A DNA stretch of 64,000 nucleotides, taken from a virus. Shown one piece after another: positions 1 through 64,000 of the stretch. The stretch is from IMG/VR virus record IMGVR_UViG_3300032053_000002, positions 108,752 through 172,751 of that record. One strand, written 5' to 3'. Numbering within the stretch: position 1 is the stretch's first letter; each line of letters begins with the position of its first letter. The notes beneath the pieces are model-generated. The model did not search any database. It worked only from the letters and a program-made list of their open reading frames with translations, and had not been told where the DNA came from. A program made the translations under genes and the position numbers.

Positions 1-332
1 AGTATTTTGGATACGGCTAATGCAACCGCAACCGATCTAGACATTCCGGCTTCGCAATTTATTAAAATATCGTTTACGTCATGTTTATATCTAAGAACGA
101 AATCTACAATACGTTTAGCAAGAAATTCCGAAAAATGAATAAGATCATTCATGTCTACTCGATAAAATGAATTAACGTCACCGTCATAATTTATATCATG
201 AAATTCCAGATACAAAACATCTTTACAAAAAGAAGTCTCAGGCAACCTATAAAATGGAGCTCCCGGAGAAAATATGGAAATGGCGACGAACGGAATTTTA
301 ATTCCATCGATAAATACCTTATCGGTAGCCAT
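1..332 (-). CDS. Partial CDS (runs off the window start); CX5R phosphatase-like protein (dual-specificity/tyrosine phosphatase signature CEAGMSRS)
   Basis: Minus-strand ORF starting at ATG 332 (MATDKVFIDG...), no stop before window edge; contains C-X5-R-S P-loop motif typical of Cys-based phosphatases; consensus promoter immediately upstream (368-396). Confidence 0.45.
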   Translation of the reverse strand, partial: MATDKVFIDGIKIPFVAISIFSPGAPFYRLPETSFCKDVLYLEFHDINYDGDVNSFYRVDMNDLIHFSEFLAKRIVDFVLRYKHDVNDILINCEAGMSRSVAVALAVSKI

Positions 333-367
333 ACGTTTATTTATCGCAACTATTTTATACATAGTAT

Positions 368-396
368 AATATAACCAATTTTTTATAGAAAGTCAA
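368..396 (-). promoter_or_regulatory. sigma70-like promoter, minus strand: TTGACT-N17-TATATT
   Basis: Reverse complement reads TTGACT ttctataaaaaattggt TATATT ahead of ATG at 332. Confidence 0.6.
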
Positions 397-399
397 CCG

Positions 400-585
400 C
401 TACTTTAACAGAAAATTCGCCAGCCTAATTATAAAAATAATTACGAATGCCCAGAATCCTATTCCGAAAGCAGTTCGGTCAAACACCGTCGATTTACCTC
501 GGGAATCAAAGATGATATACAACACCATTAGTCCACCGAATAAAAACAACAAACCAACACCGATATAAATTAATAAGTTTAACAT
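400..585 (-). CDS. small hydrophobic (membrane) protein, 61 aa
   Basis: ORF track; strongly hydrophobic two-helix sequence. Confidence 0.4.
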   Translation of the reverse strand: MLNLLIYIGVGLLFLFGGLMVLYIIFDSRGKSTVFDRTAFGIGFWAFVIIFIIRLANFLLK

Positions 586-596
586 TCCATTTCCTT

Positions 597-896
597 TTAA
601 CTTTTTATGTATGTTTTAGCAACATGCGCGATATCGCGAATTCGTTTAGTATGACCAGAAGTTTCCAATTTTTCAAGACAAACCACAATCTTTTCATAGT
701 CTAATTGCGGATAATAATATTTCATTTTAATCAGATTGACAATAGAAGATTCCACAACTCCGTCGTTATTGTGTTGTAATCCATTTAAATAATTAGCGAG
801 ACCCCGCTCAATTTTAATAGCCGAATCATTTACTTGCGACAATACTTGCGAAAACATTACGCTAATCAATATCACTACTAAAAAAAGTTTTTTCAT
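597..896 (-). CDS. secreted/signal-peptide protein, 99 aa
   Basis: N-terminal MKKLFLVVILISVMFSQVLS signal-like segment; AGGAG-like RBS upstream. Confidence 0.5.
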   Translation of the reverse strand: MKKLFLVVILISVMFSQVLSQVNDSAIKIERGLANYLNGLQHNNDGVVESSIVNLIKMKYYYPQLDYEKIVVCLEKLETSGHTKRIRDIAHVAKTYIKS

Positions 897-984
897 TTTC
901 TCTCTCCTTTTGTTTACATACTATTAAACGAAAAGAAAGAGTAAATGTTGTCACATCCAAGTAAACAATTGTAAAAAATTGTCA

Positions 985-1074
985 TGGCGGAGAGCATAGG
1001 ATTTGAACCTACGCTGCGTTACCGCAGGCCTCGCCTTTCCAGGGCGGCACAATACCTGATTCTGTCAACTCTCC
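985..1074 (-). tRNA. tRNA-Ser (anticodon GGA), type II with long variable arm, CCA encoded
   Basis: Reverse complement GGAGAGT..ACA/TGT D-stem..anticodon loop CTGGAAA..variable hairpin CTGCG/CGCAG..T-arm GTAGG TTCAAAT CCTAT..acceptor GCTCTCC-G-CCA. Confidence 0.8.
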
Positions 1075-1082
1075 ATCTTTCT

Positions 1083-1364
1083 TTACTGATCCAACTTTAA
1101 AAAATTATAAAATTTTTTTAACTCTCGCATAGTCATCACAACCCTTTTTACTCCATATACCACAGAATAAACGGCATCGAGTTCTGGAGTATAAACAAAA
1201 CTCTCGGATTCTTTTCCGGTATCTAATAAATGTTTATCTTTAATCCACACCATTTTTCCGTTAAACGGATATTTTTCAATAAATGTCCAACCATCTTTTC
1301 GTAATCGTCTCGGTGTAATTTTGAGCATCCATAAGTCTCCTTTGTATCGCGTTACGAATTTCAT
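1083..1364 (-). CDS. hypothetical protein, 93 aa
   Basis: ORF between two tRNA genes. Confidence 0.5.
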   Translation of the reverse strand: MKFVTRYKGDLWMLKITPRRLRKDGWTFIEKYPFNGKMVWIKDKHLLDTGKESESFVYTPELDAVYSVVYGVKRVVMTMRELKKFYNFLKLDQ

Positions 1365-1379
1365 TTTTTAAGTTTTTCG

Positions 1380-1466
1380 CGGAGAGCATAGGATTTGAAC
1401 CTACACGACTTTTCAGTCGACCTCGCATTTCGAGTGCGGTACAATACCGGATTCTGTCAACTCTCC
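1380..1466 (-). tRNA. tRNA-Ser (anticodon CGA), type II
   Basis: Reverse complement GGAGAGTTGACAG...anticodon stem CGCA/TGCG loop CTCGAAA...T-arm GTAGG TTCAAAT CCTAT...acceptor GCTCTCC. Confidence 0.8.
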
Positions 1467-1472
1467 ATAATA

Positions 1473-1649
1473 TTAATATTTCCTTTTAGATTTTCTGAAA
1501 GTCTCCAATACGTTCGGATCGGTTGTTGGTGATTTCTTTTCCGCCCACTTTTTCTCTTTATTTTCCGTCCACTTTGTTAATTGTTTATTCACAAAATATA
1601 AAATAAATACGGCGACTAAAACAATCAATCCAATAAATAAAACGTTCAT
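1473..1649 (-). CDS. small membrane protein (~58 aa; start trimmed to internal Met so it does not overlap tRNA)
   Basis: Track ORF 1473..1709 overlaps tRNA-Ser(TGA); internal ATG at 1649 gives MNVLFIGLIVLVAVFILYF... single TM helix plus Lys-rich tail. Confidence 0.4.
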   Translation of the reverse strand: MNVLFIGLIVLVAVFILYFVNKQLTKWTENKEKKWAEKKSPTTDPNVLETFRKSKRKY

Positions 1650-1676
1650 ATGTATTTCCTTTCTATTGGCTTTTCG

Positions 1677-1762
1677 CGGAAGATGAAGGATTTGAACCCT
1701 CGCGTCCAAAGGACGACCTCAGCTTTCAAGGCTGGTGCGATGCCGGACTCCGCCAATCTTCC
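1677..1762 (-). tRNA. tRNA-Ser (anticodon TGA), type II
   Basis: Reverse complement GGAAGAT..anticodon loop CTTGAAA (stem CAGC/GCTG)..T-arm GAGGG TTCAAAT CCTTC..acceptor ATCTTCC perfectly pairs GGAAGAT. Confidence 0.8.
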
Positions 1763-1766
1763 AATA

Positions 1767-2003
1767 CTATTTTTCTTTATCTTCTTTTCTTTTATTAAGG
1801 AATATTTTATTTATCAACGTCCATGCACTTAATCCAATAGAAATTAAAACTCCTAATTCCTTAACTACATCTAATAAATAATAAATGTTTAATTTTTGAA
1901 GTATGTATGTTAATAAAAACGCTCCCGCTGCCGCAGAAACTAAAAATTCTGTTACCGCGTGCCACATCCGTGACTTCCAAAACTTACCTGTTATGTTTTT
2001 CAT
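1767..2003 (-). CDS. small membrane protein, 78 aa
   Basis: ORF track; two hydrophobic segments. Confidence 0.45.
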   Translation of the reverse strand: MKNITGKFWKSRMWHAVTEFLVSAAAGAFLLTYILQKLNIYYLLDVVKELGVLISIGLSAWTLINKIFLNKRKEDKEK

Positions 2004-2039
2004 AACATAAACTCCAATTAGCGGAGAGTATAGGATTTG

Positions 2040-2125
2040 AACCTATGTGCCCAAAGGGCAACCTCGGTTTAGCAAACCGGTACAATACCTGACTCTGCCA
2101 ACTCTCCAGAACGATCTTTATTTCA
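2040..2125 (-). tRNA. tRNA-Ser (anticodon GCT), type II
   Basis: Reverse complement GGAGAGTTGGCAG...anticodon loop TTGCTAA...T-arm ATAGG TTCAAAT CCTAT...acceptor ACTCTCC. Confidence 0.8.
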
Positions 2126-2168
2126 TTTTTATCGCCATGGTGTTTCTCCAAATTTTTATATATAGATA

Positions 2169-2197
2169 AATATACGAAAATAAAATATACAAGTCAA
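2169..2197 (-). promoter_or_regulatory. sigma70-like promoter TTGACT-N17-TATATT, directed toward tRNA-Ser(GCT)
   Basis: Reverse complement TTGACT tgtatattttattttcg TATATT. Confidence 0.6.
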
Positions 2198-2213
2198 GTT
2201 ATTTGTTGAGTAT

Positions 2214-2684
2214 TTATAACTCAAAACTTTCTACTTCTTCTGGCGACAAATCATACACACTAGAAAATAGTGTTTTAAGATTGCTGTGCCAGTCGACTCC
2301 GTATTTCTTAACTATTATATAAAATTCGTTAATATCATGTCTTCTAATCCGATATTCCCATTCGCCAGATTTATCATTTGTTATCGCTAAAACATGCAAT
2401 AACTCGTGCCATAACAGTATCATTCGCTGTTCTTCTGTTATTTTATCCCAAAACTCCCCAGATAATTCTATAACATAATCGCATTCACCAAACACTTTTA
2501 ATAAGTTACTGGCTCTGGTGCATCTTCCGGCCGTTGTTTTGCTTATTGTGGGATAAACTAATAGATACTTTATTCTTGCGTTACCTATTTGAATTAGTTT
2601 ATCTTTGATAACTTCTTCCGCCAAATTTTCCACATCTGGCGACTTAACATACTCTTTTTTCTTAATTTTTGTTGTGTTGGACAT
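2214..2684 (-). CDS. SprT-like zinc metallopeptidase (HExxH: WHELLH)
   Basis: 156 aa; HELLH zinc-binding motif with downstream acidic residues; size and layout typical of SprT/DUF45 family. Confidence 0.5.
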   Translation of the reverse strand: MSNTTKIKKKEYVKSPDVENLAEEVIKDKLIQIGNARIKYLLVYPTISKTTAGRCTRASNLLKVFGECDYVIELSGEFWDKITEEQRMILLWHELLHVLAITNDKSGEWEYRIRRHDINEFYIIVKKYGVDWHSNLKTLFSSVYDLSPEEVESFEL

Positions 2685-2741
2685 GACATACCTCCGTTAA
2701 TATATTACTATAAGTTAAACGAAATTTTTCAAAAAAAGTTC

Positions 2742-4244
2742 CTATTTCGAATCCAAAACATCTCGTACCCGTTTAAGTATAGTCAGTGGAGTAACCGGTT
2801 TTTCAATAAAATTAATATTTTCGTGTAGTATTCCATAATGTACTATTGTATTATCAGTATATCCTGACATATATAATGTTTTAATTTTTGGGTATTTTTT
2901 GATTAGATTTTCTACTAATTCTACTCCATTCATTTTTGGCATAACGACATCAGTTAATACAATGTCGATTGGAACATTAAGTGTTTCCACTTTTTCTAAT
3001 GCGATCACACCATTTGAAGCCATAATTACGGTATATCCAGAATTTTCTAAACGGTCTTTTATAAGATTTCTAACTTCTAGTTCATCTTCTACTAATAATA
3101 CTGTTTCGGTTCCTCTTATATCGTTTTCATTTATTTTATCAACCAAAAAGCGTTTTACGGCAATATCATCAGTTGAAGGAAAATAAATATAAAATGTTGC
3201 TCCGTGCCCAGGTTCACTTTCTGCCCAAATATGTCCATTACTTTGTTTAACAATGCCGTATACCACAGGCAAGCCAAGACCGGTTCCTCTTCCCAATGGT
3301 TTAGTCGTAAAAAATGGTTCAAATAATCGATCCTTTACTTCTTTAGTCATTCCTACGCCAGTATCTGAAATAGAAATCAAAACAAATGAACCTCTTTTAT
3401 CAAATGGTTCGATGGATTCAACGTTTTCAGTTTTTATTACCAATTTTCCCCCATCTGGCATAGCATCAATCGCGTTTATACAAATATTTATTAAAACTGA
3501 TTGAAATTGAACCGTATCTATTTTAATATTTTTAATATCTGGGGATAGATTTAAAGAAAAATCAATGTCTTCTTTTATAAACTGACTTAAAAAATCTTTT
3601 TGTTCGGATAAAAATTGATTTGGGTCAACAGTTTCCATTTTCATCATTTGTTTTTTACTAAATGCTAAAAGTCGTTTTACAAATTTTTCTGCCCGTTCAC
3701 TCGCACGAAAAATTTTTCCAACTTTAACTTGTTCATTTGAATCTGGAACTAATTTATTCATTAGCTCTTCGCTATATCCTTTTATAACGGTTAAAATATT
3801 ATTAAAATCATGTGCGATACCGCCCGCTAATAAACCAACGGCTTCTAATTTAGAAGTATTTTTTAATTGGTCTTCTAAAACAGTTTTTTCATTTTCAAGG
3901 CACGTTATATCTCTAACATAAACAATCCCAAGCGTTTCATTGTCATGATTAAAAAATTTTGCATATACTTCGCATGAAAATGAACTACCATCTTTTTTTC
4001 TATTAATAGTTCTAGTAAAGAATTTTCCTGTTTTTTTACCGATTTCCATTAATTTAGGCAGAGTCATTTTATAATATTCTTCCGAAGTTAAATCATGTAC
4101 ATTTAATATAGATTTAAATTCTTCGCGTGTATATCCGTATAATTCAATGGCAGTTTGATTACAATCTAAAATAGTACCATCTAATTTTTCTAAAAAAATT
4201 GCGTCCGGTGACGTATCAAGTATTAAATCAAAAAATCTTTTCAT
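2742..4244 (-). CDS. hybrid sensor histidine kinase with C-terminal receiver domain (PAS - HisKA - HATPase_c - REC)
   Basis: 500 aa; PAS-like N-term; H-box HDFNNILTVIKGY; G-box ISDTGVGM...GTGLGL; receiver with LLVEDE...D(TDVVMPKMNG) phospho-acceptor Asp. Confidence 0.8.
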   Translation of the reverse strand: MKRFFDLILDTSPDAIFLEKLDGTILDCNQTAIELYGYTREEFKSILNVHDLTSEEYYKMTLPKLMEIGKKTGKFFTRTINRKKDGSSFSCEVYAKFFNHDNETLGIVYVRDITCLENEKTVLEDQLKNTSKLEAVGLLAGGIAHDFNNILTVIKGYSEELMNKLVPDSNEQVKVGKIFRASERAEKFVKRLLAFSKKQMMKMETVDPNQFLSEQKDFLSQFIKEDIDFSLNLSPDIKNIKIDTVQFQSVLINICINAIDAMPDGGKLVIKTENVESIEPFDKRGSFVLISISDTGVGMTKEVKDRLFEPFFTTKPLGRGTGLGLPVVYGIVKQSNGHIWAESEPGHGATFYIYFPSTDDIAVKRFLVDKINENDIRGTETVLLVEDELEVRNLIKDRLENSGYTVIMASNGVIALEKVETLNVPIDIVLTDVVMPKMNGVELVENLIKKYPKIKTLYMSGYTDNTIVHYGILHENINFIEKPVTPLTILKRVRDVLDSK

Positions 4245-4266
4245 TGCCGATCTCCTTCAATAAAAG

Positions 4267-4346
4267 AACCCCGAGCGGGATTTGAACCCGCCTTTTCAGC
4301 TCCATCTACGAATAGAAGTTTAGGAAACTCCCTCGGCTATCGGGGC
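4267..4346 (-). tRNA. tRNA-like element (type-II-like, degenerate D-arm; anticodon unresolved, possibly CCU)
   Basis: Reverse complement has acceptor GCCCCGA/TCGGGGT, U8 A9, perfect T-arm GCGGG TTCAAAT CCCGC and a long variable region, but no canonical D-stem; a hairpin GGAGT/ACTTC with loop TTCCTAA lies too close to the 5' end. Confidence 0.4.
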
Positions 4347-4350
4347 AAAA

Positions 4351-4617
4351 TTATTTTTTCCTCTTTTTTCTGGCCGCTGGCGGTATAGGTGGACGAGAAG
4401 TAGATGGCGGATAATTTTTTCCACCCTTAACAGTTTTGCCTTCGGTCAATAATGGAAAGTCGGGTTTAGAATTTTTCACGACTTCCGATAAAGCATCAAC
4501 CACAACTTGCTCCATTGTTTTTCCAACTTTGTTGGCATACGCTTCCAACTTTTTAAATAAGTCATTATCCAAATCGATTTCCACGTCCACATACTTTTTC
4601 ATTTTTTCTTTTTTCAT
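4351..4617 (-). CDS. hypothetical protein, 88 aa, Lys/Pro-rich C-terminus
   Basis: ORF track. Confidence 0.5.
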   Translation of the reverse strand: MKKEKMKKYVDVEIDLDNDLFKKLEAYANKVGKTMEQVVVDALSEVVKNSKPDFPLLTEGKTVKGGKNYPPSTSRPPIPPAARKKRKK

Positions 4618-4644
4618 AACTCTTTCCTTTATTTAATATAAATA

Positions 4645-5322
4645 TCATTTATTTCCGAAATATTTATTTATTTTATCATTTATTGTTTCCACCATTTTCA
4701 TATTTTCGAATATTATGTCGCGAAACTCTTTTAAGTTTTTCGCCGTTGGAAATTTCACGGTTTTCTTCTGGCGAAAATAATACTCATTTTCTCTGGTAAT
4801 ATTTAAAACGCCTATTTTCTGAAATGGAATGTGAAAGCGCTCAATCATTTGCGGTTTATCATCCAATAAATAATCACCGTTAAATAATTGTTTCTCTTTG
4901 GTAAAAATCAAATCATCATATACATTATCAACATTTTCATTCAACCATTCTATTGTCGCAATTCTCGCCGCCGTTGTTTCCTGATGCGTAGAAATGACTA
5001 TTCGACAACCTGGTATTTTGTTTTTTAATATGACGATATGATTTTTCCACTCATCCACCGATATTAACGGCTTCGCATTTCTGAAAATGTCGTAACTGGT
5101 TTTCGGGTTTTCAAAGAATACCGTGTTGCATAACTCTTCCGCCTTCTTGGCTACTTTTGGATCGAACATTCCATCAAATCCCCAACCCGTTGATTTGCCG
5201 CGAGGCAATTCATACTTTTTAAGTTCCGGATGAACTTTATAAAGCACTACCATCGCATAACCGATGAAATTTCTTAAAACGCCGTCGCAATCATGATGTA
5301 TAGTTATTATTTTATTTTCCAT
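4645..5322 (-). CDS. HAD-superfamily 5'(3')-deoxyribonucleotidase-like protein
   Basis: 225 aa; N-terminal HAD motif I ITIHHDCDGVL (DxDx[TV]); this family is common in large phages. Confidence 0.5.
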   Translation of the reverse strand: MENKIITIHHDCDGVLRNFIGYAMVVLYKVHPELKKYELPRGKSTGWGFDGMFDPKVAKKAEELCNTVFFENPKTSYDIFRNAKPLISVDEWKNHIVILKNKIPGCRIVISTHQETTAARIATIEWLNENVDNVYDDLIFTKEKQLFNGDYLLDDKPQMIERFHIPFQKIGVLNITRENEYYFRQKKTVKFPTAKNLKEFRDIIFENMKMVETINDKINKYFGNK

Positions 5323-5323
5323 T

Positions 5324-5596
5324 TTACTTTTCTTCCAGTTTAATGTCGTGATATATTTTGTTAATTATATTTAATATATGTTTTGATATAGTTATTTCCA
5401 TATCCGCAACTATAAGCCTTCTTAACTTGCCAATGGATGAATAAATGGCTCGAATATCATTTTCAGTATAAAAGTTTACTGAATTTGACGAACGCAAAAA
5501 CGTCCACCCGGGTGCATTACTCAACAGCCAATCAATTTTATTTAAAATAATATTTTTATCAGCGAAATCAAATATTCTATAATAAGTAAAACTCAT
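5324..5596 (-). CDS. hypothetical protein, 90 aa
   Basis: ORF track, overlaps start/stop with neighbours (ATGA-type coupling). Confidence 0.5.
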   Translation of the reverse strand: MSFTYYRIFDFADKNIILNKIDWLLSNAPGWTFLRSSNSVNFYTENDIRAIYSSIGKLRRLIVADMEITISKHILNIINKIYHDIKLEEK

Positions 5597-6009
5597 GTAG
5601 CTATCACTTTCGAAACAAGTTCTAGTGCTTCTCGCAACGATAACAGTTCTCCTTTTTCATTTATCATATTTTCTCGTGCATACTTTACCGCGTGAATTTT
5701 TCCATGTAATTTATAAATGTGAAAAATGTGTAATTTATGTATTTCATCTTCGGGCATTTCTTTTATCGTTACCCCCTTTTCGGTCATATACTTTTCTATC
5801 AATTTGTGTTTTTTATAAATAAAATTCGCACGCGCCATATCTTCAATAGAAAAACGAGAATTTTTTTCTATTTCATCAACTATTTTTAGAATGTCTAACA
5901 AATCTGGCGGAAATAACCACGAATCGTCGTCTTCATAATTTTTTTTAATTAGTACGGTAACCGTACGCAATTTTTTTAAAATTTCTGTTTTCTTTTCGGC
6001 TTCTTCCAT
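5593..6009 (-). CDS. hypothetical protein, 138 aa
   Basis: ORF track. Confidence 0.5.
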   Translation of the reverse strand: MEEAEKKTEILKKLRTVTVLIKKNYEDDDSWLFPPDLLDILKIVDEIEKNSRFSIEDMARANFIYKKHKLIEKYMTEKGVTIKEMPEDEIHKLHIFHIYKLHGKIHAVKYARENMINEKGELLSLREALELVSKVIAT

Positions 6010-6020
6010 TTTCTAACAAC

Positions 6021-6353
6021 TTAATTTTCGTTCAATATATCAAGTCTTTCTGGCGCAGTAACATTCCAAATAGATTTGCTCTCTAAATAAATACTTTTTC
6101 GCCACTCTTTAAGCATAGTGATAGCCGTCTTATAATCTTCATCTATAAGAACCCATAAAATTCGTCTGGCTTCAAGTCCTCGATAATTATCAAATCTCGC
6201 AAATATTTGCGATAAATCATCTTCCACCAGTTTAGAATTTCCGGATGATATTTCCTGTATCCACGTTGTTATGTCGTGAATAAGCTTTGGATTTTGCCTA
6301 CTCCGTTTTGTTCGAAACGTCATTTTTGCTGCGTCCATATTTTTTACTCCCAA
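6021..6353 (-). CDS. hypothetical protein, ~100-110 aa (true start probably at an internal Met)
   Basis: ORF track; 5' end overlaps next gene so start likely downstream. Confidence 0.45.
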   Translation of the reverse strand: MGVKNMDAAKMTFRTKRSRQNPKLIHDITTWIQEISSGNSKLVEDDLSQIFARFDNYRGLEARRILWVLIDEDYKTAITMLKEWRKSIYLESKSIWNVTAPERLDILNEN

Positions 6354-6579
6354 TTATTTTTTTATGTTGTTTATTTCTAATGTCTTCTATGTCGATTTCT
6401 TGCTTCATTTCAACTTCAATTTGAAGTTTCATTCTAAATGGATTTGTCATACTCCATGTTCTTTTGACCGAAATAATATTATATTTTTTCTTTAAATTAT
6501 TCAATACTTTATTCACATTAAAAAAATAAGTATTAAATGATATTTCAAAGGTGTATCTTTTCTGAATTATTTTATCCAT
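6298..6579 (-). CDS. hypothetical basic protein, 93 aa
   Basis: ORF track; consensus promoter just upstream (6585-6613). Confidence 0.45.
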   Translation of the reverse strand: MDKIIQKRYTFEISFNTYFFNVNKVLNNLKKKYNIISVKRTWSMTNPFRMKLQIEVEMKQEIDIEDIRNKQHKKIIGSKKYGRSKNDVSNKTE

Positions 6580-6584
6580 AATAC

Positions 6585-6613
6585 AATATACTAAAATGAA
6601 CGTTAAAAGTCAA
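6585..6613 (-). promoter_or_regulatory. sigma70-like promoter TTGACT-N17-TATATT
   Basis: Reverse complement TTGACT tttaacgttcattttag TATATT. Confidence 0.55.
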
Positions 6614-6621
6614 GTAATATT

Positions 6622-7011
6622 TTATTCGTCAGATTCTTCGGATATGTTATCAATAACGTCTAAATCAAAATTATCTATTAAAAAATGCCACGAAGGCGTT
6701 CTGTCTTCCAGTGGAACGGTAGATAGTATTTTACCAACATCGAGACGACCAACTTTAAACGCAGTATACTCTTTATCACTATCAATATATTCTATCAGCT
6801 CCGGCACATTCGCGCGGTTGCATATATATTCCAACAGAAGTGAAAATATATCAAGCTCCCACAAGAAAGTATCCAGTCCCTCAACCTGTTCCTTAACAAA
6901 ATCTGAAAATTCCTTCGCGTCTATTGCCGATCCTTCCATCCATTCAATGAATTCATCTAATTGGTTATCATCAAGGTTAAACAATTCTTTTATTAAGTCA
7001 TCCATAATCAT
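6622..7011 (-). CDS. highly acidic hypothetical protein, 129 aa
   Basis: ORF track; Asp/Glu-rich throughout. Confidence 0.5.
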   Translation of the reverse strand: MIMDDLIKELFNLDDNQLDEFIEWMEGSAIDAKEFSDFVKEQVEGLDTFLWELDIFSLLLEYICNRANVPELIEYIDSDKEYTAFKVGRLDVGKILSTVPLEDRTPSWHFLIDNFDLDVIDNISEESDE

Positions 7012-7307
7012 GCCGCATCTCCTTTTTGGATTTTTGTTACTATTCCCAGTTTGTCAAATTGTTTTTTTAAATTATTTATATAATCATTGTCGCCGTCGGC
7101 GATAATGGTTTCTCCGGTATAGTGTGCTTCAGCGGCTCGTTTCAGCGCGTCATCAAACTCCATATCGCAGACTTCCACCAGCGCGTCCATGATATATTCC
7201 GCTTCATTGGTATCATCGTTCACCAGAACCAACACGGCGAAAGACCTATCAATGTTTATATCGTGTTTTATTCCTTCATCATTTAAAATACTCGTCAACT
7301 CTTTCAT
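7008..7307 (-). CDS. ClpS-like ATP-dependent Clp protease adaptor
   Basis: 99 aa; VLVLVNDDTNEAEYIMDALVEVC...HYTGE pattern resembles the ClpS core (VxLxNDDxxxxxFVxxxL...H..G). Confidence 0.45.
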   Translation of the reverse strand: MKELTSILNDEGIKHDINIDRSFAVLVLVNDDTNEAEYIMDALVEVCDMEFDDALKRAAEAHYTGETIIADGDNDYINNLKKQFDKLGIVTKIQKGDAA

Positions 7308-7384
7308 TTTTTATTTACTCCTTAATTTTTGTAACATTCTAATAAAACTCTCGTATATTAATATAAATAGAAGAGAACGATGAT

Positions 7385-7519
7385 ATGAAACACTTTCTAA
7401 TTTATATAGTATGTTTTTTAATTTCATTTCCATTTGCGTATATAATTGTCGCGGATATAATCGATATTTATAAACGATTTCACTCGTATCTGTATATAAT
7501 TATATCCAAAATATTTTAG
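7385..7519 (+). CDS. small hydrophobic peptide, 44 aa (plus strand)
   Basis: ATG 7385, in-frame TAG 7517-7519; MKHFLIYIVCFLISFPFAYIIVADI...; sits in a divergent intergenic region. Confidence 0.25.
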   Translation: MKHFLIYIVCFLISFPFAYIIVADIIDIYKRFHSYLYIIISKIF

Positions 7520-7528
7520 GAGAATATT

Positions 7529-7846
7529 ATGCATTCGCTAGTACCTATTGCGTTTTTTGCAATGATTGTTCTAATAGTCAAATTTATTTCTGACAACAAG
7601 ATACGAAAAAAAATCATAGAGGCCGGAAATCTTAACCAGAGTTTAAAATACCTCTGGGAAAAGTCATACGCACGTAAACCGTTACAATCACTTAAAGTTG
7701 GAGCAATTGCTGTCGCGATTGGACTAATCTTTTTAGTCGGCTCAATTAGCAAATTTGAAGAGTTGGTTATCGCCGGTGCGTCTCTAGTTTCAGTTGGAAT
7801 CATATACATCATATATTATTTTATTGAACATAAAAAAGAAAATTAA
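7529..7846 (+). CDS. membrane protein, 105 aa (one of very few plus-strand genes)
   Basis: AGGAG RBS 8 nt upstream of ATG; two or three TM helices. Confidence 0.55.
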   Translation: MHSLVPIAFFAMIVLIVKFISDNKIRKKIIEAGNLNQSLKYLWEKSYARKPLQSLKVGAIAVAIGLIFLVGSISKFEELVIAGASLVSVGIIYIIYYFIEHKKEN

Positions 7847-8058
7847 AAACCGATTTCTTTAGATAGTTGCGGAGTCCATCCACCAAGTTCTCGAAATCGA
7901 TATGATATTAGGTTCTGGATTTCAACCTCTTCTTCCAATTTTTCGCGGAAATTAGTTTCGTCGATGAAGTTCATCCCCGGACTCGGCAAAAATCTTTGCC
8001 AAATCGCCAATCGAAATTTATCCGCATTCATGACTTGCTCTTTTGTTGGATAATTCAT
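7843..8058 (-). CDS. hypothetical protein, 71 aa
   Basis: ORF track. Confidence 0.45.
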   Translation of the reverse strand: MNYPTKEQVMNADKFRLAIWQRFLPSPGMNFIDETNFREKLEEEVEIQNLISYRFRELGGWTPQLSKEIGF

Positions 8059-8609
8059 TTTAAATCCTCTTTTTTTATATTATGTTTTTTTATTATTTTA
8101 TTTATTCCTTCAATCGCACTAGCACGAAATACATCGTTTTCCTGTAATTCAGTTAACGCGCTAGATATATAAAAACTTTCGTAATCCGTATCTGTTCTTT
8201 CATCAATTTTACTTAGTAATTTCGACAACGCATTGATAATAAATTCTTTTTTATATTTTATTATAACGGTTATCCATTCCGGAATAGCCATATCATATTT
8301 TTTAAAATGTTCTTTCGCCATCGGCACGTTCTCGATATATAATATATCATTGTTACCCACAACTCTAAAATATATGTTTTCAATTCTGTGTAATAGTAAT
8401 ATAGAATCCGCTACAATTTTTTCTGAATTTCGTAACATTTCAGGAATAGATTTATATTTCGAAAATGGATACGGAACTTTATCCATTTTTACGGCCAAAT
8501 CAAATCTTCCCGTCCCACCCAAAAAGCAATCTTCACTATCCGTAATTTCTACTATTCCCGGAATAGCCGTGCACATTTGCGGTTGGTCTTTAAATCTAAA
8601 CGCTCTCAT
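8055..8609 (-). CDS. paralog-family protein, long form (N-terminal M[KR]A[YF][KR]F...IEI[ST]D motif)
   Basis: 184 aa; N-terminus similar to 15381..15992 and the frameshifted 13046..13562 gene; C-terminal INKIIKKH resembles the LNxIYKKY motif. Confidence 0.55.
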   Translation of the reverse strand: MRAFRFKDQPQMCTAIPGIVEITDSEDCFLGGTGRFDLAVKMDKVPYPFSKYKSIPEMLRNSEKIVADSILLLHRIENIYFRVVGNNDILYIENVPMAKEHFKKYDMAIPEWITVIIKYKKEFIINALSKLLSKIDERTDTDYESFYISSALTELQENDVFRASAIEGINKIIKKHNIKKEDLK

Positions 8610-8730
8610 GTTTGTTTAGAAAACCAATTCTTCTGATTTTTCGTTTTTATTGGGAATCGAATTCAGCATTTCCAATTCTTCTTCCAAAGTTAAATAAAAC
8701 TTGTAATCGTCATTAAACATTTTTATATCC

Positions 8731-9159
8731 TCATTTTTTGTATTTTTTATAAATCGTATTCAATTGTTTAACATCTTCTTCTGTTAGTTTTGTAGATAAA
8801 AACCGAGTTGTACTGATTCTTCCGGTGCCGTCTATTTGAACGAATTTGTCTTTCAACATTTTCACATATTTTTTGTCGGCTCTAAACATCGAATCTCCCA
8901 TTCCACCCGTTGTTTTAGTTAATACTTCATACAAACGATACACCCTCAGCCATATATAAAACTTGTCGCAAATGTATTTAAGTCTTTCCAGTTGATTGCG
9001 AAATGTGTAATTAGTGCTTAACATCTGATTTAACAATATAATGTTAATTCTATTGTCAGGACCGACTTCAATGTCGGTAATTTTTATTTCGTCGACATAA
9101 TAACTATACCTTTGCAGATTTGACGTTGGCGAATTCCTAATTAATGTGGTTTTTTTCAT
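8731..9159 (-). CDS. paralog-family protein (CDKFYIWLRV core, C-terminal LNTIYKKYKK)
   Basis: 142 aa; shared motifs with at least 12 other ORFs in the window. Confidence 0.6.
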   Translation of the reverse strand: MKKTTLIRNSPTSNLQRYSYYVDEIKITDIEVGPDNRINIILLNQMLSTNYTFRNQLERLKYICDKFYIWLRVYRLYEVLTKTTGGMGDSMFRADKKYVKMLKDKFVQIDGTGRISTTRFLSTKLTEEDVKQLNTIYKKYKK

Positions 9160-9164
9160 TCTAT

Positions 9165-9617
9165 CTATCTATACTTTTTATAAATTTCATTTAACTTAAA
9201 AATATCGGCTTCTTCTATACTATTGACTCTAGAAAGAAACCAGGTCATTAACTTTCCACTGTTCATGTTGGCAATACCATCTTTTAATTCTTTTACATAA
9301 TTCAACGTTCCAACTTTAGCATTTTTAGAAATTAAAAGTTCGTATAAAGTATGCAATCGTAGCCATATATAAAACTTATCACACGCATACAAAACTTCTT
9401 CCGTAATTTTTTGTTTATCTCCGCCAAAATGAGAGATCGGAACCGTATAATCTATATTAAATATTTGATTTAGTAATGAAATCCTAATGGCCGGCCCCAG
9501 CGACTTTTCACCCCTATCAAATACTTCGATTTCTGTAATGCAATTCCCGCGTGAATGGTACTCATACACGGCGGATTTTGAATCGATATTAATTTCAACT
9601 AATTTAGATGTTTTCAT
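9165..9617 (-). CDS. paralog-family protein (CDKFYIWLRL, C-terminal LNEIYKKYR)
   Basis: 150 aa. Confidence 0.6.
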   Translation of the reverse strand: MKTSKLVEINIDSKSAVYEYHSRGNCITEIEVFDRGEKSLGPAIRISLLNQIFNIDYTVPISHFGGDKQKITEEVLYACDKFYIWLRLHTLYELLISKNAKVGTLNYVKELKDGIANMNSGKLMTWFLSRVNSIEEADIFKLNEIYKKYR

Positions 9618-9643
9618 TTTTTATCTTATCTTTTAATATAACT

Positions 9644-9705
9644 AATATAATCATTCCCGAACTACCAGTCAAGAATTATTTTTAAATATTGTGATTTTTT
9701 TCACA
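9644..9705 (-). promoter_or_regulatory. sigma70-like promoter TTGACT-N17-TATATT with upstream perfect TGTGA-N6-TCACA palindrome (9690-9705)
   Basis: Reverse complement TTGACT ggtagttcgggaatgat TATATT; palindrome TGTGATTTTTTTCACA. Confidence 0.6.
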
Positions 9706-9720
9706 TACCCGAATCCTTAC

Positions 9721-10236
9721 CTAATATGGGTTCGCACCTTTATACTTTTTATAAATTTCATTTAACTTAAAAATATCGGTTTCAGTTATACGCGCCGCCG
9801 TAATAGTCAGTCTTGTGTTTTTATCTTTAATGAATCGGCTTTTCAATTCATTTACATAACGCAAATCGTTCGCAAATGAAGACAAATCCACACTTACTCC
9901 GATAGTTATTAAATCGGCGCCAACATAATATCTTTCTATCATCTTGTAAAGTTTGTCTAATCGTCGCCAGATATAATATCTATTACACGTTATCAAGCAA
10001 TTATCCTGATTTGAAACCGCAAAAGTATAGTCGTGTAATTCCAAACGTTCATTTAATTCAGGAATCAATATTTCGTAGCAACTCATTGTTTCTCGGATGT
10101 CAACGCGAAAAAGTTGATATTTACCCATACGATATAGATATACTCGCCAGGTACCGAACAACGCTCCAGTTATTATCTGATAAGATTTGTCAGTATATAA
10201 TAAACTTCTATTGCCGATTTTTATTATACTTCGCAT
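9721..10236 (-). CDS. paralog-family protein (CNRYYIWRRL, C-terminal LNEIYKKYKG)
   Basis: 171 aa. Confidence 0.6.
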   Translation of the reverse strand: MRSIIKIGNRSLLYTDKSYQIITGALFGTWRVYLYRMGKYQLFRVDIRETMSCYEILIPELNERLELHDYTFAVSNQDNCLITCNRYYIWRRLDKLYKMIERYYVGADLITIGVSVDLSSFANDLRYVNELKSRFIKDKNTRLTITAARITETDIFKLNEIYKKYKGANPY

Positions 10237-10720
10237 ATATTCCGTTTAATTTTTTAATAGTTGATTTGCATATTTTTGGAGTGTGTCCTGCAAAATTAGT
10301 ATAAATTGCGCCCTTAGAAATATGAGAAAACCCCACTTTTAGTTTGGAAACATATCTTTTGTCTTTCAAATCAAAATTTTTCGCGGAAGAATTTATTAGC
10401 TCAAAAAGATTCTGTAGCCTTTTCCAAAAATAAAATCTATTACATATTCTTAAACACTCCGCAAGACACTCCGACGGTATTGCAAAAAAATCATTGTTGG
10501 GATCAGAAGAAAGCGTCGGCACGTATATGGTATAGTCAGGTATCGATAAATATTTTTGGAGTTCCATTATTTGTATTTTATTAAACGTATGACAAATATC
10601 AACTCTCGAAATAAGTACATCGTTTACTTTATAATGATATACGTACCAGAGATCATCCAGGGTATCAAACACGGTAGTAATATAGTCCAATTTTCTATTA
10701 TTAATTTCGGAGTTTTGCAT
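10208..10720 (-). CDS. paralog-family protein (CNRFYFWKRL, C-terminal LNGIYAKYNK)
   Basis: 170 aa; overlaps neighbours by a few codons (operon-like). Confidence 0.6.
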   Translation of the reverse strand: MQNSEINNRKLDYITTVFDTLDDLWYVYHYKVNDVLISRVDICHTFNKIQIMELQKYLSIPDYTIYVPTLSSDPNNDFFAIPSECLAECLRICNRFYFWKRLQNLFELINSSAKNFDLKDKRYVSKLKVGFSHISKGAIYTNFAGHTPKICKSTIKKLNGIYAKYNKNRQ

Positions 10721-11195
10721 ATATTTTATTCAGTTTTATAATGTCTTCTTTAGTTAAAATCGGCCCGGTCCGGGCTTGAAAATCGGTGAATAATATCCTA
10801 TTTTTATCCTGTATGGCGAATTTATGCATTAAAGATACGACATATTGCTGCATTTTCGCCATTTCATCCGAACCATCTTTACTATAAACGGTTGCGAGAT
10901 AAAGGTTATTTAACCTGTACCATATATAAAATCTATTGCATATTTTTAAGTATTCGTCCATTGATTGTGCGACTTTTTTTACTCGTATACAATAATCTGG
11001 TCTGTCATAATATTCATTTAAGAAAATTATTTTTATCAATCCCCCAGGATCTAAAGAAATGTAAACATTAGTTATGGCGACATCATCTACTTTATATTCA
11101 TATACGTCCCACTGGGTAATCGTGGCGACCTTTCCCGTAGAATCTTTCACTATTTCACTACGACCACCAACTTTTGTTAAAGTTTTATTTTCCAT
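10701..11195 (-). CDS. paralog-family protein (CNRFYIWYRL, C-terminal LNKIYAKLRN)
   Basis: 164 aa. Confidence 0.6.
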   Translation of the reverse strand: MENKTLTKVGGRSEIVKDSTGKVATITQWDVYEYKVDDVAITNVYISLDPGGLIKIIFLNEYYDRPDYCIRVKKVAQSMDEYLKICNRFYIWYRLNNLYLATVYSKDGSDEMAKMQQYVVSLMHKFAIQDKNRILFTDFQARTGPILTKEDIIKLNKIYAKLRN

Positions 11196-11697
11196 ACGGC
11201 GGTCTATATATTTTATAAAGTTTATTTAAAAGTTTAACTTCGTTGGGGACTAGTCCCAATTTTGAGTGGTGTTCTATGTGGTACGGAATTTTATTCAATA
11301 TTCCACCGCGCGGACATTTCACAAAAAGGTGTTTTTTTAAATTTTCAACATACCGGAGGTTCTCTTCGTGTATTCCAAGTTCGTGTCTGGTTAGTTCATT
11401 AACTACACTATAATTAGACATCATAACAGACAATAATTGTAGTCTATACCAAATATAAAATACATCACACGCGACGTTTAAATTACCGGTAATAGTTTGA
11501 TGTGGTCTCGGAGTTATTTTGATACTATAACTTTGGTCGCCTATAATATCGTTTAATATCTGGATTCGAATTACCCAACTATTGTTGTGATTTTGGCTCA
11601 AATAAACACGAGTTAGAAAGTTGCCGTTAGTATCGTAATTGTACTCGAATAAATCTTCGTCTCGCTCGTGTCTAATATAAACTAATTTTTTATCCAT
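11185..11697 (-). CDS. paralog-family protein (CDVFYIWYRL, C-terminal LNKLYKIYRP)
   Basis: 170 aa. Confidence 0.6.
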   Translation of the reverse strand: MDKKLVYIRHERDEDLFEYNYDTNGNFLTRVYLSQNHNNSWVIRIQILNDIIGDQSYSIKITPRPHQTITGNLNVACDVFYIWYRLQLLSVMMSNYSVVNELTRHELGIHEENLRYVENLKKHLFVKCPRGGILNKIPYHIEHHSKLGLVPNEVKLLNKLYKIYRPPYGK

Positions 11698-11774
11698 TTT
11701 TTCCCGCGGGTTTCAATTATAAAATAAAATCTTGCTTGCCGTGCAAATCTTGCCCGGACACTTTTTGCAACCAA

Positions 11775-11890
11775 TATATTTCGCAACCATATTTATTAAC
11801 TTCTCGCTCGCAACCATATTTATTAACTTCTCGCTCGCAACCATATTTATTAACTTCTCGCACGCAACCACATTCATTAATCTTTCGTTA
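11775..11890. repeat. 27-bp direct tandem repeat, 3 near-perfect + 1 degenerate copy (cgcaaccatatttattaacttctcgct)
   Basis: Visible by eye; the track ORF 11713..11895 (MVASEKLIN x3) is produced by this repeat. Confidence 0.8.
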
Positions 11891-12044
11891 CGCAACGAAC
11901 ACTTTTCTTTAATCTAATCTCAATATCTATTAATTTTTCGCATAGTGGGCACTTAAATGGAAACCAATTCCAATTCATCATCGTATTTTTTTCACCGCAG
12001 TGAGGACACGTAAAATCGGCCGTTATCTGTTTAATTTTAATCAT
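11877..12044 (-). CDS. small zinc-ribbon protein, 55 aa (CPHCG...CPLCE)
   Basis: ATG at 12044, TAA at 11877-11879; two CxxC pairs; below the 60-aa track cutoff. Confidence 0.3.
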   Translation of the reverse strand: MIKIKQITADFTCPHCGEKNTMMNWNWFPFKCPLCEKLIDIEIRLKKSVRCVTKD

Positions 12045-12207
12045 AATAACACCTCAATCAATAATATCCAAAGACTAACTAAAATAATATTTAAAATCGC
12101 TCCCATAGGATTAAACTTGAATTTTTCAGTATACCAACCGTATCCTTATGCTGCCGTACACGCTCCAATAGTAAAACATCCCGCAAAAATCAAAAGTCGG
12201 TTCATAT

Positions 12208-12825
12208 TTAACCCTTGCTAAAAAACTCTTTCATTAAATAACTTATTATTAATTTACTCTTATTCTTAATATGCAATTTAAGTTCGGAGTGTACTTCTAA
12301 ACCAATCCTAATACGCAAACATTCAACTGGCGACAAACATTTCTTTGCTAAAGTCATTATATAATTACGTGCCGCTTCTTCAGTATGATTCTCATTTTCT
12401 TTTATACAAAAATGATGCCCTACCTCATGCGCAAGAGTATATATATCAAAATCTTTTATCAATTCAATACATGGATATTCTGGTATTGTTTTTATGGCAA
12501 ACCCTTTCGGAAATCCAAACGTCTTTTCAATATCTCTGATTTGATTATATAATTCTTTTCCTTTATCATTCAAATAAACATATCTCCCACATGCGGCTTG
12601 AAGCATCGTTTCTTTATCGGCTAAAGGCGATATATTATTTAGTTTATATATATCGTCATAAAGTTTTATTGGGATGCCTTCCTGTTCGCAAATCCCTAAC
12701 AGCTTGCTTCTGAATTTCTCTAATACCTTTTTTTCTTCTTTCCTGTTTAACTCAAAGAAAGAAATTTTCATTGAAAATATTAAACACGCCCATGTAATTA
12801 TGGCGCAAATAATAATAATTATCAT
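12208..12825 (-). CDS. membrane-anchored ImmA/IrrE-like zinc metallopeptidase (HEVGHH)
   Basis: 205 aa; N-terminal TM helix; HExxH motif AHEVGHHF followed by conserved Glu-containing region. Confidence 0.45.
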   Translation of the reverse strand: MIIIIICAIITWACLIFSMKISFFELNRKEEKKVLEKFRSKLLGICEQEGIPIKLYDDIYKLNNISPLADKETMLQAACGRYVYLNDKGKELYNQIRDIEKTFGFPKGFAIKTIPEYPCIELIKDFDIYTLAHEVGHHFCIKENENHTEEAARNYIMTLAKKCLSPVECLRIRIGLEVHSELKLHIKNKSKLIISYLMKEFFSKG

Positions 12826-13064
12826 AATATTTTCTCCGGAAACAAAATTTTGCGTCGTCTTTCGAGTTCCTTTTTGGTATCAGACGGAATCAGTTGCACT
12901 TTCATTACTCTGTCGCCGTTTCTCCAGCATGCTTTCCACGATTTATTAGCAGATTTTGCGTGTTCTTTTACGGCCTGTCGCCGAGTGAGCCACGTTTTTG
13001 GGTAGAATCCATCTTTACCGATGATTGCCCACATAATGATTTTTTTCATGTTGTGTCTTTCCAT
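12822..13064 (-). CDS. hypothetical basic protein, 80 aa
   Basis: ORF track. Confidence 0.45.
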   Translation of the reverse strand: MERHNMKKIIMWAIIGKDGFYPKTWLTRRQAVKEHAKSANKSWKACWRNGDRVMKVQLIPSDTKKELERRRKILFPEKIL

Positions 13065-13562
13065 ATTTTATTTAATTCCTTAATATCATTTAGAGATAGT
13101 TTTCCGTTATTCATAAAGTTTTTATATATATTTATAGTATCAGCTGAGCGAATCGTTTCAAATAACTTTGCAAATTTATCGTAAATACGATTGAACTTTT
13201 CAATGTGTTCTATATTAGATATATGAAATTCGACTGCAGAATGATTTGTCTTTGTTTGATATGCTATTTCATCTTTAATTTCTTTAATGTCCGAATATAC
13301 AAATATATAATTTGTGTTCCGATTTCCATAAAAAAATGTTTTTTCGATTCGGTATAGGTCATTTGTATCATTTACGAATACTAAATGCGGATGATGATAT
13401 ATTTCGCGTATTAACGAAAAATGCTGAAATACATCGGGAAGTTTTGTTTTTTTTATATCCGATAGGTAAATATACGGGTTCATCGCATTCTGTAACTTCT
13501 AATATTCCGGGAATGGTGTGTATATACTTATACTTTTTTGTAAATTCAAATGTATTTAACAT
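13046..13562 (-). pseudogene. paralog-family gene interrupted by a frameshift in an A8 homopolymer (track ORFs 13368..13562 and 13046..13483 are its two halves)
   Basis: N-terminal half MLNTFEF...IPGILEVTECDEP matches the N-termini of 8055 and 15381; downstream half continues the family sequence and ends with LNDIKELNKIWKDTT; the frame change falls at the tttttttt/aaaaaaaa run near 13448-13455. Confidence 0.45.
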
Positions 13563-13587
13563 AATTTATTTACTTTTCAATTTAAAG

Positions 13588-13770
13588 TTAGCCGTCAATC
13601 GTATTGTCGACATATCCGGTTACTTTATGCCAATATAACCAAATATTCGCCTCTTCTGCTGATTTGAACTTTGGAGCACCTGGAAACGCTTCTTCGTTAT
13701 TATCGTTTCGTGTTAGTTGCCCAGTTTTTAAGTTCAGAGTGTAATAGTAATTTTCTTCTTGATTTTCCAT
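13588..13770 (-). CDS. hypothetical protein, 60 aa
   Basis: ORF track; two tandem consensus promoters upstream. Confidence 0.4.
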   Translation of the reverse strand: MENQEENYYYTLNLKTGQLTRNDNNEEAFPGAPKFKSAEEANIWLYWHKVTGYVDNTIDG

Positions 13771-13797
13771 GATTTTCTTTCTTTTTATTTATAATTA

Positions 13798-13826
13798 AAT
13801 ATAACAAATTTAATACTCAAAGTCAA
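13798..13826 (-). promoter_or_regulatory. sigma70-like promoter TTGACT-N17-TATATT (a second, weaker copy lies near 13880-13895)
   Basis: Reverse complement TTGACT ttgagtattaaatttgt TATATT. Confidence 0.55.
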
Positions 13827-14031
13827 CTGTTATTTTTTGTTGTAAATTACTATAATAGTAACGGCCGTTATTTCAAATATAATACTTAAAGTCAACTGTT
13901 ATTTGTTATAAACTATTATAATGATGACGGTTACCTGTTATACTGCTAATAGGTTATCGTTAGGGTATTGTATTCTCTATTTATTATTAGTGTATTATTA
14001 TTTTAAATTTTAATTTAGGGGAGAAAATATT

Positions 14032-14727
14032 ATGATTAATAAACCGATTATTTATAATGGTTCGCTTATATATGCAGATTTATCAAATCTGGATAATATT
14101 ATTGCAGCTCCAAATTTTACCGGTAGCAGTTGCAGTACCGGCAGCGTCAATGCTATACGAGTAACTCTCAGTCACATGGAACGATTTACATTTCCCACGG
14201 CTGTTATGGATATTCCGGTATCGTGGTCGTTGCTCGAACAAACTATTACGTTAGGCACATTTCTATCGCAAAGTTTGTGGCATAATAACATTATACAGGC
14301 TGCATATCCAGGGCATCAGATGCATATGAGACTTCAATTTAAAAGTTCTACTGACATGAGCGATTATTCGCCAACAATGTCTTTTTGCGTCGAACCTTAT
14401 CCTGTAATGACGTTAACTGATCCCACCCCCGGAGAAGAAATCCCTTCAATTGCTAGTTGGGGTCAGGTAGGATTTAGTTGGGGAGCCTTTTCGGCCAGAT
14501 TTGGTCATTGCAGCGGAAGTATATGGTTTCGTTATCAGATTCAGGTGGATAATAATAGTGATTTTTCTTCTCCACTGTTTAATGAGTACTGGACTACTCC
14601 GTATACTAATGTTAAATCTATAGCACTTGGAACTTATTATTGGAGAGTTCGGGCTTTAAAAGAATACGCCGCGGTTTGGTATTGCCAACCGTGGTCTTCA
14701 GTACGAAGTTTTACGGTTATTCCTTAA
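14032..14727 (+). CDS. hypothetical protein, 231 aa, plus strand, with fibronectin-III-like C-terminal segment (GTYYWRVRA)
   Basis: GGGGAG RBS 8 nt upstream; composition noticeably less AT-rich than neighbours; followed by a strong terminator. Confidence 0.6.
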   Translation: MINKPIIYNGSLIYADLSNLDNIIAAPNFTGSSCSTGSVNAIRVTLSHMERFTFPTAVMDIPVSWSLLEQTITLGTFLSQSLWHNNIIQAAYPGHQMHMRLQFKSSTDMSDYSPTMSFCVEPYPVMTLTDPTPGEEIPSIASWGQVGFSWGAFSARFGHCSGSIWFRYQIQVDNNSDFSSPLFNEYWTTPYTNVKSIALGTYYWRVRALKEYAAVWYCQPWSSVRSFTVIP

Positions 14728-14737
14728 ATTTGGAATT

Positions 14738-14776
14738 AAAGATCCCCGCTTTTTTTCACGCGGGGATTTTTGTTTT
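14738..14776. terminator. rho-independent terminator, probably bidirectional (ATCCCCGC-loop-GCGGGGAT with flanking T/A runs)
   Basis: 8-bp GC-rich inverted repeat followed by TTTTTG on plus strand and preceded by AAAG. Confidence 0.65.
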
Positions 14777-14884
14777 CTTGGACAGATTTTCCGAAAAATT
14801 TTTAACTCCTTGACTTGAATTGTCGCCAGATGTGCCTCGTAAAATTCGTTTTTTATTAATAACTGCAAAATATGTTTATTGATA

Positions 14885-15075
14885 ACTGCGAAATACTTCA
14901 GGCGAAGTTATCTCTGCAAAATACTTCAGGCGTCCGTTCCGATGACAGAAGAATGATGTCAGCAAAATACTTCAAATGATGTCAGCAAAATACTTCAGGC
15001 GTCCGTTCCGATGACAGAAGAATGATGTCAGCAAAATACTTCAGGCGTCCGTTCCGATGACAGAAGAATGTGCGA
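14885..15075. repeat. iteron-like array: 17-mer GCAAAATACTTCAGGCG x5 within ~46-bp units x3
   Basis: Direct inspection; ORF-free region. Confidence 0.75.
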
Positions 15076-15380
15076 TACCCCTTGACCCGCTCGAGCGCAT
15101 TGCGCATCTCGGACTTCCTGACTTTCTACGCCTGAGACACACCCACCAAGACCACAAGACAGGCCATGTGAAACCCTTCACAAACTGCCATACCCGCACG
15201 ACTACCCCCGCACTAAAAGGCACTCGCCGCTCGTCTACTGGCACGTCCAGAAAACGTTCTCTGATGCGGGTTGACATCGTTATACCGCTCCAGCTCCGCT
15301 CCAGCTCCGCTCCAAATAGATATGGAGATTTTTTGCCCTGGAAAATAACTTACAGTTTGCAAAGAGTTATATAGTGGGAA

Positions 15381-15992
15381 TTATAAGTTAATTTTTTTTA
15401 TAGTGACATTGATTACAGGTGTTTGACGTAATAGCATATGATGATACTTATTCAGTGAGTCAATAGAGTTTTGTGTTAGTGTATCATCACTGATAAGTTT
15501 GTCGCGGATTTTTAGTATACTTTCCAATATATGAGGGCGAGTCCGTGATATGTCGACCGTAGCCGCTACGGTCGCGACGTTTTTATAACCGCTATCTATA
15601 TTCTTGTATAATTTTTCTATCTTAGCTAATAGATATATTTTCTTTATATAGCGAGTCGCCGCGGGGTGTTCCTTAATTATATGTTTAGTGAAATTGGGTC
15701 TATCGAAAAAGAATACAGTTTCCACATTTTCAATCAGCTTGAAATACTTGGGATCATCTTTAAGGATGCCGCCGTTCGCAATACGATATATTTCTTCATG
15801 AGTACCTGTTAACTTTATTCTACTCGCCCCTTCTTTAATCTCGGCGACGGTATTAAATACTTTCAGATTTTTCGGGAATGGAACTTCATATGATTCACCG
15901 ACGTTAAAATGCGGTTCCCCATCTGAAATCTCTATCATTCCCACCGTAGTAAAACGATAGCCGCTATCATTTATAAACTTATATGCCTTCAT
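15381..15992 (-). CDS. paralog-family protein, long form (N-terminal MKAYKF...IEISDGEPHF)
   Basis: 203 aa; N-terminus paralogous to 8055..8609. Confidence 0.55.
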   Translation of the reverse strand: MKAYKFINDSGYRFTTVGMIEISDGEPHFNVGESYEVPFPKNLKVFNTVAEIKEGASRIKLTGTHEEIYRIANGGILKDDPKYFKLIENVETVFFFDRPNFTKHIIKEHPAATRYIKKIYLLAKIEKLYKNIDSGYKNVATVAATVDISRTRPHILESILKIRDKLISDDTLTQNSIDSLNKYHHMLLRQTPVINVTIKKINL

Positions 15993-16416
15993 TGTTATAC
16001 TTTCTATTTATCTTGTTCAACTTTTTAACTTCGTCGCCAGTCAATCTAGACCGATTAAACTTGGTGCCTTGTATTGTACCAGGCGCCAATAAGTCACGCG
16101 ACGCAGGAGTTTTGCCAGCAGTAGAGAGAACTATAAATCTCGCTATAATTTCACCCACATAATCATGCGCCATCTTTGATCCAGGTCTGGTTGTATCATT
16201 CATACGTCCCAATGTAGCGTACAGTTTCAGTAATCTCCGATAGATATTATACCCTTTATACAAACTTATAAACAGCTGCTTAGCAGTAGTTAAATTCCGC
16301 GATGCATAGGTTTTTGGTATATCTTTTAATGTTAGTTCCGATTCCACCAATGAATATGTCGCCAGTACTTCACCGTTTTCCACGTACAGGTATTTAATCC
16401 ATTTTCCAGGTAACAT
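15979..16416 (-). CDS. paralog-family protein (C-terminal LNKINRKYNNEGI)
   Basis: 145 aa. Confidence 0.55.
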   Translation of the reverse strand: MLPGKWIKYLYVENGEVLATYSLVESELTLKDIPKTYASRNLTTAKQLFISLYKGYNIYRRLLKLYATLGRMNDTTRPGSKMAHDYVGEIIARFIVLSTAGKTPASRDLLAPGTIQGTKFNRSRLTGDEVKKLNKINRKYNNEGI

Positions 16417-16421
16417 ATTCC

Positions 16422-18674
16422 TTAATTCCTTTTAATCGTCGAGAACAAAGAATTCAACTCTTTAGCAAGCGGAACCAGTTGATCAACCCTGATGAAGCGA
16501 CTATCCTTACCGTACATTTCGCGGAAAGTTACAGCGGAACTAGACGTGGTATCTACGCGATCACTTACGAAAAAGGACATAACCCGAATACCGTTTGCTC
16601 TCATTTTATCTACGGCTTCTTTTGTCAGAGTTTCAATATCCTTAATCCCATTATAGCTGTTAGGTTCACCGTCGCTGATGTTGATGAAGTACGATACTTT
16701 TCCGACACTACTATTAAGTATTTCTTTCATCGTCGCCTCGAAACACAATCCTTCGGGAGTACCACCAGTGGAACACATCATAGAGAAGTATTTACGAAAC
16801 TTACCGAAACTGTCTTTGCGACTATCATACGCAAGCAGAACCGTCGGCGCTTGCATACCATTAGTAACGTAGTAATCCCACCGAAGAGAAATCATAACTT
16901 TTAAGTTATTCACCTGAGTAGCAGCGTAGGCTAAAGCCGACACCATAGTCATCGTCCTATTCCACTTATCACCCCCCATAGACGATGACGCGTCAATACT
17001 AATATGTAGCATCGCTTCACCGAAAGTGTCCTTAGTAACCTGTGAAAAGACAGATTCCAAATCATATCCCAGTCCGTGAAGTAACCGTTTTTCCAGATGG
17101 CCGGTTTGTTTACGAATAAGTTTAGTAACCTTTGTCTCGTTACGAATCTGTAAGCGATTCGCCAACATCTTGCCTAACCGAATTCCGAGATTGACATACG
17201 TTTCAGACGGCTTACGATTGGAGTTATGAAATAAACTATCGCGCATCAAATGCATCGACTCGTCGTTCAGTTCGCGAATGACAACTACTTGTACACCTTC
17301 TTTACTTTCACCATGACTGTCAGATTCAGTACCGGTAGCGCCATCACCAACTTTAGTTTTTTTCCCACCAACGTTCTCAACCGTCGTACCGGACGCATCC
17401 ATTGCGTTAATTATTTCGTGCTCGTCTTTAGTGATAGCACCTTTCTTTACTTTTCCATTTACCAGTTCTTTTATTTCTTCAATAGCCTTTTTCAACTGTT
17501 TTTTCTGTTCTTTTGTCAGTTCATCTCCAGATTGTGGCGTTCCGTCTCCGACATTAACCATATCACCGTCTTGCAACTTATCTATTGGGTTATCGTGTTT
17601 CGAATCACCGTCATCTTTTTTATCACCGTCTTTGCTGTCGCCAGAGTCTTTGTCTTTTTTATCACTACCGTCAGAGTCTTTATCTTTTTTATCACTGTCG
17701 CCAGAACCGCCACCACTATCACCAGATTCTTCTCCACCATCACCGCTATCGCCAGATTCTTTTTCATCACCACTATCTTTTGTCTGCGACTCATCACCGG
17801 TTTCCGTAGGTTTATTTAACGGATGGTCAACCGGAAGCGGGTCAATGTTTTCTAACACAACCGTAAAAATCTTTTCGGCGACTATACGAGAATCGGACGT
17901 ACTTTCCAGGCGGTCGATATTGTCAATATCAAATATGTTACTGATTTTATCTAAACCAGGAAGTGCATTCAGGTCAATGTTACTTTTATCAGACGCCAGA
18001 CCGTAGAAGCGAAAATGATAACTTTCAAGATTTCTCTCGCGATAGTAACTTGATTTCAATCCAAGAGCAACTATTTTCGCGTTCCAATATCTATTATACA
18101 ACGATGTATAATATGGTCTATAACCGATAACTTTGTCCATCATAATACGGTCAATGCGACGATCTTCAATAAAGTTCCAGTAGTCAAAGAACAACTTTTC
18201 CAACTCTTCTTTATTGGTTATGTTTTTTGTAGCGGCTAAAGCCGTGATTGATGGGGTTACATTTATAGTTCCAGTTTTAAGAAACTCACTGTACAATATG
18301 TGACTGGACTCGTGGAGTGCTAACCCGACAACCGTATCAAAATCTTTGTTAGTAACGTTAGCACTAATAAAGACATTTTTACTGTCGGTCATACTATGAT
18401 CTTGAACGTTAAACAATACTTTGATTTTTTTGTCGCGAGTCGCGATGTGGACAAACCTGGCGACCGCTCTGCGAATAGACGACATTTCGATAAGCGATTT
18501 CTTATCTTTTTCTTCTGGGATAGCACGTAGCCAGTAACGAGAATACAGATTGGCGGTAGAGTAATCTTCATCTTCCCGAAAACCAAATCGCGTCTTGAAG
18601 AAATCTTTCGCCATTTCCTTATCGTATGCTTCGTCGGCTTTATTTTTGCCACCGAATAAGTTTTTTATACTCAA
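16422..18674 (-). CDS. CobT-like von Willebrand factor A (vWA) domain protein with long acidic low-complexity linker; TTG start
   Basis: 750 aa; C-terminal vWA/MIDAS-type domain (HISIDASSSMGG...), central D/S/G/K/E-rich repeat (DSGDS..., KKDKDSDGSDKKDKDSGDSKDGDKKDDGDSKHD); AAGGAA RBS before TTG; adjacent to a MoxR/CobS-like ATPase as in many large phages. Confidence 0.7.
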   Translation of the reverse strand: MSIKNLFGGKNKADEAYDKEMAKDFFKTRFGFREDEDYSTANLYSRYWLRAIPEEKDKKSLIEMSSIRRAVARFVHIATRDKKIKVLFNVQDHSMTDSKNVFISANVTNKDFDTVVGLALHESSHILYSEFLKTGTINVTPSITALAATKNITNKEELEKLFFDYWNFIEDRRIDRIMMDKVIGYRPYYTSLYNRYWNAKIVALGLKSSYYRERNLESYHFRFYGLASDKSNIDLNALPGLDKISNIFDIDNIDRLESTSDSRIVAEKIFTVVLENIDPLPVDHPLNKPTETGDESQTKDSGDEKESGDSGDGGEESGDSGGGSGDSDKKDKDSDGSDKKDKDSGDSKDGDKKDDGDSKHDNPIDKLQDGDMVNVGDGTPQSGDELTKEQKKQLKKAIEEIKELVNGKVKKGAITKDEHEIINAMDASGTTVENVGGKKTKVGDGATGTESDSHGESKEGVQVVVIRELNDESMHLMRDSLFHNSNRKPSETYVNLGIRLGKMLANRLQIRNETKVTKLIRKQTGHLEKRLLHGLGYDLESVFSQVTKDTFGEAMLHISIDASSSMGGDKWNRTMTMVSALAYAATQVNNLKVMISLRWDYYVTNGMQAPTVLLAYDSRKDSFGKFRKYFSMMCSTGGTPEGLCFEATMKEILNSSVGKVSYFINISDGEPNSYNGIKDIETLTKEAVDKMRANGIRVMSFFVSDRVDTTSSSAVTFREMYGKDSRFIRVDQLVPLAKELNSLFSTIKRN

Positions 18675-18704
18675 TCTATCTTTCCTTCTTTAATTGTATA
18701 CCTA

Positions 18705-18776
18705 AATATACCACCCCCCGGCGTATCAGTCAACTGTTATTTTAACTATTTTTTTAACCATATGAATTATTTCACA
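18705..18776 (-). promoter_or_regulatory. sigma70-like promoter TTGACT-N17-TATATT with UP-like AT block and upstream near-palindrome TATGAATTATTTCACA
   Basis: Reverse complement TTGACT gatacgccggggggtgg TATATT. Confidence 0.6.
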
Positions 18777-18852
18777 TGACCGTTCCTGGAAAAAAAGAAA
18801 TACCCCCTGCACATAATGTATAGGGGGTATTTCGCCTTCTTAGGGAAGGATT

Positions 18853-20160
18853 TTACATTAAGTCATCTTGATGAAACAGGTCGCCAGATCCAGCCACGAC
18901 CGGTTCAACTTCTTCTTTTTCCTTTTTCTCTTTTTTCGGCTCTTTGACTACATCTTTTTCGAACAGCGGCTCGGCGTCGAGGTTACTATATTGCTGAATG
19001 AACTGCAACAGATGTGTTCTTTCGGAATCGGCACCACCTTCACCGGAAAACATATTCACCACACTGGCTTCCATCACTTCACTGAAAGTAAACCCATCGT
19101 TCAACATGCTAACCTGCGCGACAGTGGAGCGGATAGAAATCATGGTAGTCAGGGTTGGCGCTTCACTGGTAGCCTCTTTACGAGTATACCCGGCAACAGC
19201 AACAATACCCTTAATAAGTTTCTGGTTAATTTCAGGATATAAAAGTTTTAACAACTTGAATTCTTCGGCTTCAGTAGGAATATCCATTTCAATCATGACC
19301 GGAAAACGGTCTTTCGTAGCACGATCAATGATACGAGTAGCGGTGTATTCACCACCGACGTTAGCGGTCGTAAAGAACGTTACTCCAGGAGCGACATTGA
19401 TTACAGGTGTTTTCGGGTCTTCATCCAACCGCACATAACGCTGATCCGGATCGAGAATCGTCATAAGGATATTTTCAGCATCAGGATTGGCACGAGTTAT
19501 TTCGTCCAAGAGAATTACAGCACCCGGTGTCGTAATGGCTTTGATAAACTCAGACTTGACGAAGTAAGTACCGGTTTCCTTATTGAAGTGTGTGTTACCG
19601 ATTAAAGTAGCACGAGCGTCCTGTGTAGCCCCAAGATTAAACTTGAAGAACGGGCGACCCAGAACTTTACCGATAGTGCGACCGGTAAGTGTTTTACCGA
19701 ATCCACTATAACCCGTAAAGATGATATTCTGGCCACGAAGAGCAGAGTGCACCGCATACTTCCATTTCAGTTCAGCCAATATGAGGGTCTTCGGTTTCAG
19801 TGAGATTGCGTTCTTGATAGCAGTACGTACATCTTCATCAGATGGGGTTACGTATCCTGTATATTCAGATGGAGTAGTCGCCTCGACTGTGGGGTTGGCG
19901 ACAACCGAAGTAGGCATAAGTGTAGAACCGTTACTATATTCATAGTCAACGGGAACTTCATCGGCTTTCAAACGACGCCAGAAAACATTACCGGCCTTCG
20001 ATACCACTTTTCCTAAGTAGATACCGTGGTCAGCCGCATGGCGACGAGCGCCGTAAGGTATTGGTTCGCTATACATCTTCTCCGTCTTGATTTCAATCGG
20101 GTTCAGATGAGAACCATCGCGAACGACTTTAACGATTACTAAAAATTTTGGTGATTTCAT
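18853..20160 (-). CDS. CobS-like / MoxR-family AAA+ ATPase
   Basis: 435 aa; Walker A GYSGFGKT, Walker B ILLDEITRANPDAENILMTILD, sensor motifs; partner of the vWA protein. Confidence 0.75.
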   Translation of the reverse strand: MKSPKFLVIVKVVRDGSHLNPIEIKTEKMYSEPIPYGARRHAADHGIYLGKVVSKAGNVFWRRLKADEVPVDYEYSNGSTLMPTSVVANPTVEATTPSEYTGYVTPSDEDVRTAIKNAISLKPKTLILAELKWKYAVHSALRGQNIIFTGYSGFGKTLTGRTIGKVLGRPFFKFNLGATQDARATLIGNTHFNKETGTYFVKSEFIKAITTPGAVILLDEITRANPDAENILMTILDPDQRYVRLDEDPKTPVINVAPGVTFFTTANVGGEYTATRIIDRATKDRFPVMIEMDIPTEAEEFKLLKLLYPEINQKLIKGIVAVAGYTRKEATSEAPTLTTMISIRSTVAQVSMLNDGFTFSEVMEASVVNMFSGEGGADSERTHLLQFIQQYSNLDAEPLFEKDVVKEPKKEKKEKEEVEPVVAGSGDLFHQDDLM

Positions 20161-20193
20161 GTAACTTTATTCCTTCCCTAAATTGTATACTTA

Positions 20194-20265
20194 AATATAC
20201 CAAATCCCGGCTTACTAGTCAACTGCTATTTTAACTATTTTTTCAGCCTTGTGAATTATTTCACT
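20194..20265 (-). promoter_or_regulatory. sigma70-like promoter TTGACT-N17-TATATT plus upstream TGTGA-N6-TCAC half-palindrome
   Basis: Reverse complement TTGACT agtaagccgggatttgg TATATT ... GGAAGGA SD ... ATG. Confidence 0.6.
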
Positions 20266-20545
20266 TGACCTTTTTCTTAGCGAATTCTGAAAACGTATCA
20301 CTCTTTCGAGCGACAGTCGCTACTTTCATTAACCGCTTACCGAACACCCGATCACAATCTTTGTCAGCAAGAGTTTTCTCTATTCTTTGCTGAACTTTCG
20401 CCACAAGCGCCGGGTGGATGTTAAAAGACGTAACCTTATATCCCCATTCCCGAACTTCAAACTTGAATATGCCCACCTTTTTAGGCATTCGTTTCAGTAT
20501 CGTTAAAGTCAGACGATTATCCTGTTCCTTAAATATCGCTTTCAT
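20261..20545 (-). CDS. hypothetical basic protein, 94 aa
   Basis: ORF track. Confidence 0.45.
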   Translation of the reverse strand: MKAIFKEQDNRLTLTILKRMPKKVGIFKFEVREWGYKVTSFNIHPALVAKVQQRIEKTLADKDCDRVFGKRLMKVATVARKSDTFSEFAKKKVK

Positions 20546-20752
20546 TTATAGCGCTCCCATTCTTTTTAATTTGTTAATTGCGGTATGCAGTTCGTGGCAA
20601 AGATATTTATGCGCAACAAACTTTTCAACATCCTCTTCTTTTCGAGCACGGTGAACTATCGTATAGCGTTTGGATTCCTTAACCCACCCAAATACCAGCC
20701 ATTCGCGATGCCCCCTCAATGTCTTAAATAATCTTGGTCTTCCCGATTTCAT
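20546..20752 (-). CDS. hypothetical protein, 68 aa
   Basis: ORF track. Confidence 0.4.
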   Translation of the reverse strand: MKSGRPRLFKTLRGHREWLVFGWVKESKRYTIVHRARKEEDVEKFVAHKYLCHELHTAINKLKRMGAL

Positions 20753-21201
20753 TATACTTGTTCCTTGTTATATTTCATGTATATTTTATTTAATTTTGTC
20801 GCCACCTTTTCACCTATCGGAATCTTCTCATCGGATGAAATGGCTCTTAATACGGTTAGTATCAACATGCACGACTCTACCTCGTCACGATCTTCCCCCA
20901 CAGCAATTAACTGTAATTTTTTCAGCTTCTCATATAGTATCGTAAAATCTTTTAATTCCACGACTTTCGCTTTGTAAATGTATAAAATTTCGCCTCTTTT
21001 GTATTTATCTACTTTCGGCGTATTATTAGGATCAGAATGTCGTATATCAAATACCATACTAAAAGTACCGCTGGCATTCCCATACAAATCGACTGTGCCC
21101 GACCAGGGTTCGGCAGGTTCTATCAAAGAACCACCTAACCCCTGCTTCTCGTACCCGTCTTTTTTATCGAATTCTATTATCTTGTATACCATATCAATCA
21201 T
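20752..21201 (-). CDS. paralog-family-related protein (C-terminal LNKIYMKYNKEQV)
   Basis: 149 aa; has the C-terminal motif but lacks the FYIW core. Confidence 0.5.
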   Translation of the reverse strand: MIDMVYKIIEFDKKDGYEKQGLGGSLIEPAEPWSGTVDLYGNASGTFSMVFDIRHSDPNNTPKVDKYKRGEILYIYKAKVVELKDFTILYEKLKKLQLIAVGEDRDEVESCMLILTVLRAISSDEKIPIGEKVATKLNKIYMKYNKEQV

Positions 21202-21451
21202 TTATCAGTAAAAGTTTCATCCCATCGATGGAAACATATCTCCAGCCATGCGTTTCTCCTTCACCATCTTTGTCGGCTCCAGAAAATATAAAGGTTCGTT
21301 TTTCTCCAGTACTCTCGTTCAACACAGTAACACAATTGTATAAGTGATGGTTTTTCACACGACCACTCAAATCACTCCATTCCCATGCCAGTGTCCGGGT
21401 TTTCTTATCCCACCCATTTTTCATCAGTTGGTTATTTACAGTGATTATCAT
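21194..21451 (-). CDS. hypothetical protein, 85 aa
   Basis: ORF track. Confidence 0.45.
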   Translation of the reverse strand: MIITVNNQLMKNGWDKKTRTLAWEWSDLSGRVKNHHLYNCVTVLNESTGEKRTFIFSGADKDGEGETHGWRYVSIDGMKLLLIND

Positions 21452-21452
21452 A

Positions 21453-21623
21453 TTATTTGATCCTCTTTGATGTTAAAAAACTGTAGATGACGTACATAAC
21501 TGCGGCGAATGCGAACAGCATCGGTTCCGTTATCAGTAAGTAAGTCAGTATCGCGACAACAAATATCGTTTCAAATGTCGCCTTCAATATCATTTTTTTA
21601 TTCACTTTACTTTTCATATTCAT
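21453..21623 (-). CDS. small membrane protein, 56 aa (below track cutoff)
   Basis: ATG 21623, TAA 21453-21455; MNMKSKVNKKMILKATFETIFVVAILTYLLITEPMLFAFAAVMYVIYSFLTSKRIK; consensus promoter directly upstream. Confidence 0.35.
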   Translation of the reverse strand: MNMKSKVNKKMILKATFETIFVVAILTYLLITEPMLFAFAAVMYVIYSFLTSKRIK

Positions 21624-21652
21624 ATATTACATCTTTCCGAATTATCAGTCAA
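21624..21652 (-). promoter_or_regulatory. sigma70-like promoter TTGACT-N17-TAATAT
   Basis: Reverse complement TTGACT gataattcggaaagatg TAATAT. Confidence 0.5.
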
Positions 21653-21718
21653 ATTATATTTTAACTATTTTTATTCTTTGTGAAAAATTTCACTTTATTT
21701 GTGTCCTATTTTTTAATT

Positions 21719-22087
21719 TTAATGCCAGTTAGTCTGATATACGGAACTTCCACTCCATACGTACGCGCGTTCAAAAGAAGAGATCGATATAAACTCGCGA
21801 CCATCTTTGGTAAGTTTTACCTTTTTCATTTTATTTTCCATACGAGCATAGTCATTACCGGCATTTAGGTCAGGTATAACGTAGTCGCTTAAACCGGTTT
21901 CCCTCTTCACGATCTTCTGCCCCACTCCGACAACCTTCACAGACTTAGCGGTCACGGCAACCACTTTATAAAAGTTTACGTTGGTCTGTTCATAACCCCA
22001 GCAACTTACGAGAATGTCATTTACTTTCATTATTATTTCCCTTTTAGTTTTAGTGTCAACATAAATGGATACAACCGCGTCAACCAC
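21719..22087 (-). CDS. hypothetical protein, 122 aa
   Basis: ORF track. Confidence 0.5.
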   Translation of the reverse strand: MVDAVVSIYVDTKTKREIIMKVNDILVSCWGYEQTNVNFYKVVAVTAKSVKVVGVGQKIVKRETGLSDYVIPDLNAGNDYARMENKMKKVKLTKDGREFISISSFERAYVWSGSSVYQTNWH

Positions 22088-22230
22088 TTTTCTACTTCTT
22101 CCAAAAGTGTTTCGTCAGAAACCGTTGATTTTGTCCGTGGTCTTAGCCAAGCTGCGAGTTCTTTTTTTATTTCGTCGAATGGACGAGTAGTGTCAATCGT
22201 AAACGGTGCGTCATTTTTTGATTTACTCAT
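22033..22230 (-). CDS. hypothetical protein, 65 aa
   Basis: ORF track. Confidence 0.35.
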   Translation of the reverse strand: MSKSKNDAPFTIDTTRPFDEIKKELAAWLRPRTKSTVSDETLLEEVEKWLTRLYPFMLTLKLKGK

Positions 22231-22325
22231 TTTATTTATGTCCTATTTTTTTACTTACCAGTGAATGTATCGTATAGCACATCGCCAGATTCGCGGCGAC
22301 AACTACTAAAACAACGACTACCATT

Positions 22326-22691
22326 TTAATTAGTCCTCGACTTGGATGCACGTAACCAGTCAGTATTGACTACTACCGGAACGACATCAGTGATCTTACC
22401 ATTAGCAACTTTCGCTAACTGACCAATATATTTTTTGATTCTACGTTTGATGATGGCGAACTGCTTGTCAGTGATAAACCCAAACCGTGAATAGAAGTTA
22501 CCGATGCTGGTAAATATCTCACCATCGACACCAGTGAACCCCACTCCATTATCTTCGGTCGTACCAACGAATGATTTTTCGCCACGAGTCTGAAGAGAAT
22601 AGATTCTCAGGAAACCCTTGAATATGGCGTAGTCATTGTCTATCAGCATATTCGCTATATCTTCTTTATTATACTTTGGTTTTGTTTTCAT
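22326..22691 (-). CDS. hypothetical protein, 121 aa
   Basis: ORF track; consensus promoter at 22700-22728. Confidence 0.5.
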   Translation of the reverse strand: MKTKPKYNKEDIANMLIDNDYAIFKGFLRIYSLQTRGEKSFVGTTEDNGVGFTGVDGEIFTSIGNFYSRFGFITDKQFAIIKRRIKKYIGQLAKVANGKITDVVPVVVNTDWLRASKSRTN

Positions 22692-22699
22692 AATAGTAT

Positions 22700-22728
22700 A
22701 ATATACAATTCCTCAGTATAACAGTCAA
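22700..22728 (-). promoter_or_regulatory. sigma70-like promoter TTGACT-N17-TATATT
   Basis: Reverse complement TTGACT gttatactgaggaattg TATATT. Confidence 0.55.
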
Positions 22729-22754
22729 ATTATTTTTTAACTATTCTTACAGAG

Positions 22755-22883
22755 TGTGAAATTATTCACAAGATCGTCGCCGTGACTGGCGACTTGCCAT
22801 CCCGAGCCTTGTGAAGTTTTTCACAAAGTAGCGGCTCAGCTTGACGCGAGCAAGCGGCCGGCCGCGTTGTGAAATTTTTCACA
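22755..22883. promoter_or_regulatory. cluster of three perfect CRP-like palindromes TGTGA-N6-TCACA (22755-22770, 22810-22825, 22868-22883) with GC-rich hairpins between them
   Basis: TGTGAAATTATTCACA, TGTGAAGTTTTTCACA, TGTGAAATTTTTCACA; also GTCGCC-gtgactg-GGCGAC hairpin and 12-bp palindrome GCGGCCGGCCGC. Confidence 0.6.
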
Positions 22884-22899
22884 AGCGACTGTAATAAAA

Positions 22900-23255
22900 A
22901 AGTCCTACGTCCGTGACTTCCATGTAGCCTCGGGTTGCGATCCCGTTCGTCATGGCCTCGTCACGTAATTCGTAGGACTTTTCTCACCTAAGTCGTTTCC
23001 GACTGTCCACATTACCTGCTAGCCGGCGGGATAGTTGGATGGGCGACGACTCCCATCATCTCATACCGACACATACGGCCGGTGCGCCTTTCTTCCTTAG
23101 ACCACAACTATTTTCGGTGATTCTCGCGATTTCTGCCGAATTCGCGATACTTTTATTCATTTCTCAAAGAACAAAAGAGTGCCCCGTAGGACACCCCCGA
23201 ACGTTCTCCCGGGGAGTGTCCTCCACGCGGGTATACGTTCCATATTTGATATACT
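22900..23255 (-). ncRNA. candidate ~350-nt structured non-coding RNA (GC-rich, ORF-free, own promoter and terminator-like 3' stem)
   Basis: Consensus promoter at 23256-23284 fires into this segment; no credible ORF on either strand; 3' end forms long stem GTCCTACG...CGTAGGAC followed by a U-run (plus-strand aaaaaaGTCCTACG at ~22905); GC content far above surrounding DNA. Confidence 0.4.
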
Positions 23256-23284
23256 AATATACAACTTCTTGGCGAGAAAGTCAA
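23256..23284 (-). promoter_or_regulatory. sigma70-like promoter TTGACT-N17-TATATT
   Basis: Reverse complement TTGACT ttctcgccaagaagttg TATATT. Confidence 0.55.
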
Positions 23285-23292
23285 CTGTTATT

Positions 23293-23472
23293 TTAACTAA
23301 ATGGGGAATCTCGATCTTCTAACTCGTCGAGCGTACGCTTGAAATCTTCGAGCGTCTCAATATATTTCAACTTCAGCTGCTTGTTTTCTTTAAGCAATCG
23401 CTCCACTTCCTTCTTCAACTCGGAGATGGTTTTCAGCATCTCGATCTTATTCTTTAGTTCAGCGGTAGTCAT
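23293..23472 (-). CDS. small coiled-coil protein, 59 aa (below track cutoff)
   Basis: ATG 23472, TAA 23293-23295; MTTAELKNKIEMLKTISELKKEVERLLKENKQLKLKYIETLEDFKRTLDELEDRDSPFS. Confidence 0.35.
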   Translation of the reverse strand: MTTAELKNKIEMLKTISELKKEVERLLKENKQLKLKYIETLEDFKRTLDELEDRDSPFS

Positions 23473-23498
23473 ATCTTATCCTTATTTTTAAGTCTTAG

Positions 23499-23723
23499 TT
23501 ATAGAACAAAAAAAACCGCTCGGTTCTTTCCAACCTTTTCATACGTCAACACCCTTGAAGGGCGGAAATCGCTCAAATAACCGGCGAGTTCATCCAAAGA
23601 ATCGAAATACTTCGGCGAAAAAAACTTATCAGGATCGGGGTCTTTTTCCAATACCCATCGCTTGTTGAGCATTTTGCGCCGATTTTTGACCTTGTTGGCG
23701 AAATAATGGTCGGTGGTTTTCAT
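23499..23723 (-). CDS. hypothetical protein, 74 aa
   Basis: ORF track. Confidence 0.45.
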   Translation of the reverse strand: MKTTDHYFANKVKNRRKMLNKRWVLEKDPDPDKFFSPKYFDSLDELAGYLSDFRPSRVLTYEKVGKNRAVFFVL

Positions 23724-23753
23724 ATATTGTTTCCTTTTTTTATATTTTAATCT

Positions 23754-23829
23754 TGGGGTGCACGGTGAGATTCGAACTCACGCTCCGCGGGTCACAGCCG
23801 CGTAATGCTACCGCTACATCACGCGCACC
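23754..23829 (-). tRNA. tRNA-His (anticodon GTG) with G-1:C73 and encoded CCA
   Basis: Reverse complement G-GTGCGCG..anticodon stem CGCGG/CCGCG loop CTGTGAC..T-arm GTGAG TTCGAAT CTCAC..CGTGCAC-C-CCA. Confidence 0.85.
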
Positions 23830-23836
23830 ATATATT

Positions 23837-24058
23837 TTATCCTGAGAAAGCTTTTTCCAATGTTATTCGTTGCAACACTTCCCAGTATAACTTCGGCATT
23901 GCCTTCTTATCGATCATTTCCGATATATTCCGAGCCGATCCGAATTCGTCTTCAAAAGCCTGTTCGGACTTCTCAATGTACTTTTTTACTTCTTTTAAAA
24001 ACGTCATGTTACTCTTCACGGCGAAACTCTCCTTAATTTTTATACTATAATATAACAC
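23837..24058 (-). CDS. hypothetical protein, 73 aa
   Basis: ORF track; consensus-type promoter at ~24049-24078 (spacer 18). Confidence 0.45.
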   Translation of the reverse strand: MLYYSIKIKESFAVKSNMTFLKEVKKYIEKSEQAFEDEFGSARNISEMIDKKAMPKLYWEVLQRITLEKAFSG

Positions 24059-24086
24059 CTATCAGCTTACCAGTCAACTGCTATTT

Positions 24087-24524
24087 TTACTTATTTTTTG
24101 CGTATGCATTTAGTGCCCATCTCCACATTTCGTTTAAAAACCCAACGTCTTTTATACTGAGTTTGCGGGTTTTTAAAAATTCTTTATAAAATAACGTTAT
24201 TTCCGTTGCTGATTCGGTACACCCGACATTCTTTAAACTACTAATTAAAAGCTCAATTTTTTCGCTGATTCTTTTTATTTTCTCTTCGGGCGACTCTACT
24301 CTTTCTAGTACGAAAAATGGAAAATTATATCCGCTATCAAGATGAATTCCTTTACTTCCGCTACAAATAAACGTTATGTCGCCCTCTTCACCGACATATT
24401 TGTCCATCATAGAAGTCCAAGTATTATCCCATCCATTTTCATGATTATGAGCAATCATTACAACTTTTACTCTGTCGCCAACTTTGAATCCGGCAGCTTT
24501 TTGTTTGATTTCGTATTCACTCAT
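24087..24524 (-). CDS. hypothetical protein, 145 aa; paralog of 24521..24955
   Basis: Shares KVGDRVKVV...W.NTW N-terminal block and C-terminal FLNEMW motif with neighbour. Confidence 0.55.
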   Translation of the reverse strand: MSEYEIKQKAAGFKVGDRVKVVMIAHNHENGWDNTWTSMMDKYVGEEGDITFICSGSKGIHLDSGYNFPFFVLERVESPEEKIKRISEKIELLISSLKNVGCTESATEITLFYKEFLKTRKLSIKDVGFLNEMWRWALNAYAKNK

Positions 24525-24955
24525 TTTTTAATATACGCTTTCCATATTGCATTTAAATACTCAACATCGTCTATACTGAATTTATGACTTTTTTTAAATC
24601 GCGCGTACATTTTATACACTTCGTTAGCAACACGTTTGCATCCGTTATTCTGTAAACCACTAATTAAACGCTCAAACTTTTCACTTACTCTCTTTATTTT
24701 CTCATCGGACGACTTCACTTTTTTCAGTACGGAAGGTGGGAATCTGTATGTCGGGCCTTTACGGGGAATACTTTCTAAACGAATTCCTGCGGTCTTATGA
24801 ATATCGGATATAACCATTATTTTGCCAACACTTTTATTCATCTCAAGTACCCATGTATTCCGCCACTCACTCGTGTAGCTCTCAGCAATACCGGTAACTT
24901 TTACTTTGTCGCCGATTTTGAACTGGGTGGGGGTTCTCTTTTTTCCTGGCGACAT
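24521..24955 (-). CDS. hypothetical protein, 144 aa; paralog of 24087..24524
   Basis: KIGDKVKVTGIAESYTSEWRNTW; C-terminal YLNAIWKAYIKK. Confidence 0.55.
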   Translation of the reverse strand: MSPGKKRTPTQFKIGDKVKVTGIAESYTSEWRNTWVLEMNKSVGKIMVISDIHKTAGIRLESIPRKGPTYRFPPSVLKKVKSSDEKIKRVSEKFERLISGLQNNGCKRVANEVYKMYARFKKSHKFSIDDVEYLNAIWKAYIKK

Positions 24956-24957
24956 CT

Positions 24958-25512
24958 CTACACACTCTCCAAATATGCGTGATTTAACCCGCCTTTTTTA
25001 TTACTGTATATAGACACTTCTGCATCAAGTTCACTGGGAGTATTACTTACCCAACCGAAGAACTTCTTTCTACAATCACTGTGACGACAGAAGTCAACTT
25101 GCGGACCGTCAACCGGTTTACCACAGTAGTGGCAATACCTTTCTTCACGAAACATTTCTGTTTTCGGAAGTAAACGTTTCCATAGGGAAATATCCTTCCG
25201 CTTATACGTTTTCTTCACCACTGCGGGACTTCCAAATATAACTTCACCATGCAACTTAGCGAGATAAGGTCTTATCCATTTTACCGAGTATTCCACCACG
25301 GCGACTCGCTTATAAGTGTATTTATAATCGAACAACTTATCCATAGCGTCTTGCTGTTTTCTAATCAACTCCAGCATACCTGAATCATCTTTCACAGTAA
25401 CGGTAATCCCCAGCTCACTATTCTTGAAAACTAGGAAGGTACGCCCGACTTTATACGCAAAAGATACTTTCGCGTCTCCGTATGTCTCGTAAAACTTTTT
25501 TTCGTTCATCAT
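24958..25512 (-). CDS. hypothetical protein with C-terminal Cys-rich zinc-binding segment, 184 aa
   Basis: CHYCGKPVDGPQVDFCRHSDCRKKFFGW. Confidence 0.5.
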   Translation of the reverse strand: MMNEKKFYETYGDAKVSFAYKVGRTFLVFKNSELGITVTVKDDSGMLELIRKQQDAMDKLFDYKYTYKRVAVVEYSVKWIRPYLAKLHGEVIFGSPAVVKKTYKRKDISLWKRLLPKTEMFREERYCHYCGKPVDGPQVDFCRHSDCRKKFFGWVSNTPSELDAEVSIYSNKKGGLNHAYLESV

Positions 25513-25534
25513 TATTCTTTTCTCCTATACCTAA

Positions 25535-25563
25535 AATATACCACTTCTCAGCGTATCAGTCAA
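25535..25563 (-). promoter_or_regulatory. sigma70-like promoter TTGACT-N17-TATATT
   Basis: AGTCAA at 25558-25563 and AATATA at 25535-25540 on plus strand. Confidence 0.55.
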
Positions 25564-25664
25564 GAACTATTTTCGCTATAGCGGCATTCCGGACGGCAAT
25601 GCGGTCGTAACTAGAGCCCTTCGTGAACTTTTTCACATACGGTCTGTACGTTTTCTGTAAGTGG

Positions 25665-25745
25665 TTTTTCAATCCGCTCGCTCCTCTCGGTTGCAATCCG
25701 CTCGCTCCTCTCGGTTGTCAATTCGCTCGCTCCTCTCGGTTGTAG
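25665..25745. repeat. ~23-bp direct repeat x3 (ccgctcgctcctctcggttgcaat)
   Basis: Direct inspection, GC-rich ORF-free island. Confidence 0.8.
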
Positions 25746-25854
25746 GGGGCAACTCGGTAGACGTGTCAGGCGAGTTCAGAACCGTGCATGCAAATAGGCA
25801 GCCTGAAGTGTGTTCGTCGTGTGGGGGGGTTCTTGGCGGGAGTTTGTGGTTTGT

Positions 25855-25912
25855 GCGGGAGTTCTTGCGAGAGTTTGCGCGGGAGTTCTTGCGGGAGTTT
25901 GCGCGAGGAATC
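25855..25912. repeat. ~22-bp direct repeat x2.5 (gcgggagttcttgcgagagttt)
   Basis: Direct inspection. Confidence 0.75.
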
Positions 25913-26084
25913 GTGGAGAAGTGGGGGCATGGGGGTGGCGGTGCTTCCGACGAGTAGCAATTGCGCATCGGCAATACCTGCGACCCACTATTATAATATT
26001 ATCCGAATATCAAAAAGGCGTGGATTATTTATTTATAATAGGGAAGTGATTATCAATTCCAGCAAGTTGTATCAAATAGGCGAG

Positions 26085-26165
26085 TGATATGCAGCGATAT
26101 GCAGTGATATGCAGCGATATGCAGTGATATGCAGTGATATGCAGTGATATGCAGCGATATGCGCT
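26085..26165. repeat. 10-bp tandem repeat gatatgcagY x8
   Basis: Direct inspection. Confidence 0.85.
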
Positions 26166-26178
26166 GTAATATATATGG

Positions 26179-26937
26179 CTAATAACGTTGTATAAAAGCG
26201 AGTTCCGATTTAAGATTAGAAAGAAAGAAATGTTCATCAGTAGTTCTATCGAATACTATTGTAGCATCGTGTATAGTAGGTTGATCATAAATTAGTTTCG
26301 GATCTATATTATTTTTAGAATAGTCGCCGATTAGTTGTTTGGCCAGAACATTTAATGTTTGTAAATCATCTTTTTTTAAAGATGGTCGCAGTAACAAATG
26401 GTCTACAAATATAAATCGTAATCTTGCCTGAAAGCGTTCTTCTGATATTAAATACTCAAATATTCTCTCATATTTCGAAGTATCATTTTCCCATAATGCA
26501 TAGGATTCGCGAAGAATATGTCTCAATTTGTTTAATATCGTATAGTATTTATTTATGTAATATTTTTCGCCGAGGTGATTCGTATGATATTTACTTCTCC
26601 AGAATTCAAGCCGGGTTGAAACACTAACATCTTTACTAAGAAGGCTTTGCAGATGATTAATAGAAAAAAATGTTTCACTTTGATTGAGTAACTTGCGAAC
26701 TTCATTAAAATCATAGCTTTCGCCTTCTTGCGAAGTTTGGGCAGATTTATTTAGACACTTAGATACGATTTGGTGCTCTATTATTTTATAGTGCGAAAAA
26801 TCTTTATCATACATTAAAACACCGCCGATTGGCAGCGCTTCTGCATAAAACACATAAGAGCGAATATGTATTTTGTTGTCTTTATAAAAAGATTTTAAGT
26901 TGATAGCGTGAACAGGTACTATATTTGTATTAGACAT
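26179..26937 (-). CDS. hypothetical protein, 252 aa; paralog of 29441..30142
   Basis: N-terminal VPVHAINLKSFYKDNKIHIRSYVFY matches LPVHVINLRENMSRARIYVKSIVIY of 29441..30142. Confidence 0.55.
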   Translation of the reverse strand: MSNTNIVPVHAINLKSFYKDNKIHIRSYVFYAEALPIGGVLMYDKDFSHYKIIEHQIVSKCLNKSAQTSQEGESYDFNEVRKLLNQSETFFSINHLQSLLSKDVSVSTRLEFWRSKYHTNHLGEKYYINKYYTILNKLRHILRESYALWENDTSKYERIFEYLISEERFQARLRFIFVDHLLLRPSLKKDDLQTLNVLAKQLIGDYSKNNIDPKLIYDQPTIHDATIVFDRTTDEHFFLSNLKSELAFIQRY

Positions 26938-26943
26938 AACTAT

Positions 26944-27192
26944 TTATTTCGCCAACCAGGCCCAATATTTTGGAGTTCCGTAAGCACCTATTGACAAACC
27001 GTTGCACCATATGGTGCAACGGTTACCGTTGTACCATTGTAAAGGATTTAGTTCGTCTTTCCATGGCGAAAATGATACGGCTCTATTGTGGTTGAACCAT
27101 ACCAGAATAGCACTATTATAATCAACCGTATTAACGTCTGGCGGGTCGCCTTCAATCCACTCCAAATCAAGCGGTGATTTTGTTATTTTCAT
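26944..27192 (-). CDS. hypothetical Trp-rich protein, 82 aa
   Basis: ORF track. Confidence 0.45.
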   Translation of the reverse strand: MKITKSPLDLEWIEGDPPDVNTVDYNSAILVWFNHNRAVSFSPWKDELNPLQWYNGNRCTIWCNGLSIGAYGTPKYWAWLAK

Positions 27193-27201
27193 AAGTCGTT
27201 C

Positions 27202-27558
27202 CTATTTTTCTTTTATTGTAAACGTGCTGTCAGTAGGTTGAGTAATGATGTAGTGATTGTCCCCTATTACTACTGGGATTTCGCGTGGTTTGGATCTAAA
27301 TTGATTACTTTTCAATATACGAGAAATTTCCATTAACTTGCGCCTTGGTTCATCATACTTTCGGAATATTATAAACTTTTCTTTTTGAAAGTTGATTTCG
27401 TCGATAACCGCAAACAACGAATCACCAATCTCTTTTGAAAAACTATTTTTTTCGGAGAGTATCTTAAAAATAACCGTCAACTCTTCGGTTGGTTCTATAT
27501 CACAACCGAGCGACATTAAAAATATAGAACATAATAATAATAACATTAAATTTTTCAT
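27202..27558 (-). CDS. putative lipoprotein, 118 aa
   Basis: MKNLMLLLLCSIFLMSLGC lipobox-like signal. Confidence 0.5.
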   Translation of the reverse strand: MKNLMLLLLCSIFLMSLGCDIEPTEELTVIFKILSEKNSFSKEIGDSLFAVIDEINFQKEKFIIFRKYDEPRRKLMEISRILKSNQFRSKPREIPVVIGDNHYIITQPTDSTFTIKEK

Positions 27559-27980
27559 TTTTTAACTCCAATTATTTTTGCTATTTTATTTAATCTTAAC
27601 ACATCATATTCGGTAAGGCGAGTACCCGAAAGATGAGTCCAATTTTCATTGGCTCCGTAACTCTCAACAAACTTTTCTACTAAACGATTAACATAAATTC
27701 GATCTCCCCACGCCTTTTGTTTGGAGTATGATAAATATATCCCATCGTTTATAAACCTATTAAGTTTATTCGATAATATTTTTAATCGTCGCCAGATAGT
27801 TAAACCCTTGTATAAACCGTCTATTTTCTTCTTTGCCTCGTCAACCGTCATTATATCATAATAGTTGGCCGGAACTTCAAGTATAACCATAATCTGAGAA
27901 TCGGGTTTCCATTCGGCTATTGCGGGTACGCGACGATCTTCATAACAAAAATTTCCAACCCACGTCAAAACATCATTCAT
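27555..27980 (-). CDS. paralog-family protein (TIWRRLK core, C-terminal LNKIAKIIG)
   Basis: 141 aa. Confidence 0.55.
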   Translation of the reverse strand: MNDVLTWVGNFCYEDRRVPAIAEWKPDSQIMVILEVPANYYDIMTVDEAKKKIDGLYKGLTIWRRLKILSNKLNRFINDGIYLSYSKQKAWGDRIYVNRLVEKFVESYGANENWTHLSGTRLTEYDVLRLNKIAKIIGVKK

Positions 27981-28468
27981 CTATTCTTATTTCCTTCAAC
28001 GCACCTATTTATTTTATTTAGCATTTTTACTTCTTCGTCAGTTAGTCTCGACTCAAATCGCGGTATAACTTTTATGCTTCCAGGAACTTCGGCGGACTCT
28101 AGATAAGTAACAAATTTGCCAATTAGCCCATTAACATACCTTTCGTATTCTTCCAATACCAGAGACATTTTGGCGTAAGAAGATGGATAGTCTTTGTATT
28201 TAACCACCAGAGTTTTTTCCAGTTCAATAATTTTAAGTAGTAATTCTTTTAATCTTCGCCAGATGGTTGTGCCCTTATACAGGTCGTTCATCGCAACTTT
28301 TGCTACATCGAGGCTTAGGCAATCATGGTATACGTGCGGAACTTCGTGTAATATTAAAGATTTTTCTTCTGCGTTATAAGTCGCTATCTTATTAGAAGAC
28401 CCGGTTTTCACGTCGCCTTCGTAACATTCATCATCAACCCATTGTAAAGTATTTTTTATTGCGTTCAT
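27977..28468 (-). CDS. paralog-family protein (TIWRRLK core, C-terminal LNKINRCVEG)
   Basis: 163 aa. Confidence 0.55.
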   Translation of the reverse strand: MNAIKNTLQWVDDECYEGDVKTGSSNKIATYNAEEKSLILHEVPHVYHDCLSLDVAKVAMNDLYKGTTIWRRLKELLLKIIELEKTLVVKYKDYPSSYAKMSLVLEEYERYVNGLIGKFVTYLESAEVPGSIKVIPRFESRLTDEEVKMLNKINRCVEGNKNR

Positions 28469-28632
28469 AACTTACTCTCGATACGTTTTTCCATTACTTT
28501 GCATTTTCTGCATAAGCATCCAATCACTAAATTAAGATATTTTTTTCGCCAACGAGATTCTCTCGTTTTTAAAAACTCGTTTTCTTCTGTTAATTCAAGT
28601 ATTCTCGCCTTCAATTGGGCGACCTCTTTCAT
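28465..28632 (-). CDS. small coiled-coil/Cys-containing protein, 55 aa (below track cutoff)
   Basis: ATG 28632; TGA 28465-28467 overlaps next ATG as ATGA; MKEVAQLKARILELTEENEFLKTRESRWRKKYLNLVIGCLCRKCKVMEKRIESKL. Confidence 0.3.
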   Translation of the reverse strand: MKEVAQLKARILELTEENEFLKTRESRWRKKYLNLVIGCLCRKCKVMEKRIESKL

Positions 28633-28640
28633 ATGTTTGC

Positions 28641-29429
28641 TCATAATCTTTCAATCTTTTTACCGTATTTGGACAAGTAAATACCCACACATCCGATACA
28701 GCTACTTTCCGTGTTGTTAGGTATCGTGATGGCGATTCGCATACACTCTTCACTACAAAAACCGGCAGTTATAGTTTTGCCTTTTTCTAAATAACAACTA
28801 CCTTTAATATGTTCGTAATGCAGGTGTCCGGTAAATGTTCGTGCCTTTTTACCGCAAATTATACACCTATCAACGTGCCAATGGATATGGTTTTTTGCGA
28901 TATTGTTCATGGCATCTACCATACCAGGAGTAAACCGGTCATTATTTTTAACCTGCCGCATCACTGCTAAAACCCTTGATCTCGCACTTTCATCATCAAC
29001 ATTTTTCAGAATACTTTTTAGTTTTTTTAAGAGTCTCTCTTTTTTATGCGGTATAACATAATCATCATATAATTCGGCTAATATTTTATATTTGCCATTA
29101 AAAACGGGGCATAATCTACCCGCGAAGTTATTATACGCAAAAATATAGTCATCTCCGTTACGATGTATGAAATACGAACTCGGGGTTAAGAAAAATAATC
29201 CAAACGAAGCCACTCCGCGTCCGGTCTTGGAAAAAACTACATTCAATAATTTGGATTTTTTTACTATTTCGCGAACATTTTTATATCTTCTAAAGTTTTC
29301 CGGAAGTGGTACGAGCGACATTATTTCCGGGATGCCGGTAATTTCTATCATATTTTTATATAATAAATGTCCACCGTCCCCATCATAAATTTCTATGTCA
29401 GGAGTTTCATATTTATTTGCAACTAACAT
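28641..29429 (-). CDS. hypothetical protein with C-terminal Cys/His-rich zinc-binding region, 262 aa
   Basis: HIHWHVDRCIICGKK...HLHYEH...CSEEC...CIGC. Confidence 0.5.
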   Translation of the reverse strand: MLVANKYETPDIEIYDGDGGHLLYKNMIEITGIPEIMSLVPLPENFRRYKNVREIVKKSKLLNVVFSKTGRGVASFGLFFLTPSSYFIHRNGDDYIFAYNNFAGRLCPVFNGKYKILAELYDDYVIPHKKERLLKKLKSILKNVDDESARSRVLAVMRQVKNNDRFTPGMVDAMNNIAKNHIHWHVDRCIICGKKARTFTGHLHYEHIKGSCYLEKGKTITAGFCSEECMRIAITIPNNTESSCIGCVGIYLSKYGKKIERL

Positions 29430-29440
29430 AACTTTTATTC

Positions 29441-30142
29441 CTATACATGACGCAAATATGGTTTGTCTTTACCGGGTGCAATATCCAATACCGTACCAGA
29501 CGTGTCAAACAAATAATAATCATTTCCATTGTAACAATTGACTTCTTGATAAACTTCGGTGGCGGTCATAAAATCCGAGTAAGAAATGATTTTATTTTTA
29601 ATCAACCCGTCCGATATTTTGTTTAAAGTTTCAATCGACACAAAATTTTTAAAACTCTCTATTAGTAAAGTGTGTATTAACGTGCCTTTTATTATATCAT
29701 AAATATTTTTATTAACAATAGTTGGAAATTTTTTAGTCATATGAAGATACAGGTATTTTAGTTTATTTAGTATCCTGAAATATTTTGCAGACTCCAGGTC
29801 ATGCATTTGCTTAAAATAATCCCAATCGAGAACCACGTTGATATTGTCATAATGAATTGATGGGCGAAATTCGGAATCTATATAATTATAAATTTTCGTT
29901 ATCGCTTCGCCTTGAGGAAACGATGCTAATATTCCTTCAGTCTTAGATTCTTTTATAATTTTGTTCTGAGTTTTACTTATCAAAAATGCTTTAACTGAAA
30001 ATCTTGTTGGTGGTCTGTATTTTTTTGTGTCAGATACTTGCGAATAAATAACAATAGATTTGACATAGATTCTCGCTCGTGACATATTTTCTCTTAAATT
30101 TATAACGTGAACTGGTAAATACCTATCCAGTGATGAAGCCAT
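29441..30142 (-). CDS. hypothetical protein, 233 aa; paralog of 26179..26937
   Basis: Shared N-terminal block. Confidence 0.55.
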   Translation of the reverse strand: MASSLDRYLPVHVINLRENMSRARIYVKSIVIYSQVSDTKKYRPPTRFSVKAFLISKTQNKIIKESKTEGILASFPQGEAITKIYNYIDSEFRPSIHYDNINVVLDWDYFKQMHDLESAKYFRILNKLKYLYLHMTKKFPTIVNKNIYDIIKGTLIHTLLIESFKNFVSIETLNKISDGLIKNKIISYSDFMTATEVYQEVNCYNGNDYYLFDTSGTVLDIAPGKDKPYLRHV

Positions 30143-30172
30143 TTTCTGATAACCTTACTTTTTTATCTATAA

Positions 30173-30520
30173 TTAAATCATTTTTATTGCGGAGTGGTCG
30201 AATAGATAACCTTTAATTTCTTTATTATACATATTCCAATTCTTTTCGTACATTGGATATTCATTATAAATATATTCTTTATATTCATCCAATTCGTTTT
30301 TTTCTGCGTACAACCACTCATACTCATACGCAAAATATGACGTATTTAATATGACCGCCAAATTTCCAATAATTAATGCGACGGCGAAAAGATAAAACAA
30401 AATCATCGCATCAGTTATTACTAGAGCCGGATAAGAAAATATAAGAATAATCAGTGTTAATAATTCAGTATTAATCGTTACGATAACACCATTTCTACTA
30501 AATGTGTATGTGTAATTCAT
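30173..30520 (-). CDS. membrane protein, 115 aa
   Basis: Two long hydrophobic helices. Confidence 0.5.
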   Translation of the reverse strand: MNYTYTFSRNGVIVTINTELLTLIILIFSYPALVITDAMILFYLFAVALIIGNLAVILNTSYFAYEYEWLYAEKNELDEYKEYIYNEYPMYEKNWNMYNKEIKGYLFDHSAIKMI

Positions 30521-30521
30521 A

Positions 30522-30836
30522 TCAAATATTTCTCCATCTTTTTGATAATGTTTTATCTAATTCTTCGGGAGTGGGTATTCTGGAAAATTGCAGAGATTCA
30601 CTTTCATCCGCCATTTCCAAACGTCCGGCATCGATATAAAACGCCTGTTTTGGAAAACGAGACGCAAGAAGTGTTATCACTCCATTCTTCGGTTCGTTAG
30701 TGTCAGATATAGATTCTACCCTATCTTCTGACGCCAGAATGTTTTTATCTATTGAAAATGTTTGAGATGGGAATAATGAATGCAGTATGTTTAATAACTC
30801 ATTATCATCTTTTATAACGATGTCGCGAAATTTCAT
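30522..30836 (-). CDS. hypothetical protein, 104 aa
   Basis: ORF track. Confidence 0.5.
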   Translation of the reverse strand: MKFRDIVIKDDNELLNILHSLFPSQTFSIDKNILASEDRVESISDTNEPKNGVITLLASRFPKQAFYIDAGRLEMADESESLQFSRIPTPEELDKTLSKRWRNI

Positions 30837-30877
30837 AAATCTATTTCTATTTTTTTATTTTGATAAAAACTAAAAAA

Positions 30878-30905
30878 CGGGCGGGATTTGTGTCCGCATC
30901 TCTTA
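30878..30905 (-). terminator. rho-independent terminator for the 30999..31337 gene (GCGGA-tttgtg-TCCGC, U-run on minus strand)
   Basis: Plus strand aaaaaCGGGCGGGAtttgtgTCCGCatc; initially resembled a tRNA fragment but lacks tRNA architecture. Confidence 0.5.
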
Positions 30906-30998
30906 CCCCAGAGCCGGCTCCGGATAAAGTGTTTTTTCAGCCTTCTATCTATTATGAGCCTACTTATTAAACTACCGTTCTATTATAAAGTTTCTCAC

Positions 30999-31337
30999 TT
31001 ACTCCAACGGTGATATAGAAACGTCGCCAGTCTTTAATCCAGTGGCGACAATATAATATTTATATCTTGAAGACATGGATAATCCGCTAGTGGAATATTG
31101 TATTTCAATTATAGCAATATTAACATCGTTTTCGCCGAAGCCGTCTATTACTCGGGTGCCTTCGTATAAGACTTTAACGCCTTTTACTTCGAAACCTCCA
31201 GACGTTGTTTGCGAATTCGCGATTTTTATGAATCCGGTGCCGAATAACAAAAACAATATTAGCATGGTTAAAAAGAATGTTAGCGCCGTTTGAACGGAGG
31301 CCGATTTTAATATTTTATTCATAATGTTTCTCCTCAA
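30999..31337 (-). CDS. secreted protein with N-terminal signal/TM segment, 112 aa
   Basis: ORF track; hydrophobic N-terminus. Confidence 0.5.
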   Translation of the reverse strand: MRRNIMNKILKSASVQTALTFFLTMLILFLLFGTGFIKIANSQTTSGGFEVKGVKVLYEGTRVIDGFGENDVNIAIIEIQYSTSGLSMSSRYKYYIVATGLKTGDVSISPLE

Positions 31338-31354
31338 TTTATTTACGTTTTTTA

Positions 31355-31451
31355 GGAAGGACGGTGGGATTCGAACCCACCTATTACTTGCTCATACGGA
31401 CTTAAACCGTCGCACTTTTGTCGCATTCCCGACATTCCTGTCACGTCCTTC
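31355..31451 (-). tRNA. atypical ~97-nt tRNA-like gene, anticodon loop UUUAAGU (anticodon UAA, Leu-type), Sec-like geometry
   Basis: Reverse complement: acceptor GAAGGAC/GTCCTTC, U9, D-arm TGACA-GGAA-TGTCG (5 bp, 4-nt loop), 19-nt insert, anticodon stem ACGG/CCGT, 14-nt variable region, 6-bp T-stem GGTGGG TTCGAAT CCCACC. Confidence 0.45.
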
Positions 31452-31462
31452 ACCACCAAAAA

Positions 31463-32533
31463 TTACTTTACGGGTTGAATATTTACGAACGGAACCGCGC
31501 CACCAGTAACTTGTGGCAAAATACCATTCCAAGTTTGAACCGCTTGCCATTGAATTAATGCTTGTGTTAAAGACGCATTGACGATTCGATTAGCTTCAGC
31601 TTGTCCTTTCGCCACGTTAATAAGTGATTGAGCCGTACCTTCAGAAGTTTTAATCTTCTGTTGTGCTTCCGCATCAGCTTGACGAATCTTATTTTCGGCT
31701 TCGATAGCACGCTGTGTTGCTTCAATAACGGCGTTAATACTGGCCTTGACCGTTGGGTCAACGCGCATTTCGCCGACAAACCCAATCATATCAAACTTAA
31801 ATCCCTTCGGCTCAAGATCCTTCACAGCTATTTCTTTAACTCTATCAAGTAGTTCTTGTTTTCCCGCTCCAAAAATAGCCGTAACTTTCATACTTGAAGC
31901 AATACGATTAAAATAATCCCTAATTTTTGAACGAACATAAACACGGGCAATGTGTTCGGGGTCTTGACGATATTCAACGAATAAAGATGGTACTTTTTCA
32001 GAAATATATCCAAACGATACGGCTATATCTGTATTGATAACAGCACCTTCGATAGAATTAAAAGTAATGGCTTCGTCGGTTGGCGACCCCTCGTTAAGGT
32101 CTTGTGTCCATACCCAGTTTTGTAAAAATGTCGGGAATTTGTAAACATCTTCGGTAAATGGGTTTAGCCAAACACGACCGGTCATCAAAGGAAAATCTTC
32201 CACACCTTTTTGGGTGCCGTATTGGTTTACTTTGATTCCCACATAACCGGGTTCTACTTTTACGCAACCATTTAAAGTAAGAAAACAAAACGCGATAATC
32301 ATTCCCAGCATGAAAATCTTTTTGACTTCTTTCACTAAAAAGATGCCCCAAAATACTGCGGCGAAAATCATAAGAACCAATATCACCACACCGACTAAAA
32401 CGGCAATGGAGCTCGGTTCACTTATCATTTCGCCAACACTTTCGAATACCCACATAAATGCGAAGATACCGAAAATAATCAGCGCAATGGCCTTGAGAGT
32501 CGCAGAGACTCTCGGGTTCATGTTAAATAACAT
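31463..32533 (-). CDS. SPFH/band-7 (prohibitin/HflK-like) membrane protein
   Basis: 356 aa; N-terminal TM helices; C-terminal QADAEAQQKIKTSEGTAQSLINVAKGQAEANRI coiled segment typical of SPFH proteins. Confidence 0.65.
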   Translation of the reverse strand: MLFNMNPRVSATLKAIALIIFGIFAFMWVFESVGEMISEPSSIAVLVGVVILVLMIFAAVFWGIFLVKEVKKIFMLGMIIAFCFLTLNGCVKVEPGYVGIKVNQYGTQKGVEDFPLMTGRVWLNPFTEDVYKFPTFLQNWVWTQDLNEGSPTDEAITFNSIEGAVINTDIAVSFGYISEKVPSLFVEYRQDPEHIARVYVRSKIRDYFNRIASSMKVTAIFGAGKQELLDRVKEIAVKDLEPKGFKFDMIGFVGEMRVDPTVKASINAVIEATQRAIEAENKIRQADAEAQQKIKTSEGTAQSLINVAKGQAEANRIVNASLTQALIQWQAVQTWNGILPQVTGGAVPFVNIQPVK

Positions 32534-32546
32534 GGTTTACCTCCTG

Positions 32547-32804
32547 TTAGTTATTGTTTATAGTTATTGTTCTTTTGCCTTCTTCAAGGTTTTTTATTCG
32601 TTTATGAAGTTCAAGTATACTGTCGTTTAATTTACCATTTTGTGTTATCGTGCCATTTACGAGATCCAAAATATCGTTGCTTTGTTTAAGAATCCATTTA
32701 TCATTTTTGTAAATGCGGATTCCCAGAACAACCATATATATAGTCAATCCGATAATTATACCATATAATAAACTTAGCATAAAATTACTTTCTTTTTCTT
32801 GCAA
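32547..32804 (-). CDS. small membrane protein, 85 aa
   Basis: ORF track; N-terminal TM helix. Confidence 0.45.
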   Translation of the reverse strand: MQEKESNFMLSLLYGIIIGLTIYMVVLGIRIYKNDKWILKQSNDILDLVNGTITQNGKLNDSILELHKRIKNLEEGKRTITINNN

Positions 32805-32814
32805 AACATATCTA

Positions 32815-33066
32815 TTAATTCATCGTATTAAATTTTTTAATAAGTAATTCTTTACGTTCTCCATCAATTTCTTCTTCATGTTTCAATATCAAATCCATCC
32901 TCGTGTATTTTTTCACTATTTCTTCTTCGGTTAAGGAATTCGGGTATTCTTCCGCAAGAACCAATAAAGTAATTTTTTCGCTCTTGGTTAAAGAATACCA
33001 ATTTTTATCATTTACGAAATTTTCGATAACTAATTTATACCCACCGTGCATTTTTAATCTCCCCAT
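32815..33066 (-). CDS. hypothetical protein, 83 aa
   Basis: ORF track. Confidence 0.45.
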   Translation of the reverse strand: MGRLKMHGGYKLVIENFVNDKNWYSLTKSEKITLLVLAEEYPNSLTEEEIVKKYTRMDLILKHEEEIDGERKELLIKKFNTMN

Positions 33067-33068
33067 TA

Positions 33069-33344
33069 TCAGATTGAAAAACTTGCAATCACGTCTTTCA
33101 GTCTTGCTTCAAACATATCATTTTTTATTCTTTTTTTCTTATCCGGCATAATCCAGTTAAGATGTTTCCCGGTAGTGTTGCCCCAAATATTCTCGGAGCA
33201 AATCAGCCCATGATGAGAAGTGCTAAATGCGACAGGTGTACTGTACGAGAAATAGACCGACAGATTGCCGATAGAAACTATTAACGTATGAGCACCATAG
33301 TTACTGGTTGAGTATTTTCCGTAATTTTCAATTTTTGGTAACAT
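33069..33344 (-). CDS. hypothetical protein, 91 aa
   Basis: ORF track. Confidence 0.45.
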   Translation of the reverse strand: MLPKIENYGKYSTSNYGAHTLIVSIGNLSVYFSYSTPVAFSTSHHGLICSENIWGNTTGKHLNWIMPDKKKRIKNDMFEARLKDVIASFSI

Positions 33345-33374
33345 AAAATTATAACCTTTTACTTTTTATGATGT

Positions 33375-33602
33375 TCAATTTAGATTGTTATTATTACTTG
33401 GTTGCATGGTTTTAATAAAAATATTATATTTCTCTTCGCCTAAAATTAAATATAAAACCGAATGAATTGCTTTATTTTTTTCATCTTCACTGTATTTTGT
33501 GGCGTCAACTCCGGTCGATTCGAAAATTTCGTAAACCACTTTATGAAATCGCTCATATTGGTCAGTCGTTTTTAATGATTTTTCTATTTTTGATAAATCC
33601 AA
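33375..33602 (-). CDS. hypothetical protein, 75 aa
   Basis: ORF track; consensus promoter (spacer 16) at 33636-33663. Confidence 0.45.
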   Translation of the reverse strand: MDLSKIEKSLKTTDQYERFHKVVYEIFESTGVDATKYSEDEKNKAIHSVLYLILGEEKYNIFIKTMQPSNNNNLN

Positions 33603-33659
33603 TTCACTTTCCTTTTTTATTATAATATACTATTAAATATACGAAATATAATTAAAAAG

Positions 33660-33971
33660 TCAAGGTTTATTTTTGTTTCTCATAATATAATTTTTCGCCC
33701 ATATGAACGCATCGGCGCTTGAAGCATATCCGACACATTCGAATAAAATTTGTTCCCATGAGTGTTTGCGAGTGTCAATCACTTGCCATACGTTGAAACG
33801 TGCTTTATAATAGATGATAAGGTTTTCAAACTGATAACGCTCGTCGTTTAACGCAACTATCAGACGCACTTTTTCCGACTCTACTCGTTTTTCGTCGATG
33901 TGATTTAATTTTTCACGGCGGCGTTCTTTTAAACCGTACTCTATTTTCTTCTTATTATTATTACTTACCAT
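33660..33971 (-). CDS. hypothetical protein, 103 aa
   Basis: ORF track. Confidence 0.45.
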   Translation of the reverse strand: MVSNNNKKKIEYGLKERRREKLNHIDEKRVESEKVRLIVALNDERYQFENLIIYYKARFNVWQVIDTRKHSWEQILFECVGYASSADAFIWAKNYIMRNKNKP

Positions 33972-34534
33972 TTTTATTCTTGCCTCCTACCCAAACTTTG
34001 AAAACATACGCCGTAAGTGCGATAATAATTCCCGCAAATCCCCAATTTGAATCTAGTGTTAGTACCATAAATAACGCGCATATCAACGAAATAAAAATTA
34101 AGATTCCGCTGACTATAAGTTTTAATGGCTTCATAACTTTTTTCTTTTATTTTATTTTCATATTGGATATTTTTATTTTAATTTTTAACTTTATGTATAG
34201 TATTTTCATATAAAATCCCCCGGCCTTCTTTTTGTTATAGGTGACAGTATCCATCATCGATTAACGATTTAGCAGTACGACCATAAAATCCCTGTAATTG
34301 CCATACCACTCCGGAATCAATCATCTTCTGAAATTCGGTGATGACTTCATCTTCAGTCGCCTCACCATTTTCAAAACGTAAAATAAAATCTAAATTCGGC
34401 ATTATTTTGCTCCTTTATTTTTTCTTGTTTTCATTCCACCACATCACAAATTGTTTCCATACCCACTCTAAAAAATGATAGGCGACAATACAAATTATTA
34501 TATCTATTAGGTATGACAGTACTATTCGCATATT

Positions 34535-34897
34535 TTATACGTGCTCTCCATTATTCAATTTCCGGTATAACTCTTTTACCGTTATCGGCCTGAAATACTT
34601 ATCTCGTTCAAGTCCGCAACCCGGAAAAATTTCTACGGACTCCAGTTCTTTTAGCGATATTGAACCCATTTCAGGCCCCACATCGTCAAACAGAATTGCC
34701 ACTCCCCATAAATAATCGGAGTCTTTCGGATCCTGGTTCATTAGATACCAGGTCGCCCGACCGTAGGGATTAAAGATTTTGGCGACAACTTCCTGTTCGA
34801 ATGACGAACCTTTTGGAAATTGTTTTTTTAATTTAGTCTCTAACTCTTTGGTGAGTAACTTCATTTGCCTATTCCTTTTTGGTTTTTGTTTTAACAA
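34535..34897 (-). CDS. DUF2958-like protein (FNPYGRATWYL motif), 120 aa
   Basis: Motif ...AKIFNPYGRATWYLMNQDP...; recollection of DUF2958 signature, not database-verified. Confidence 0.4.
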   Translation of the reverse strand: MLKQKPKRNRQMKLLTKELETKLKKQFPKGSSFEQEVVAKIFNPYGRATWYLMNQDPKDSDYLWGVAILFDDVGPEMGSISLKELESVEIFPGCGLERDKYFRPITVKELYRKLNNGEHV

Positions 34898-35039
34898 CCG
34901 GTTTTTTAACTTCCGCCAACCACGTTTTAGTCGCGTCAGTATTTTTACGAACCATAACTTCTAAGCAATGCATTTTGTATTCTCCTTGTTATACTCTAAT
35001 ATACGAAATTTAAACCTATTTGTCAACTGAATAAATAAA

Positions 35040-35205
35040 TAGTGCCTGGAGGAGGAGTTGAACCCCCGACCATCCATTCGGGCAAATCTACTAAGGATGG
35101 CTTCTCAGTAGGCGATTCTACTTCAGTCATTTGCCAACCGAAATATATTCTTTTCCTACCTACCCGCTCCGGCGGTTCCGGGCATAATAAATTGTTTTTT
35201 ATCAT
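35040..35205 (-). ncRNA. candidate small RNA / tRNA-like element driven by a consensus promoter
   Basis: Promoter 35211-35239 points into this ORF-poor segment; transcript would end ...GGTCGGGGG TTCAACT CCTCC TCCAGGCA (T-arm-like plus acceptor-like 3' end); 5' segment GCCCGGA could pair with TCCAGGC with one mismatch; internal 7-bp hairpin GCCATCC/GGATGGT; does not fold as a canonical tRNA. Confidence 0.3.
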
Positions 35206-35210
35206 ACCAG

Positions 35211-35239
35211 AATATACAACTATTTAAAGTAACAGTCAA
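35211..35239 (-). promoter_or_regulatory. sigma70-like promoter TTGACT-N17-TATATT
   Basis: AGTCAA 35234-35239, AATATA 35211-35216 on plus strand. Confidence 0.55.
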
Positions 35240-35288
35240 GTGGTATTTTGATTATTTTTTTGAAATGGTATACGAATGTACACCAGTG

Positions 35289-35819
35289 TTATTTTTTAAG
35301 TTTTATCTCTTGTATAATTTCTCCAGTATACGGGTCATATAGATATTCCCGTTTTTTTCCGGTCAAATTTCCAACAGTATAAAAATTACAATTATAACAG
35401 ATCAGTGTTAGATTTTCTAGTTTATAGTTTGTTTTGTCACCATCATTAAACCCGAGCAATAACGGTGTTCTACCATCCACTATTCGTTTTTCATTGAGTC
35501 CACATATAGAACATTTTTCTTCGACCATTAATTCGGCGATTATTTGGTCTCTGAAACGGGTAGTATTCATTTTTTTACCGTTATATTTTCCTTCGAGCGT
35601 CGCTTTGAATCGTTCCCTAGAGAACCCCCGAAACTTTACAGTACCCTTGCCACTTCTATTTTTTCCACCACATTCAAATATACCATAACTCTTCGCGACT
35701 TTCTTGAACGTATTATAACTAATATGGAGATAGCGAGCCGCATCCATATATGAATGCGTTTTATCGATTGCATCTCTTAATGTAACTTCTGATAATTCGA
35801 TTAGTGGTCTTCCAGTCAT
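35289..35819 (-). CDS. HNH endonuclease with N-terminal HTH-like segment
   Basis: 176 aa; CSICGLNE...NGDKTNYKLENLTLICYNCN (HNH-like Cys/His/Asn pattern). Confidence 0.55.
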   Translation of the reverse strand: MTGRPLIELSEVTLRDAIDKTHSYMDAARYLHISYNTFKKVAKSYGIFECGGKNRSGKGTVKFRGFSRERFKATLEGKYNGKKMNTTRFRDQIIAELMVEEKCSICGLNEKRIVDGRTPLLLGFNDGDKTNYKLENLTLICYNCNFYTVGNLTGKKREYLYDPYTGEIIQEIKLKK

Positions 35820-36127
35820 TCGTTTTCCTCATTTTGTAAATTATTCCATAGAACAATGGCTTTTTTTATTGTTTCGGATTTTTCTGATTCTTTTCCGCAT
35901 TCTATACAACATATGGAAACCAAAGTCGGCTCACCGACATATATGTTTGGTATAAGTTTATCATTCCCGCACTTGCAAGGAACTGTATTCTCGTACACTT
36001 CATTTCCCCTGCCCGCGATAAGGTTTTTTATATTTTTTGCTTCCTTTTCTAAAGCGCTTGGTATTCGGAGAATTTCCTTGCCGAGTCTTTTTTGATTTTC
36101 TTTTGCTATTGTCTCGTTTGTATTCAC
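35816..36127 (-). CDS. zinc-ribbon protein, 103 aa
   Basis: CKCGNDK...CIECGKE. Confidence 0.5.
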   Translation of the reverse strand: MNTNETIAKENQKRLGKEILRIPSALEKEAKNIKNLIAGRGNEVYENTVPCKCGNDKLIPNIYVGEPTLVSICCIECGKESEKSETIKKAIVLWNNLQNEENE

Positions 36128-36153
36128 CTATAAAAGCCGCCATAATTTTTCTC

Positions 36154-36951
36154 CTATTTTTGTTTTCCTACCCAAATATAAGTATCACCTTTGAATTTAA
36201 GAGTCTTATGCTCAGAAACTTCAAATTTTGTTTTTAATAAGTCTAATAAATAATACTTTCTATCACAATCATCTTTACTACGATTTTCAAAAATATTCAT
36301 AGTCAAATAAACGTTATTCGAATACGAAAGTATGGAATCGAAGAAAAACTTTGTAGCCGAAACATTCATTTCGGATAAACAATAATCACTGATAGTCAAA
36401 TAACTTTCTTTTTTTTCGACACTGTCAGACGAATTAAATATAACATTGTTTAAATTAAATTTACTCAGGTATTTTTTAGATAACTCTATTGCTTCAGGCA
36501 TATCAACCAATCTATACGAATTAAATTTGTATACGCAACTAGTTATTAGGCATTGACCACCATATGCAGAACCTATTTCGGTTATATCTTTATTATTTAA
36601 GTCGCCAAAATGTTTTCCTAAATCCCCAACAACTTTTATATAGCGCGTTGTATTTGGCGAAAATTTACCGAATTTTTCATATTCGTATATTGGAGGAGAA
36701 CCATGTATATCATTCTTTCTAAACTCGTCGAAGTGATTTATTAAATATGGATATTCTTTTTCAATATAGGTAAGGAATTGTTTTCCTCTTTCAATTCCAT
36801 GGCTATCACACCCAACAATTTGTATGTATTCTCGTAATCTTTTAAATGATGAAAATGTTTCTTCATTTACGGCGGCTTCCTTACAAATTTTTGTATATGG
36901 TTCTGCGAATCTTCGTTCAAGCATCCAATGTCCCTTTACTGTGATAGTCAT
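36154..36951 (-). CDS. putative SAM-dependent methyltransferase, 265 aa
   Basis: ITEIGSAYGGQ glycine-rich motif-I-like segment followed by acidic residue region (LVDMPEA). Confidence 0.4.
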   Translation of the reverse strand: MTITVKGHWMLERRFAEPYTKICKEAAVNEETFSSFKRLREYIQIVGCDSHGIERGKQFLTYIEKEYPYLINHFDEFRKNDIHGSPPIYEYEKFGKFSPNTTRYIKVVGDLGKHFGDLNNKDITEIGSAYGGQCLITSCVYKFNSYRLVDMPEAIELSKKYLSKFNLNNVIFNSSDSVEKKESYLTISDYCLSEMNVSATKFFFDSILSYSNNVYLTMNIFENRSKDDCDRKYYLLDLLKTKFEVSEHKTLKFKGDTYIWVGKQK

Positions 36952-36952
36952 T

Positions 36953-38566
36953 TTAATTATCCTTCTTTAATTTGCTTACTAAAAGTTTCAATTCATAAAA
37001 ATATAAAAAATCAATTTGAGTTTTTAAAAAACATTCGATGGCATCTTTTGGAGTTTCAACAATAGGCTCTCTATCGTTAAAACTGGTATTCAATATTAAA
37101 GGGATTCCGGTTTTTTCTTTCCATTTTTTTAAAAAATTATAATACCATTTATTGTCTTTTTCTGTTACGGTTTGTATTCTCGCCGAACCGTCTGCGTGAA
37201 CTACTGCCGGAACTTTGTTTTTCATATCTTCTTTAAATTTAACAACGATAGACATATATGGACTGTCTACATCTCTAACAAACCAATCTTCTACGTCTTC
37301 TCTCAAAATACTCGGAGCAAAAGGGCGAAACCACTGGCGATGTTTTACTTTTTCATTTACTTTATCTTTCATTTTTATGTCGCGAGGATCGGCAAGAATA
37401 CTTCTATTTCCCAGTGCTCTTCTTCCGGTTTCAGATTTTCCACCATATACGGAAATTATTTTTTGGTTATTCAATAAATCAATGGCTTCTTCATCATTTG
37501 AATTCCGTGATTCGATGTTGCTATATTGTTTAATAGATTTAAAAACGTCCGAATCAGGATAAGAATACCCCAAATACGGAGTGAAATTATCTTTCCAGAA
37601 TATTCGAGGATTGTTGTTGATATGATGCCAAAAGTATTGAGCGGAGCCGATGGCGCACCCAGAATCAGCTGGGGTTGGTGATACGTATATTCCGTCAACG
37701 TTGGGAAACCAATCATAAAGTTTCCCGACCATAACGGAATTAAGAGCCACCCCTCCGGCCAAGCATAAGAATGTTGGGTTGTATTTTTCAATATAGGGCG
37801 ACAATGTTTCTCGAATTAAAATTTCTGTATATTTTTGAAGCGCCGCGGCGACATCAAATTTATATTGCTCATTCTGCTGTATAAGTTCTCGAAGTGCTTC
37901 ACGCGATATAGGAATTTCTTGAGTTACATTTTTGAAAAATCTTTCCGGGTCTCCAAACGCAGACATTGCCATAACCGTTCCTTCCTGAGATCCAATCGGA
38001 TACCCGACAGACAACCCGAATACCTGACTCGTATATTTCTGCCATATCTCTCCGATATTTGGGTCTCCCTGAAATATTTTGATGGGGTATATTTTATTAT
38101 CCACACCTGCCCAAATAGTAAATCCGGAAACTTGTTTACAAATACCACCGTCTTCGCCATTATGAAATTCGTCGCCACCACCATCCATCGTAATAATTAA
38201 CGCATTTTTATAATTGGAAGAAAAAAACGCATTCGCTGCATGAGATTTATGATGCCCAATACCATAACTGGGATTAGTTCCCGGGTCTCCATAAAAGTTA
38301 GCTATTTTTTCAGCTTTTTCATACGTATCAGGGTATCGTTTTTTAATTCCGCCGTGCCATGTCATAACAGGATGAGTAAATGCGTTTATATCACTATAAT
38401 ATGGATATACATTAAACATGAATTCAATAGAATCGGAAACTTTCATCTTCTCTCGCGAAAATCTTTCCAACTCGTGATGAACGGTCGGTATTCCATTTTC
38501 TAATATTGCAAATGAGCAATCATGCCCGCTAAGAAGTCCGCATATTTTCATTTCTTTTATCTCCAT
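36953..38566 (-). CDS. carbamoyltransferase (NodU/CmcH family)
   Basis: 537 aa; N-terminal ICGLLSGHDCSFAILENG Kae1/YrdC-like fold start and HHxSHAANAFF motif typical of this family. Confidence 0.75.
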   Translation of the reverse strand: MEIKEMKICGLLSGHDCSFAILENGIPTVHHELERFSREKMKVSDSIEFMFNVYPYYSDINAFTHPVMTWHGGIKKRYPDTYEKAEKIANFYGDPGTNPSYGIGHHKSHAANAFFSSNYKNALIITMDGGGDEFHNGEDGGICKQVSGFTIWAGVDNKIYPIKIFQGDPNIGEIWQKYTSQVFGLSVGYPIGSQEGTVMAMSAFGDPERFFKNVTQEIPISREALRELIQQNEQYKFDVAAALQKYTEILIRETLSPYIEKYNPTFLCLAGGVALNSVMVGKLYDWFPNVDGIYVSPTPADSGCAIGSAQYFWHHINNNPRIFWKDNFTPYLGYSYPDSDVFKSIKQYSNIESRNSNDEEAIDLLNNQKIISVYGGKSETGRRALGNRSILADPRDIKMKDKVNEKVKHRQWFRPFAPSILREDVEDWFVRDVDSPYMSIVVKFKEDMKNKVPAVVHADGSARIQTVTEKDNKWYYNFLKKWKEKTGIPLILNTSFNDREPIVETPKDAIECFLKTQIDFLYFYELKLLVSKLKKDN

Positions 38567-39560
38567 TTATCATATAATATTTTTTCCAATATTCGATCAT
38601 TTCATCTAACATTTCTTCAAATGTTATTTCCGGTTTCCAACCCGTAGCATTTCTTAATTTGGTCGAGTCTCCCCGTAGTTCATTTAGTTCTTCAGGTCGT
38701 AAATATTTTTTATCAATTTTAACATAATTTTTCCAATCCAATCCTAAAGATGCAAATACATATTCGAGCAATTCCTTAACTGAATGAGATACACCGGTGG
38801 CACAAACAAAATCATCTGGACTATCTTGTTGTAAAATTAACCACATGGCTTTGGCATAATCTTTTGCGTGTCCCCAATCTCTTTTTGCATCAATATTTCC
38901 GAGGACTAACTCGTTTTCCAATCCAAGTTTTATTTCTGTAGCTCTCTTAACAATTTTATTAGTGACAAAATTAGTTCCTCGAACAGGCGATTCATGATTA
39001 AATAAAATTCCATTTGATGCGAATAATTTATATGAATGTCTATAATTTCTTGTAATATTATACGCAAATAATTTCGAGCATCCGTATGGACTTACTGGAT
39101 TTTTTGGCGTTGTTTCTCGCTGAAATCCATCACTATCAATATTGTTTCCAAACATTTCGCTTGAGCTCGCCTGATAAAATTTCGCGTTAGGAGTGATTAA
39201 TTTAATGGCTTCTAATAAGTTCAACGTTCCTATCGCATTCGTCTGTGACGTATAAATAGGTTGGTCGAAACTTATTCTAACATGAGATTGCGCCGCGAGA
39301 TTATAAATTTCGTCGGGCCGTGAATCTTGTAATACACGAATTAGCGAAGACATATCCGTCATGTCACCATAAACAAGTTCTAATTTTTTATGTAATTCTT
39401 TTTTAAACAGATCTTGTAATCTAGATGTTTGATTTTCGGCGACAGAATTTCTTTTTACTATTCCCCAGACTTTATAATTTTTTTCTAATAAGAATCTCGC
39501 TAAATAGCTTCCGTCCTGACCACCGGCACCAGTGAGGAACGCGACTTTTTTTATTCTCAT
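38529..39560 (-). CDS. gmd: GDP-mannose 4,6-dehydratase
   Basis: 343 aa; FLTGAGGQDGSYLARFLLEKNYKVWGIVKRNS N-terminus and YGCSKLFAY catalytic YxxxK are characteristic of GMD. Confidence 0.85.
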   Translation of the reverse strand: MRIKKVAFLTGAGGQDGSYLARFLLEKNYKVWGIVKRNSVAENQTSRLQDLFKKELHKKLELVYGDMTDMSSLIRVLQDSRPDEIYNLAAQSHVRISFDQPIYTSQTNAIGTLNLLEAIKLITPNAKFYQASSSEMFGNNIDSDGFQRETTPKNPVSPYGCSKLFAYNITRNYRHSYKLFASNGILFNHESPVRGTNFVTNKIVKRATEIKLGLENELVLGNIDAKRDWGHAKDYAKAMWLILQQDSPDDFVCATGVSHSVKELLEYVFASLGLDWKNYVKIDKKYLRPEELNELRGDSTKLRNATGWKPEITFEEMLDEMIEYWKKYYMINGDKRNENMRTS

Positions 39561-40771
39561 ACGGAAACTCCTTTATATCTATTTAATATATTACAGATAT
39601 ATTCAACGTCTTCGTCGTTCATTTCGGGATGATTGGGGACGTAAAATCCGAATTGGTCGGCTTTGTTGGCGTTATATAGTAATTTGTTTCCATATTTTTG
39701 AATGTACATCGGCTGAGTACCCATTGAACCGCATATCAGGGGTCTGGTTTCCACTCCGGCGTCAATTAAATCATACGTGATAGCGTATTTCATCGGATGA
39801 ATAACAGGATACGCGAAGTTTGAAACAAAAGTATCGTTTAATGGCTTGGGTTTCCATCCAGGCAAATTTGGAACGTTTTCTTTCCAGATAAGATTTTGAT
39901 ATGTATTAAAATTTTTATTTCTGATTTCAACATTTTTATTAAGTTTTTTGAGTTGTAGTAATCCAAGTTTAGCATTTAAATCGGTTGACCTTAAATTAAA
40001 TCCTGGATGATAAAAAGTCAGAAGCGCATCAAAATTATTTACATTCCAATGTTTTCTAAGTAGATTTCTTTTTTCTTCTGGCAAATCCCTGTCCCATCCA
40101 TGGCTTCGCAACATTAATAACATATGATATAAATCTTCGTCGTTTGTATTCACAAATCCGCCTTCAATGGTCGAAATATGATGTCCGAAATAAGTTGAAT
40201 ATGTGCTGGCGATACCAAAATTGCCTAAATGTTTACCATGATATTTTGTTCCCATTGATTCACAGTTATCCTCAATCAAATCGACATGGTATTGTTTAGA
40301 AATATTTACGAGCTTATCCATATTTGGCGAAAACCCAAGAACCGAAACAGAAATAACGGCGACTATATGGTTGTCGTTTTCTAAGATTGTGGCTAATTGA
40401 TCTAAATCAAGTGTTAAATCATCCATATTACAATCAACCAACACGGGCTTAAATCCAAGTTGTATAACCGGTGATAAGTCTGTCGCCCAAGAAATTGCGG
40501 GGACAACCACTCTAGCATTTCCGTCATAAAATTTTGCATACGCACTATTTTTACTTAATAAAGATAACGCGTACAATAAAAGAAGATTCGCGGACGAACC
40601 ACTATTTACAAACACCGAATATTTAGTTCCGATATATTTTGCCCATTCAGATTCAAGTTGAACAGTTAGTTCACCTTTGGTCAACCTCGGAAATGTTTTT
40701 AACCATTCAATTAATTCGTCAATATCTTGTTTGTCAATTGTATCATTTATTAATGCAATTTTTTTCATCAA
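39557..40771 (-). CDS. DegT/DnrJ/EryC1/StrS-family PLP-dependent sugar aminotransferase (GDP-perosamine-synthase-like)
   Basis: 404 aa; N-terminal LTKGELTVQLESEWAKYIGTKYSVFVNSGSSANLL pattern; genomic coupling with gmd. Confidence 0.8.
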   Translation of the reverse strand: MMKKIALINDTIDKQDIDELIEWLKTFPRLTKGELTVQLESEWAKYIGTKYSVFVNSGSSANLLLLYALSLLSKNSAYAKFYDGNARVVVPAISWATDLSPVIQLGFKPVLVDCNMDDLTLDLDQLATILENDNHIVAVISVSVLGFSPNMDKLVNISKQYHVDLIEDNCESMGTKYHGKHLGNFGIASTYSTYFGHHISTIEGGFVNTNDEDLYHMLLMLRSHGWDRDLPEEKRNLLRKHWNVNNFDALLTFYHPGFNLRSTDLNAKLGLLQLKKLNKNVEIRNKNFNTYQNLIWKENVPNLPGWKPKPLNDTFVSNFAYPVIHPMKYAITYDLIDAGVETRPLICGSMGTQPMYIQKYGNKLLYNANKADQFGFYVPNHPEMNDEDVEYICNILNRYKGVSV

Positions 40772-41471
40772 TAATCCCTTTCTTTTTCATATCATCAATT
40801 ATATCCTGTGATAATGTTCTGTTATCATTGATTAAATTAAAATTTAGAGGCAGGTCAAGTCTTCCTCGTCTTATAGCCTGACATGGTTGAATGACATAAT
40901 CTCTATATGTCGCCAATATTTTATATCCGTCATTTCTCGCGGCATTAGACCCGTATATTTCAAATTCCCATGGCGACCAACCGGGTAATATATATTTTAA
41001 TAAATATTTTCTATTCCATATCGACCACATTGCCGATAATCGGTAATCAACGTTGGGGCGATTAATTATAACATCAAATCCCACTTGCGAACTACAAAAA
41101 TCAAATGGTCGTAATTTACCATCATTCGTTAAACAAAATCTGCCCAACTCATCTGTTAGATAGTTTCCAATTATGTGATTATATATAAAAAAATTAACCG
41201 GTTGCATAATGAATTGATCTTCTGTTGCCCATACAAAAAATTCATCATCAATCGACTCAAAAAAAATTTTCAAATCCGTTGACCACATTTGTATTCCACC
41301 GGTTTGTTTTCCCATAGAAACAAATGTAAAATTACTCGGTAAATTAAATTCGGGCGCATCATACCCCAAAATGGTCACTGATGCGGTTGTACTCCAAAAC
41401 CTGTTAAACAAGTAAGAAAACACTTTTATTAAAGGCAAACATTGGTCGGCAGTTGAAATATAAATCTTCAT
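40743..41471 (-). CDS. hypothetical protein (possible glycosyltransferase), 242 aa
   Basis: ORF track; context. Confidence 0.45.
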   Translation of the reverse strand: MKIYISTADQCLPLIKVFSYLFNRFWSTTASVTILGYDAPEFNLPSNFTFVSMGKQTGGIQMWSTDLKIFFESIDDEFFVWATEDQFIMQPVNFFIYNHIIGNYLTDELGRFCLTNDGKLRPFDFCSSQVGFDVIINRPNVDYRLSAMWSIWNRKYLLKYILPGWSPWEFEIYGSNAARNDGYKILATYRDYVIQPCQAIRRGRLDLPLNFNLINDNRTLSQDIIDDMKKKGIIDEKNCINK

Positions 41472-42733
41472 TTATTAAGCACCATATTCCTTTCTTGAAT
41501 AAATTCTAATATTTCTTTTCTATGTTTTTTTAAATCTTCATTTGATAATTTATCATGCGTGAACACAAAATCTCTTTCATCTTCATCTTTATAGAGTCCG
41601 ACCGTAAATACATAATCACTAAAATTAAGTTGTTTTTTTAATTTAATATTATATTTTTCAGGATTGTTATAAATATCAGAACCTGGCAATGGGACAAACG
41701 TAGAAAGATCTACCGCGTCCGGATTGGTTTTTTTAATAAAATCAATCATATTTTTACTCACATCACTTTCCTGCCCCGGCAATCCTATCATTAAAAATGC
41801 TCTAATTTTAATTCCCGCTTCTTTTGTATTATGGATCGCTTCATAGATTTCACTAACATTAACCCCTTTATTATTTATATCTAAAACATTTTGAGAAACG
41901 TCTTCAATTCCAAAATCTAATTCATAACACCCAGCATCAAACATTTTTTTTAGAACGTCTTTTTCAGCAAAATCTATTCTTGTATTCGCTCTCCATTTGA
42001 TATTCAAATCTTTTATTGTATCGCAAAATTCAAATACCCACTTTTTGTTGGATGTTAAAGTATCATCTTGAAATCTAAATTGTTTTATATCGTATTTATT
42101 AATAATATCACGTATTTCTAGCGAAACATTTTCTGGGCTTCTATATCGCAATCTTCTTTTCCAGATGCTATTGATAGCACAGAAAGAACAGTTGAAAGGA
42201 CATCCACGAGACGCAATTATAGAAGTTGCGTCTTCTCCCCTTTCGCAAAGATATTTACTAATAAAAGAATCTTTTGGAAGAAGATGTCTAGCCGGAAAGG
42301 GCAAATCGCTTATATTTTTTATTAATTTCGCCTCGTATACATTTTTAAGATTGTTTTTTTCATAATCGTTTATCGCATCAATTGTAGATAACTCGCCTTC
42401 TCCAATTATTACAGAATCAAATATTTCATCAACTTTGGATGCGGTTCCATGCATTCCACCGAGAATTATTTTGCATCTATTATCTCTTCCTTTTAGCAAT
42501 TTCGCGAGTTTTAAAACGGTTGGATATTCCGGTGTAGTAGCCGTAATCCCATATATCTCATTTTGTGGCACAAAATTTAACCATCCACGTTCTTCAATAT
42601 TCCGTAAATCTATCATTTCTACCAAAAATCCGTTCGTTTCAAGATATGACGCAATATACATTATACCCAGAGACGGATTGCGTTTCTGGTCTCCTAAAAA
42701 TAGTGATGGTGGTATTATTAGAATTATTTTCAT
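41468..42733 (-). CDS. B12-binding-domain radical SAM enzyme
   Basis: 421 aa; N-terminal cobalamin-binding-like Rossmann segment then CPFNCSFC (CxxxCxxC) radical SAM cluster motif. Confidence 0.75.
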   Translation of the reverse strand: MKIILIIPPSLFLGDQKRNPSLGIMYIASYLETNGFLVEMIDLRNIEERGWLNFVPQNEIYGITATTPEYPTVLKLAKLLKGRDNRCKIILGGMHGTASKVDEIFDSVIIGEGELSTIDAINDYEKNNLKNVYEAKLIKNISDLPFPARHLLPKDSFISKYLCERGEDATSIIASRGCPFNCSFCAINSIWKRRLRYRSPENVSLEIRDIINKYDIKQFRFQDDTLTSNKKWVFEFCDTIKDLNIKWRANTRIDFAEKDVLKKMFDAGCYELDFGIEDVSQNVLDINNKGVNVSEIYEAIHNTKEAGIKIRAFLMIGLPGQESDVSKNMIDFIKKTNPDAVDLSTFVPLPGSDIYNNPEKYNIKLKKQLNFSDYVFTVGLYKDEDERDFVFTHDKLSNEDLKKHRKEILEFIQERNMVLNK

Positions 42734-42739
42734 AACGAA

Positions 42740-43123
42740 TTATTTTTTGTTGTTTTTTAAACGACCTTTATTTTCCTTACGATTTTTATATTTGTTTTCT
42801 TCATTTTTCATTTTTGTTTTTTTAATTTCAGAAAACTTTTCGAAATTTTCTTCTTGTTCGTCAAGTTCTTCAAAATCCTCGATTTCTCTAAGATTTATTT
42901 TAGGCATTTTAATTTTCTCCTCTAAGTTTTTCGTTAGGTCGTTTATGTTTAAATTGGAAGGTACTACTGATACTATTCCGAAATGATGCAATGATTTGAA
43001 GTTCCCCATCGCGAATTTTGTCGCCTCGAAAATGGAATAAGACATCACATCGCACAATTTTTGCGGTTGTGTATGTTCATTTTCCATATAAACCATGTAT
43101 GATTTTAATTGATTTTTTTTCAT
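42740..43123 (-). CDS. Lys/Glu-rich hypothetical protein, 127 aa
   Basis: ORF track; low complexity. Confidence 0.4.
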   Translation of the reverse strand: MKKNQLKSYMVYMENEHTQPQKLCDVMSYSIFEATKFAMGNFKSLHHFGIVSVVPSNLNINDLTKNLEEKIKMPKINLREIEDFEELDEQEENFEKFSEIKKTKMKNEENKYKNRKENKGRLKNNKK

Positions 43124-43410
43124 TTAAATAAATTATTAAACCACGCCGTTATCTTTTTAACTCTTTCATATTTCCATAAGTATTTAGAAAAAAAAATATG
43201 CAAGGGCGAAACATATGTTGCATCTATCAACTCTTGTATTGTGTGCTGATAAATATCATCGGCGAGAATAATGAATCCTATTGTAATAATTACTTTCGCT
43301 ACTATAATGAGAATTATGTAGTGAATAGCAATTGCCAGCCATAATAAAAGAGCGCCAAAAATCACCAAACCAATTCCTAGATATCCATGATGCCATTCTC
43401 TCCAAGTCAT
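43120..43410 (-). CDS. membrane protein, 96 aa
   Basis: Three hydrophobic helices. Confidence 0.45.
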   Translation of the reverse strand: MTWREWHHGYLGIGLVIFGALLLWLAIAIHYIILIIVAKVIITIGFIILADDIYQHTIQELIDATYVSPLHIFFSKYLWKYERVKKITAWFNNLFK

Positions 43411-43832
43411 TTTTTATTCTCCAATTTGTAAATTTCATAGTCGCGATTTTTTTCAATTGACTCTAAGGATAAATATACTAATCTTTGTTTATAGTCTCGT
43501 ACTGAATAATCTTTTTTTATATCTCTTCTAACCGCAATATACGCCTTTCCGTTTGGAGTTAATAGTCTTTTTATTTTCTTGAGTATTGTCGCCTGAACTA
43601 CTTCTGAAACAACATTCAACACAAACAAACAGGTAATAGTATCAAATTTTTCTTCAGGAACGGTGGGATTCCAGTGCGGGTCATACGATTCTGTTTTTAA
43701 TATTTTCGCATCTTCTCCCTGACCGCAACCATAATCTAAAATTCTTCCCACCAATAATTTATTATCGGCAAGAAATTTCATCGGCCGGGACAAGGATTTT
43801 CTTTTAATGGCGGCTTTCCAGGAAGTATTCAT
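43407..43832 (-). CDS. class I SAM-dependent methyltransferase, 141 aa
   Basis: ILDYGCGQGEDA motif I. Confidence 0.6.
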   Translation of the reverse strand: MNTSWKAAIKRKSLSRPMKFLADNKLLVGRILDYGCGQGEDAKILKTESYDPHWNPTVPEEKFDTITCLFVLNVVSEVVQATILKKIKRLLTPNGKAYIAVRRDIKKDYSVRDYKQRLVYLSLESIEKNRDYEIYKLENKK

Positions 43833-43834
43833 AA

Positions 43835-45034
43835 TTATCTATTCATCGATTTATCACAAAAAATTAATTCCCGTTCATAATGTTTTACGCGACTAACTAT
43901 AACAGTAAATATATCAAATTGATAATTTCCAACTTCGGTTAGTTGGTCGCCCAATATGAAGGGCATCTCGGCGACATAATTAAAAGTTTCTCTCGTCGCT
44001 TTTCTGGCGTCAAACTTAATCATAATATCAGGTTCAAAAAGAGTTTTATTTTTTTCATTTGGAAATACTCTTTTAGTTAAATCATAAAAAGTATTCGGTT
44101 GCTCTTCTTTAATATATTTTTCGCATTCACCAACTGGCAAATCTGTGAAGATGCGTGTTGAATACGGCTCCAAAAAGTGCAACAAATCCAGAGTTACTCC
44201 TGAAACGGAATATGTGATCTGATATTTGTGCGGGATAGTTGGTCTTAAATAATTGTCGTGTTTAACCATTGCGCCCCATTTGCGAATAAAGTTTCTTTCT
44301 GACCGACGATTTTGTATCAACCATTCTATTGAAGGAGTTCCCACCGTAGTGAGTTGCGGTTGAAATCTTGATCCGCGACAGGTCATATGATAGCAAAAAG
44401 AGTTCCACGTCTGTATTGGTTCATACCCCGCCAGAATAAATCTATTGAAAATATCAGAGTCTTCTCGCGACTGCGGAGCAAAAAGAGGATCGTGCCCACC
44501 AATTTTTAAAAAATCTTCCTTGTGTATCGCCCACGGCGCGAACATCCCCTTTGTTTTTTCTGAACTTTTTTGTTTTTCCGCAAACTCCAAAAAATCCTTT
44601 TCTATAAATTGTTCTGGTTCAGTACCATATGCGGCTAATATCTTTTCTGGGCCGGGCGGGTGGATTGGTGGTTCTATTCTGGTAACAGATACTACTGTTT
44701 TCGGTTTTATTAAATCAGATATTTCAGTATCCATTCCAGGGATTGCGTGCATGTCCGCGTGCCAGATCATTATTATTTCGTTTGTCGCCGAGTCGATTAA
44801 CCGGTCGTATAGTATGGTGTGACCGAGACGAGTTGGGCCTTCGTTACGAAATATCCGAACATTCTTATCTTTTTCGGCGACCTCTTGTAGCCATTTCCAC
44901 GTTCCATCGTTGGAAAAGTCGTCGTACATACAGATTTCGTGAGATGGGTCGCAATGTTTTCTTAGCGAATTATACGACCATTTTAAGTACTGTAAATTGT
45001 TTCGGCTTGGAACTATAAAACTGATTTTTTTCAT
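43835..45034 (-). CDS. family-2 glycosyltransferase (GT-A fold)
   Basis: 399 aa; ISFIVPSRNNLQYLKWSYNSLRKH...YDDFSNDGT. Confidence 0.65.
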   Translation of the reverse strand: MKKISFIVPSRNNLQYLKWSYNSLRKHCDPSHEICMYDDFSNDGTWKWLQEVAEKDKNVRIFRNEGPTRLGHTILYDRLIDSATNEIIMIWHADMHAIPGMDTEISDLIKPKTVVSVTRIEPPIHPPGPEKILAAYGTEPEQFIEKDFLEFAEKQKSSEKTKGMFAPWAIHKEDFLKIGGHDPLFAPQSREDSDIFNRFILAGYEPIQTWNSFCYHMTCRGSRFQPQLTTVGTPSIEWLIQNRRSERNFIRKWGAMVKHDNYLRPTIPHKYQITYSVSGVTLDLLHFLEPYSTRIFTDLPVGECEKYIKEEQPNTFYDLTKRVFPNEKNKTLFEPDIMIKFDARKATRETFNYVAEMPFILGDQLTEVGNYQFDIFTVIVSRVKHYERELIFCDKSMNR

Positions 45035-45267
45035 CCAAGTTTCTCCACAAGTTTTTCTTTAAACTTAATAATGGCCGGATTTTTTCCGCACATTGGAAAA
45101 TCGTTTATCACAGTATTACTCGTTATGACCGTGTTGCAGTATTCACACGCATAATAATCAGGTCGCAATTCAATCCAAAAATGAGAGTTGAAAACCCAAT
45201 CTTGCAGCATATTTTCTTTTTCGTCTTTTATATCCGTTGGTTTAAATGGTTCAAGTCTTTTAAGCAT
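45031..45267 (-). CDS. hypothetical protein, 78 aa
   Basis: ORF track. Confidence 0.4.
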   Translation of the reverse strand: MLKRLEPFKPTDIKDEKENMLQDWVFNSHFWIELRPDYYACEYCNTVITSNTVINDFPMCGKNPAIIKFKEKLVEKLG

Positions 45268-45607
45268 AACTACCTCCCGTTTTTATTTTTAAAATCTTTT
45301 TTTCTATATCTTTGATTTTAATCTCTTCCGCTTCAGATTTGTTGTCGCTTCCGCGCTCTAAAAATATAATGTCGCCATCATTATAAAATTCAAACAAATA
45401 ATACATATAATCTATTCTGAAAAATTCCATTATGACACCCTCCTCGGAAGAAGCGACTACTAAATCAGGAAGAAAATTATTTTTAGTGAAGATATTTACC
45501 GCTTCTATTGCATTTTTGATGGCGACATCATTTGGAGGGTTCGACTCATACGAATCAAATCCTACGGGTAAATCTTTGAAAGAAAGAATTTTACTTATTA
45601 AGTCCAC
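45260..45607 (-). CDS. hypothetical protein, 115 aa
   Basis: ORF track. Confidence 0.45.
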   Translation of the reverse strand: MDLISKILSFKDLPVGFDSYESNPPNDVAIKNAIEAVNIFTKNNFLPDLVVASSEEGVIMEFFRIDYMYYLFEFYNDGDIIFLERGSDNKSEAEEIKIKDIEKKILKIKTGGSYA

Positions 45608-45609
45608 TT

Positions 45610-46335
45610 TTATTTTTCTTTAGACGCTTTTTTTCGGTCTTCATCCGTAATTTCATAATCTCCGGTGGTACGATATGACGCGACTACTGTATTTACTGCG
45701 GAATATAAATTCATCGTTCCTATCGCATTCGCATTATAAGTTAGTGAAGATTTTGCTGAGATTCCATATTGAGACGCCGTGGTAATTGCATCCTGATTTG
45801 CTCCCAAAAATATAAATTCCCATTTATTATTTTCTTTTTTATCGGTAATGAGTTTGAAAATATGTTTAGCATCAAATTCTTTACTATTATTTTCGTAACC
45901 ATCCGTCATAACAATAATCATAACTTTTTTAGGCTTATCACTTTCGGCTAATAAACGTATTCTATCTTCCGTCGATTCTATGGTTCTACCTATCGCATCT
46001 AGTAAAGAAGTCATTCCTCTCGGAACAAAAGTGCTATCATCCAATTCGTTTGCGGTTTGTATATCTGCTCCGGTATAGACAACTTCATATTCATGATCAA
46101 ATTGGAATAAAGAAAATAACGCTCTATCTTTTAACTTTTTCTGTTTTTTAAGAAATTCATTAAATCCTCCGATAACATCGTTTTTAATAGACGACATCGA
46201 CCCCGACCGGTCTAATACAAATGATATGTCCGTGTAGTTTTGAGATCCTACTTTTTTACTATAATGTTTTTTAATGTAGTTATTCCTTTTTTTTCTAATC
46301 ACGGACTCTTCTTTTTTGTTAAGTTTTTTTTTCAT
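45610..46335 (-). CDS. vWA domain protein (MIDAS DxSxS: DRSGSMSS)
   Basis: 241 aa; ISFVLDRSGSMSS... Confidence 0.6.
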   Translation of the reverse strand: MKKKLNKKEESVIRKKRNNYIKKHYSKKVGSQNYTDISFVLDRSGSMSSIKNDVIGGFNEFLKKQKKLKDRALFSLFQFDHEYEVVYTGADIQTANELDDSTFVPRGMTSLLDAIGRTIESTEDRIRLLAESDKPKKVMIIVMTDGYENNSKEFDAKHIFKLITDKKENNKWEFIFLGANQDAITTASQYGISAKSSLTYNANAIGTMNLYSAVNTVVASYRTTGDYEITDEDRKKASKEK

Positions 46336-46483
46336 TTTTTGTTTCTCCTATTTTTAAATTATAACTCGTTTTTAATTATTTGAAAATGGATTTTTAGTTA
46401 AATCGTTTTCCGCCTTTTTCTCGCCTCGTGAACTTAAACTGAAAACAATGTCGTCTTTTTCGGGCGAATAATCTATAAGGACA

Positions 46484-46810
46484 TCAAAATTGAGGACGGA
46501 TTTTAATAACGCCAGTCCTATAAATATGGTATCCGCCCCATTTAAGAATTTTTTCTACTTCATTTACATCAAATCCTTTGTTATTTCGAGAAACCCCCAG
46601 ATTCGTAATCAATCTTATAGCAATTTCATCAGTCAACTCATGATTTGTGTTAATCAGAGTTTTTAATTCTTCGCTAACATTTTCGAGAAATTCTTCCGGG
46701 TTGCTGGACAGAAGTTTTTTTATTTTCTCGTCATTTTTTTGATTGCCTCTTGCCGATTTTGACTTCATTTCTCCTCTCCTATCTATTTTCAAACAACTTA
46801 TTGGGGTCAT
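46484..46810 (-). CDS. hypothetical protein, 108 aa
   Basis: ORF track. Confidence 0.45.
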   Translation of the reverse strand: MTPISCLKIDRRGEMKSKSARGNQKNDEKIKKLLSSNPEEFLENVSEELKTLINTNHELTDEIAIRLITNLGVSRNNKGFDVNEVEKILKWGGYHIYRTGVIKIRPQF

Positions 46811-47615
46811 TTGCTATATGTTTATAATCTTTTACTTTGCTCACACTCATGCCTTTATAATGGTAAATAAATGCGGTTTTACACACGGCAGAGAAATCAT
46901 TGTTCGGAATAAGGGTTGACCAGTTAAATTGGTCTTCGGCTTTATCCATCAAGAATTTCGAGTCGAATAAGAATCCGTCGTCTCTTTCATATTTAATAAT
47001 ATTACGACTCATCATAAAAAAGAAACCATTAAACATTTTCATGCGAAGTGGATCTAAAAAATATAAATTATTTTCTTTAGTTAATTTGGTTTTAATACTT
47101 AAAATCTGATCCTGAACGATTTGATAATTAACATCGAGAGTAACAAAATTTGCGTCTAATTGGTAATGATTTTCTATTCCTTGAAATTGGCCGTTGTGCC
47201 CTGCTCCGTATCTAGTTGACAGTGGTACAACCAATGAAAACGGCCATTTATTAAAAACATCAACCATTTCGCTTAATGCGCCATTTGGAACGAGAATATC
47301 ATTATTGGTGAGAACAATATATTTATAATTCGCGTTATCTTTAAAATGTTTATATGCATTGTTCCACGAATCAGTTAATCCTCTCCCCGTATCCTTTTCT
47401 TTAATCGTAACAGTGTTTTTATAACACCATTGTTGAGTGCCATCCTTTGATACATCGTCAAATATCATTAAATCATAATTTACGTCGGTTATTTTTTTAA
47501 TCGATTCGACACATAATTTAGTGAAAGGCAATTGATTGTATGTAGTAACCGCCAATAAAATTTGATCAGGCATTAGCACTCTCAACTTCGATTTTGTATT
47601 TCGCAAGTAATGCAA
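46779..47615 (-). CDS. family-2 glycosyltransferase
   Basis: 278 aa; LLAVTTYNQL...IFDDVSKDGT. Confidence 0.65.
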   Translation of the reverse strand: MHYLRNTKSKLRVLMPDQILLAVTTYNQLPFTKLCVESIKKITDVNYDLMIFDDVSKDGTQQWCYKNTVTIKEKDTGRGLTDSWNNAYKHFKDNANYKYIVLTNNDILVPNGALSEMVDVFNKWPFSLVVPLSTRYGAGHNGQFQGIENHYQLDANFVTLDVNYQIVQDQILSIKTKLTKENNLYFLDPLRMKMFNGFFFMMSRNIIKYERDDGFLFDSKFLMDKAEDQFNWSTLIPNNDFSAVCKTAFIYHYKGMSVSKVKDYKHIANDPNKLFENR

Positions 47616-47751
47616 TGAGTGCCTCTTCTAAAACGGCGTGTTGACTAGATTTTTTGTTTTCTTTGATTGTTTTCAAAACGACTAACTCTTCCAGTAACAC
47701 TTTTGTATCTTCTGAAACCTTAAAATTTAAATTTACTTTATGGCTTTCCAT
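47566..47751 (-). CDS. hypothetical small protein, 61 aa
   Basis: ORF track. Confidence 0.3.
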   Translation of the reverse strand: MESHKVNLNFKVSEDTKVLLEELVVLKTIKENKKSSQHAVLEEALIALLAKYKIEVESANA

Positions 47752-47812
47752 TTTTTTCCTCTATTTTATACTTTATAGTATTTATACTATTTATTTTAAA
47801 GAAAGTTCCATT

Positions 47813-48790
47813 TCATCTAAATAGTTCGTTGATAACGTTGTTAATATATGGTATATAATTCTTTTCATTATATAACGATTTATTAAAATTTTCTCGGGCT
47901 TCCAATTCGCACTCTTTTCTAAAAACTTCGTCGGTCTTTAATTTTTTTGCTAATTTTGTCGCCGTGAGAATATCGCCATCACTAACACTTAGTTTTGGCT
48001 GGCAGCTTTCTTGCGTATCCAACCCCCTATATCCGATGCAAGGAATTCCATAAAAAGAGCAATTCAAAGTAAACGTTCCTGCGGCGTGAGTCGGCATTAA
48101 ATGCACCCCAAAGGAAAATTGTGAAAGTTGTCTCATCCATTCCAACCAATCAACAAACGGTATATGAATTAACTCCAAATCTTCTTCCTGTTTTATTCTT
48201 CTTCCCATACTAGGAGCATATATTGGGTAACCGAATGTTTGGGCGACAATATAAGAATCGAATCCCCCATACCATCTAACCATATTTCCACCAATTATAG
48301 TCAATTCCCGTCTATTGACAATATTTTGTGAAAGTCTTTCTGTAATCATTAAAGTCGGGTTAATAACAGTTTTAACTCCAGTAAGTCCTTGATAATAACT
48401 GGCATCTTTTTTATTGTGCGCCCAAATCATATCAAATTCTGTTAAAATATTATAATACCAAACCTGTTCTGCCATAGAAAAATCTTGGAAATACCAATGC
48501 GGCCCCTCTTGCATCATTATCATTTTTTTAGAATTTTTTTTAATTTTTTCTATCGAATTCAGTTGAATTAGAGCGGTTATATTTTTTTTAGGTAATGTTA
48601 CAATAGATAAATCAAATTTTATATCAGGAACATTAAATCTTGTATCGGGAACATTAAAAATACAATAGTGAGTCGCGTTTAAAACATGCATCCACGCCGA
48701 GTCATTTCTCATATTACGATGATCTCTAGGAATTTTTCCGACCCAGTTGCCCTCTGTAAACCACGCAATGTTTAAGTCTTTTATTTCCAT
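47813..48790 (-). CDS. hypothetical protein (possible glycosyltransferase), 325 aa
   Basis: ORF track; context. Confidence 0.45.
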   Translation of the reverse strand: MEIKDLNIAWFTEGNWVGKIPRDHRNMRNDSAWMHVLNATHYCIFNVPDTRFNVPDIKFDLSIVTLPKKNITALIQLNSIEKIKKNSKKMIMMQEGPHWYFQDFSMAEQVWYYNILTEFDMIWAHNKKDASYYQGLTGVKTVINPTLMITERLSQNIVNRRELTIIGGNMVRWYGGFDSYIVAQTFGYPIYAPSMGRRIKQEEDLELIHIPFVDWLEWMRQLSQFSFGVHLMPTHAAGTFTLNCSFYGIPCIGYRGLDTQESCQPKLSVSDGDILTATKLAKKLKTDEVFRKECELEARENFNKSLYNEKNYIPYINNVINELFR

Positions 48791-49704
48791 ATCAGGTCTT
48801 CCATTTCTTTGATAGACATTTTTTCCGCCGTTAAAGAAGAATACTTTTCAAGCAATCTTGTATTCGAATTGGTATTCTTTTCATTTTTAATGTATATAAA
48901 GTCGCCTTCGACATATGAATATAATATTTCCATATCATTTATTAAATCTTCATTTATTTTTTCGCCTTCTCTATCTCCTACTATCATTACTTTGTCGGAA
49001 ATGATTTTTGCTAAAGAATACATATTTACTGATTTTGATTTATACAATCCGATTATTCCACCGCCATTTTTTACTGTATATTCCAGTACGTTTTTTATCG
49101 TAGTCGCCGCATTTTCTTGGCTCAACATCAATCTATTCATATCGGGATTAGTAAGTAACAAGGGCTCTCCATTTTCTTTTAGTGATAACCAGTATGGTAT
49201 AACGGAACCGGTACTGTGCGCGACATTAGCAAACCTGACTATCGAAAATTTATTTTTTTCAGAATTGGAATTCAAAAAACACTTTTCCATTAAATACTTA
49301 GTTGACCCGTATACATTGCTCGGAGAACACGCTTTATCTGTGCTGATAAATAATGTGACTGGAACATTGGTGCGTAAAGACGCATCTATAACGTTTAAAC
49401 CGCCCGTTATATTTACTTTACACGCATACGTTGGATTTTTTTCAATCAAATCAACGTGTTTTAATGCTGCGGTATGAATCACCGCATGCGGTTTAACTTC
49501 AGAAAAAACTTTTAATAAAAATCCGGCGTCTTCAATTCCTCCCGAATACGTTTTAATGCCAGGAAATTCCCTATTCAATTTTACTGAATTTATTTCCGTT
49601 CTATTCACATTTATAAATTCGTAATCGTTTTTATATTTCCTTATAAAAGAACTTCCAATAGTCCCGCTTCCGCCGGTTACAAGAATTTTCATATTACTCG
49701 CCAT
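48781..49704 (-). CDS. NAD-dependent epimerase/dehydratase (CapD/PseB-like)
   Basis: 307 aa; MKILVTGGSGTIGSSF; YGSTKYLMEK. Confidence 0.7.
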   Translation of the reverse strand: MASNMKILVTGGSGTIGSSFIRKYKNDYEFINVNRTEINSVKLNREFPGIKTYSGGIEDAGFLLKVFSEVKPHAVIHTAALKHVDLIEKNPTYACKVNITGGLNVIDASLRTNVPVTLFISTDKACSPSNVYGSTKYLMEKCFLNSNSEKNKFSIVRFANVAHSTGSVIPYWLSLKENGEPLLLTNPDMNRLMLSQENAATTIKNVLEYTVKNGGGIIGLYKSKSVNMYSLAKIISDKVMIVGDREGEKINEDLINDMEILYSYVEGDFIYIKNEKNTNSNTRLLEKYSSLTAEKMSIKEMEDLIWK

Positions 49705-50083
49705 CCGATGCGTGGTTTATTTTTATATCTTTAAATCCTTCACCGTATTCTTCAACAATTTCATTTTTTATTGCAACTCTTTTCTTATTCAGGTCGCGAA
49801 TTTTTATTGCGCGTCTTCCTACTTCTTCAAGACCGAGTTCACCCTCTCTACCCTTTCGTATGTCAGATTCAAGATCCCAGATTTCCGCATTTATATTGTA
49901 TAATCGTTCGGCATATGAAAAAATATCATTAACTTCTTTTCCATTGTCGCGAGTTTTCCAAAATTCGGTTATTTCATCAATATACATCTGAATTTCTTTT
50001 AACATATCAGCACCCGTTCTCTCTCGTTTGAGAACGCAAATAGAATATCTATCCGCTATTTCTGAAATAGGCATTGGTATCAT
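49694..50083 (-). CDS. hypothetical protein, 129 aa
   Basis: ORF track. Confidence 0.45.
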   Translation of the reverse strand: MIPMPISEIADRYSICVLKRERTGADMLKEIQMYIDEITEFWKTRDNGKEVNDIFSYAERLYNINAEIWDLESDIRKGREGELGLEEVGRRAIKIRDLNKKRVAIKNEIVEEYGEGFKDIKINHASDGE

Positions 50084-51108
50084 TTTATTACTCCTTGTAC
50101 TTTCTCAAAATAATTTTCCCACGTATGAAATTTGAAATTCGGATTATCTAAATTATTCAGATTTGCTTTTGACATATCTACCAGCATCGACCACCACAAT
50201 CCCTTATCAGTTGATCCGCAAAATCCCATTTCATTATTTTCGCCTTTAATGTATAGCCGTTTTTTTGAACGGCGACGATTATGTACGCGCAAAATATTTT
50301 TTATGATGTATTGAGTATAGTTTTTTCCAAGTATTTTTTTCGCCGACCATCCAAAACTAGTGTCTTCTCCGCTACATAATAATGCGTGCGGAATATTTAC
50401 TCCGCACTTAACCATTTCGGAACTAATAACCAAACACGACCCATCAAATTTTGGTTCATCCGTTATTCTAATATCATACTTTACGGACTTTTTATTTATT
50501 TCATTCATTTGTTCGATTGACATATAACATTTTTCACTGGCGATATTTTTTAGCGTCCACTCGTCATTATCCTGGAATTGTTCATTTTCAAATTCAGGGT
50601 GTTCCAACAATTTCCAATCCGTTCCCCACATTTTACGATAGGCGAAAACAATCGTATACCGGCGATTTTCATTGTTTTTTTCAATGTGTTCAGAAATGCT
50701 TTCTATTATATGAAATGTTTCTTGTGGAAAAAAACTATCCGTTTCCAACCACAATAAAAAATCCACCATTTCGCAATATTTATGATTAAAATCTCTTCGA
50801 TACTGAGCAATATTATATGGGAACTTTTCGTTTTCGTCATATAAAATTTTATCATTAACAGTTAATCCAACACTTGTTAATCTGTTTTTTTGCGTATTAT
50901 ATTTTTCTATTATCTTTTCTCTAGTAATTTTATTAATATCTATGGTTTCAAAAAATTGCGTTGTATTGAAACAAAAATCTATAATAATATTCTCCTTATT
51001 TTCTATATCTTTAATCATATTTAATATACCATCAACAAATTCTATAAACATCTCTACTTCGTAAAATTGAATCAAACATCCCAATCCATATTTGTTTTTA
51101 AGGATCAT
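50080..51108 (-). CDS. hypothetical protein, 342 aa
   Basis: ORF track. Confidence 0.5.
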   Translation of the reverse strand: MILKNKYGLGCLIQFYEVEMFIEFVDGILNMIKDIENKENIIIDFCFNTTQFFETIDINKITREKIIEKYNTQKNRLTSVGLTVNDKILYDENEKFPYNIAQYRRDFNHKYCEMVDFLLWLETDSFFPQETFHIIESISEHIEKNNENRRYTIVFAYRKMWGTDWKLLEHPEFENEQFQDNDEWTLKNIASEKCYMSIEQMNEINKKSVKYDIRITDEPKFDGSCLVISSEMVKCGVNIPHALLCSGEDTSFGWSAKKILGKNYTQYIIKNILRVHNRRRSKKRLYIKGENNEMGFCGSTDKGLWWSMLVDMSKANLNNLDNPNFKFHTWENYFEKVQGVIK

Positions 51109-51109
51109 T

Positions 51110-51877
51110 TTATTTTCCCCATATTTCTATAAATTCACATTTTAAATAATTAATAATTTCTTGTTTTCTTTTTTTATCTTTTTCAATTTGAAATCGGTGA
51201 CGCTTTTCATAATATTCAAACCAAGTATTAGTTGATTTACTATATCCGTCGGCCCAATATCCTAAATCTTTAATATAAAACTCGCCCCCGTTTTCGGCGT
51301 GTTGCAAATCTGTAATATTGAGTTTTTCCGCGTTTGATTCTAGAATCGGAATGGCTCTTGGATTATAATTTGGTTTTATTTGCCCTTTATTTTTTTCTAT
51401 TCTTTTAATAGCAGACAATCTCATTTTTTTCTTTGTTTCTTTTGATAGTTTTTTTCCTGAATTGGCTTTATTCCCAATAGTTGCGTTACCTATTTTTCTT
51501 TTCGTCTCTTCCGTATGTAAATGCCAAGAATTTACTCTTATTTTTTCTTTTGATTCTTCGGAATGTTTTCTACCACCAAATCCCGCCGGTTTAACTCTCT
51601 TTATAGATTCGCTAATCTTTCTTCTATGTTCTGATGAAAGTTGCTTGCCGAAAAAAGGATTTCCTTCTCCGGTTTTTGATTTACTCATATTTAACTTCGC
51701 ATTCTCAGAAAGGTGTCTTCCTGAGAATGTACAGGAAAGACATTTATAATTTCTAATTTCTGCAAAATTTCTGTTTTTTTGTGATTTATAGAATATTTTT
51801 TTCTCACACTTAGGGCACTTTCTGCTCCATTTTTTTTCTTTTATTTTCCCAATATCGCTTTTTGTTTCGTTCATCAA
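51110..51877 (-). CDS. zinc-finger protein with three NUMOD3-like repeats (homing-endonuclease-type DNA-binding module)
   Basis: 255 aa; CPKCEKK...CLSC; repeats GKQLSSEHRRKISESIKR / GRKHSEESKEKIRVNS / GKKLSKETKKKMRLSAIKR. Confidence 0.45.
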   Translation of the reverse strand: MMNETKSDIGKIKEKKWSRKCPKCEKKIFYKSQKNRNFAEIRNYKCLSCTFSGRHLSENAKLNMSKSKTGEGNPFFGKQLSSEHRRKISESIKRVKPAGFGGRKHSEESKEKIRVNSWHLHTEETKRKIGNATIGNKANSGKKLSKETKKKMRLSAIKRIEKNKGQIKPNYNPRAIPILESNAEKLNITDLQHAENGGEFYIKDLGYWADGYSKSTNTWFEYYEKRHRFQIEKDKKRKQEIINYLKCEFIEIWGK

Positions 51878-52050
51878 TTTTCTCCTTATTTTTCCAATAA
51901 AATCTGCGAGATTTTTGACGGTTTGCTTCCATCAGCTCTTCTTTTGTTTTATATTTTTTTAGTCGTCCCATTTAAAATCTCTTTTAATATAAATATCGGA
52001 AAAATAAAAAAGTTAGAAAAAAAGTTAGATTATTTTCTATTATTTCTTTT

Positions 52051-52863
52051 TTAAACATATTTGTCTTTAACCATTTCCCACGTTTCTTTCATCAATCTAT
52101 TTCTTGTTTCTCCTCTGTCAGAATATCCTGAAAAAATCCAGCAATAACAATATTTGATAAAAAATGGCGTGGTATCTTCTTTAAGTTGCCAGTTGTGTGA
52201 AAATAATTCGTGGCGATATAAATGGCTAGCCCCATACACTATCGGAAGATAGTTTACGTCTATGTTTTTTATTTGCAATAAATAATTTATTACTGGTTGG
52301 TCTCGTCCCCTTTTTACTTTAACATCTTCCAATTCTATAATTTTATCTGTATTCTGCAAATAAAAATCTTTTAACTCCCTGAAAAATTGTTCGTGGTATT
52401 GTTTATTAAAAACTATAAATCCAGACGCGATATACTTATCAATATCAAAATTGAAATTATTAAAAAACTCTTTATATCCCATCGCGCTCTCATACGTCCA
52501 TTTCAAGTTTTCATCAGAACGAAATGCGCATAATCTTCTTTTATCGAGTTCAAAATAATTTGGAGCGTCCCATCTCACCATTGTACTGGCATCAACTGAT
52601 AATATGTTGTCATAGTCGCCAGGAACAATATCAGATATGTCGAGCCATCGAGCCCAATTTATTTTAGTTTTTAGCATATCTATATTTTTATCCAGCGGCT
52701 TCTCGTATGGAATAAACGTAACCCCATTTTTATTGCACCAGTATTCCCACGTTTTCCGAGAATAATCCATCCACGAGAAATCTCCATACCCGTATTTTTC
52801 ACTAACTCTCGGATCATCTGATTTTACGCCCGTCCAGAATACAAAATTTTTCATTTTATACAC
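52051..52863 (-). CDS. hypothetical protein, 270 aa
   Basis: ORF track. Confidence 0.5.
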   Translation of the reverse strand: MYKMKNFVFWTGVKSDDPRVSEKYGYGDFSWMDYSRKTWEYWCNKNGVTFIPYEKPLDKNIDMLKTKINWARWLDISDIVPGDYDNILSVDASTMVRWDAPNYFELDKRRLCAFRSDENLKWTYESAMGYKEFFNNFNFDIDKYIASGFIVFNKQYHEQFFRELKDFYLQNTDKIIELEDVKVKRGRDQPVINYLLQIKNIDVNYLPIVYGASHLYRHELFSHNWQLKEDTTPFFIKYCYCWIFSGYSDRGETRNRLMKETWEMVKDKYV

Positions 52864-53306
52864 TCCTCAACCCATTTTTTAGTTTCTTCAGCAATAGTTA
52901 TTTTATTTTTATTTTTTTCATACCACTCTTTTATATCCACGAATCCGTTTATTGCTCTTCCCGCGCCAATCCAGTCGCATAACATTTCAACGCGATATTT
53001 TATAGACATCTCCATAACTTTTTCTTTTCCTTCGTCCTCTCTTAAAATCCACCATTGCCAGTGGTGTTTATTTCTTCTTTGATGGAGTAACCACGCAAAA
53101 TCAAACTTCTTTTTATTTTCATCATTTTTTTCGCCAAAGAAATAGTTCGTGTAAGGAATAAATTCCGATGGAAGCAACTTTGACCAGTCGTGAATGATCC
53201 CCAGCAAATACTGTTTTCTTTTAAAGCACTCAATTGCCACAAACCATTTATGGCGAAGAATATAATTAAAAGTTTTTAAATATTTATTCATTTTTATTTT
53301 TTCCAT
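52851..53306 (-). CDS. hypothetical protein, 151 aa
   Basis: ORF track. Confidence 0.45.
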   Translation of the reverse strand: MEKIKMNKYLKTFNYILRHKWFVAIECFKRKQYLLGIIHDWSKLLPSEFIPYTNYFFGEKNDENKKKFDFAWLLHQRRNKHHWQWWILREDEGKEKVMEMSIKYRVEMLCDWIGAGRAINGFVDIKEWYEKNKNKITIAEETKKWVEECIK

Positions 53307-53559
53307 ATAATAGTTTTTTAAAAAAGTCTTCTACGTCTATCGCGAAATATGTACCGACAAAAAGACCAAACAACCACGGAAATATTGGCCAAGAATTTAT
53401 AATTATTCCTTTGATTATGACGGCTGCAAATATTCCGGTAGCGACTGAATAGAATGCGCCCTGTAATTTTTTTCCTTCGGCAACTTTTCTGATATACAAT
53501 GCCCAAACTATGTCCGTGAATACTCCCGTCAAAAATAATATTAGTGCATAAAGTATCAT
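53284..53559 (-). CDS. small membrane protein, 91 aa
   Basis: Three TM helices. Confidence 0.4.
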   Translation of the reverse strand: MILYALILFLTGVFTDIVWALYIRKVAEGKKLQGAFYSVATGIFAAVIIKGIIINSWPIFPWLFGLFVGTYFAIDVEDFFKKLLYGKNKNE

Positions 53560-54917
53560 TTTAATTCACCCCAAAAGTATCCGTAAGTTTTTTTCATCCA
53601 ATAATTCGTCGCTTGGTTGTTTTCATTGTTTGGTATGGCATTAAACTGATATATCCAACCGCATTTAGTAAAGAGTAAATCTTCGGTCAAAATTTCTTTT
53701 CTATTCATATCTACCATATTGTACGAGTACGGGAGTTGAATGCGCGGAATATTATTCATTTGCAGCAAAAAATTAACTGGAGTCTGGTCGGTTCCTCCGT
53801 GAAACTTTTCCATTTCTTTTAGTGCGTTTTTACTACTCAAATAAAATTGAAGTATATTATCATAAAATTTTTTATGCATTTTATTTACGATAAAAAATCC
53901 TGCATCCATATATTCCCAATAGTTTATCATACTACCACCAAAAATAAACTTGGAATAGTTTTCTATGCTTCTCAAAACCCAATCCCAACTTCCCGCAAAA
54001 TGCGCTCCCGCGAAATCATATTTAGTCATATCAAAAAAATTGGGCGTATCTGGGTGAACTATTGTGTCAGCATCAACCATTAAAATTTGATTATATTTTA
54101 CGCCATTTCCTACCAAAATTTGAAACATATAATATCTTTGCCAACAGATGCCCATTTCCTCGATTGGCATCAGCAAATCTTCTAGCAAAATCACATCCGA
54201 GTTATTTTTCTCCGCCCATTTTTGCCAACTGGCGATAGAATATTTGTACGGTTCGCTACGGCTACTTGACCATCTTCCGTCACCAGATAGTTTTATATTT
54301 AGCATAAAGATTATATCTTTTTTTCTCTTCAATTTGAGAATAACCCCCTCCGGATCATCGGGACGAAACTCCGTTCCTTTTGCAGAAATTAAATCTTTTC
54401 CTAACTCTCCTATGTAGTGAATCGACTCCACCGCTCCAGATTCAACTAACTCGCTTACAACCTGTTTTACTCCGACATTTGGATGCGCATAATCATCAAA
54501 AATAATATATGGGTCATTCAAATTATCAGTAAATCTTTCGACATCATATTTTATGGAACTATAATCGTGCCCCGCATCAATCCAGATTATGCGAACATCG
54601 CTCGGGCATTCAAACGTTTTAGAATATACATCGTCTACATAAAATTCCGTATTAGCGCGATTTTTATTAACTTCTTTTGCAATAGAAATTGCGTTTGGAT
54701 CTTTGTCCACCGCGAAAACCTTTTTAAACAAATGACTTAATATAAAAGTTGAATAGCCATTACTACACCCCAATTCAAGCACTTTTAAACCCCGGCTGCC
54801 AATTTCTTCTTTGGAAAAATATTCGATAAGGTCTTTCTTGAATTTCCGACTAGTCGTATTTTTATCAGTATTTTTATTATGGGGAACCTGGTTTAGCAAT
54901 TCTTCATAATTTATCAT
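53556..54917 (-). CDS. two-domain protein with N-terminal class I SAM-methyltransferase fold, 453 aa
   Basis: VLELGCSNGYSTFILS motif I. Confidence 0.5.
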   Translation of the reverse strand: MINYEELLNQVPHNKNTDKNTTSRKFKKDLIEYFSKEEIGSRGLKVLELGCSNGYSTFILSHLFKKVFAVDKDPNAISIAKEVNKNRANTEFYVDDVYSKTFECPSDVRIIWIDAGHDYSSIKYDVERFTDNLNDPYIIFDDYAHPNVGVKQVVSELVESGAVESIHYIGELGKDLISAKGTEFRPDDPEGVILKLKRKKDIIFMLNIKLSGDGRWSSSRSEPYKYSIASWQKWAEKNNSDVILLEDLLMPIEEMGICWQRYYMFQILVGNGVKYNQILMVDADTIVHPDTPNFFDMTKYDFAGAHFAGSWDWVLRSIENYSKFIFGGSMINYWEYMDAGFFIVNKMHKKFYDNILQFYLSSKNALKEMEKFHGGTDQTPVNFLLQMNNIPRIQLPYSYNMVDMNRKEILTEDLLFTKCGWIYQFNAIPNNENNQATNYWMKKTYGYFWGELK

Positions 54918-55672
54918 AGCAACTCCTCAGGAAAAGATACCATTTCGGCTTTCATAGACTCTTTGATTTCTTTATTTTTTTCGGGTATCAGAGATAAAAA
55001 ATTGTAATAGTTGTTATATCCTGTTTCTGTCCAGGAATACGGGTGACATAACAACTGTAATTTATTTATTTTAGATAAATCTTCTTTTAATGGGTGCCCA
55101 TATTTCCACGAATGATTGCTATCAGAAAAATAATAAACATCTAAATCGATAGGTCTTTCGCCTTCGAAATAACGAAAAAATGGTTTATCAAAAAGATTTA
55201 TCAATTTATTTACTTCAATACGACTTTTTAATAAATCGGGCGTGGGACGATGAAATACGAATCGATCAATAGAAATGTTCAAAAAATGCCCGAGAGTCCA
55301 CGCATCTTGATAAATAAAACCTCTCAAAAGCTCAGGAATAACGATATGGTTTTTCCAATAATCTATATGAACATGCGCACCTAGGTGGTGCCCTAAATCG
55401 TAGATTTTTCTCGCCAATTCTATATTTTTATCTGATAGTGCGTTATAATTATTATTTCGCAATTGTATATTATAAGTCGACTGCACTCCCATTTCTTTTT
55501 CAACTTTCGCAAGTTTGTATGCACGTTTCATTGAAAATTCTATGTCGTGGCGAATAACACAATACTTGTCTAAATTTTTATCAATAACGTCTTTATAGTC
55601 AACGATCGGCAAATATTTTCTGATCGTGTCCATTATAATTGCGTATTCTTTGTAACTAAATTGTTCTACCAT
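54914..55672 (-). CDS. hypothetical protein, 252 aa
   Basis: ORF track. Confidence 0.5.
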   Translation of the reverse strand: MVEQFSYKEYAIIMDTIRKYLPIVDYKDVIDKNLDKYCVIRHDIEFSMKRAYKLAKVEKEMGVQSTYNIQLRNNNYNALSDKNIELARKIYDLGHHLGAHVHIDYWKNHIVIPELLRGFIYQDAWTLGHFLNISIDRFVFHRPTPDLLKSRIEVNKLINLFDKPFFRYFEGERPIDLDVYYFSDSNHSWKYGHPLKEDLSKINKLQLLCHPYSWTETGYNNYYNFLSLIPEKNKEIKESMKAEMVSFPEELL

Positions 55673-55782
55673 TTTTTAAGTCTCCTAATTATCAAATAAA
55701 TTTTTTAATAGTTATATTTTTTCAGTATCTTTATGTGGAGTTTCATCTAATATTTTTTTATTTAGTCGCGAAAACTCTTCCA

Positions 55783-56568
55783 TTATATTCCCCTTTCTAT
55801 GTCGCGAATTCGCGAGAATGGGTTTTTCCAATGAAATAAATAATCATATACATTAAACGGGCATCCCGTTTTATCAAGTAAACTCCCAAATCTAAGTCCT
55901 TGCGCTTCTAGAACACGTTTTGTTCCATCAAACGCGATACAATCATCCCATCTATCAAATTCGAAAACTGCATGAGTTAAATAAGATTTTAAAAAACCGT
56001 CAATAAAATATTTTCCTCGTTCCCCCAAATTGAAAATCATAATATCCGTCTCGGTATAAAGACCAAACAATTTTCTATCTATATGGCAAACATCGAATTT
56101 TTGTACCCACGCTAAAAATTCATCATCGATAGGCTTTTTCCAAAAAACATCTGCGCCTACCCAAATTAAAAAAGGTGTTTTTACCATATTAATAACACTA
56201 TGCAATGCGACTACTTTTCTAAACCAAAATATTGCGTTTCTTTTCCAATAATGAGGTGGATCAAAAGTGGATGGGGTTCCGAATGTATGGCAATATTTAA
56301 AAGGGCTATTAGATAAAAAATCGGGCAGCCACGGATTCAACTCAAATAAATCGTATACGTGAAGCTTATCCCAATTTTCCTTAATTATTACCTCTTCCCT
56401 CCCTCGTTCTTTTTCAAATTTATTTTCATGAAATACAAAAAAATCCATATCAGGATAAGTATCTAACATACTTTTTACTATCATACAATATTCATTTTCG
56501 TATAATCGTTTATTAAAAGTTGTTCCGACAGTAAAAAGTTCTTCTATGGAAAGTTCTTCCGTAATCAT
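55783..56568 (-). CDS. hypothetical protein, 261 aa
   Basis: ORF track. Confidence 0.5.
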   Translation of the reverse strand: MITEELSIEELFTVGTTFNKRLYENEYCMIVKSMLDTYPDMDFFVFHENKFEKERGREEVIIKENWDKLHVYDLFELNPWLPDFLSNSPFKYCHTFGTPSTFDPPHYWKRNAIFWFRKVVALHSVINMVKTPFLIWVGADVFWKKPIDDEFLAWVQKFDVCHIDRKLFGLYTETDIMIFNLGERGKYFIDGFLKSYLTHAVFEFDRWDDCIAFDGTKRVLEAQGLRFGSLLDKTGCPFNVYDYLFHWKNPFSRIRDIERGI

Positions 56569-56592
56569 CTCGAATTTTCCTCCTTATTATTT

Positions 56593-57510
56593 TTATCCCA
56601 TGCCTAAATTGTAAAAGTTTTCAAAATACCATTCATACGTTTTTCTCAACCCGTTTTCCAACGAAGTAAACGAATATTCATATCCTAACAAACTATTTAA
56701 TTCGCCGTTATCTCCATCTTTTCTATATTGCCCATCAAGTTTCCCATTGAATTTTATATGTAGATGTTTACCGCTAATTTTTAATACCATGTCAATATAT
56801 TCTTTAATACTGATATTTTCTTTTGGCGCAACTATTATCGGAATATCATTGTGATGTTTTTCCAACAGAATAGGAATAATATTAGCCAAATCGTCTACAT
56901 ATAATTCTTGTCTTAATGGATTTCCAGTACCAAAAAATTCTATCGTGTCCCCATTACGTGCATGCACAACTTTTCTAATAAGAACGGATGTAAAATGCGA
57001 GGTTTCCAGATCAAAATTGCTTCCCGGCCCATATAAATTTGACGGTACGAAAGTACAATAATCCATGCCATATTGTTTTCTACACGCATTAATGTGAACG
57101 ATCAGCATTCTCTTCGCATATCCATAGCCTAAATTTGTTTCAGCTGGAGCCCCTTCATGCAAATCTCTTTCAGCCATTGGATATTTTGGAAGAACATCTG
57201 GAAAAGAACAAACACTAGACGCCGCAATAAGTCTTTTAATTTTCATTTCAAGCGCGGCTTTAACAACATTAGTATTGATCATAATGTTCTCATAATAAAA
57301 CGTTTCTGGAAAACTACTATTTGCTTTAATCCCCCCAACGCGTGCGGCTAAATGAATAATTGCGTCCGGATTATAATATTCTACCATATCACGTGTGTCT
57401 TTAAAATCAATAAGATTGTTGTGTTCGTTTCCAACGTATATCCATTCGGGTTTAACCTTACGTAACGCACTTCCTACAAATCCAGTACCACCGGTGACTA
57501 ATATTTTCAT
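56593..57510 (-). CDS. GDP-L-fucose synthase-like (GDP-4-keto-6-deoxymannose 3,5-epimerase/4-reductase)
   Basis: 305 aa; MKILVTGGTGFVGSAL; HLAARVGGIKANS; SNLYGPGSNFDLETSHF..VLIRK matches Fcl/WcaG signature. Confidence 0.75.
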   Translation of the reverse strand: MKILVTGGTGFVGSALRKVKPEWIYVGNEHNNLIDFKDTRDMVEYYNPDAIIHLAARVGGIKANSSFPETFYYENIMINTNVVKAALEMKIKRLIAASSVCSFPDVLPKYPMAERDLHEGAPAETNLGYGYAKRMLIVHINACRKQYGMDYCTFVPSNLYGPGSNFDLETSHFTSVLIRKVVHARNGDTIEFFGTGNPLRQELYVDDLANIIPILLEKHHNDIPIIVAPKENISIKEYIDMVLKISGKHLHIKFNGKLDGQYRKDGDNGELNSLLGYEYSFTSLENGLRKTYEWYFENFYNLGMG

Positions 57511-57514
57511 AATA

Positions 57515-57937
57515 TCACTCCCAACTTATTTCCCAATCTTTAAATTCTGCGGCTATACAATCTATTTTATAATCTTTTCTACCGCCAATTATATTTTGTA
57601 TTTTATTTTTCGCCGTGTTTCTGATACCATTCAGACCATGAGTTAATCCAAGATTTCCGTTTCCGGTACCCGCACGATATTCGGTTTCGTTATGCCAGAT
57701 ATGCAAGTTCATCTGCGACAAAACAACAATAGCACGAATGACATCTGCATTCATATCCGGATCATTTTCTGCTAATATCAAATCTATATCATGCATTATA
57801 TCCTTGATCTCTTGAGCATATTCTTCTTTGTGTTCTGGAATAAAAACTTCTTTCAGTTGTATAATGGATAATCTATCTATCAATTCTGCAAATGTGGGAA
57901 GATAACGTCTTCCATTATTTTCTATGCCCATTTTCAT
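57515..57937 (-). CDS. hypothetical protein, 140 aa
   Basis: ORF track. Confidence 0.45.
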   Translation of the reverse strand: MKMGIENNGRRYLPTFAELIDRLSIIQLKEVFIPEHKEEYAQEIKDIMHDIDLILAENDPDMNADVIRAIVVLSQMNLHIWHNETEYRAGTGNGNLGLTHGLNGIRNTAKNKIQNIIGGRKDYKIDCIAAEFKDWEISWE

Positions 57938-58682
57938 TTCTCCACTTTATAAGTTTCTGAATGTCTTCTTCTATTCTCTGTTTACCTTCCCCGTGATCTA
58001 ACCAGTACTTAGCAGGGACTTTTACTTTTGTAGAATATCCTCCAGCACCATCGTCGGGTAATCCAAAAATTAATTTTTTCGCTCCACCATCATCATAATA
58101 ATCCATTTCGCCTTTTCCTCTTTGTAAGTGGAGCATTTTCATATTAGCATTTAATGGAAGAATACCCGCGCCAATTCCCACCAATTTTAAATAGCCATCC
58201 GTTGCTCTACTTCCACTAACCCTTCCAATGATTTCGTACCATTTTCTATTTATTCCAACAAAAGTCGGAGTCCCCTTCCAAATTTCGTTTAGCGGAACGC
58301 TCGCAATCCAAAATGGCTGCCCTTTGACCGGAGCAACAGCGTTTCTAAGATTGGTATCCCACCCCCCTTCTATACAAATTAGATCGTCGTTAAAAATAAA
58401 TAAACATTCTCCGGTAAACAATTCTCCCGCCTTATTTTGGTATTGTTCTAATTCCCCGTACCCGTATCGTTTGTCCATAACAAAACAAAACAATTGCGCA
58501 TCATTCGCATAACACATTGGCGAAATTTTAGTCAACGCGTCTTCGGTTTCCTTATCGTCGGGGTCTAATGCAAAAAAATACTCGATATTTTTATTATCAT
58601 CCGCATTTTGAATAAATGACGAAAGAGAATATACCAATTCGTGCGAACGTTTTCTTGTTATCCACACCACACTAATTTTCAT
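57915..58682 (-). CDS. hypothetical protein (possible GT-A glycosyltransferase, DPDD), 255 aa
   Basis: ORF track. Confidence 0.45.
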   Translation of the reverse strand: MKISVVWITRKRSHELVYSLSSFIQNADDNKNIEYFFALDPDDKETEDALTKISPMCYANDAQLFCFVMDKRYGYGELEQYQNKAGELFTGECLFIFNDDLICIEGGWDTNLRNAVAPVKGQPFWIASVPLNEIWKGTPTFVGINRKWYEIIGRVSGSRATDGYLKLVGIGAGILPLNANMKMLHLQRGKGEMDYYDDGGAKKLIFGLPDDGAGGYSTKVKVPAKYWLDHGEGKQRIEEDIQKLIKWRNENGHRK

Positions 58683-58683
58683 T

Positions 58684-59721
58684 TTATCTCCAATATTGAT
58701 ATAATCCTTTTTCTATTTCGTAGTTTTCCCATTTATATACTGGGCGATTTGGTTGTATTTTGGCCCACTCCCACATTTTTTCCAACCCCTCTTTCAATCC
58801 AATCTTATGTTCGAACCCGAGAAAATCAATAGATTTTTGATAAGTCGAAAACGCATTTTGAACTTCGTGACGACACTCAAGAAATTTCATTTCACCTTTA
58901 CCGGCAACATCAATTAAAGTTTTAGCCGCATCAAGAATAGTAATTGACTCAAATCCTCCAAGATTTATAATTTCATCAGTCGATTTTTTGTCGATAGCAT
59001 TCCACAAAGGTTCTAAAATATCGTCGACAAAAGTGAATGCTCGGCGTTGTTCACCGTTACCGTATATAGAAATCGGTTCATTATTTAAAATTTGTCTTAC
59101 CCAAATTCCGAGAACATTCCGATATTTATCCCATATATTTTGGTTAATACCATAAACATTATGAGGGCGAATAATCGTATACTCTAACCCATGTTGGGCG
59201 TACGCCACTTGTAAGTCTAATTCACACGCAAGTTTTGAAATGCCGTACGGGTCGATTGGTTTTGGAACATCACGCTCATCAAATGGCACTTCGCCGTGTC
59301 CATATACAGCTAAAGAAGATGTGAAAATAAACTTCTTAACGTTATATTTAATCGCCATATTGATCAATCGTACTGTCGCAATTAAATTTGTTTCATAATT
59401 AAAGTGCCGTATAAATGGCGACAATCCTTCGGCAGCATATGCGGCGAAATGATATACATAATCAATTTTATGGTTTATAAAGATATTTTCAACATTGTCG
59501 TGAACCAGATTCATTTTTTGAAAATAAACACCCTGAGGAATATGTTCCAAATATCCGCCGCTTAAATCATCGATTCCGATAATCATAACATCTTTTTTAT
59601 TTTCAAGAACCCAGTGACAAAATCGCGACCCGATCATTCCTGCGCATCCCGTTACTAAAATTATCATGTACTTCTCCTTAAATTTATAATACACCTCTCC
59701 AATATTCCAGCAAATCATCAC
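58684..59721 (-). CDS. NAD-dependent epimerase/dehydratase (extended SDR)
   Basis: 345 aa; ILVTGCAGMIGSRF; YGISKLACE (YxxxK). Confidence 0.75.
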   Translation of the reverse strand: MMICWNIGEVYYKFKEKYMIILVTGCAGMIGSRFCHWVLENKKDVMIIGIDDLSGGYLEHIPQGVYFQKMNLVHDNVENIFINHKIDYVYHFAAYAAEGLSPFIRHFNYETNLIATVRLINMAIKYNVKKFIFTSSLAVYGHGEVPFDERDVPKPIDPYGISKLACELDLQVAYAQHGLEYTIIRPHNVYGINQNIWDKYRNVLGIWVRQILNNEPISIYGNGEQRRAFTFVDDILEPLWNAIDKKSTDEIINLGGFESITILDAAKTLIDVAGKGEMKFLECRHEVQNAFSTYQKSIDFLGFEHKIGLKEGLEKMWEWAKIQPNRPVYKWENYEIEKGLYQYWR

Positions 59722-60673
59722 AGATATGAGTTAAACTCTTTTTAGGTTTCCAACCAAACTCATTTCTAAACTTTGAGCTGTCGGGAATCTGTAAAGTAAT
59801 ATCAGTTGGTCTAATTCTGTCGGGATTTAGTTGTTTGTAAAAAGCGTCTGGATATTTAGACATGGAAATTAGCATATCTAAAGCATCGCCAACAGTACAA
59901 GTATAATCCCCTCCGATATTGTATACTTCGCCAAACTTTTTTGCAGAAGAACATAACCAATATGCTTCAACCGCATCTTCAATATGATTATACGTCCTAA
60001 CGGAGTTTAAGTTCCCGTGCTCTATTGAATATAATCCGATTGGAAAATCTTTTGATTTTTCATGCGCGACTATTTGATGCGCAAAAGAAGATAGTGCGAA
60101 TTGTTTGCTGCGTCTTGCTCCCTCGTGACTAAACATTCTCGTAATAATAACCTTCATGCCATACGCCGAATGATAATATTGTGACATCAAATCATGCCCG
60201 ACTTTGGAAATTGAATAAGGATTCGCCGCTCGAATCGGATTTTTTTCTGTAATCGGAACTTCGTCTTTGGTAGGATTTCCATAGACTTCAGAAGAAGATA
60301 CACTAACTATTATTGGATTACACCATCCCGCTTCTTTAAAGTTTTTTAGTTCTTCCATAAGATTTGTCGTACCAAGCACATTTGTTGTCAAAGTCATTAT
60401 CGGAGTTAAGAAACTCGTTTCAGGAAAACTTTGCGCGGCAAAATGATAAACAATATCTGGTAAAGATGCTTTAATAGCTCTAAATAAACTTCCTCTGTCT
60501 GTTAAGTCGGCTTCGAGAAACTTTACTCTCATATCAGAATAGAAATGTTTTATATTATCATCTCTACTTCTCCATCGTCTTATCGCATATATTTGTATAT
60601 TTTCTTTTTTCAGAAGATAGTCCACCATGTGACTACCGACAAATCCCGTGCAACCTGTAAGTAAAACTTTCAT
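59684..60673 (-). CDS. NAD-dependent epimerase/dehydratase (extended SDR)
   Basis: 329 aa; MKVLLTGCTGFVGSHM; YSISKVGHD. Confidence 0.75.
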   Translation of the reverse strand: MKVLLTGCTGFVGSHMVDYLLKKENIQIYAIRRWRSRDDNIKHFYSDMRVKFLEADLTDRGSLFRAIKASLPDIVYHFAAQSFPETSFLTPIMTLTTNVLGTTNLMEELKNFKEAGWCNPIIVSVSSSEVYGNPTKDEVPITEKNPIRAANPYSISKVGHDLMSQYYHSAYGMKVIITRMFSHEGARRSKQFALSSFAHQIVAHEKSKDFPIGLYSIEHGNLNSVRTYNHIEDAVEAYWLCSSAKKFGEVYNIGGDYTCTVGDALDMLISMSKYPDAFYKQLNPDRIRPTDITLQIPDSSKFRNEFGWKPKKSLTHICDDLLEYWRGVL

Positions 60674-60873
60674 AAACTTTCTCCCGTTTTTATATCATAT
60701 ACCGGCAACTTGCTCGTATGTTTTTTCTCATACGCATAAATAAACGCGGACGAACTTTTGCGATATATATTCTGCGAACGACAATTTGGGCATTCAATAA
60801 AAGATTCATAATCCGTATCAACCCATTGTGTATCGCAATCTTCACACCACATTTCTTCAACATTTGTATTCAT
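60670..60873 (-). CDS. zinc-ribbon protein, 67 aa
   Basis: CEDCDTQ...CPNCRSQ. Confidence 0.45.
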   Translation of the reverse strand: MNTNVEEMWCEDCDTQWVDTDYESFIECPNCRSQNIYRKSSSAFIYAYEKKHTSKLPVYDIKTGESL

Positions 60874-61819
60874 TTTTATACCATTTCAGAGTTTTCTTTA
60901 TTCCTTCGTCTATACCGGTTTTCGCCGACCAGCCTAATAAATCTTTCGCCTTTGAGCAATCTAAATATAAAGATGTTGGAATTGTTGGTTTTGATAGATC
61001 ATGCGTTACCTTTAATTGTTTCCCAGAGTGTTGAATTATTTTATTTACCAGGTCTATTATTTTAACAGCTTTACCCACCCCAACATTAAATAGTTCATAA
61101 TTAGATTTTTGGTTTTCTAGCGACAAATCTATAAAATCTATTAAATCGTCTACATATAATAAATCTCTCGCCTCTTCACCGGTTCCCCAAACAACCAACT
61201 CTCCAGTTTTATTTGTCATTACTTTAGTAATTGTGGCGCCGAAAACATGGCTTTTTTCTAAATCATATTTATCGTACGGCCCGTACACATTCGAATGGCG
61301 AATTACTGTATGTTTGGTTCTTCCCAACCTCGAATAAAACTCACACATTTTTTCAATATAAACTTTTGTATTGCCTACACCAAAATAAGTTTTGTATATC
61401 TCGTCGTTACCGTTAAAATCCGTTTCCTTTAATGCTTTATCAGATGGTTGATACATAACAGTGCAACTTGGAAATATAATATGTTCTATCTTTTGTTCGT
61501 AGCATTCTCTTAAAATATAACTATTCATGACCGCATTATCAGTAACGTGAACGTATGGTTGATTGACTATATCGTTAGCACCAGACGTTGTTGCGGCGAA
61601 CTGAAGTACAATATCAACATCTTTCAGTGCGTCTTTAACATCTACGGGATTTCTCAAATCGCACCAAACCCATTCAGCATTTCGATATTCTCTCGCCAAA
61701 AATAATGACCACACGGAAAGAAATGGTATTCTAATTTTGTATTTTCCACTTTTGTAATAATGATTTAATAAATTTCTGCCTATAAAACCAGATGCTCCGC
61801 AAATTAAAATTCTTTTCAT
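60857..61819 (-). CDS. NAD-dependent epimerase/reductase, GDP-fucose-synthase-like
   Basis: 320 aa; MKRILICGASGFIGRNL; SNVYGPYDKYDLEKSHV. Confidence 0.7.
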   Translation of the reverse strand: MKRILICGASGFIGRNLLNHYYKSGKYKIRIPFLSVWSLFLAREYRNAEWVWCDLRNPVDVKDALKDVDIVLQFAATTSGANDIVNQPYVHVTDNAVMNSYILRECYEQKIEHIIFPSCTVMYQPSDKALKETDFNGNDEIYKTYFGVGNTKVYIEKMCEFYSRLGRTKHTVIRHSNVYGPYDKYDLEKSHVFGATITKVMTNKTGELVVWGTGEEARDLLYVDDLIDFIDLSLENQKSNYELFNVGVGKAVKIIDLVNKIIQHSGKQLKVTHDLSKPTIPTSLYLDCSKAKDLLGWSAKTGIDEGIKKTLKWYKNEYKC

Positions 61820-61820
61820 T

Positions 61821-62006
61821 TTAACCCCTTCTCATTAAAAATCGTTTTGACACGATTGCTACAATTGCCAATGTTAATGTTATTAAAAAAGAAATACTCA
61901 TAACGTATATTATTGAATGAGTACCTTTTCCAGATAAGCAAACCAGAAAATAGTATACCCACGTTCCGACCACAACAAGAGTAAAATTTTTCCAACTCGG
62001 TTTCAT
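61821..62006 (-). CDS. small membrane protein, 61 aa
   Basis: ORF track. Confidence 0.4.
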   Translation of the reverse strand: MKPSWKNFTLVVVGTWVYYFLVCLSGKGTHSIIYVMSISFLITLTLAIVAIVSKRFLMRRG

Positions 62007-62009
62007 TTT

Positions 62010-62783
62010 TTAACTTCCTCCCAAATAATCATCAATTGCTTGCCATGATGTTTTTCCTGTATAAATTGGATTTGGAAATGTTTCTGGAGTAATATATGTA
62101 AAGTCGCCAAATTCAACATCGAAACCATAGTGATATTTAATATCTTTCAATTTAACATTTCCCGTAGTAACAAAATCATAAATTCCCTGTAAATCGTAAC
62201 ATTGTTCGCTCATAAAAAATTTCAAAAGATAATCATAGCAAACATAATTAAAGGTCGATTCTTCAGATAAAGTTATTTTTTCTCCTATAATCATTTTCGT
62301 GAAATGATTTTCTCTCATTCCTTTGCCAATTAATGCTGAACATCTCAATATCAATGAATTTGGGTATTGTTTAACAATCGATTCGGTGAATCTTTTAAAC
62401 ATACTGTAAAGATTTTCTTGTAAAGCGAACCAATATACATCAATAGATGAAATATAAATAAACTTACCATACTTCATGTTTAGCAATCTTTGGGTTAGTA
62501 AAATGTTATCATCGATATATTTGTAGTAGTCAGTTATTTTTTTTTCCTTATTGAAAGCACAATGAATAACAGTATCATATTCTTTATTTTTTATGTCGTC
62601 AAAATTATGTCTATTCAATCCAACAGAGTTATTTAAATTTTCATATAAATATTTACCTAGACCGCTACCAACACCTGTAATCAAATATTTCTTTATCATT
62701 TTAATTTCCTTTCTTTTGGTAAGAAAGGGTACGCTCCAATTTTCCACCATATAAACACCGCTATTAAAAATAGAGAAATCCAA
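62010..62783 (-). CDS. Rossmann-fold NAD(P)-binding protein (SDR-like), 257 aa
   Basis: ITGVGSGLGKYL glycine-rich loop. Confidence 0.5.
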   Translation of the reverse strand: MDFSIFNSGVYMVENWSVPFLTKRKEIKMIKKYLITGVGSGLGKYLYENLNNSVGLNRHNFDDIKNKEYDTVIHCAFNKEKKITDYYKYIDDNILLTQRLLNMKYGKFIYISSIDVYWFALQENLYSMFKRFTESIVKQYPNSLILRCSALIGKGMRENHFTKMIIGEKITLSEESTFNYVCYDYLLKFFMSEQCYDLQGIYDFVTTGNVKLKDIKYHYGFDVEFGDFTYITPETFPNPIYTGKTSWQAIDDYLGGS

Positions 62784-62807
62784 AACACTAAAAATACAAT
62801 ATTCATA

Positions 62808-63803
62808 TTATTTAACTCCCTTCTTAAAAGCATTATATCTTTTATCAACAATATCTTTATTTTCTAAATACCATTTTATTGTATCTTTTATGCCTTCTTC
62901 AATTGAAATAAATGGCTCGAATCCATATGAACGAATGCGACCTGTATCGAATAGTCTTTCTAAATCTCCGGTAGGCTTGTCGCTCAACCATTTTATCGGT
63001 TTGTTAAATTCTTTCGCCACAATCTCGGCGACTTCCTTAATCGCTACCCCAAATCCACTTCCCAGATTAACTGGTTGAGTTATACCGCTTTCAACTGCTA
63101 ATATCATTCCCCTGGCGACATCATCGGCGTGTATAAAATCTCTAATGGGGCTTCCGTCTCCCCAAACTTCCAACATATCATTTTCATCGGCTTTTCGTAT
63201 TAGTGAAGGTATAACCATAGCATTTTCTGGATCGAAGTTATCATATCGCCCATAAACATTCGCGGGTCTGACAATAGATACTTTATTCCAATTATATTGT
63301 ATGGAATATGCTTCCGCTTGTAACTCTCCCATCCGTTTCGCCCAACCTGCAAACCTATCATTAGGCGATGGAAATGTTTTCCACACATCGTCTTCTCTAA
63401 ATAACTTAGCAGGAGAATACACACCAACAGAACTTGTATACAGATACCATTCTACATCTGCAAGTCTCGCCGCTTCCATCATGTTTGTGTTGAATTGCAG
63501 CATGGGAACAAAAAAACTTGCGGGTTGTTCCGCACACATTTTCGGAGAACCTTTTACGCCAACTAAATTAAATACGTAATCCATTCTTTCGCAAATAGCG
63601 CGGCAATCTTCAAAATTTCTTAAATCGGCATAAACGTATACGGCATCCAACCCTTCAGGATATGTCAAATCCGCCACTTCCACATCCGCTCCGCAAATCT
63701 TTAACCTCTCGACCAATGAGCGGCCTATCATTCCACTACCACCAGTAACTAAAACTTTTTTATTTTCTAAATTATTTTGTAGCATAACATTCTCCATACT
63801 CAA
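62808..63803 (-). CDS. GDP-L-fucose synthase-like NAD-dependent epimerase/reductase
   Basis: 331 aa; KVLVTGGSGMIGRSL; ANVYGRYDNFDPENAMVIPSLIRK. Confidence 0.75.
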   Translation of the reverse strand: MSMENVMLQNNLENKKVLVTGGSGMIGRSLVERLKICGADVEVADLTYPEGLDAVYVYADLRNFEDCRAICERMDYVFNLVGVKGSPKMCAEQPASFFVPMLQFNTNMMEAARLADVEWYLYTSSVGVYSPAKLFREDDVWKTFPSPNDRFAGWAKRMGELQAEAYSIQYNWNKVSIVRPANVYGRYDNFDPENAMVIPSLIRKADENDMLEVWGDGSPIRDFIHADDVARGMILAVESGITQPVNLGSGFGVAIKEVAEIVAKEFNKPIKWLSDKPTGDLERLFDTGRIRSYGFEPFISIEEGIKDTIKWYLENKDIVDKRYNAFKKGVK

Positions 63804-64000
63804 TTAATAATGTTGATATAAAATCATTTCTATTATATGCAAATTCAAATGCTGGAAATATCTGTTCAGCTGAATTTAATATTACTATATTAATTTCGTT
63901 TAACATATGTACGAACGCGGAAGTATGATTCTGGGTATGTTGAACTCCGGCGTCTAACGGTGTTTTCGACCCGACCGAAGTTCGTATAATAACTCTTGGC
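63772..64000 (-). CDS. partial CDS (C-terminal ~75 aa; gene continues beyond window end)
   Basis: Open frame ...RVIIRTSVGSKTPLDAGVQHTQNHTSAFVHMLNEINIVILNSAEQIFPAFEFAYNRNDFISTLLIEYGECYATK ending TAA at 63772-63774, overlapping the next gene start. Confidence 0.4.
   Translation of the reverse strand, partial: PRVIIRTSVGSKTPLDAGVQHTQNHTSAFVHMLNEINIVILNSAEQIFPAFEFAYNRNDFISTLLIEYGECYATK

Follow-up and report, generated by a model that had tools for sequence, protein, structure and literature searches.

The locus and its non-coding spacer

The window (the whole stretch of 64 kb of DNA that was analyzed) comes from a huge uncultured bacteriophage of at least 293 kb. Its genes are densely packed, co-directional, and mostly ORFans, and there are five tRNA genes among them. 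Positions 2214-2684 encode a PhageMetallopep domain, a ClpS gene is present, and the only matches of a 750-aa protein are to an uncultured phage of 484 kb and to Microcystis phage Mel-JY01.

According to the ORF lists, a gene-free spacer of 666 bp lies at 25513-26178 and holds three tandem-repeat arrays. It is bounded by the stop codon of a gene for a 252-aa protein (26179-26937, minus strand) and the start codon of a gene for a 184-aa protein (24958-25512, minus strand), and spacers of similar size are rare in this tightly packed genome. Both neighbors are ORFans with no useful Pfam or PHROG match. The 252-aa protein has a 100% identical copy on a contig of 292,723 bp. In two very large protein searches, one of them covering 1.84 billion representatives, it matched only itself, and its AlphaFold model (pLDDT 33.9) is unusable. 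The features of the spacer are as follows.

25513-26178, minus strand: whole non-coding spacer (ORF lists, strain indels, no Pfam, Rfam, or tRNA matches)
25535-25563, minus strand: predicted sigma-70-type promoter, TTGACT-N17-(TG)-TATATT (promoter scan)
25623-25636, no strand assigned: candidate operator or activator palindrome of 14 bp, GTGAACTTTTTCAC (GTGAA-N4-TTCAC; repeated motif)
25669-25743, no strand assigned: array of 24-25 bp, 3.0 copies (TRF, 94% matches, score 136)
25733-25995, minus strand: C-rich, G-poor tract (composition scan, RhoTermPredict-style step)
25823-25829, no strand assigned: homopolymer, read as G7 (plus strand) or C7 (minus strand) (from the sequence; length varies among strains)
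25849-25905, no strand assigned: array of 24 bp, 2.4 copies (TRF, score 100), equivalent to 12 bp, 3.8 copies, at 25854-25899
25976-26082, no strand assigned: non-repetitive linker of 107 bp with the average GC content of the genome
26083-26162, no strand assigned: array of 10 bp, 8.0 copies, unit GATATGCAGY (TRF, score 139)

The spacer encodes no protein and no recognizable structured RNA. The preliminary description had seen an island with only overlapping shadow ORFs on both strands, and this is borne out. The 11 ORFs are of low complexity and overlap one another on both strands, and a Pfam search of seven of them gave no match. Strain indels of 40, 49, 1, and 8 nt would break the frame of every one of the 11, and since these lengths are not multiples of three, the ORFs are spurious. 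A pseudogene remnant was considered and dropped because the shadow ORFs lack Pfam matches. Rfam and tRNA searches of the spacer gave no match other than a chance Rfam match to a T-box outside the GC-rich core, and the core itself was blank at E values up to 10. RNA folding of the core was no better than that of shuffled sequences (z = +0.97 and +1.06 on the two strands). A G-quadruplex reading of the G-rich plus strand was also dropped, as the spacer has no (G3+N1-12)x4 motif. There was no match to phages or plasmids in a megablast search with 24500-27500, and none to phages in a blastn search with the spacer.

The GC-rich core at 25581-25975 has 56.7% GC, compared to 34.9% for the window. The three arrays had been described as embedded in GC-rich DNA, which is correct for the first two, but the 10-bp array has 43.8% GC and lies 107 bp from the core. 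The adjoining DNA, called AT-rich in the same description, is the linker, and its 33.6% GC is average for this genome.

Tandem arrays and their variation among strains

TRF recovers all three arrays within a few bases of the coordinates first reported. The period of 10 bp stands, while the periods given as about 23 and 22 bp are 24-25 and 24/12 bp in TRF. The 10-bp array can also be read as a period of 20 bp with 4.0 copies (96% matches, score 153). It begins 17 bp past the stop codon of the gene for the 252-aa protein, at about 555-634 bp upstream of the next inferred transcription start. The 24/12-bp array is inside the C-rich tract, and its minus strand reads CTCCCGC...CAAGAA. As a control for chance, TRF was run on 30 dinucleotide-preserving shuffles of the window with a score cut-off of at least 90. 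No array reached this score in the shuffles, compared to five distinct arrays in the real window, three of them in the spacer. Strong arrays cluster within 11-26 kb; none was found in a further 10.7 kb examined, and no repeats were seen within genes. The GATATGCAGY unit occurs once in the window outside its own array, at 14299, and neither the 24-bp unit nor the other repeat units recur elsewhere in the window. A 19-mer of the 24-bp unit had nine single matches in a genome collection, all in unrelated high-GC MAGs. This is about the level of chance, and these MAGs were dropped as a source.

The arrays differ among closely related strains. Exact-protein look-ups yielded contigs from about ten other metagenome assemblies, which have at least five spacer haplotypes; protein-pattern and DNA-pattern scans of IMG/VR and JGI metagenome contigs for relatives returned nothing. 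Two of the short strain contigs (L015 and L021) cover the whole spacer, and L016 nearly does. The preliminary description had proposed checking repeat copy number among isolates, and among related strains the numbers do vary. The 10-bp array has eight copies in the window and L005 and four in L014, L015, L016, L017, L018, and L021. The 24-25-bp array has three copies in the window, L015, and L021, one in L016 and L001, and one diverged copy in allele B (L020), in which about 100 bp near this array are exchanged. The homopolymer is C6 in L016 and L001, C7 in the window, L015, and L021, and C8 in L014. In L016 and L017, indels of +1 and +8 nt shift the register of the 12-bp zone at 25849-25905. 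In the five strain contigs covering the linker, a single position varies (T or C) and indels are absent. The strains compared are close relatives with flanks that are 97-100% identical, so conservation outside the repeats says little about constraint, except in the comparison of alleles A and B.

The three arrays are variable-number tandem repeats (VNTRs) that differ among strains with 97-100% identical flanks. They may have arisen, and may change, by replication slippage or unequal recombination, and they are presumably tolerated because the DNA is non-coding. A sequence-specific role appears unnecessary to explain them. Like other VNTRs of bacteria and phages, they are near-perfect head-to-tail intergenic repeats of 10-25 bp that vary among strains and break short-k assemblies. 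They are unusual in that three unrelated arrays and a variable homopolymer are found within 666 bp, and in that two of the arrays are in DNA whose GC content exceeds that of the genome by about 22 percentage points.

The tandem repeats of Borgs are also similar in several respects. Borgs are giant elements of about 33-35% GC with mostly hypothetical genes on one strand, and their repeats are locus-specific, intergenic, locally raised in GC, and disruptive to assembly (PMC9605863). They have one repeat region per 12-31 kb (PMC9605863), and the 64 kb of the present window include five strong arrays; unlike those of Borgs, these arrays are clustered, at 11-26 kb, and none was seen inside a gene. 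Archaeal Borgs are linear, with long terminal inverted repeats and a Methanoperedens host (PMC9605863). The element studied here has bacterial-type promoters, Shine-Dalgarno sites, and intrinsic terminators as well as phage-like genes, which identifies it as a bacteriophage, not as an archaeal Borg.

The arrays also account for the ends of several contigs. Logan contigs, assembled with k=31, break inside the 80-bp array and a 46-bp perfect repeat, and they break in the spacer because the arrays are longer than the k-mer of the assembler. An ENA contig assembled with k=141 (L005) is the same as the window over 15021-28674 and crosses the spacer, with an extra 46-bp copy at the 15-kb array. One Logan contig of 11,072 bp (L003) spans exactly 15041-26112, which prompted the idea that the block at 15-26 kb might form a mobile or circular element of its own. 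This idea was rejected because both ends of L003 are in arrays longer than 31 bp and because L005 crosses both. A physical DNA end at the start base shared by L002 and L019 was likewise rejected, since L020 shows the sequence of these two contigs continuing as allele B.

Promoter, palindrome, and C-rich tract

The promoter at 25535-25563 is predicted to drive the gene for the 184-aa protein and the genes after it, and it is one copy of a family that is repeated in this phage. The pattern has 14 matches in the window with at most one mismatch (12 of them exact), compared to 1.16 expected, and 13 of the matches are on the minus strand. In repeat family D2 the conservation extends over 46 nt. The copy in the spacer is kept in all strain contigs, including allele B. 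Another promoter of the family has a canonical hairpin and T7 terminator upstream of it. The spacer, by contrast, has no predicted intrinsic terminator.

The palindrome GTGAACTTTTTCAC has its center some 101 bp upstream of where transcription is inferred to start. It has seven exact sites compared to 0.06 expected, all within 15.1-25.7 kb, and three of the seven are 37-38 bp upstream of the center of a -35 element. A block of 53 nt containing the palindrome is conserved across alleles A and B, with diverged DNA on either side. The promoter and the palindrome are the two parts of the spacer that carry a functional signature. The surrounding block at 14-26 kb has 40.9% GC, compared to 32-35% on either side. 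It has two other GC-rich non-coding stretches, and the 14-bp palindrome is the only element common to all three. A GC-rich stretch nearby, at 22885-23250, resembles an RNA gene.

The composition of the core is unique in the window. On the sense strand, it is the sole place in 64 kb where C minus G reaches at least 0.25 over 80 nt, with a peak value of 0.36, some 5.7 SD above the window mean. A first step in the style of RhoTermPredict finds a run of 263 nt in which C/G peaks at 4.22; no other run on the sense strand has a ratio of 3 or more. The program looks for at least 78 nt with C exceeding G and with C residues every 11-13 nt (PMC6407284), and the run from 25995 to 25733 has this composition and spacing. 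Going by composition alone, the C-rich core is probably a zone of Rho loading and termination similar to a rut site. Like rut sites (PMC6407284), it would yield an untranslated and unstructured RNA with C well above G and with C every 11-13 nt. Unlike them, its 12-nt periodicity comes from recent tandem duplication in a register that depends on the strain, and no convincing pause hairpin was found downstream.

If the core is transcribed in the direction of the genes, the RNA would be untranslated, unstructured, strongly C-rich, and G-poor. Such an RNA could load the Rho factor of the host, and Rho would then halt read-through from the upstream operon ahead of the downstream promoter and operator. 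The downstream block would thus be expressed under its own control. Overall the spacer may be a strain-variable VNTR spacer between two co-directional early units that also includes a Rho-loading core, and we hold this joint explanation with about even confidence. Three observations count against parts of it. A scan for strong pause hairpins over 150 nt downstream found none, with no 40-nt window folding below -9 kcal/mol. Most other promoters of the family directly follow the preceding gene without a terminator, which suggests that insulation is not generally needed in this region. Finally, the view of the arrays as passive has to contend with their periods of 10, 20, and 24 bp, which are of the kind used by DNA-binding proteins.

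Alternative explanations and significance

The core and the arrays may instead have no function at all, the promoter and palindrome excepted. They would then be left over from the acquisition of the GC-richer block at 14-26 kb, with arrays that expand and contract by slippage and a C-rich bias that is a historical accident. The higher GC content of this block compared to both sides, the two further GC-rich non-coding stretches within it, the free shifts of copy number and register between strains, and the replacement of about 100 bp near the 24-25-bp array in allele B are all consistent with such a remnant. A neutral origin does not readily explain a sense-strand bias of C over G that is about 5.7 SD from the mean and unique in 64 kb. 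In addition, the core has neither a protein remnant nor similarity to any phage record, and spacers of this size are rare in the genome. On balance we consider a neutral remnant unlikely.

A replication origin, suggested in the preliminary description, found no support in GC skew, gene orientation, DnaA boxes, the supposed AT-rich flank, the neighboring genes, or the recurrence of the repeats, and we regard it as improbable. The origin would be of the iteron type or similar to oriE of T4, with a phage initiator binding the 10/20-bp or 24-bp repeats and the early promoter assisting. The iteron origins of lambda and of plasmids such as R6K, pSC101, and P1 contain direct repeats of about 20 bp in three to eight copies, and the spacer is similar in this respect. 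The periods of its direct repeats are near one or two helical turns, there are at least three repeats in helical phase (20 bp x4 and 24-25 bp x3, compared to about 17-22 bp for typical iterons), and a strong early-type promoter is found in the same spacer. Unlike those origins, however, it has no adjacent initiator gene, AT-rich unwinding element, or DnaA boxes. The linker next to the arrays, with its 33.6% GC, is not markedly richer in A+T than the window. The DnaA box TTATCCACA is at about the level of chance, with 27 matches in the window at up to one mismatch compared to 22.4 expected, and none of them is in the spacer, the linker included. The flanking proteins show no similarity to initiators, helicases, or primases. 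Cumulative GC skew falls monotonically over the 64 kb with no inflection at the site, the flanking genes on either side share the minus strand with no switch in orientation, and the promoter fires away from the arrays. The number of repeats halves or drops threefold between nearly identical strains. Like oriE of T4 (PMC3016281), the locus has evenly spaced short direct repeats near an early-type promoter in the early region of a large phage. T4 origins tend to be found near switches in transcription strand and composition, and for oriE there is no established link of the iterons to origin activity (PMC3016281). The spacer differs from oriE in that it has no strand or composition switch, no replication genes nearby, and no conserved copy number.

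There is a small chance that the spacer acts together with the region at 14.7-15.4 kb. These would be inward-facing insulators that bound the early block at 15-26 kb, and the arrays would be true protein-binding iterons, similar to oriE of T4 or to a centromere, with a number tuned in each strain. Both regions have repeats, are skewed in composition, and are C-rich when read towards the block, and the GTGAA-N4-TTCAC family is confined to the block. If this is true, the spacer would be a cis-acting organizer of a phage genome of about 293 kb and not a passive VNTR.

The arrays could also bind some other protein, either as a centromere-like partition site or as a titration or architectural site for a phage regulator, but the chance of this is slim. 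The parC and tubC sites of plasmids are arrays of direct repeats of 10-20 bp. The geometry of 20 bp x4 or 10 bp x8 would set all units on one face of the helix, and the minus strand of the 10-bp unit has ATCAC, which is similar to the TTCAC half-site of the palindrome family. This likeness, however, covers only four of the five bases and is found in half of the units. The copy number is not conserved, and the repeat units are essentially confined to their own arrays. A partition site is further opposed by the lack of any ParM, ParR, TubZ, or ParA-like gene in Pfam searches of eight neighbors and PHROG searches of ten.

A contingency (phase-variation) locus, in which repeat number toggles a gene, is very improbable. 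This had been proposed for the 10-bp array, and the variation in copy number upholds that part of the proposal; all three arrays and the homopolymer run vary among strains. The placement argues against it, as the arrays occupy positions between -141 and -634, counted from the inferred start, outside the core promoter, with its gap between -35 and -10, and outside any real ORF. Only two alleles of the 10-bp array (four and eight copies) were found across about ten assemblies, each tied to one strain background, which suggests occasional change and not high-frequency switching.

A packaging site (pac or cos) or genome terminus, also raised in the preliminary description, has hardly any likelihood. 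The repeats are in a non-coding region and several short contigs stop in or near the spacer, but these ends are explained by breaks of the k=31 assembly within repeats. Assemblies from several samples run straight through (L005, L015, and L021), and about 40 proteins of the window, including ten next to the spacer, have no terminase-like PHROG match. The two genes that flank the spacer are ORFans and show no similarity to terminases.

In AT-rich genomes, a GC-rich island is often an RNA gene, and both the raised GC content of the core and the RNA-like appearance of 22885-23250 would fit this, but a non-coding RNA gene is scarcely credible for a core that folds like its shuffles, has no Rfam match, lacks a dedicated promoter or terminator, and tolerates indels of 1-49 nt.

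The finding is ordinary overall and its importance is modest. Several independent assemblies document a non-coding spacer of a huge phage as a hot spot where tandem repeats vary. The arrays also pose a practical problem, as short-k assemblies of this phage break at them. Two further readings would have wider implications, and neither is required by the present evidence. If the arrays bind an initiator or partition protein, they would be a rare candidate for a cis-acting site in an uncultured jumbo phage. A C-rich tract that proved to be a Rho-dependent insulator would illustrate how a large phage uses a host factor to keep its early transcription units apart.

A non-coding spacer with variable repeat arrays

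The repeats lie in a 666-bp spacer (25513-26178) between two minus-strand genes, from the stop codon of one, a 252-aa ORFan (26179-26937), to the start codon of the other, which encodes 184 aa (24958-25512). Its parts are given here in the order of transcription.

26162-26083, minus strand: eight copies of the 10-mer GATATGCAGY, the first unit 17 bp past the stop codon
Next 107 bp: ordinary sequence
25995-25733, minus strand: C-rich, G-poor tract of ~260 nt, enclosing the 12/24-bp array and a C7 run
25743-25669: three copies of a 24-25 bp unit (24-mer array)
25636-25623: palindrome GTGAAAAAGTTCAC, within a conserved block
25563-25535, minus strand: promoter TTGACT-N17-TG-TATATT
Last: AGGAG site followed by ATG

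The preliminary description reported three tandem arrays, and Tandem Repeats Finder recovered all of them: the 24-mer array at 25669-25743 (period 24-25, 3.0 copies, score 136), the 12/24-bp array at 25849-25905 (period 24, 2.4 copies, score 100, or period 12, 3.8 copies), and the 10-mer array at 26083-26162 (period 10, 8.0 copies, or period 20, 4.0 copies, score 153). No array of score 90 appeared when the window was shuffled 30 times with dinucleotides preserved; the actual sequence contains five distinct arrays at this level, three of them inside the spacer. The GC-rich island that was said to hold them is real in its core (25581-25975, 56.7% GC versus 34.9% for the window), but the 10-mer array lies outside the GC-rich part and has 43.8% GC. 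The adjoining DNA is not AT-rich as had been claimed; positions 25976-26082, beside the 10-mer array, have 33.6% GC, the average for the genome.

The spacer does contain only shadow ORFs, as first described. Eleven low-complexity ORFs overlap it and one another, and seven of these had no Pfam match. Strain indels of 40, 49, 1, and 8 nt would frameshift every one of the eleven, so they are not coding. The GC-rich core had no Rfam match even at E<=10, and the predicted folding of the spacer RNA was no better than that of shuffles (z = +0.97 and +1.06 for the two strands).

Pattern scans of viral and metagenome collections for relatives gave no matches, and exact-protein look-ups yielded contigs from about ten other assemblies that represent the same phage or are 97-98% identical. 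Alignment and motif counts distinguish at least five haplotypes.

Spacer haplotypes (10-mer copies; C run; 24-mer copies; other features)
Window, L005: 8; C7; 3
L015, L021: 4; C7; 3
L016 (L017 partial): 4; C6; 1; +1 and +8 nt in the 12-mer zone
L001: outside contig coverage; C6; 1; without the +1 and +8 nt indels
Allele B, a diverged version (L014 and L020; L002 and L019 reach only the promoter-proximal end): 4; C8; one diverged copy

The proposed check for variation among isolates thus gave a positive result, with eight or four 10-mers and three, one, or one diverged 24-mer. Judged from these alignments, the copy-number differences mark the arrays as true variable-number repeats. In allele B, diverged sequence replaces ~50 bp around the 24-mer and ~45 bp beside the promoter. 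The 53-nt palindrome block is identical between alleles A and B at 49 of 53 positions, and in the interval first described it is the only part with a footprint of constraint.

Some contig ends in this region reflect assembly. Logan contigs (k=31) end within the 80-bp 10-mer array and, at ~15.0 kb, within a perfect 46-bp repeat. Contig L005 (ENA, k=141) is continuous across both and therefore shows these ends to be assembly effects; element borders or DNA termini were rejected as explanations on the same grounds. Contig L015 (ERZ27247989 k141_1601305) is a perfect 3,416-bp palindrome, its own reverse complement, with its turn upstream of the 252-aa gene. It is an artefact of assembly, and strain evidence was taken from one arm only.

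The 5' leader of the 184-aa gene (25513-25534) also varies among strains. The window has 11 nt more than L001, L015, L016, and L021, and these supply the AGGAG ribosome-binding site. In those four contigs the ATG is only ~5 nt past the -10 box, implying that the mRNA would be leaderless or nearly so.

Promoters, a candidate operator, and a C-rich tract

The spacer promoter belongs to a family (repeat family D2) with many copies that share a conserved upstream sequence, ATAGTTAAAATAnCAGTTGACT. TTGACT-N17-TATATT occurs in 12 exact copies, all on the minus strand, and in 14 copies at up to one mismatch versus 1.16 expected.

Exact promoters, minus strand: 368-396, 2169-2197, 6585-6613, 9644-9672, 13798-13826, 18705-18733, 20194-20222, 22700-22728, 23256-23284, 24049-24077, 25535-25563, 35211-35239
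Palindrome GTGAA-N4-TTCAC: 15168, 20251, 21680, 22756, 22811, 22869, 25623

The family is confined to 0-35 kb and is absent from the sugar-gene region at 36-64 kb, a distribution that would be expected of early promoters. The palindrome has seven exact sites versus 0.06 expected, only within 15.1-25.7 kb, and three of the seven are centred 37-38 bp upstream of a -35 centre. It is a candidate operator or activator site, apparently for a regulator specific to the block. Ten small proteins of the 15-26 kb block had no DNA-binding match in Pfam.

All palindrome sites fall in a block (14000-26000) with 40.9% GC versus 32-35% on either side. It also holds a MoxR/CobS-like AAA_5 ATPase (18853-20160), tRNA-His (23754-23828), a 750-aa protein common to other huge phages, and an RNA candidate. 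Separate acquisition may explain the block, or it may form a module under its own regulation. We infer that the early genes of 15-26 kb form a block with regulation of its own, bounded upstream by the spacer.

Other non-coding features occur in the same part of the genome. The opposite end of the block has a second gene-free, GC-rich, repeat-rich region (14728-15380), which has only the palindrome in common with the spacer.

14852-15070: 23-bp x2 and perfect 46-bp x2.1 repeats
15116-15250, plus strand: C-rich tract with one palindrome site
15285-15314: 11-bp x2.7 array

L005 has an additional 46-bp copy, so the 15-kb array is variable too. A further strong non-coding array in this 15-kb stretch (11781-11896, 27-bp x4.3, score 179) lies in the gap upstream of a 170-aa gene (11185-11697). 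The RNA candidate is a putative non-coding RNA gene of ~350 nt in a GC-rich gap (22885-23250, minus strand) with its own family promoter (23256-23284) and, at its 3' end, a long terminator-like hairpin followed by TTTTTT (near 22895-22960). Its folding (-134 kcal/mol, z = -4.4) is far better than that of shuffles. Its sole Rfam signal is sub-threshold, to full-length skipping-rope RNA (RF02924; 23031-23105, 21.6 bits, where the gathering score is 36.7; E = 0.021).

The composition of the spacer core is like that of rut sites. On the sense strand G usually exceeds C (mean C minus G = -0.055 in 80-nt windows), and within the 64 kb only 25776-25975 attains a C minus G of 0.25; the maximum, 0.36, is ~5.7 SD over the mean. 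The first step of RhoTermPredict looks for windows of 78 nt in which C/G exceeds 1 and C residues recur every 11-13 nt (PMC6407284). It returned a 263-nt run (25995-25733) with C/G up to 4.22; no other run on the sense strand attains a ratio of 3. RNA from the tract is predicted to be untranslated and unstructured. These properties fit a putative Rho-loading zone, where Rho would load and terminate the upstream operon. No intrinsic terminator was predicted in the spacer; another family promoter has a textbook hairpin and T7 run before it. No strong pause hairpin was found downstream of the tract, and most of the family's other promoters are not preceded by a terminator. We infer Rho loading from base composition.

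Origin, contingency, and packaging readings

The preliminary description proposed an origin or packaging region, which found no support. A replication origin is unlikely. T4 origins tend to sit at switches of skew or gene orientation, and the oriE of T4, which depends on an early promoter, has 12-nt repeats at even spacing, although these repeats have not been linked to origin activity (PMC3016281). Here cumulative GC skew drops monotonically across the spacer and gene orientation is unchanged. DnaA boxes are at chance level (27 versus 22.4 expected) with none in the spacer, and an unusually AT-rich element is absent. Apart from a single 10-mer unit at 14299, the repeat units were not found elsewhere in the window. 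The flanking proteins have no similarity to initiators, helicases, terminases, or partition proteins; the 252-aa protein matched only itself among 1.84 billion representatives, and its structure model (pLDDT 33.9) is unusable. Finally, near-identical strains have the copy number halved or cut from three to one.

Classical phase variation, proposed for the 10-mer array, is very unlikely. The part that held is that copy number varies among strains. However, no array lies within a real ORF or core promoter (positions relative to the inferred start site are -141 to -215, -321 to -377, and -555 to -634), and just two 10-mer alleles were seen, each bound to a strain background. A pac/cos site is also very unlikely. 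L005, identical to the window over 15021-28674, is continuous across the spacer, and the short contigs L015 and L021 cover it whole.

The phage and the nature of the spacer

Genes of the 64 kb are short and densely packed, the minus strand carries nearly all of them, and for most no family match was found. The TTGACT-N17-TATATT promoters, AGGAG sites, hairpin and T-run terminators, and a ClpS gene indicate that the host is bacterial. A phage is indicated by a PhageMetallopep domain protein (2214-2684), an HNH endonuclease, five tRNA genes, and the 750-aa protein, which among phage records matches only an uncultured phage of 484 kb and Microcystis phage Mel-JY01 (190 kb). A 292,723-bp contig carries a 100% identical copy of the 252-aa protein adjoining the spacer. 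The replicon is probably a huge bacteriophage, an assignment that is indirect because the window holds no structural genes.

Several other gene groups were observed. Four tRNA-Ser genes in a row (985-2107; anticodons GGA, CGA, TGA, GCT) are spaced ~300 bp apart with a small ORF in each gap. Two-component signalling genes are unusual for a phage; there is a 500-aa hybrid sensor histidine kinase (2742-4244, PAS-HisKA-HATPase_c-receiver), and a stand-alone receiver-domain protein is encoded ~7 kb past the window's left end (contig L007, 7097-7456). Four successive ~170-aa genes (9721-11697) look like a run of paralogues, and adjacent 145-aa and 144-aa genes (24087-24955) have 77% identity over a 111-nt stretch (repeat family D8), a local duplication. 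About 27 kb (36154-63803) is occupied by sugar and nucleotide-sugar genes, all on one strand, including a Nol-like carbamoyltransferase, an epimerase/dehydratase, an aminotransferase, a B12-binding radical SAM enzyme, methyltransferase and glycosyltransferase domains, and an NAD-dependent epimerase. This is a glycan- or DNA-modification-type cluster, large for a phage.

The closest description of the spacer is an ordinary non-coding VNTR cluster. The spacer departs from iteron origins, pac/cos sites, contingency loci, and plasmid centromeres in at least one testable defining feature each. The arrays resemble the perfect tandem direct repeats of Borgs, which are locus-unique, intergenic, and locally raised in GC, number one per 12-31 kb, and cause assemblies to break (PMC9605863); the present element differs in being a bacteriophage. 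The best explanation, to which we give about an even chance, is that this is an inter-operon spacer that combines a family promoter and operator with a probable Rho-loading and termination tract, and in which slippage would have generated the variable arrays.

Follow-up and report, generated by a model that had tools for sequence, protein, structure and literature searches.

A tRNA-like element with an intact acceptor/T half and a non-standard body between two cistrons of an uncultured huge phage

The plant mitochondrial t-elements, mascRNA from MALAT1, the TMER units of gammaherpesviruses and the stable RNAs RNAC and RNAD of T4 are all tRNA-like. The function of the two T4 RNAs is unknown (PMC9697503), and tRNA-Other of B. 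cereus provides another example of a tRNA-like non-coding RNA (PMC3399842). Irregular and allo-tRNA-like genes have come from sediment and soil metagenomes and from phages; some have UUA/UUG anticodons, many are inactive in translation, and irregular tRNAs with no part in translation, from metagenomes of these two kinds, include forms with an extra loop between the acceptor and the D stem and forms with five-stem junctions (PMC5389517; PMC7609411). The element described here recalls these RNAs, some of which combine G-1 with a non-His anticodon, have additional loops close to the D arm or have a Sec-like D hairpin with a tetraloop (PMC5389517; PMC7609411). It departs from the allo-tRNAs, which have a 12-bp branch (8/4 or 9/3), a long variable arm that is well paired, and G or U at position 73 (PMC5389517), whereas our element has 13 pairs, an unpaired variable region and C73. 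With tRNA-like processing signals and non-coding RNAs it shares an intact minihelix on a degenerate body and adjoining cistrons on the same strand, and by analogy RNase P, RNase Z and the CCA-adding enzyme may be presumed to act on it without its taking part in decoding; it differs from them in keeping an anticodon-like loop, and none of these signals and RNAs is homologous to it.

The element (element A) lies on the minus strand at 31355-31451 of the window, by which we mean the whole stretch of 64,000 nt that was analysed, and its source is an uncultured huge phage, the contig of which spans 293 kb or more. It is 97 nt long, RNA position i being window coordinate 31452-i, and its minus-strand sequence is GAAGGACGUGACAGGAAUGUCGGGAAUGCGACAAAAGUGCGACGGUUUAAGUCCGUAUGAGCAAGUAAUAGGUGGGUUCGAAUCCCACCGUCCUUCC. 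We find that it is a genuine tRNA-like gene with a non-standard body and that it is not a standard tRNA. Its upper half could belong to a perfect tRNA but its lower half could not, and for this reason we see three probable identities: a tRNA-like RNA that is processed, a tRNA of irregular form, or a tRNA gene that is dead. We tentatively prefer a tRNA-like RNA that is co-transcribed and whose acceptor/T minihelix is the part recognised, and would put the probability of this at roughly 40%. Its ancestor was most likely a tRNA-Leu(UAA). Together with two other tRNA-like elements in the window it is wholly absent from the standard annotation, and whether functional or not it is a cheap and well-defined target for RNase P, aminoacylation and Northern work.

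ARAGORN at default settings called neither a tRNA nor a tmRNA here, and Rfam at its gathering score of 29 bits did not call the element. The sole Rfam match listed at E<=10 was that of the 17-nt T arm to the tmRNA model (11.5 bits, E=0.008); no tRNA or tRNA-Sec was among the matches listed at that cut-off, and there was at most one tRNA-clan match, scoring below 11.5 bits. At 90% of its threshold ARAGORN proposed an 85-nt model with a poor acceptor (three Watson-Crick pairs, two G.U pairs and one mismatch); this setting (-ps90) added only one other call in the 64 kb of the window, and in some 65 kb of DNA from related phages it added nothing. On these results a tRNA with other boundaries was rejected, and neither program returned a standard 87-nt tRNA-Leu, the outcome against which the sequence-only reading had set its claim of an unusual gene. 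A call obtained with ARAGORN -ps85, a 'tRNA-Stop(tta)' at 61831-61920, is an AT-rich terminator-like hairpin and not a tRNA. The fold of the whole element has a z-score of -2.98. A scan for a T arm plus acceptor picked out seven sites in the window; each is on the coding strand and five are ARAGORN tRNAs. Shuffled windows gave about 0.6. The T-loop consensus is present on the minus strand only, which is the strand of all genes, and a plus-strand reading was rejected on this ground; a protein-coding reading was likewise dropped, the overlapping ORFs being only 46-61 aa long and in alternative frames. No credible match was found to tmRNA, Y-RNA-like RNA, riboswitches or other Rfam families, and the tRNA-like domain of a tmRNA, which goes with G3.U70, a tag reading frame and the lack of an anticodon arm, was further discounted on the length of 97 nt, on the ARAGORN result and on the third acceptor pair, which is A-U or G-C according to the register and not G3.U70.

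The acceptor and T arm together form a flawless tRNA minihelix. The two acceptor strands, GAAGGACG (RNA 1-8; 31444-31451, minus strand) and CGUCCUUC (RNA 89-96; 31356-31363, minus strand), are the arms of an 8-nt inverted repeat with 100% complementarity, giving eight Watson-Crick pairs; within it lies the perfect 7-bp acceptor that had been noticed from the letters, G1-C7 with G90-C96, all Watson-Crick and with pair probabilities of 0.97-1.0 for pairs 1-7. The T arm (31364-31381, minus strand), written (G)GUGGG/CCCAC(C), is a second inverted repeat and the part matched by the tmRNA model. Its stem of 5-6 bp does contain the six pairs that had been claimed (GGUGGG/CCCACC; pair probability 0.95-1.0), and it closes the canonical loop UUCGAAU at 31369-31375. 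Read as the top of a canonical tRNA, the element thus has a 7-bp acceptor (AAGGACG/CGUCCUU), a 5-bp T stem (GUGGG/CCCAC) and a T54-Psi55-C56-R57-A58 loop. The 13 stacked pairs can be written as 7/6, as 8/5, or as 7/5 plus G-1:C73, in which case G1 is G-1, A2-G8 is the 7-bp stem and C96 is the discriminator C73. The folding model favours 7/6 (probability 0.05 for pair 8-89 and 0.95 for pair 71-89), and the discriminator is C whatever the register. At the 3' end C97 (31355) is followed by UAA, and CCA is not encoded, the end reading C-C-U-A. The third register recalls bacterial tRNA-His, in which G-1:C73 makes an 8-bp acceptor helix, a pair also present in the tRNA-His of the window (23757-23828), which encodes its CCA; unlike a tRNA-His, element A has the anticodon UAA rather than GUG, a body that is not tRNA-His-like and no encoded CCA.

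This stack of 13 pairs underlies the comparison with bacterial tRNA-Sec made in the sequence-only reading, and with it goes the idea of a tRNA-Sec-like or allo-tRNA-like recoding tRNA whose 13-bp stack engages special factors. The pairs are there, either 8/5 or 7/6 can be drawn, and (9/3) allo-tRNAs with UUA/UUG anticodons exist (PMC5389517), but the same pairs are equally 7/5 plus a His-type G-1:C73, and the eighth pair is more simply taken as the latter, as in phage tRNA-His. The geometry proposed for tRNA-Sec comes down to the count of 13 pairs and a short D loop. The anticodon is UAA and not UCA, the discriminator is C and not G or U, and the D stem has 4-5 pairs rather than the 6 bp with a 4-nt loop of tRNA-Sec and is not part of the favoured fold. 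A paired variable arm is also absent, and the SerRS determinant is missing because the variable region is unpaired; nor, as noted above, did the listed Rfam matches include a tRNA-Sec. An allo-tRNA has by definition a 12-bp branch, whereas here a T stem of at least five pairs follows directly on an acceptor of 7-8 pairs. A GGAA tetraloop hairpin is present and competes with another hairpin (H2, below), and the variable region is long but unpaired. We regard a recoding tRNA of this kind as largely refuted and its chance as extremely slight.

The half of the element made up of the D, anticodon and variable regions breaks every tRNA rule that was checked. The D arm of 5 bp with a 4-nt loop that had been described exists as hairpin H1 (UGACA-GGAA-UGUCG, RNA 9-22; 31430-31443, minus strand), with four Watson-Crick pairs, one U.G pair and a GNRA-type tetraloop, but it is mutually exclusive with hairpin H2 (UGUCG-GGAAUG-CGACA, RNA 18-33; 31419-31434, minus strand), which is found in both the minimum-free-energy and the centroid folds and is thermodynamically preferred (pair probability about 0.68, against about 0.3 for H1); structures containing H1 lie 1.3-3.5 kcal/mol above the minimum free energy. 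The reported 19-nt insertion between H1 and the anticodon stem is present as G23-G41 (RNA 23-41; 31411-31429, minus strand); it contains UGCGAC twice, 11 nt apart, and has no other copy within the window. A regular D arm has 3-4 bp and a loop of 7-11 nt, starts 2 nt past the acceptor and ends 1 nt before a 5-bp anticodon stem; here there are 19 surplus nucleotides after H1, or 10 before H2. The loop UUUAAGU with its UAA anticodon (31402-31404) is as had been stated and sits on an anticodon-type stem-loop (ACGG-UUUAAGU-CCGU, RNA 42-56; 31396-31410, minus strand; pair probability about 0.7), the stem of which has four pairs with G.A at the fifth position; the loop has U33, G at position 37 and U at position 38. 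The variable region is indeed long, at 14 nt (RNA 57-70; 31382-31395, minus strand), and A-rich, but no stable stem forms in it in the folds. A type II tRNA-Leu(UAA) has in common with element A the UAA in a 7-nt loop with U33, the 7-bp acceptor, the 5-bp T stem, UUCGAAU and a long anticodon-to-T region; element A differs in having C instead of A73, no paired long variable arm, G37, an anticodon stem of four pairs and a D region that is 10-19 nt too long.

One way to account for the D region would be an intron or other insert, as had also been suggested. Taking one contiguous segment out of an intron-containing tRNA, a group I intron in bacteria or a bulge-helix-bulge intron in archaea, leaves a canonical tRNA. 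Here ARAGORN in intron mode (-i) returned nothing at the default threshold, removal of 10-19 nt gives ARAGORN calls but leaves D stems of only 2-3 pairs, and 10-19 nt is far too short for a group I intron. When 1716 single-deletion variants of the element were tried, 33 gave an ARAGORN call, all of those inspected had D stems of 2-3 pairs, and no single deletion restored a canonical D arm. As a clean explanation an intron or insert was rejected. The same region can be read as damage, element A being a decaying pseudogene of tRNA-Leu(UAA) in which insertions or duplications in the D region were followed by point changes and which survives because it is young. We consider this unlikely. Rejection by ARAGORN at default settings and by Rfam is in keeping with it, and short direct repeats among the irregular nucleotides, a pair of GGAAUG copies at offset 9 and a pair of UGCGAC copies at offset 11, would fit slippage duplications. 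However, the autocorrelation peaks at offsets 9 and 11 did not reach significance once the 19 offsets tested were allowed for, Tandem Repeats Finder returned nothing, and canonical tRNA was recovered by no deletion; on the first two of these results an origin by tandem duplication was kept as no more than a hint. A second element of the window, element B (described below), looks like a tRNA-Arg(UCU) and needs to lose just one nucleotide for ARAGORN to call it as such, and AGA, which makes up 46% of Arg codons in the window ORFs, and UUA are the very codons whose tRNAs one would expect an AT-rich phage to have possessed at one time. If both are pseudogenes they form a record of the recent loss of tRNA-Leu(UAA) and tRNA-Arg(UCU) in such a phage. 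Against decay, the damage in elements A and B is restricted to the lower half, and the acceptor, the T stem and the T loop, 35-40 nt in all, are free of defects. A young pseudogene could keep a perfect top half by chance, for which 6-8 random disabling changes must all have missed it; we estimate the probability of this at roughly 0.03-0.07.

Another reading sees the expanded D region, with its extra hairpin and five-stem junction, as part of a functional if irregular decoding tRNA for UUA/UUG; we think this improbable as well, at about one chance in four. A decoding role is plausible because UUA is the commonest Leu codon of this AT-rich phage (41% of Leu codons in the window ORFs, with UUG at 23%), which such a tRNA would supply. 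The 7-nt loop UUUAAGU has U33, UAA and a purine at position 37 and is correctly spaced from a canonical T arm, GG is present in both candidate D loops and could touch the T loop, the five-stem fold with H1 is just 1.3 kcal/mol above the minimum free energy, and the element is free of polymorphism. Phage tRNA arrays elsewhere contain long tRNAs, called by ARAGORN, that have the same acceptor AAGGACG and an unpaired, A-rich and extra-long variable loop. That a recognisable anticodon stem-loop is retained, complete with U33 and a position-37 purine, also counts against a pure processing signal, which would have no need of one. On the other side stand the Rfam result and the need to lower the ARAGORN threshold to 90%, at which a poor acceptor is then selected, together with the unpaired variable arm and the anticodon stem of four pairs plus G.A. 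Positions 36-38 are A-G-U, unlike the A36-A37-A38 or U36-A37-A38 of all four tRNA-Ser genes in the window, and the 10-19 surplus nucleotides disrupt the coaxial stack of D and anticodon stems unless they are folded away. The discriminator C is at odds with leucylation in particular, as bacterial LeuRS (that of E. coli) depends on A73. The amino acid could be Leu, or His given G-1:C73: in vitro, HisRS aminoacylates irregular G-1 tRNAs even though their anticodon is not that of His, but the published His-charged examples failed to decode in E. coli (PMC5389517). The altered body or anticodon loop of a decoding tRNA might evade host tRNA-targeting nucleases, and nuclease-evading phage tRNAs with altered anticodon loops have been documented (PMC10264068).

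Identical copies of element A were found at six loci (L001, L002, L003, L011, L017 and L024); every copy found is identical and from one phage lineage, so that there is no covariation. Over three or more haplotypes there are no variable sites in the 97 nt. Third codon positions of the same contigs are 5.3% variable, which gives P=0.005 for such invariance, and identity in three haplotypes that differ to this extent argues against a pseudogene. However, with aligned intergenic DNA as the neutral proxy (1.0% variable) P is 0.36, and because of this value the polymorphism argument for constraint fails; that polymorphism is not below that of neighbouring aligned intergenic DNA is as expected of a pseudogene, and the same can be said of the element being kept in none of the relatives examined. 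Four queries were run against IMG/VR. The SPFH protein encoded next to the element, the 3' half as an exact string and a pattern of acceptor plus T loop all found nothing, and a pattern of anticodon arm plus T loop occurred only inside unrelated tRNA-Glu genes (L007, L008). A scan of GTDB genomes yielded one chance match and one att-like fragment, and JGI metagenomes gave one identical copy and otherwise unrelated phage tRNA-Pro and tRNA-Arg genes sharing the acceptor. By blastn against INPHARED only 24-26 nt of T arm and acceptor of tRNA-Ser genes were matched (E about 3), and alignment gave no further homology. The comparison with related phages that had been proposed as a check brought only the identical copies; the SPFH homologue of 59% identity (L004) and the more distant relatives (L018, L020-L023) have no tRNA-like element.

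Element A lies directly after an SPFH/Band 7 gene and away from the tRNA-Ser cluster, a placement that had been remarked on from the start and was confirmed. The SPFH gene (31463-32533, minus strand; Pfam PF01145, E=1.4e-17; phrog_200, E=5.5e-68) has its stop codon 11 nt before the element, and downstream follows a gene for a 107-aa protein (30999-31322, minus strand) whose Shine-Dalgarno sequence and ATG start about 20-32 nt past it. A simple scan for sigma-70-like promoters and terminator-like sites found none flanking the element, which is on the coding strand and tightly placed between two cistrons. In a sister haplotype (L003 and L011) identity spans the whole of element A and then stops, a different small-gene cassette beginning 5 nt past it; 136 nt are replaced by 532 nt, which carry two additional small ORFs. 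The end of this cassette, GCGTCCTAAAAACATAAATAAATT, is similar to the sequence at and after the 3' end of element A. Such a boundary could mean that the element works at the level of DNA, marking a site of recombination or attachment and a hotspot for the exchange of small gene cassettes, in the way that tRNA genes serve integrative elements, and a 25-nt fragment identical to the T arm and acceptor, without the 5' half, in a Gemmatimonadota genome (L006) is like an att remnant. But no integrase or recombinase adjoins the element, only a short, imperfect repeat lies at the cassette's far end, an att site does not require a perfect 5' acceptor strand, and mosaic boundaries beside conserved sequence are commonplace in phages. 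We judge a role as a DNA site to be very unlikely.

In the processed tRNA-like RNA that we prefer, element A would be transcribed within the SPFH operon and its minihelix would be recognised by the tRNA-processing enzymes of the host, with RNase P acting at the 5' side; at the 3' side an endonuclease or an exonuclease would act first and the CCA-adding enzyme after it. Recognition of the minihelix would lead to cutting of the polycistronic transcript at the element and to the release of a stable RNA of about 95 nt. We propose that its role may be that of a processed tRNA-like RNA, or of a punctuation mark in the mRNA, and not that of a routine decoder. The layout is that of t-elements and mascRNA, an intact minihelix on a degenerate body with abutting cistrons on the transcribed strand, and element B is laid out likewise. 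If the element is functional, the acceptor/T minihelix would be a handle for host processing enzymes, with a bearing on how operon transcripts are cut, and huge phages would hold more tRNA-derived RNAs than their tRNA counts suggest.

The window contains at least one further tRNA-like element (B) and possibly two (C) in which an intact acceptor/T half is joined to a lower half that is not that of a tRNA. Element B (4266-4346, minus strand) was picked up by relaxed ARAGORN and by the T-arm-plus-acceptor scan. Its 7-bp acceptor has six Watson-Crick pairs and one G.U pair and its T arm, GCGGG-UUCAAAU-CCCGC, is perfect, while the D arm and anticodon stem are poor, with an 8-nt loop, UUCUAUUC; it is a one-nucleotide deletion that turns it into the tRNA-Arg(UCU) call mentioned above. 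It is placed 4 nt past a stop codon and about 22 nt ahead of a histidine-kinase gene. That element B, and possibly C, repeats the pattern of element A suggests that tRNA 'top halves' are retained in this phage as useful in themselves. Taken further, the phage may keep a small family of 'tRNA-scaffold' RNAs, comprising A, B and C, which through their top halves are processed, CCA-tailed and perhaps charged by host tRNA enzymes and whose remodelled lower halves have a new job, for example as a decoy or sponge, the target being either defence nucleases that attack tRNA or factors that bind it, or, for element A, as a His-chargeable non-decoder through G-1:C73 together with UAA; we offer this as a doubtful extension that has little chance of being right in full. 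If functional, the elements might be connected with the arms race over defence systems that cleave tRNAs. In candidate C (35040-35183, minus strand; 144 nt) the tRNA-like parts are the closing stem (GCC.GGA/UCC.GGC) and the T arm (GGGGG-UUCAACU-CCUCC), which enclose a long, branched, non-tRNA middle; the candidate has a sigma-70-like promoter of its own, and no deletion turns it into a tRNA. It has three polymorphisms, an A>G change at R57, a change from G.U to G-C in the T stem and one from G-C to G.U in the closing stem, and all three are compatible with the structure.

Element A, a 97-nt tRNA-like gene on the minus strand at 31355-31451 (RNA-sense sequence GAAGGACGUGACAGGAAUGUCGGGAAUGCGACAAAAGUGCGACGGUUUAAGUCCGUAUGAGCAAGUAAUAGGUGGGUUCGAAUCCCACCGUCCUUCC, numbered so that RNA position i is window coordinate 31452-i), is a tRNA-derived gene lying between two cistrons, in which an intact acceptor/T minihelix is joined to a rule-breaking lower half. 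A repeat finder returned the acceptor stem as an 8-nt inverted repeat (GAAGGACG/CGTCCTTC, 100% complementary, arms 80 nt apart) and the T arm as a 6-nt repeat, GGTGGG/CCCACC, enclosing a 7-nt loop, UUCGAAU, that is the tRNA consensus. Recognition by Rfam was limited to a 17-nt T arm, through a local match to the tmRNA model (E=0.008). In the lower half, hairpin H1 (RNA 9-22, UGACA-GGAA-UGUCG) has four Watson-Crick pairs, one U.G pair and a GNRA-type loop; 19 nt separate it from the anticodon stem-loop (ACGG-UUUAAGU-CCGU, anticodon UAA at 31402-31404), and an A-rich stretch of 14 nt precedes the T arm. Every helix and loop listed in the sequence-only reading, which took H1 as the D hairpin, was recovered from the sequence and with the inverted-repeat finder. 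A scan of the 64-kb window for a T arm plus 7-bp acceptor gave seven sites, all on the coding strand, against about 0.6 per shuffled window; these were the five tRNAs called by ARAGORN (four tRNA-Ser, one tRNA-His), element A and a second tRNA-like candidate at 4266-4346. As the whole of element A also folds more stably than its shuffled versions (z = -2.98), it is confirmed as real, far beyond chance. Thermodynamic folding made the acceptor and T arms near certain. The 3' strand of H1 belongs also to a competing hairpin, H2 (RNA 18-33, UGUCG-GGAAUG-CGACA), which is contained in the minimum-free-energy fold and has a pair probability of ~0.68, compared with ~0.3 for H1; relative to the minimum, the structure originally drawn is less stable by 3.5 kcal/mol and a five-stem variant by 1.3 kcal/mol.

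The geometry had been likened to that of tRNA-Sec. The 13 stacked pairs do exist and can be drawn as 7/6, which the folding model prefers, or 8/5, but with A2 taken as +1 the element reads equally well as a regular 7/5 tRNA extended by a G-1:C73 pair, and no other Sec-like feature was found. The G-1:C73 pair is the hallmark of bacterial tRNA-His, and the phage's own tRNA-His (23757-23828) has the same pair together with an encoded CCA. The UAA anticodon, the discriminator C and the long unpaired region are not Sec features, and a D stem of 4-5 pairs, which lies outside the favoured fold, also counts against a Sec-like reading. Allo-tRNAs have a D hairpin with a tetraloop, like that of H1, which in element A competes with H2, and some have Leu anticodons, but they are defined by a 12-bp branch of 8/4 or 9/3, a paired V-arm and G73 or U73 (PMC5389517), and when each of these was looked for in element A none was present. 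We therefore consider a recoder of the Sec or allo-tRNA type a minor and extremely improbable reading.

Element A is not a standard tRNA. With default settings ARAGORN, and Rfam at its gathering score, found five tRNAs in the window, element A not among them, and neither tRNA nor tRNA-Sec models matched it among the Rfam matches listed at E<=10. When the ARAGORN threshold was lowered to 90%, element A was called as an 85-nt tRNA-Leu(UAA) at 31355-31439, in a model that builds its acceptor from three Watson-Crick pairs, two G.U pairs and one mismatch and passes over the perfect 8-bp acceptor partner 12 nt upstream; this threshold yields ~0.7 hits per shuffled window and gave no calls in ~65 kb of related phage DNA. 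ARAGORN at default settings was also given every single deletion of 1-39 nt within RNA positions 8-70; of these 1716 variants, 33 were called tRNA-Leu(UAA), each with 10-19 nt removed from the D region. The D stems of the inspected variants reached just 2-3 pairs, so a normal tRNA carrying a clean insert does not describe element A, and that account was rejected. The earlier suggestion of an intron fares no better, since 10-19 nt is too short for a group I intron; bacterial group I introns are far longer. The anticodon stem has four pairs followed by G.A, the 'variable arm' is without a stable stem, and G37 is followed by U38, positions that read A37-A38 in each of the four tRNA-Ser in the window. 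Whichever register is chosen, the discriminator is C; bacterial LeuRS depends on A73. One of two main rival readings is that element A is an irregular but working decoder of UUA/UUG. The preserved anticodon loop and the codon usage of the window ORFs (UUA 41% and UUG 23% of Leu codons) favour a decoder, but C73 and G-1 leave its amino-acid identity uncertain, and we regard this reading as unlikely.

The window has a G+C of ~34%, and the minus strand carries all of its genes. Element A begins 11 nt past the stop codon of the gene for a 356-aa SPFH/Band 7 protein (PF01145; phrog_200), and from its end the ribosome-binding site/ATG of a 107-aa gene is about 20-32 nt away. On the minus strand, a simple scan found no promoter-like site upstream of it and no terminator-like site around it, so the simplest inference is that it is co-transcribed with the SPFH operon. 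The candidate at 4266-4346 (element B, minus strand) combines a 7-bp acceptor with a perfect T arm (GCGGG-UUCAAAU-CCCGC); its D stem is nearly absent, its anticodon stem is poor, and its loop has 8 nt, UUCUAUUC, for which ARAGORN gives 'tcta'. It lies 4 nt past the stop codon of a small ORF, a hybrid histidine-kinase gene starts ~22 nt after it, and an identical copy is present on one matching contig (L016). The kinase itself (2742-4244, minus strand) is a phage-borne hybrid PAS histidine kinase with a receiver domain. Removal of one loop nucleotide from element B produces an ARAGORN call of tRNA-Arg(UCU); AGA makes up 46% of Arg codons in the window ORFs. This single-nucleotide distance, the short repeats inside element A and its rejection by all tools would suit a young pseudogene, the other main rival, which we think as unlikely as the decoder. 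A further candidate, element C (35040-35183, 144 nt, minus strand), combines a tRNA-like closing stem and T arm with a long branched body. Upstream of it are an HNH-endonuclease-like gene and its own sigma-70-like promoter (TTGACT-17-TATATT). No deletion variant of it yields a tRNA and it has no Rfam match; it may be a Y-RNA-like or a tRNA-scaffold RNA. Its three polymorphisms (T-loop position-57 A>G, T-stem G.U>G-C and closing-stem G-C>G.U) are all compatible with the predicted structure. As element B, and possibly element C, shares the design of element A, an intact top half joined to a remodelled bottom half recurs on the coding strand of this genome.

We propose, with a probability of roughly 0.4, that element A is a putative co-transcribed tRNA-like RNA for which decoding is no longer the main role. 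Its minihelix would serve as the recognition site for RNase P, a 3' nuclease and the CCA-adding enzyme, and we infer that processing there would cut the operon transcript and free a stable RNA of ~95 nt. This reading is favoured because the defects in A and B are all confined to the lower half, because the placement between cistrons is tight, because element C exists, and because there are published irregular tRNAs that undergo charging or processing yet are unused in translation (PMC5389517, PMC7609411, PMC3399842).

Identical copies of element A were found on six contigs (L001, L002, L003, L011, L017 and L024) from several sediment samples. Contigs with the element represent at least three haplotypes of one lineage, with no variable sites in the element itself, which is improbable when set against third codon positions of the same contigs (5.3% variable, P=0.005) but not when set against aligned intergenic DNA (1.0% variable, P=0.36). 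In a sister haplotype (L003, L011) identity ends 5 nt past the 3' end of the element; that element A is a DNA-level recombination site is a minor reading and very unlikely. Beyond this point a cassette is exchanged, 136 nt (window 31214-31349) being replaced by 532 nt (L003 1310-1841) that add two small ORFs (66 and 60 aa); the N-terminus of the next protein differs as well. The end of the 532-nt cassette resembles the 3' end of element A and its downstream spacer.

Beyond its own lineage no relative of element A was found in IMG/VR, GTDB, JGI metagenomes or INPHARED, or beside the SPFH homologue. Four IMG/VR scans were negative, one matching solely inside unrelated tRNA-Glu genes; INPHARED blastn gave similarity to the T arm and acceptor and nothing beyond; and at the nearest SPFH homologue (59% identity) the place of element A is taken by a terminator-like hairpin. 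The GTDB scan gave one chance match and one 25-nt att-like fragment from Gemmatimonadota. This fragment (MAG contig JALYKQ010000245.1, 1328-1353) matches the element's T arm and 3' acceptor strand at every position, is without a 5' half or a tRNA call, and looks like the att-site remnant of an integrated element. The JGI scan returned one identical copy and ordinary phage tRNA-Pro and tRNA-Arg genes sharing the acceptor AAGGACG. Two 'tRNA-Pro(UGG)' genes of 90-94 nt in an unrelated phage tRNA array (JGI24890J29729_1005412, 2128-2217 and 2534-2627), the 94-nt one among these sharers, have very long, unpaired, A-rich variable loops, and such loops may be recurrent in phage tRNAs.

Non-canonical tRNA-like genes are already known, including allo-tRNAs, irregular tRNAs, tRNA-Other and T4 RNAC and RNAD, the last two being tRNA-like in nature. 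RNAC and RNAD are RNAs of unknown function (PMC9697503). Element A is a further variant among such genes, not a categorically new one, and currently appears restricted to one phage lineage; it would gain interest if A, B and C turned out to be a functional family of tRNA-scaffold RNAs.

The source genome is that of an uncultured huge phage. Phage-family matches were obtained among the neighbours of element A, Thy1 and a T4-type prohead protease are encoded in relatives, and a neighbouring protein is carried on a 292,723-nt contig. The region 14001-26000, which includes the tRNA-His, has a G+C of ~40-42% compared with ~31-35% elsewhere and may be of different origin; a 750-aa protein within it is common to a 484-kb uncultured phage and Microcystis phage Mel-JY01. 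Four consecutive tRNA-Ser genes (985-2107, minus strand; anticodons GGA, CGA, UGA and GCU) cover all Ser families, with spacers of ~210-300 nt and CCA encoded in one of the four, an unusual set for a phage. A sugar-modification block (36953-45034, minus strand) encodes a carbamoyltransferase, an epimerase/dehydratase, a DegT aminotransferase, a B12-binding radical-SAM enzyme and glycosyltransferases.
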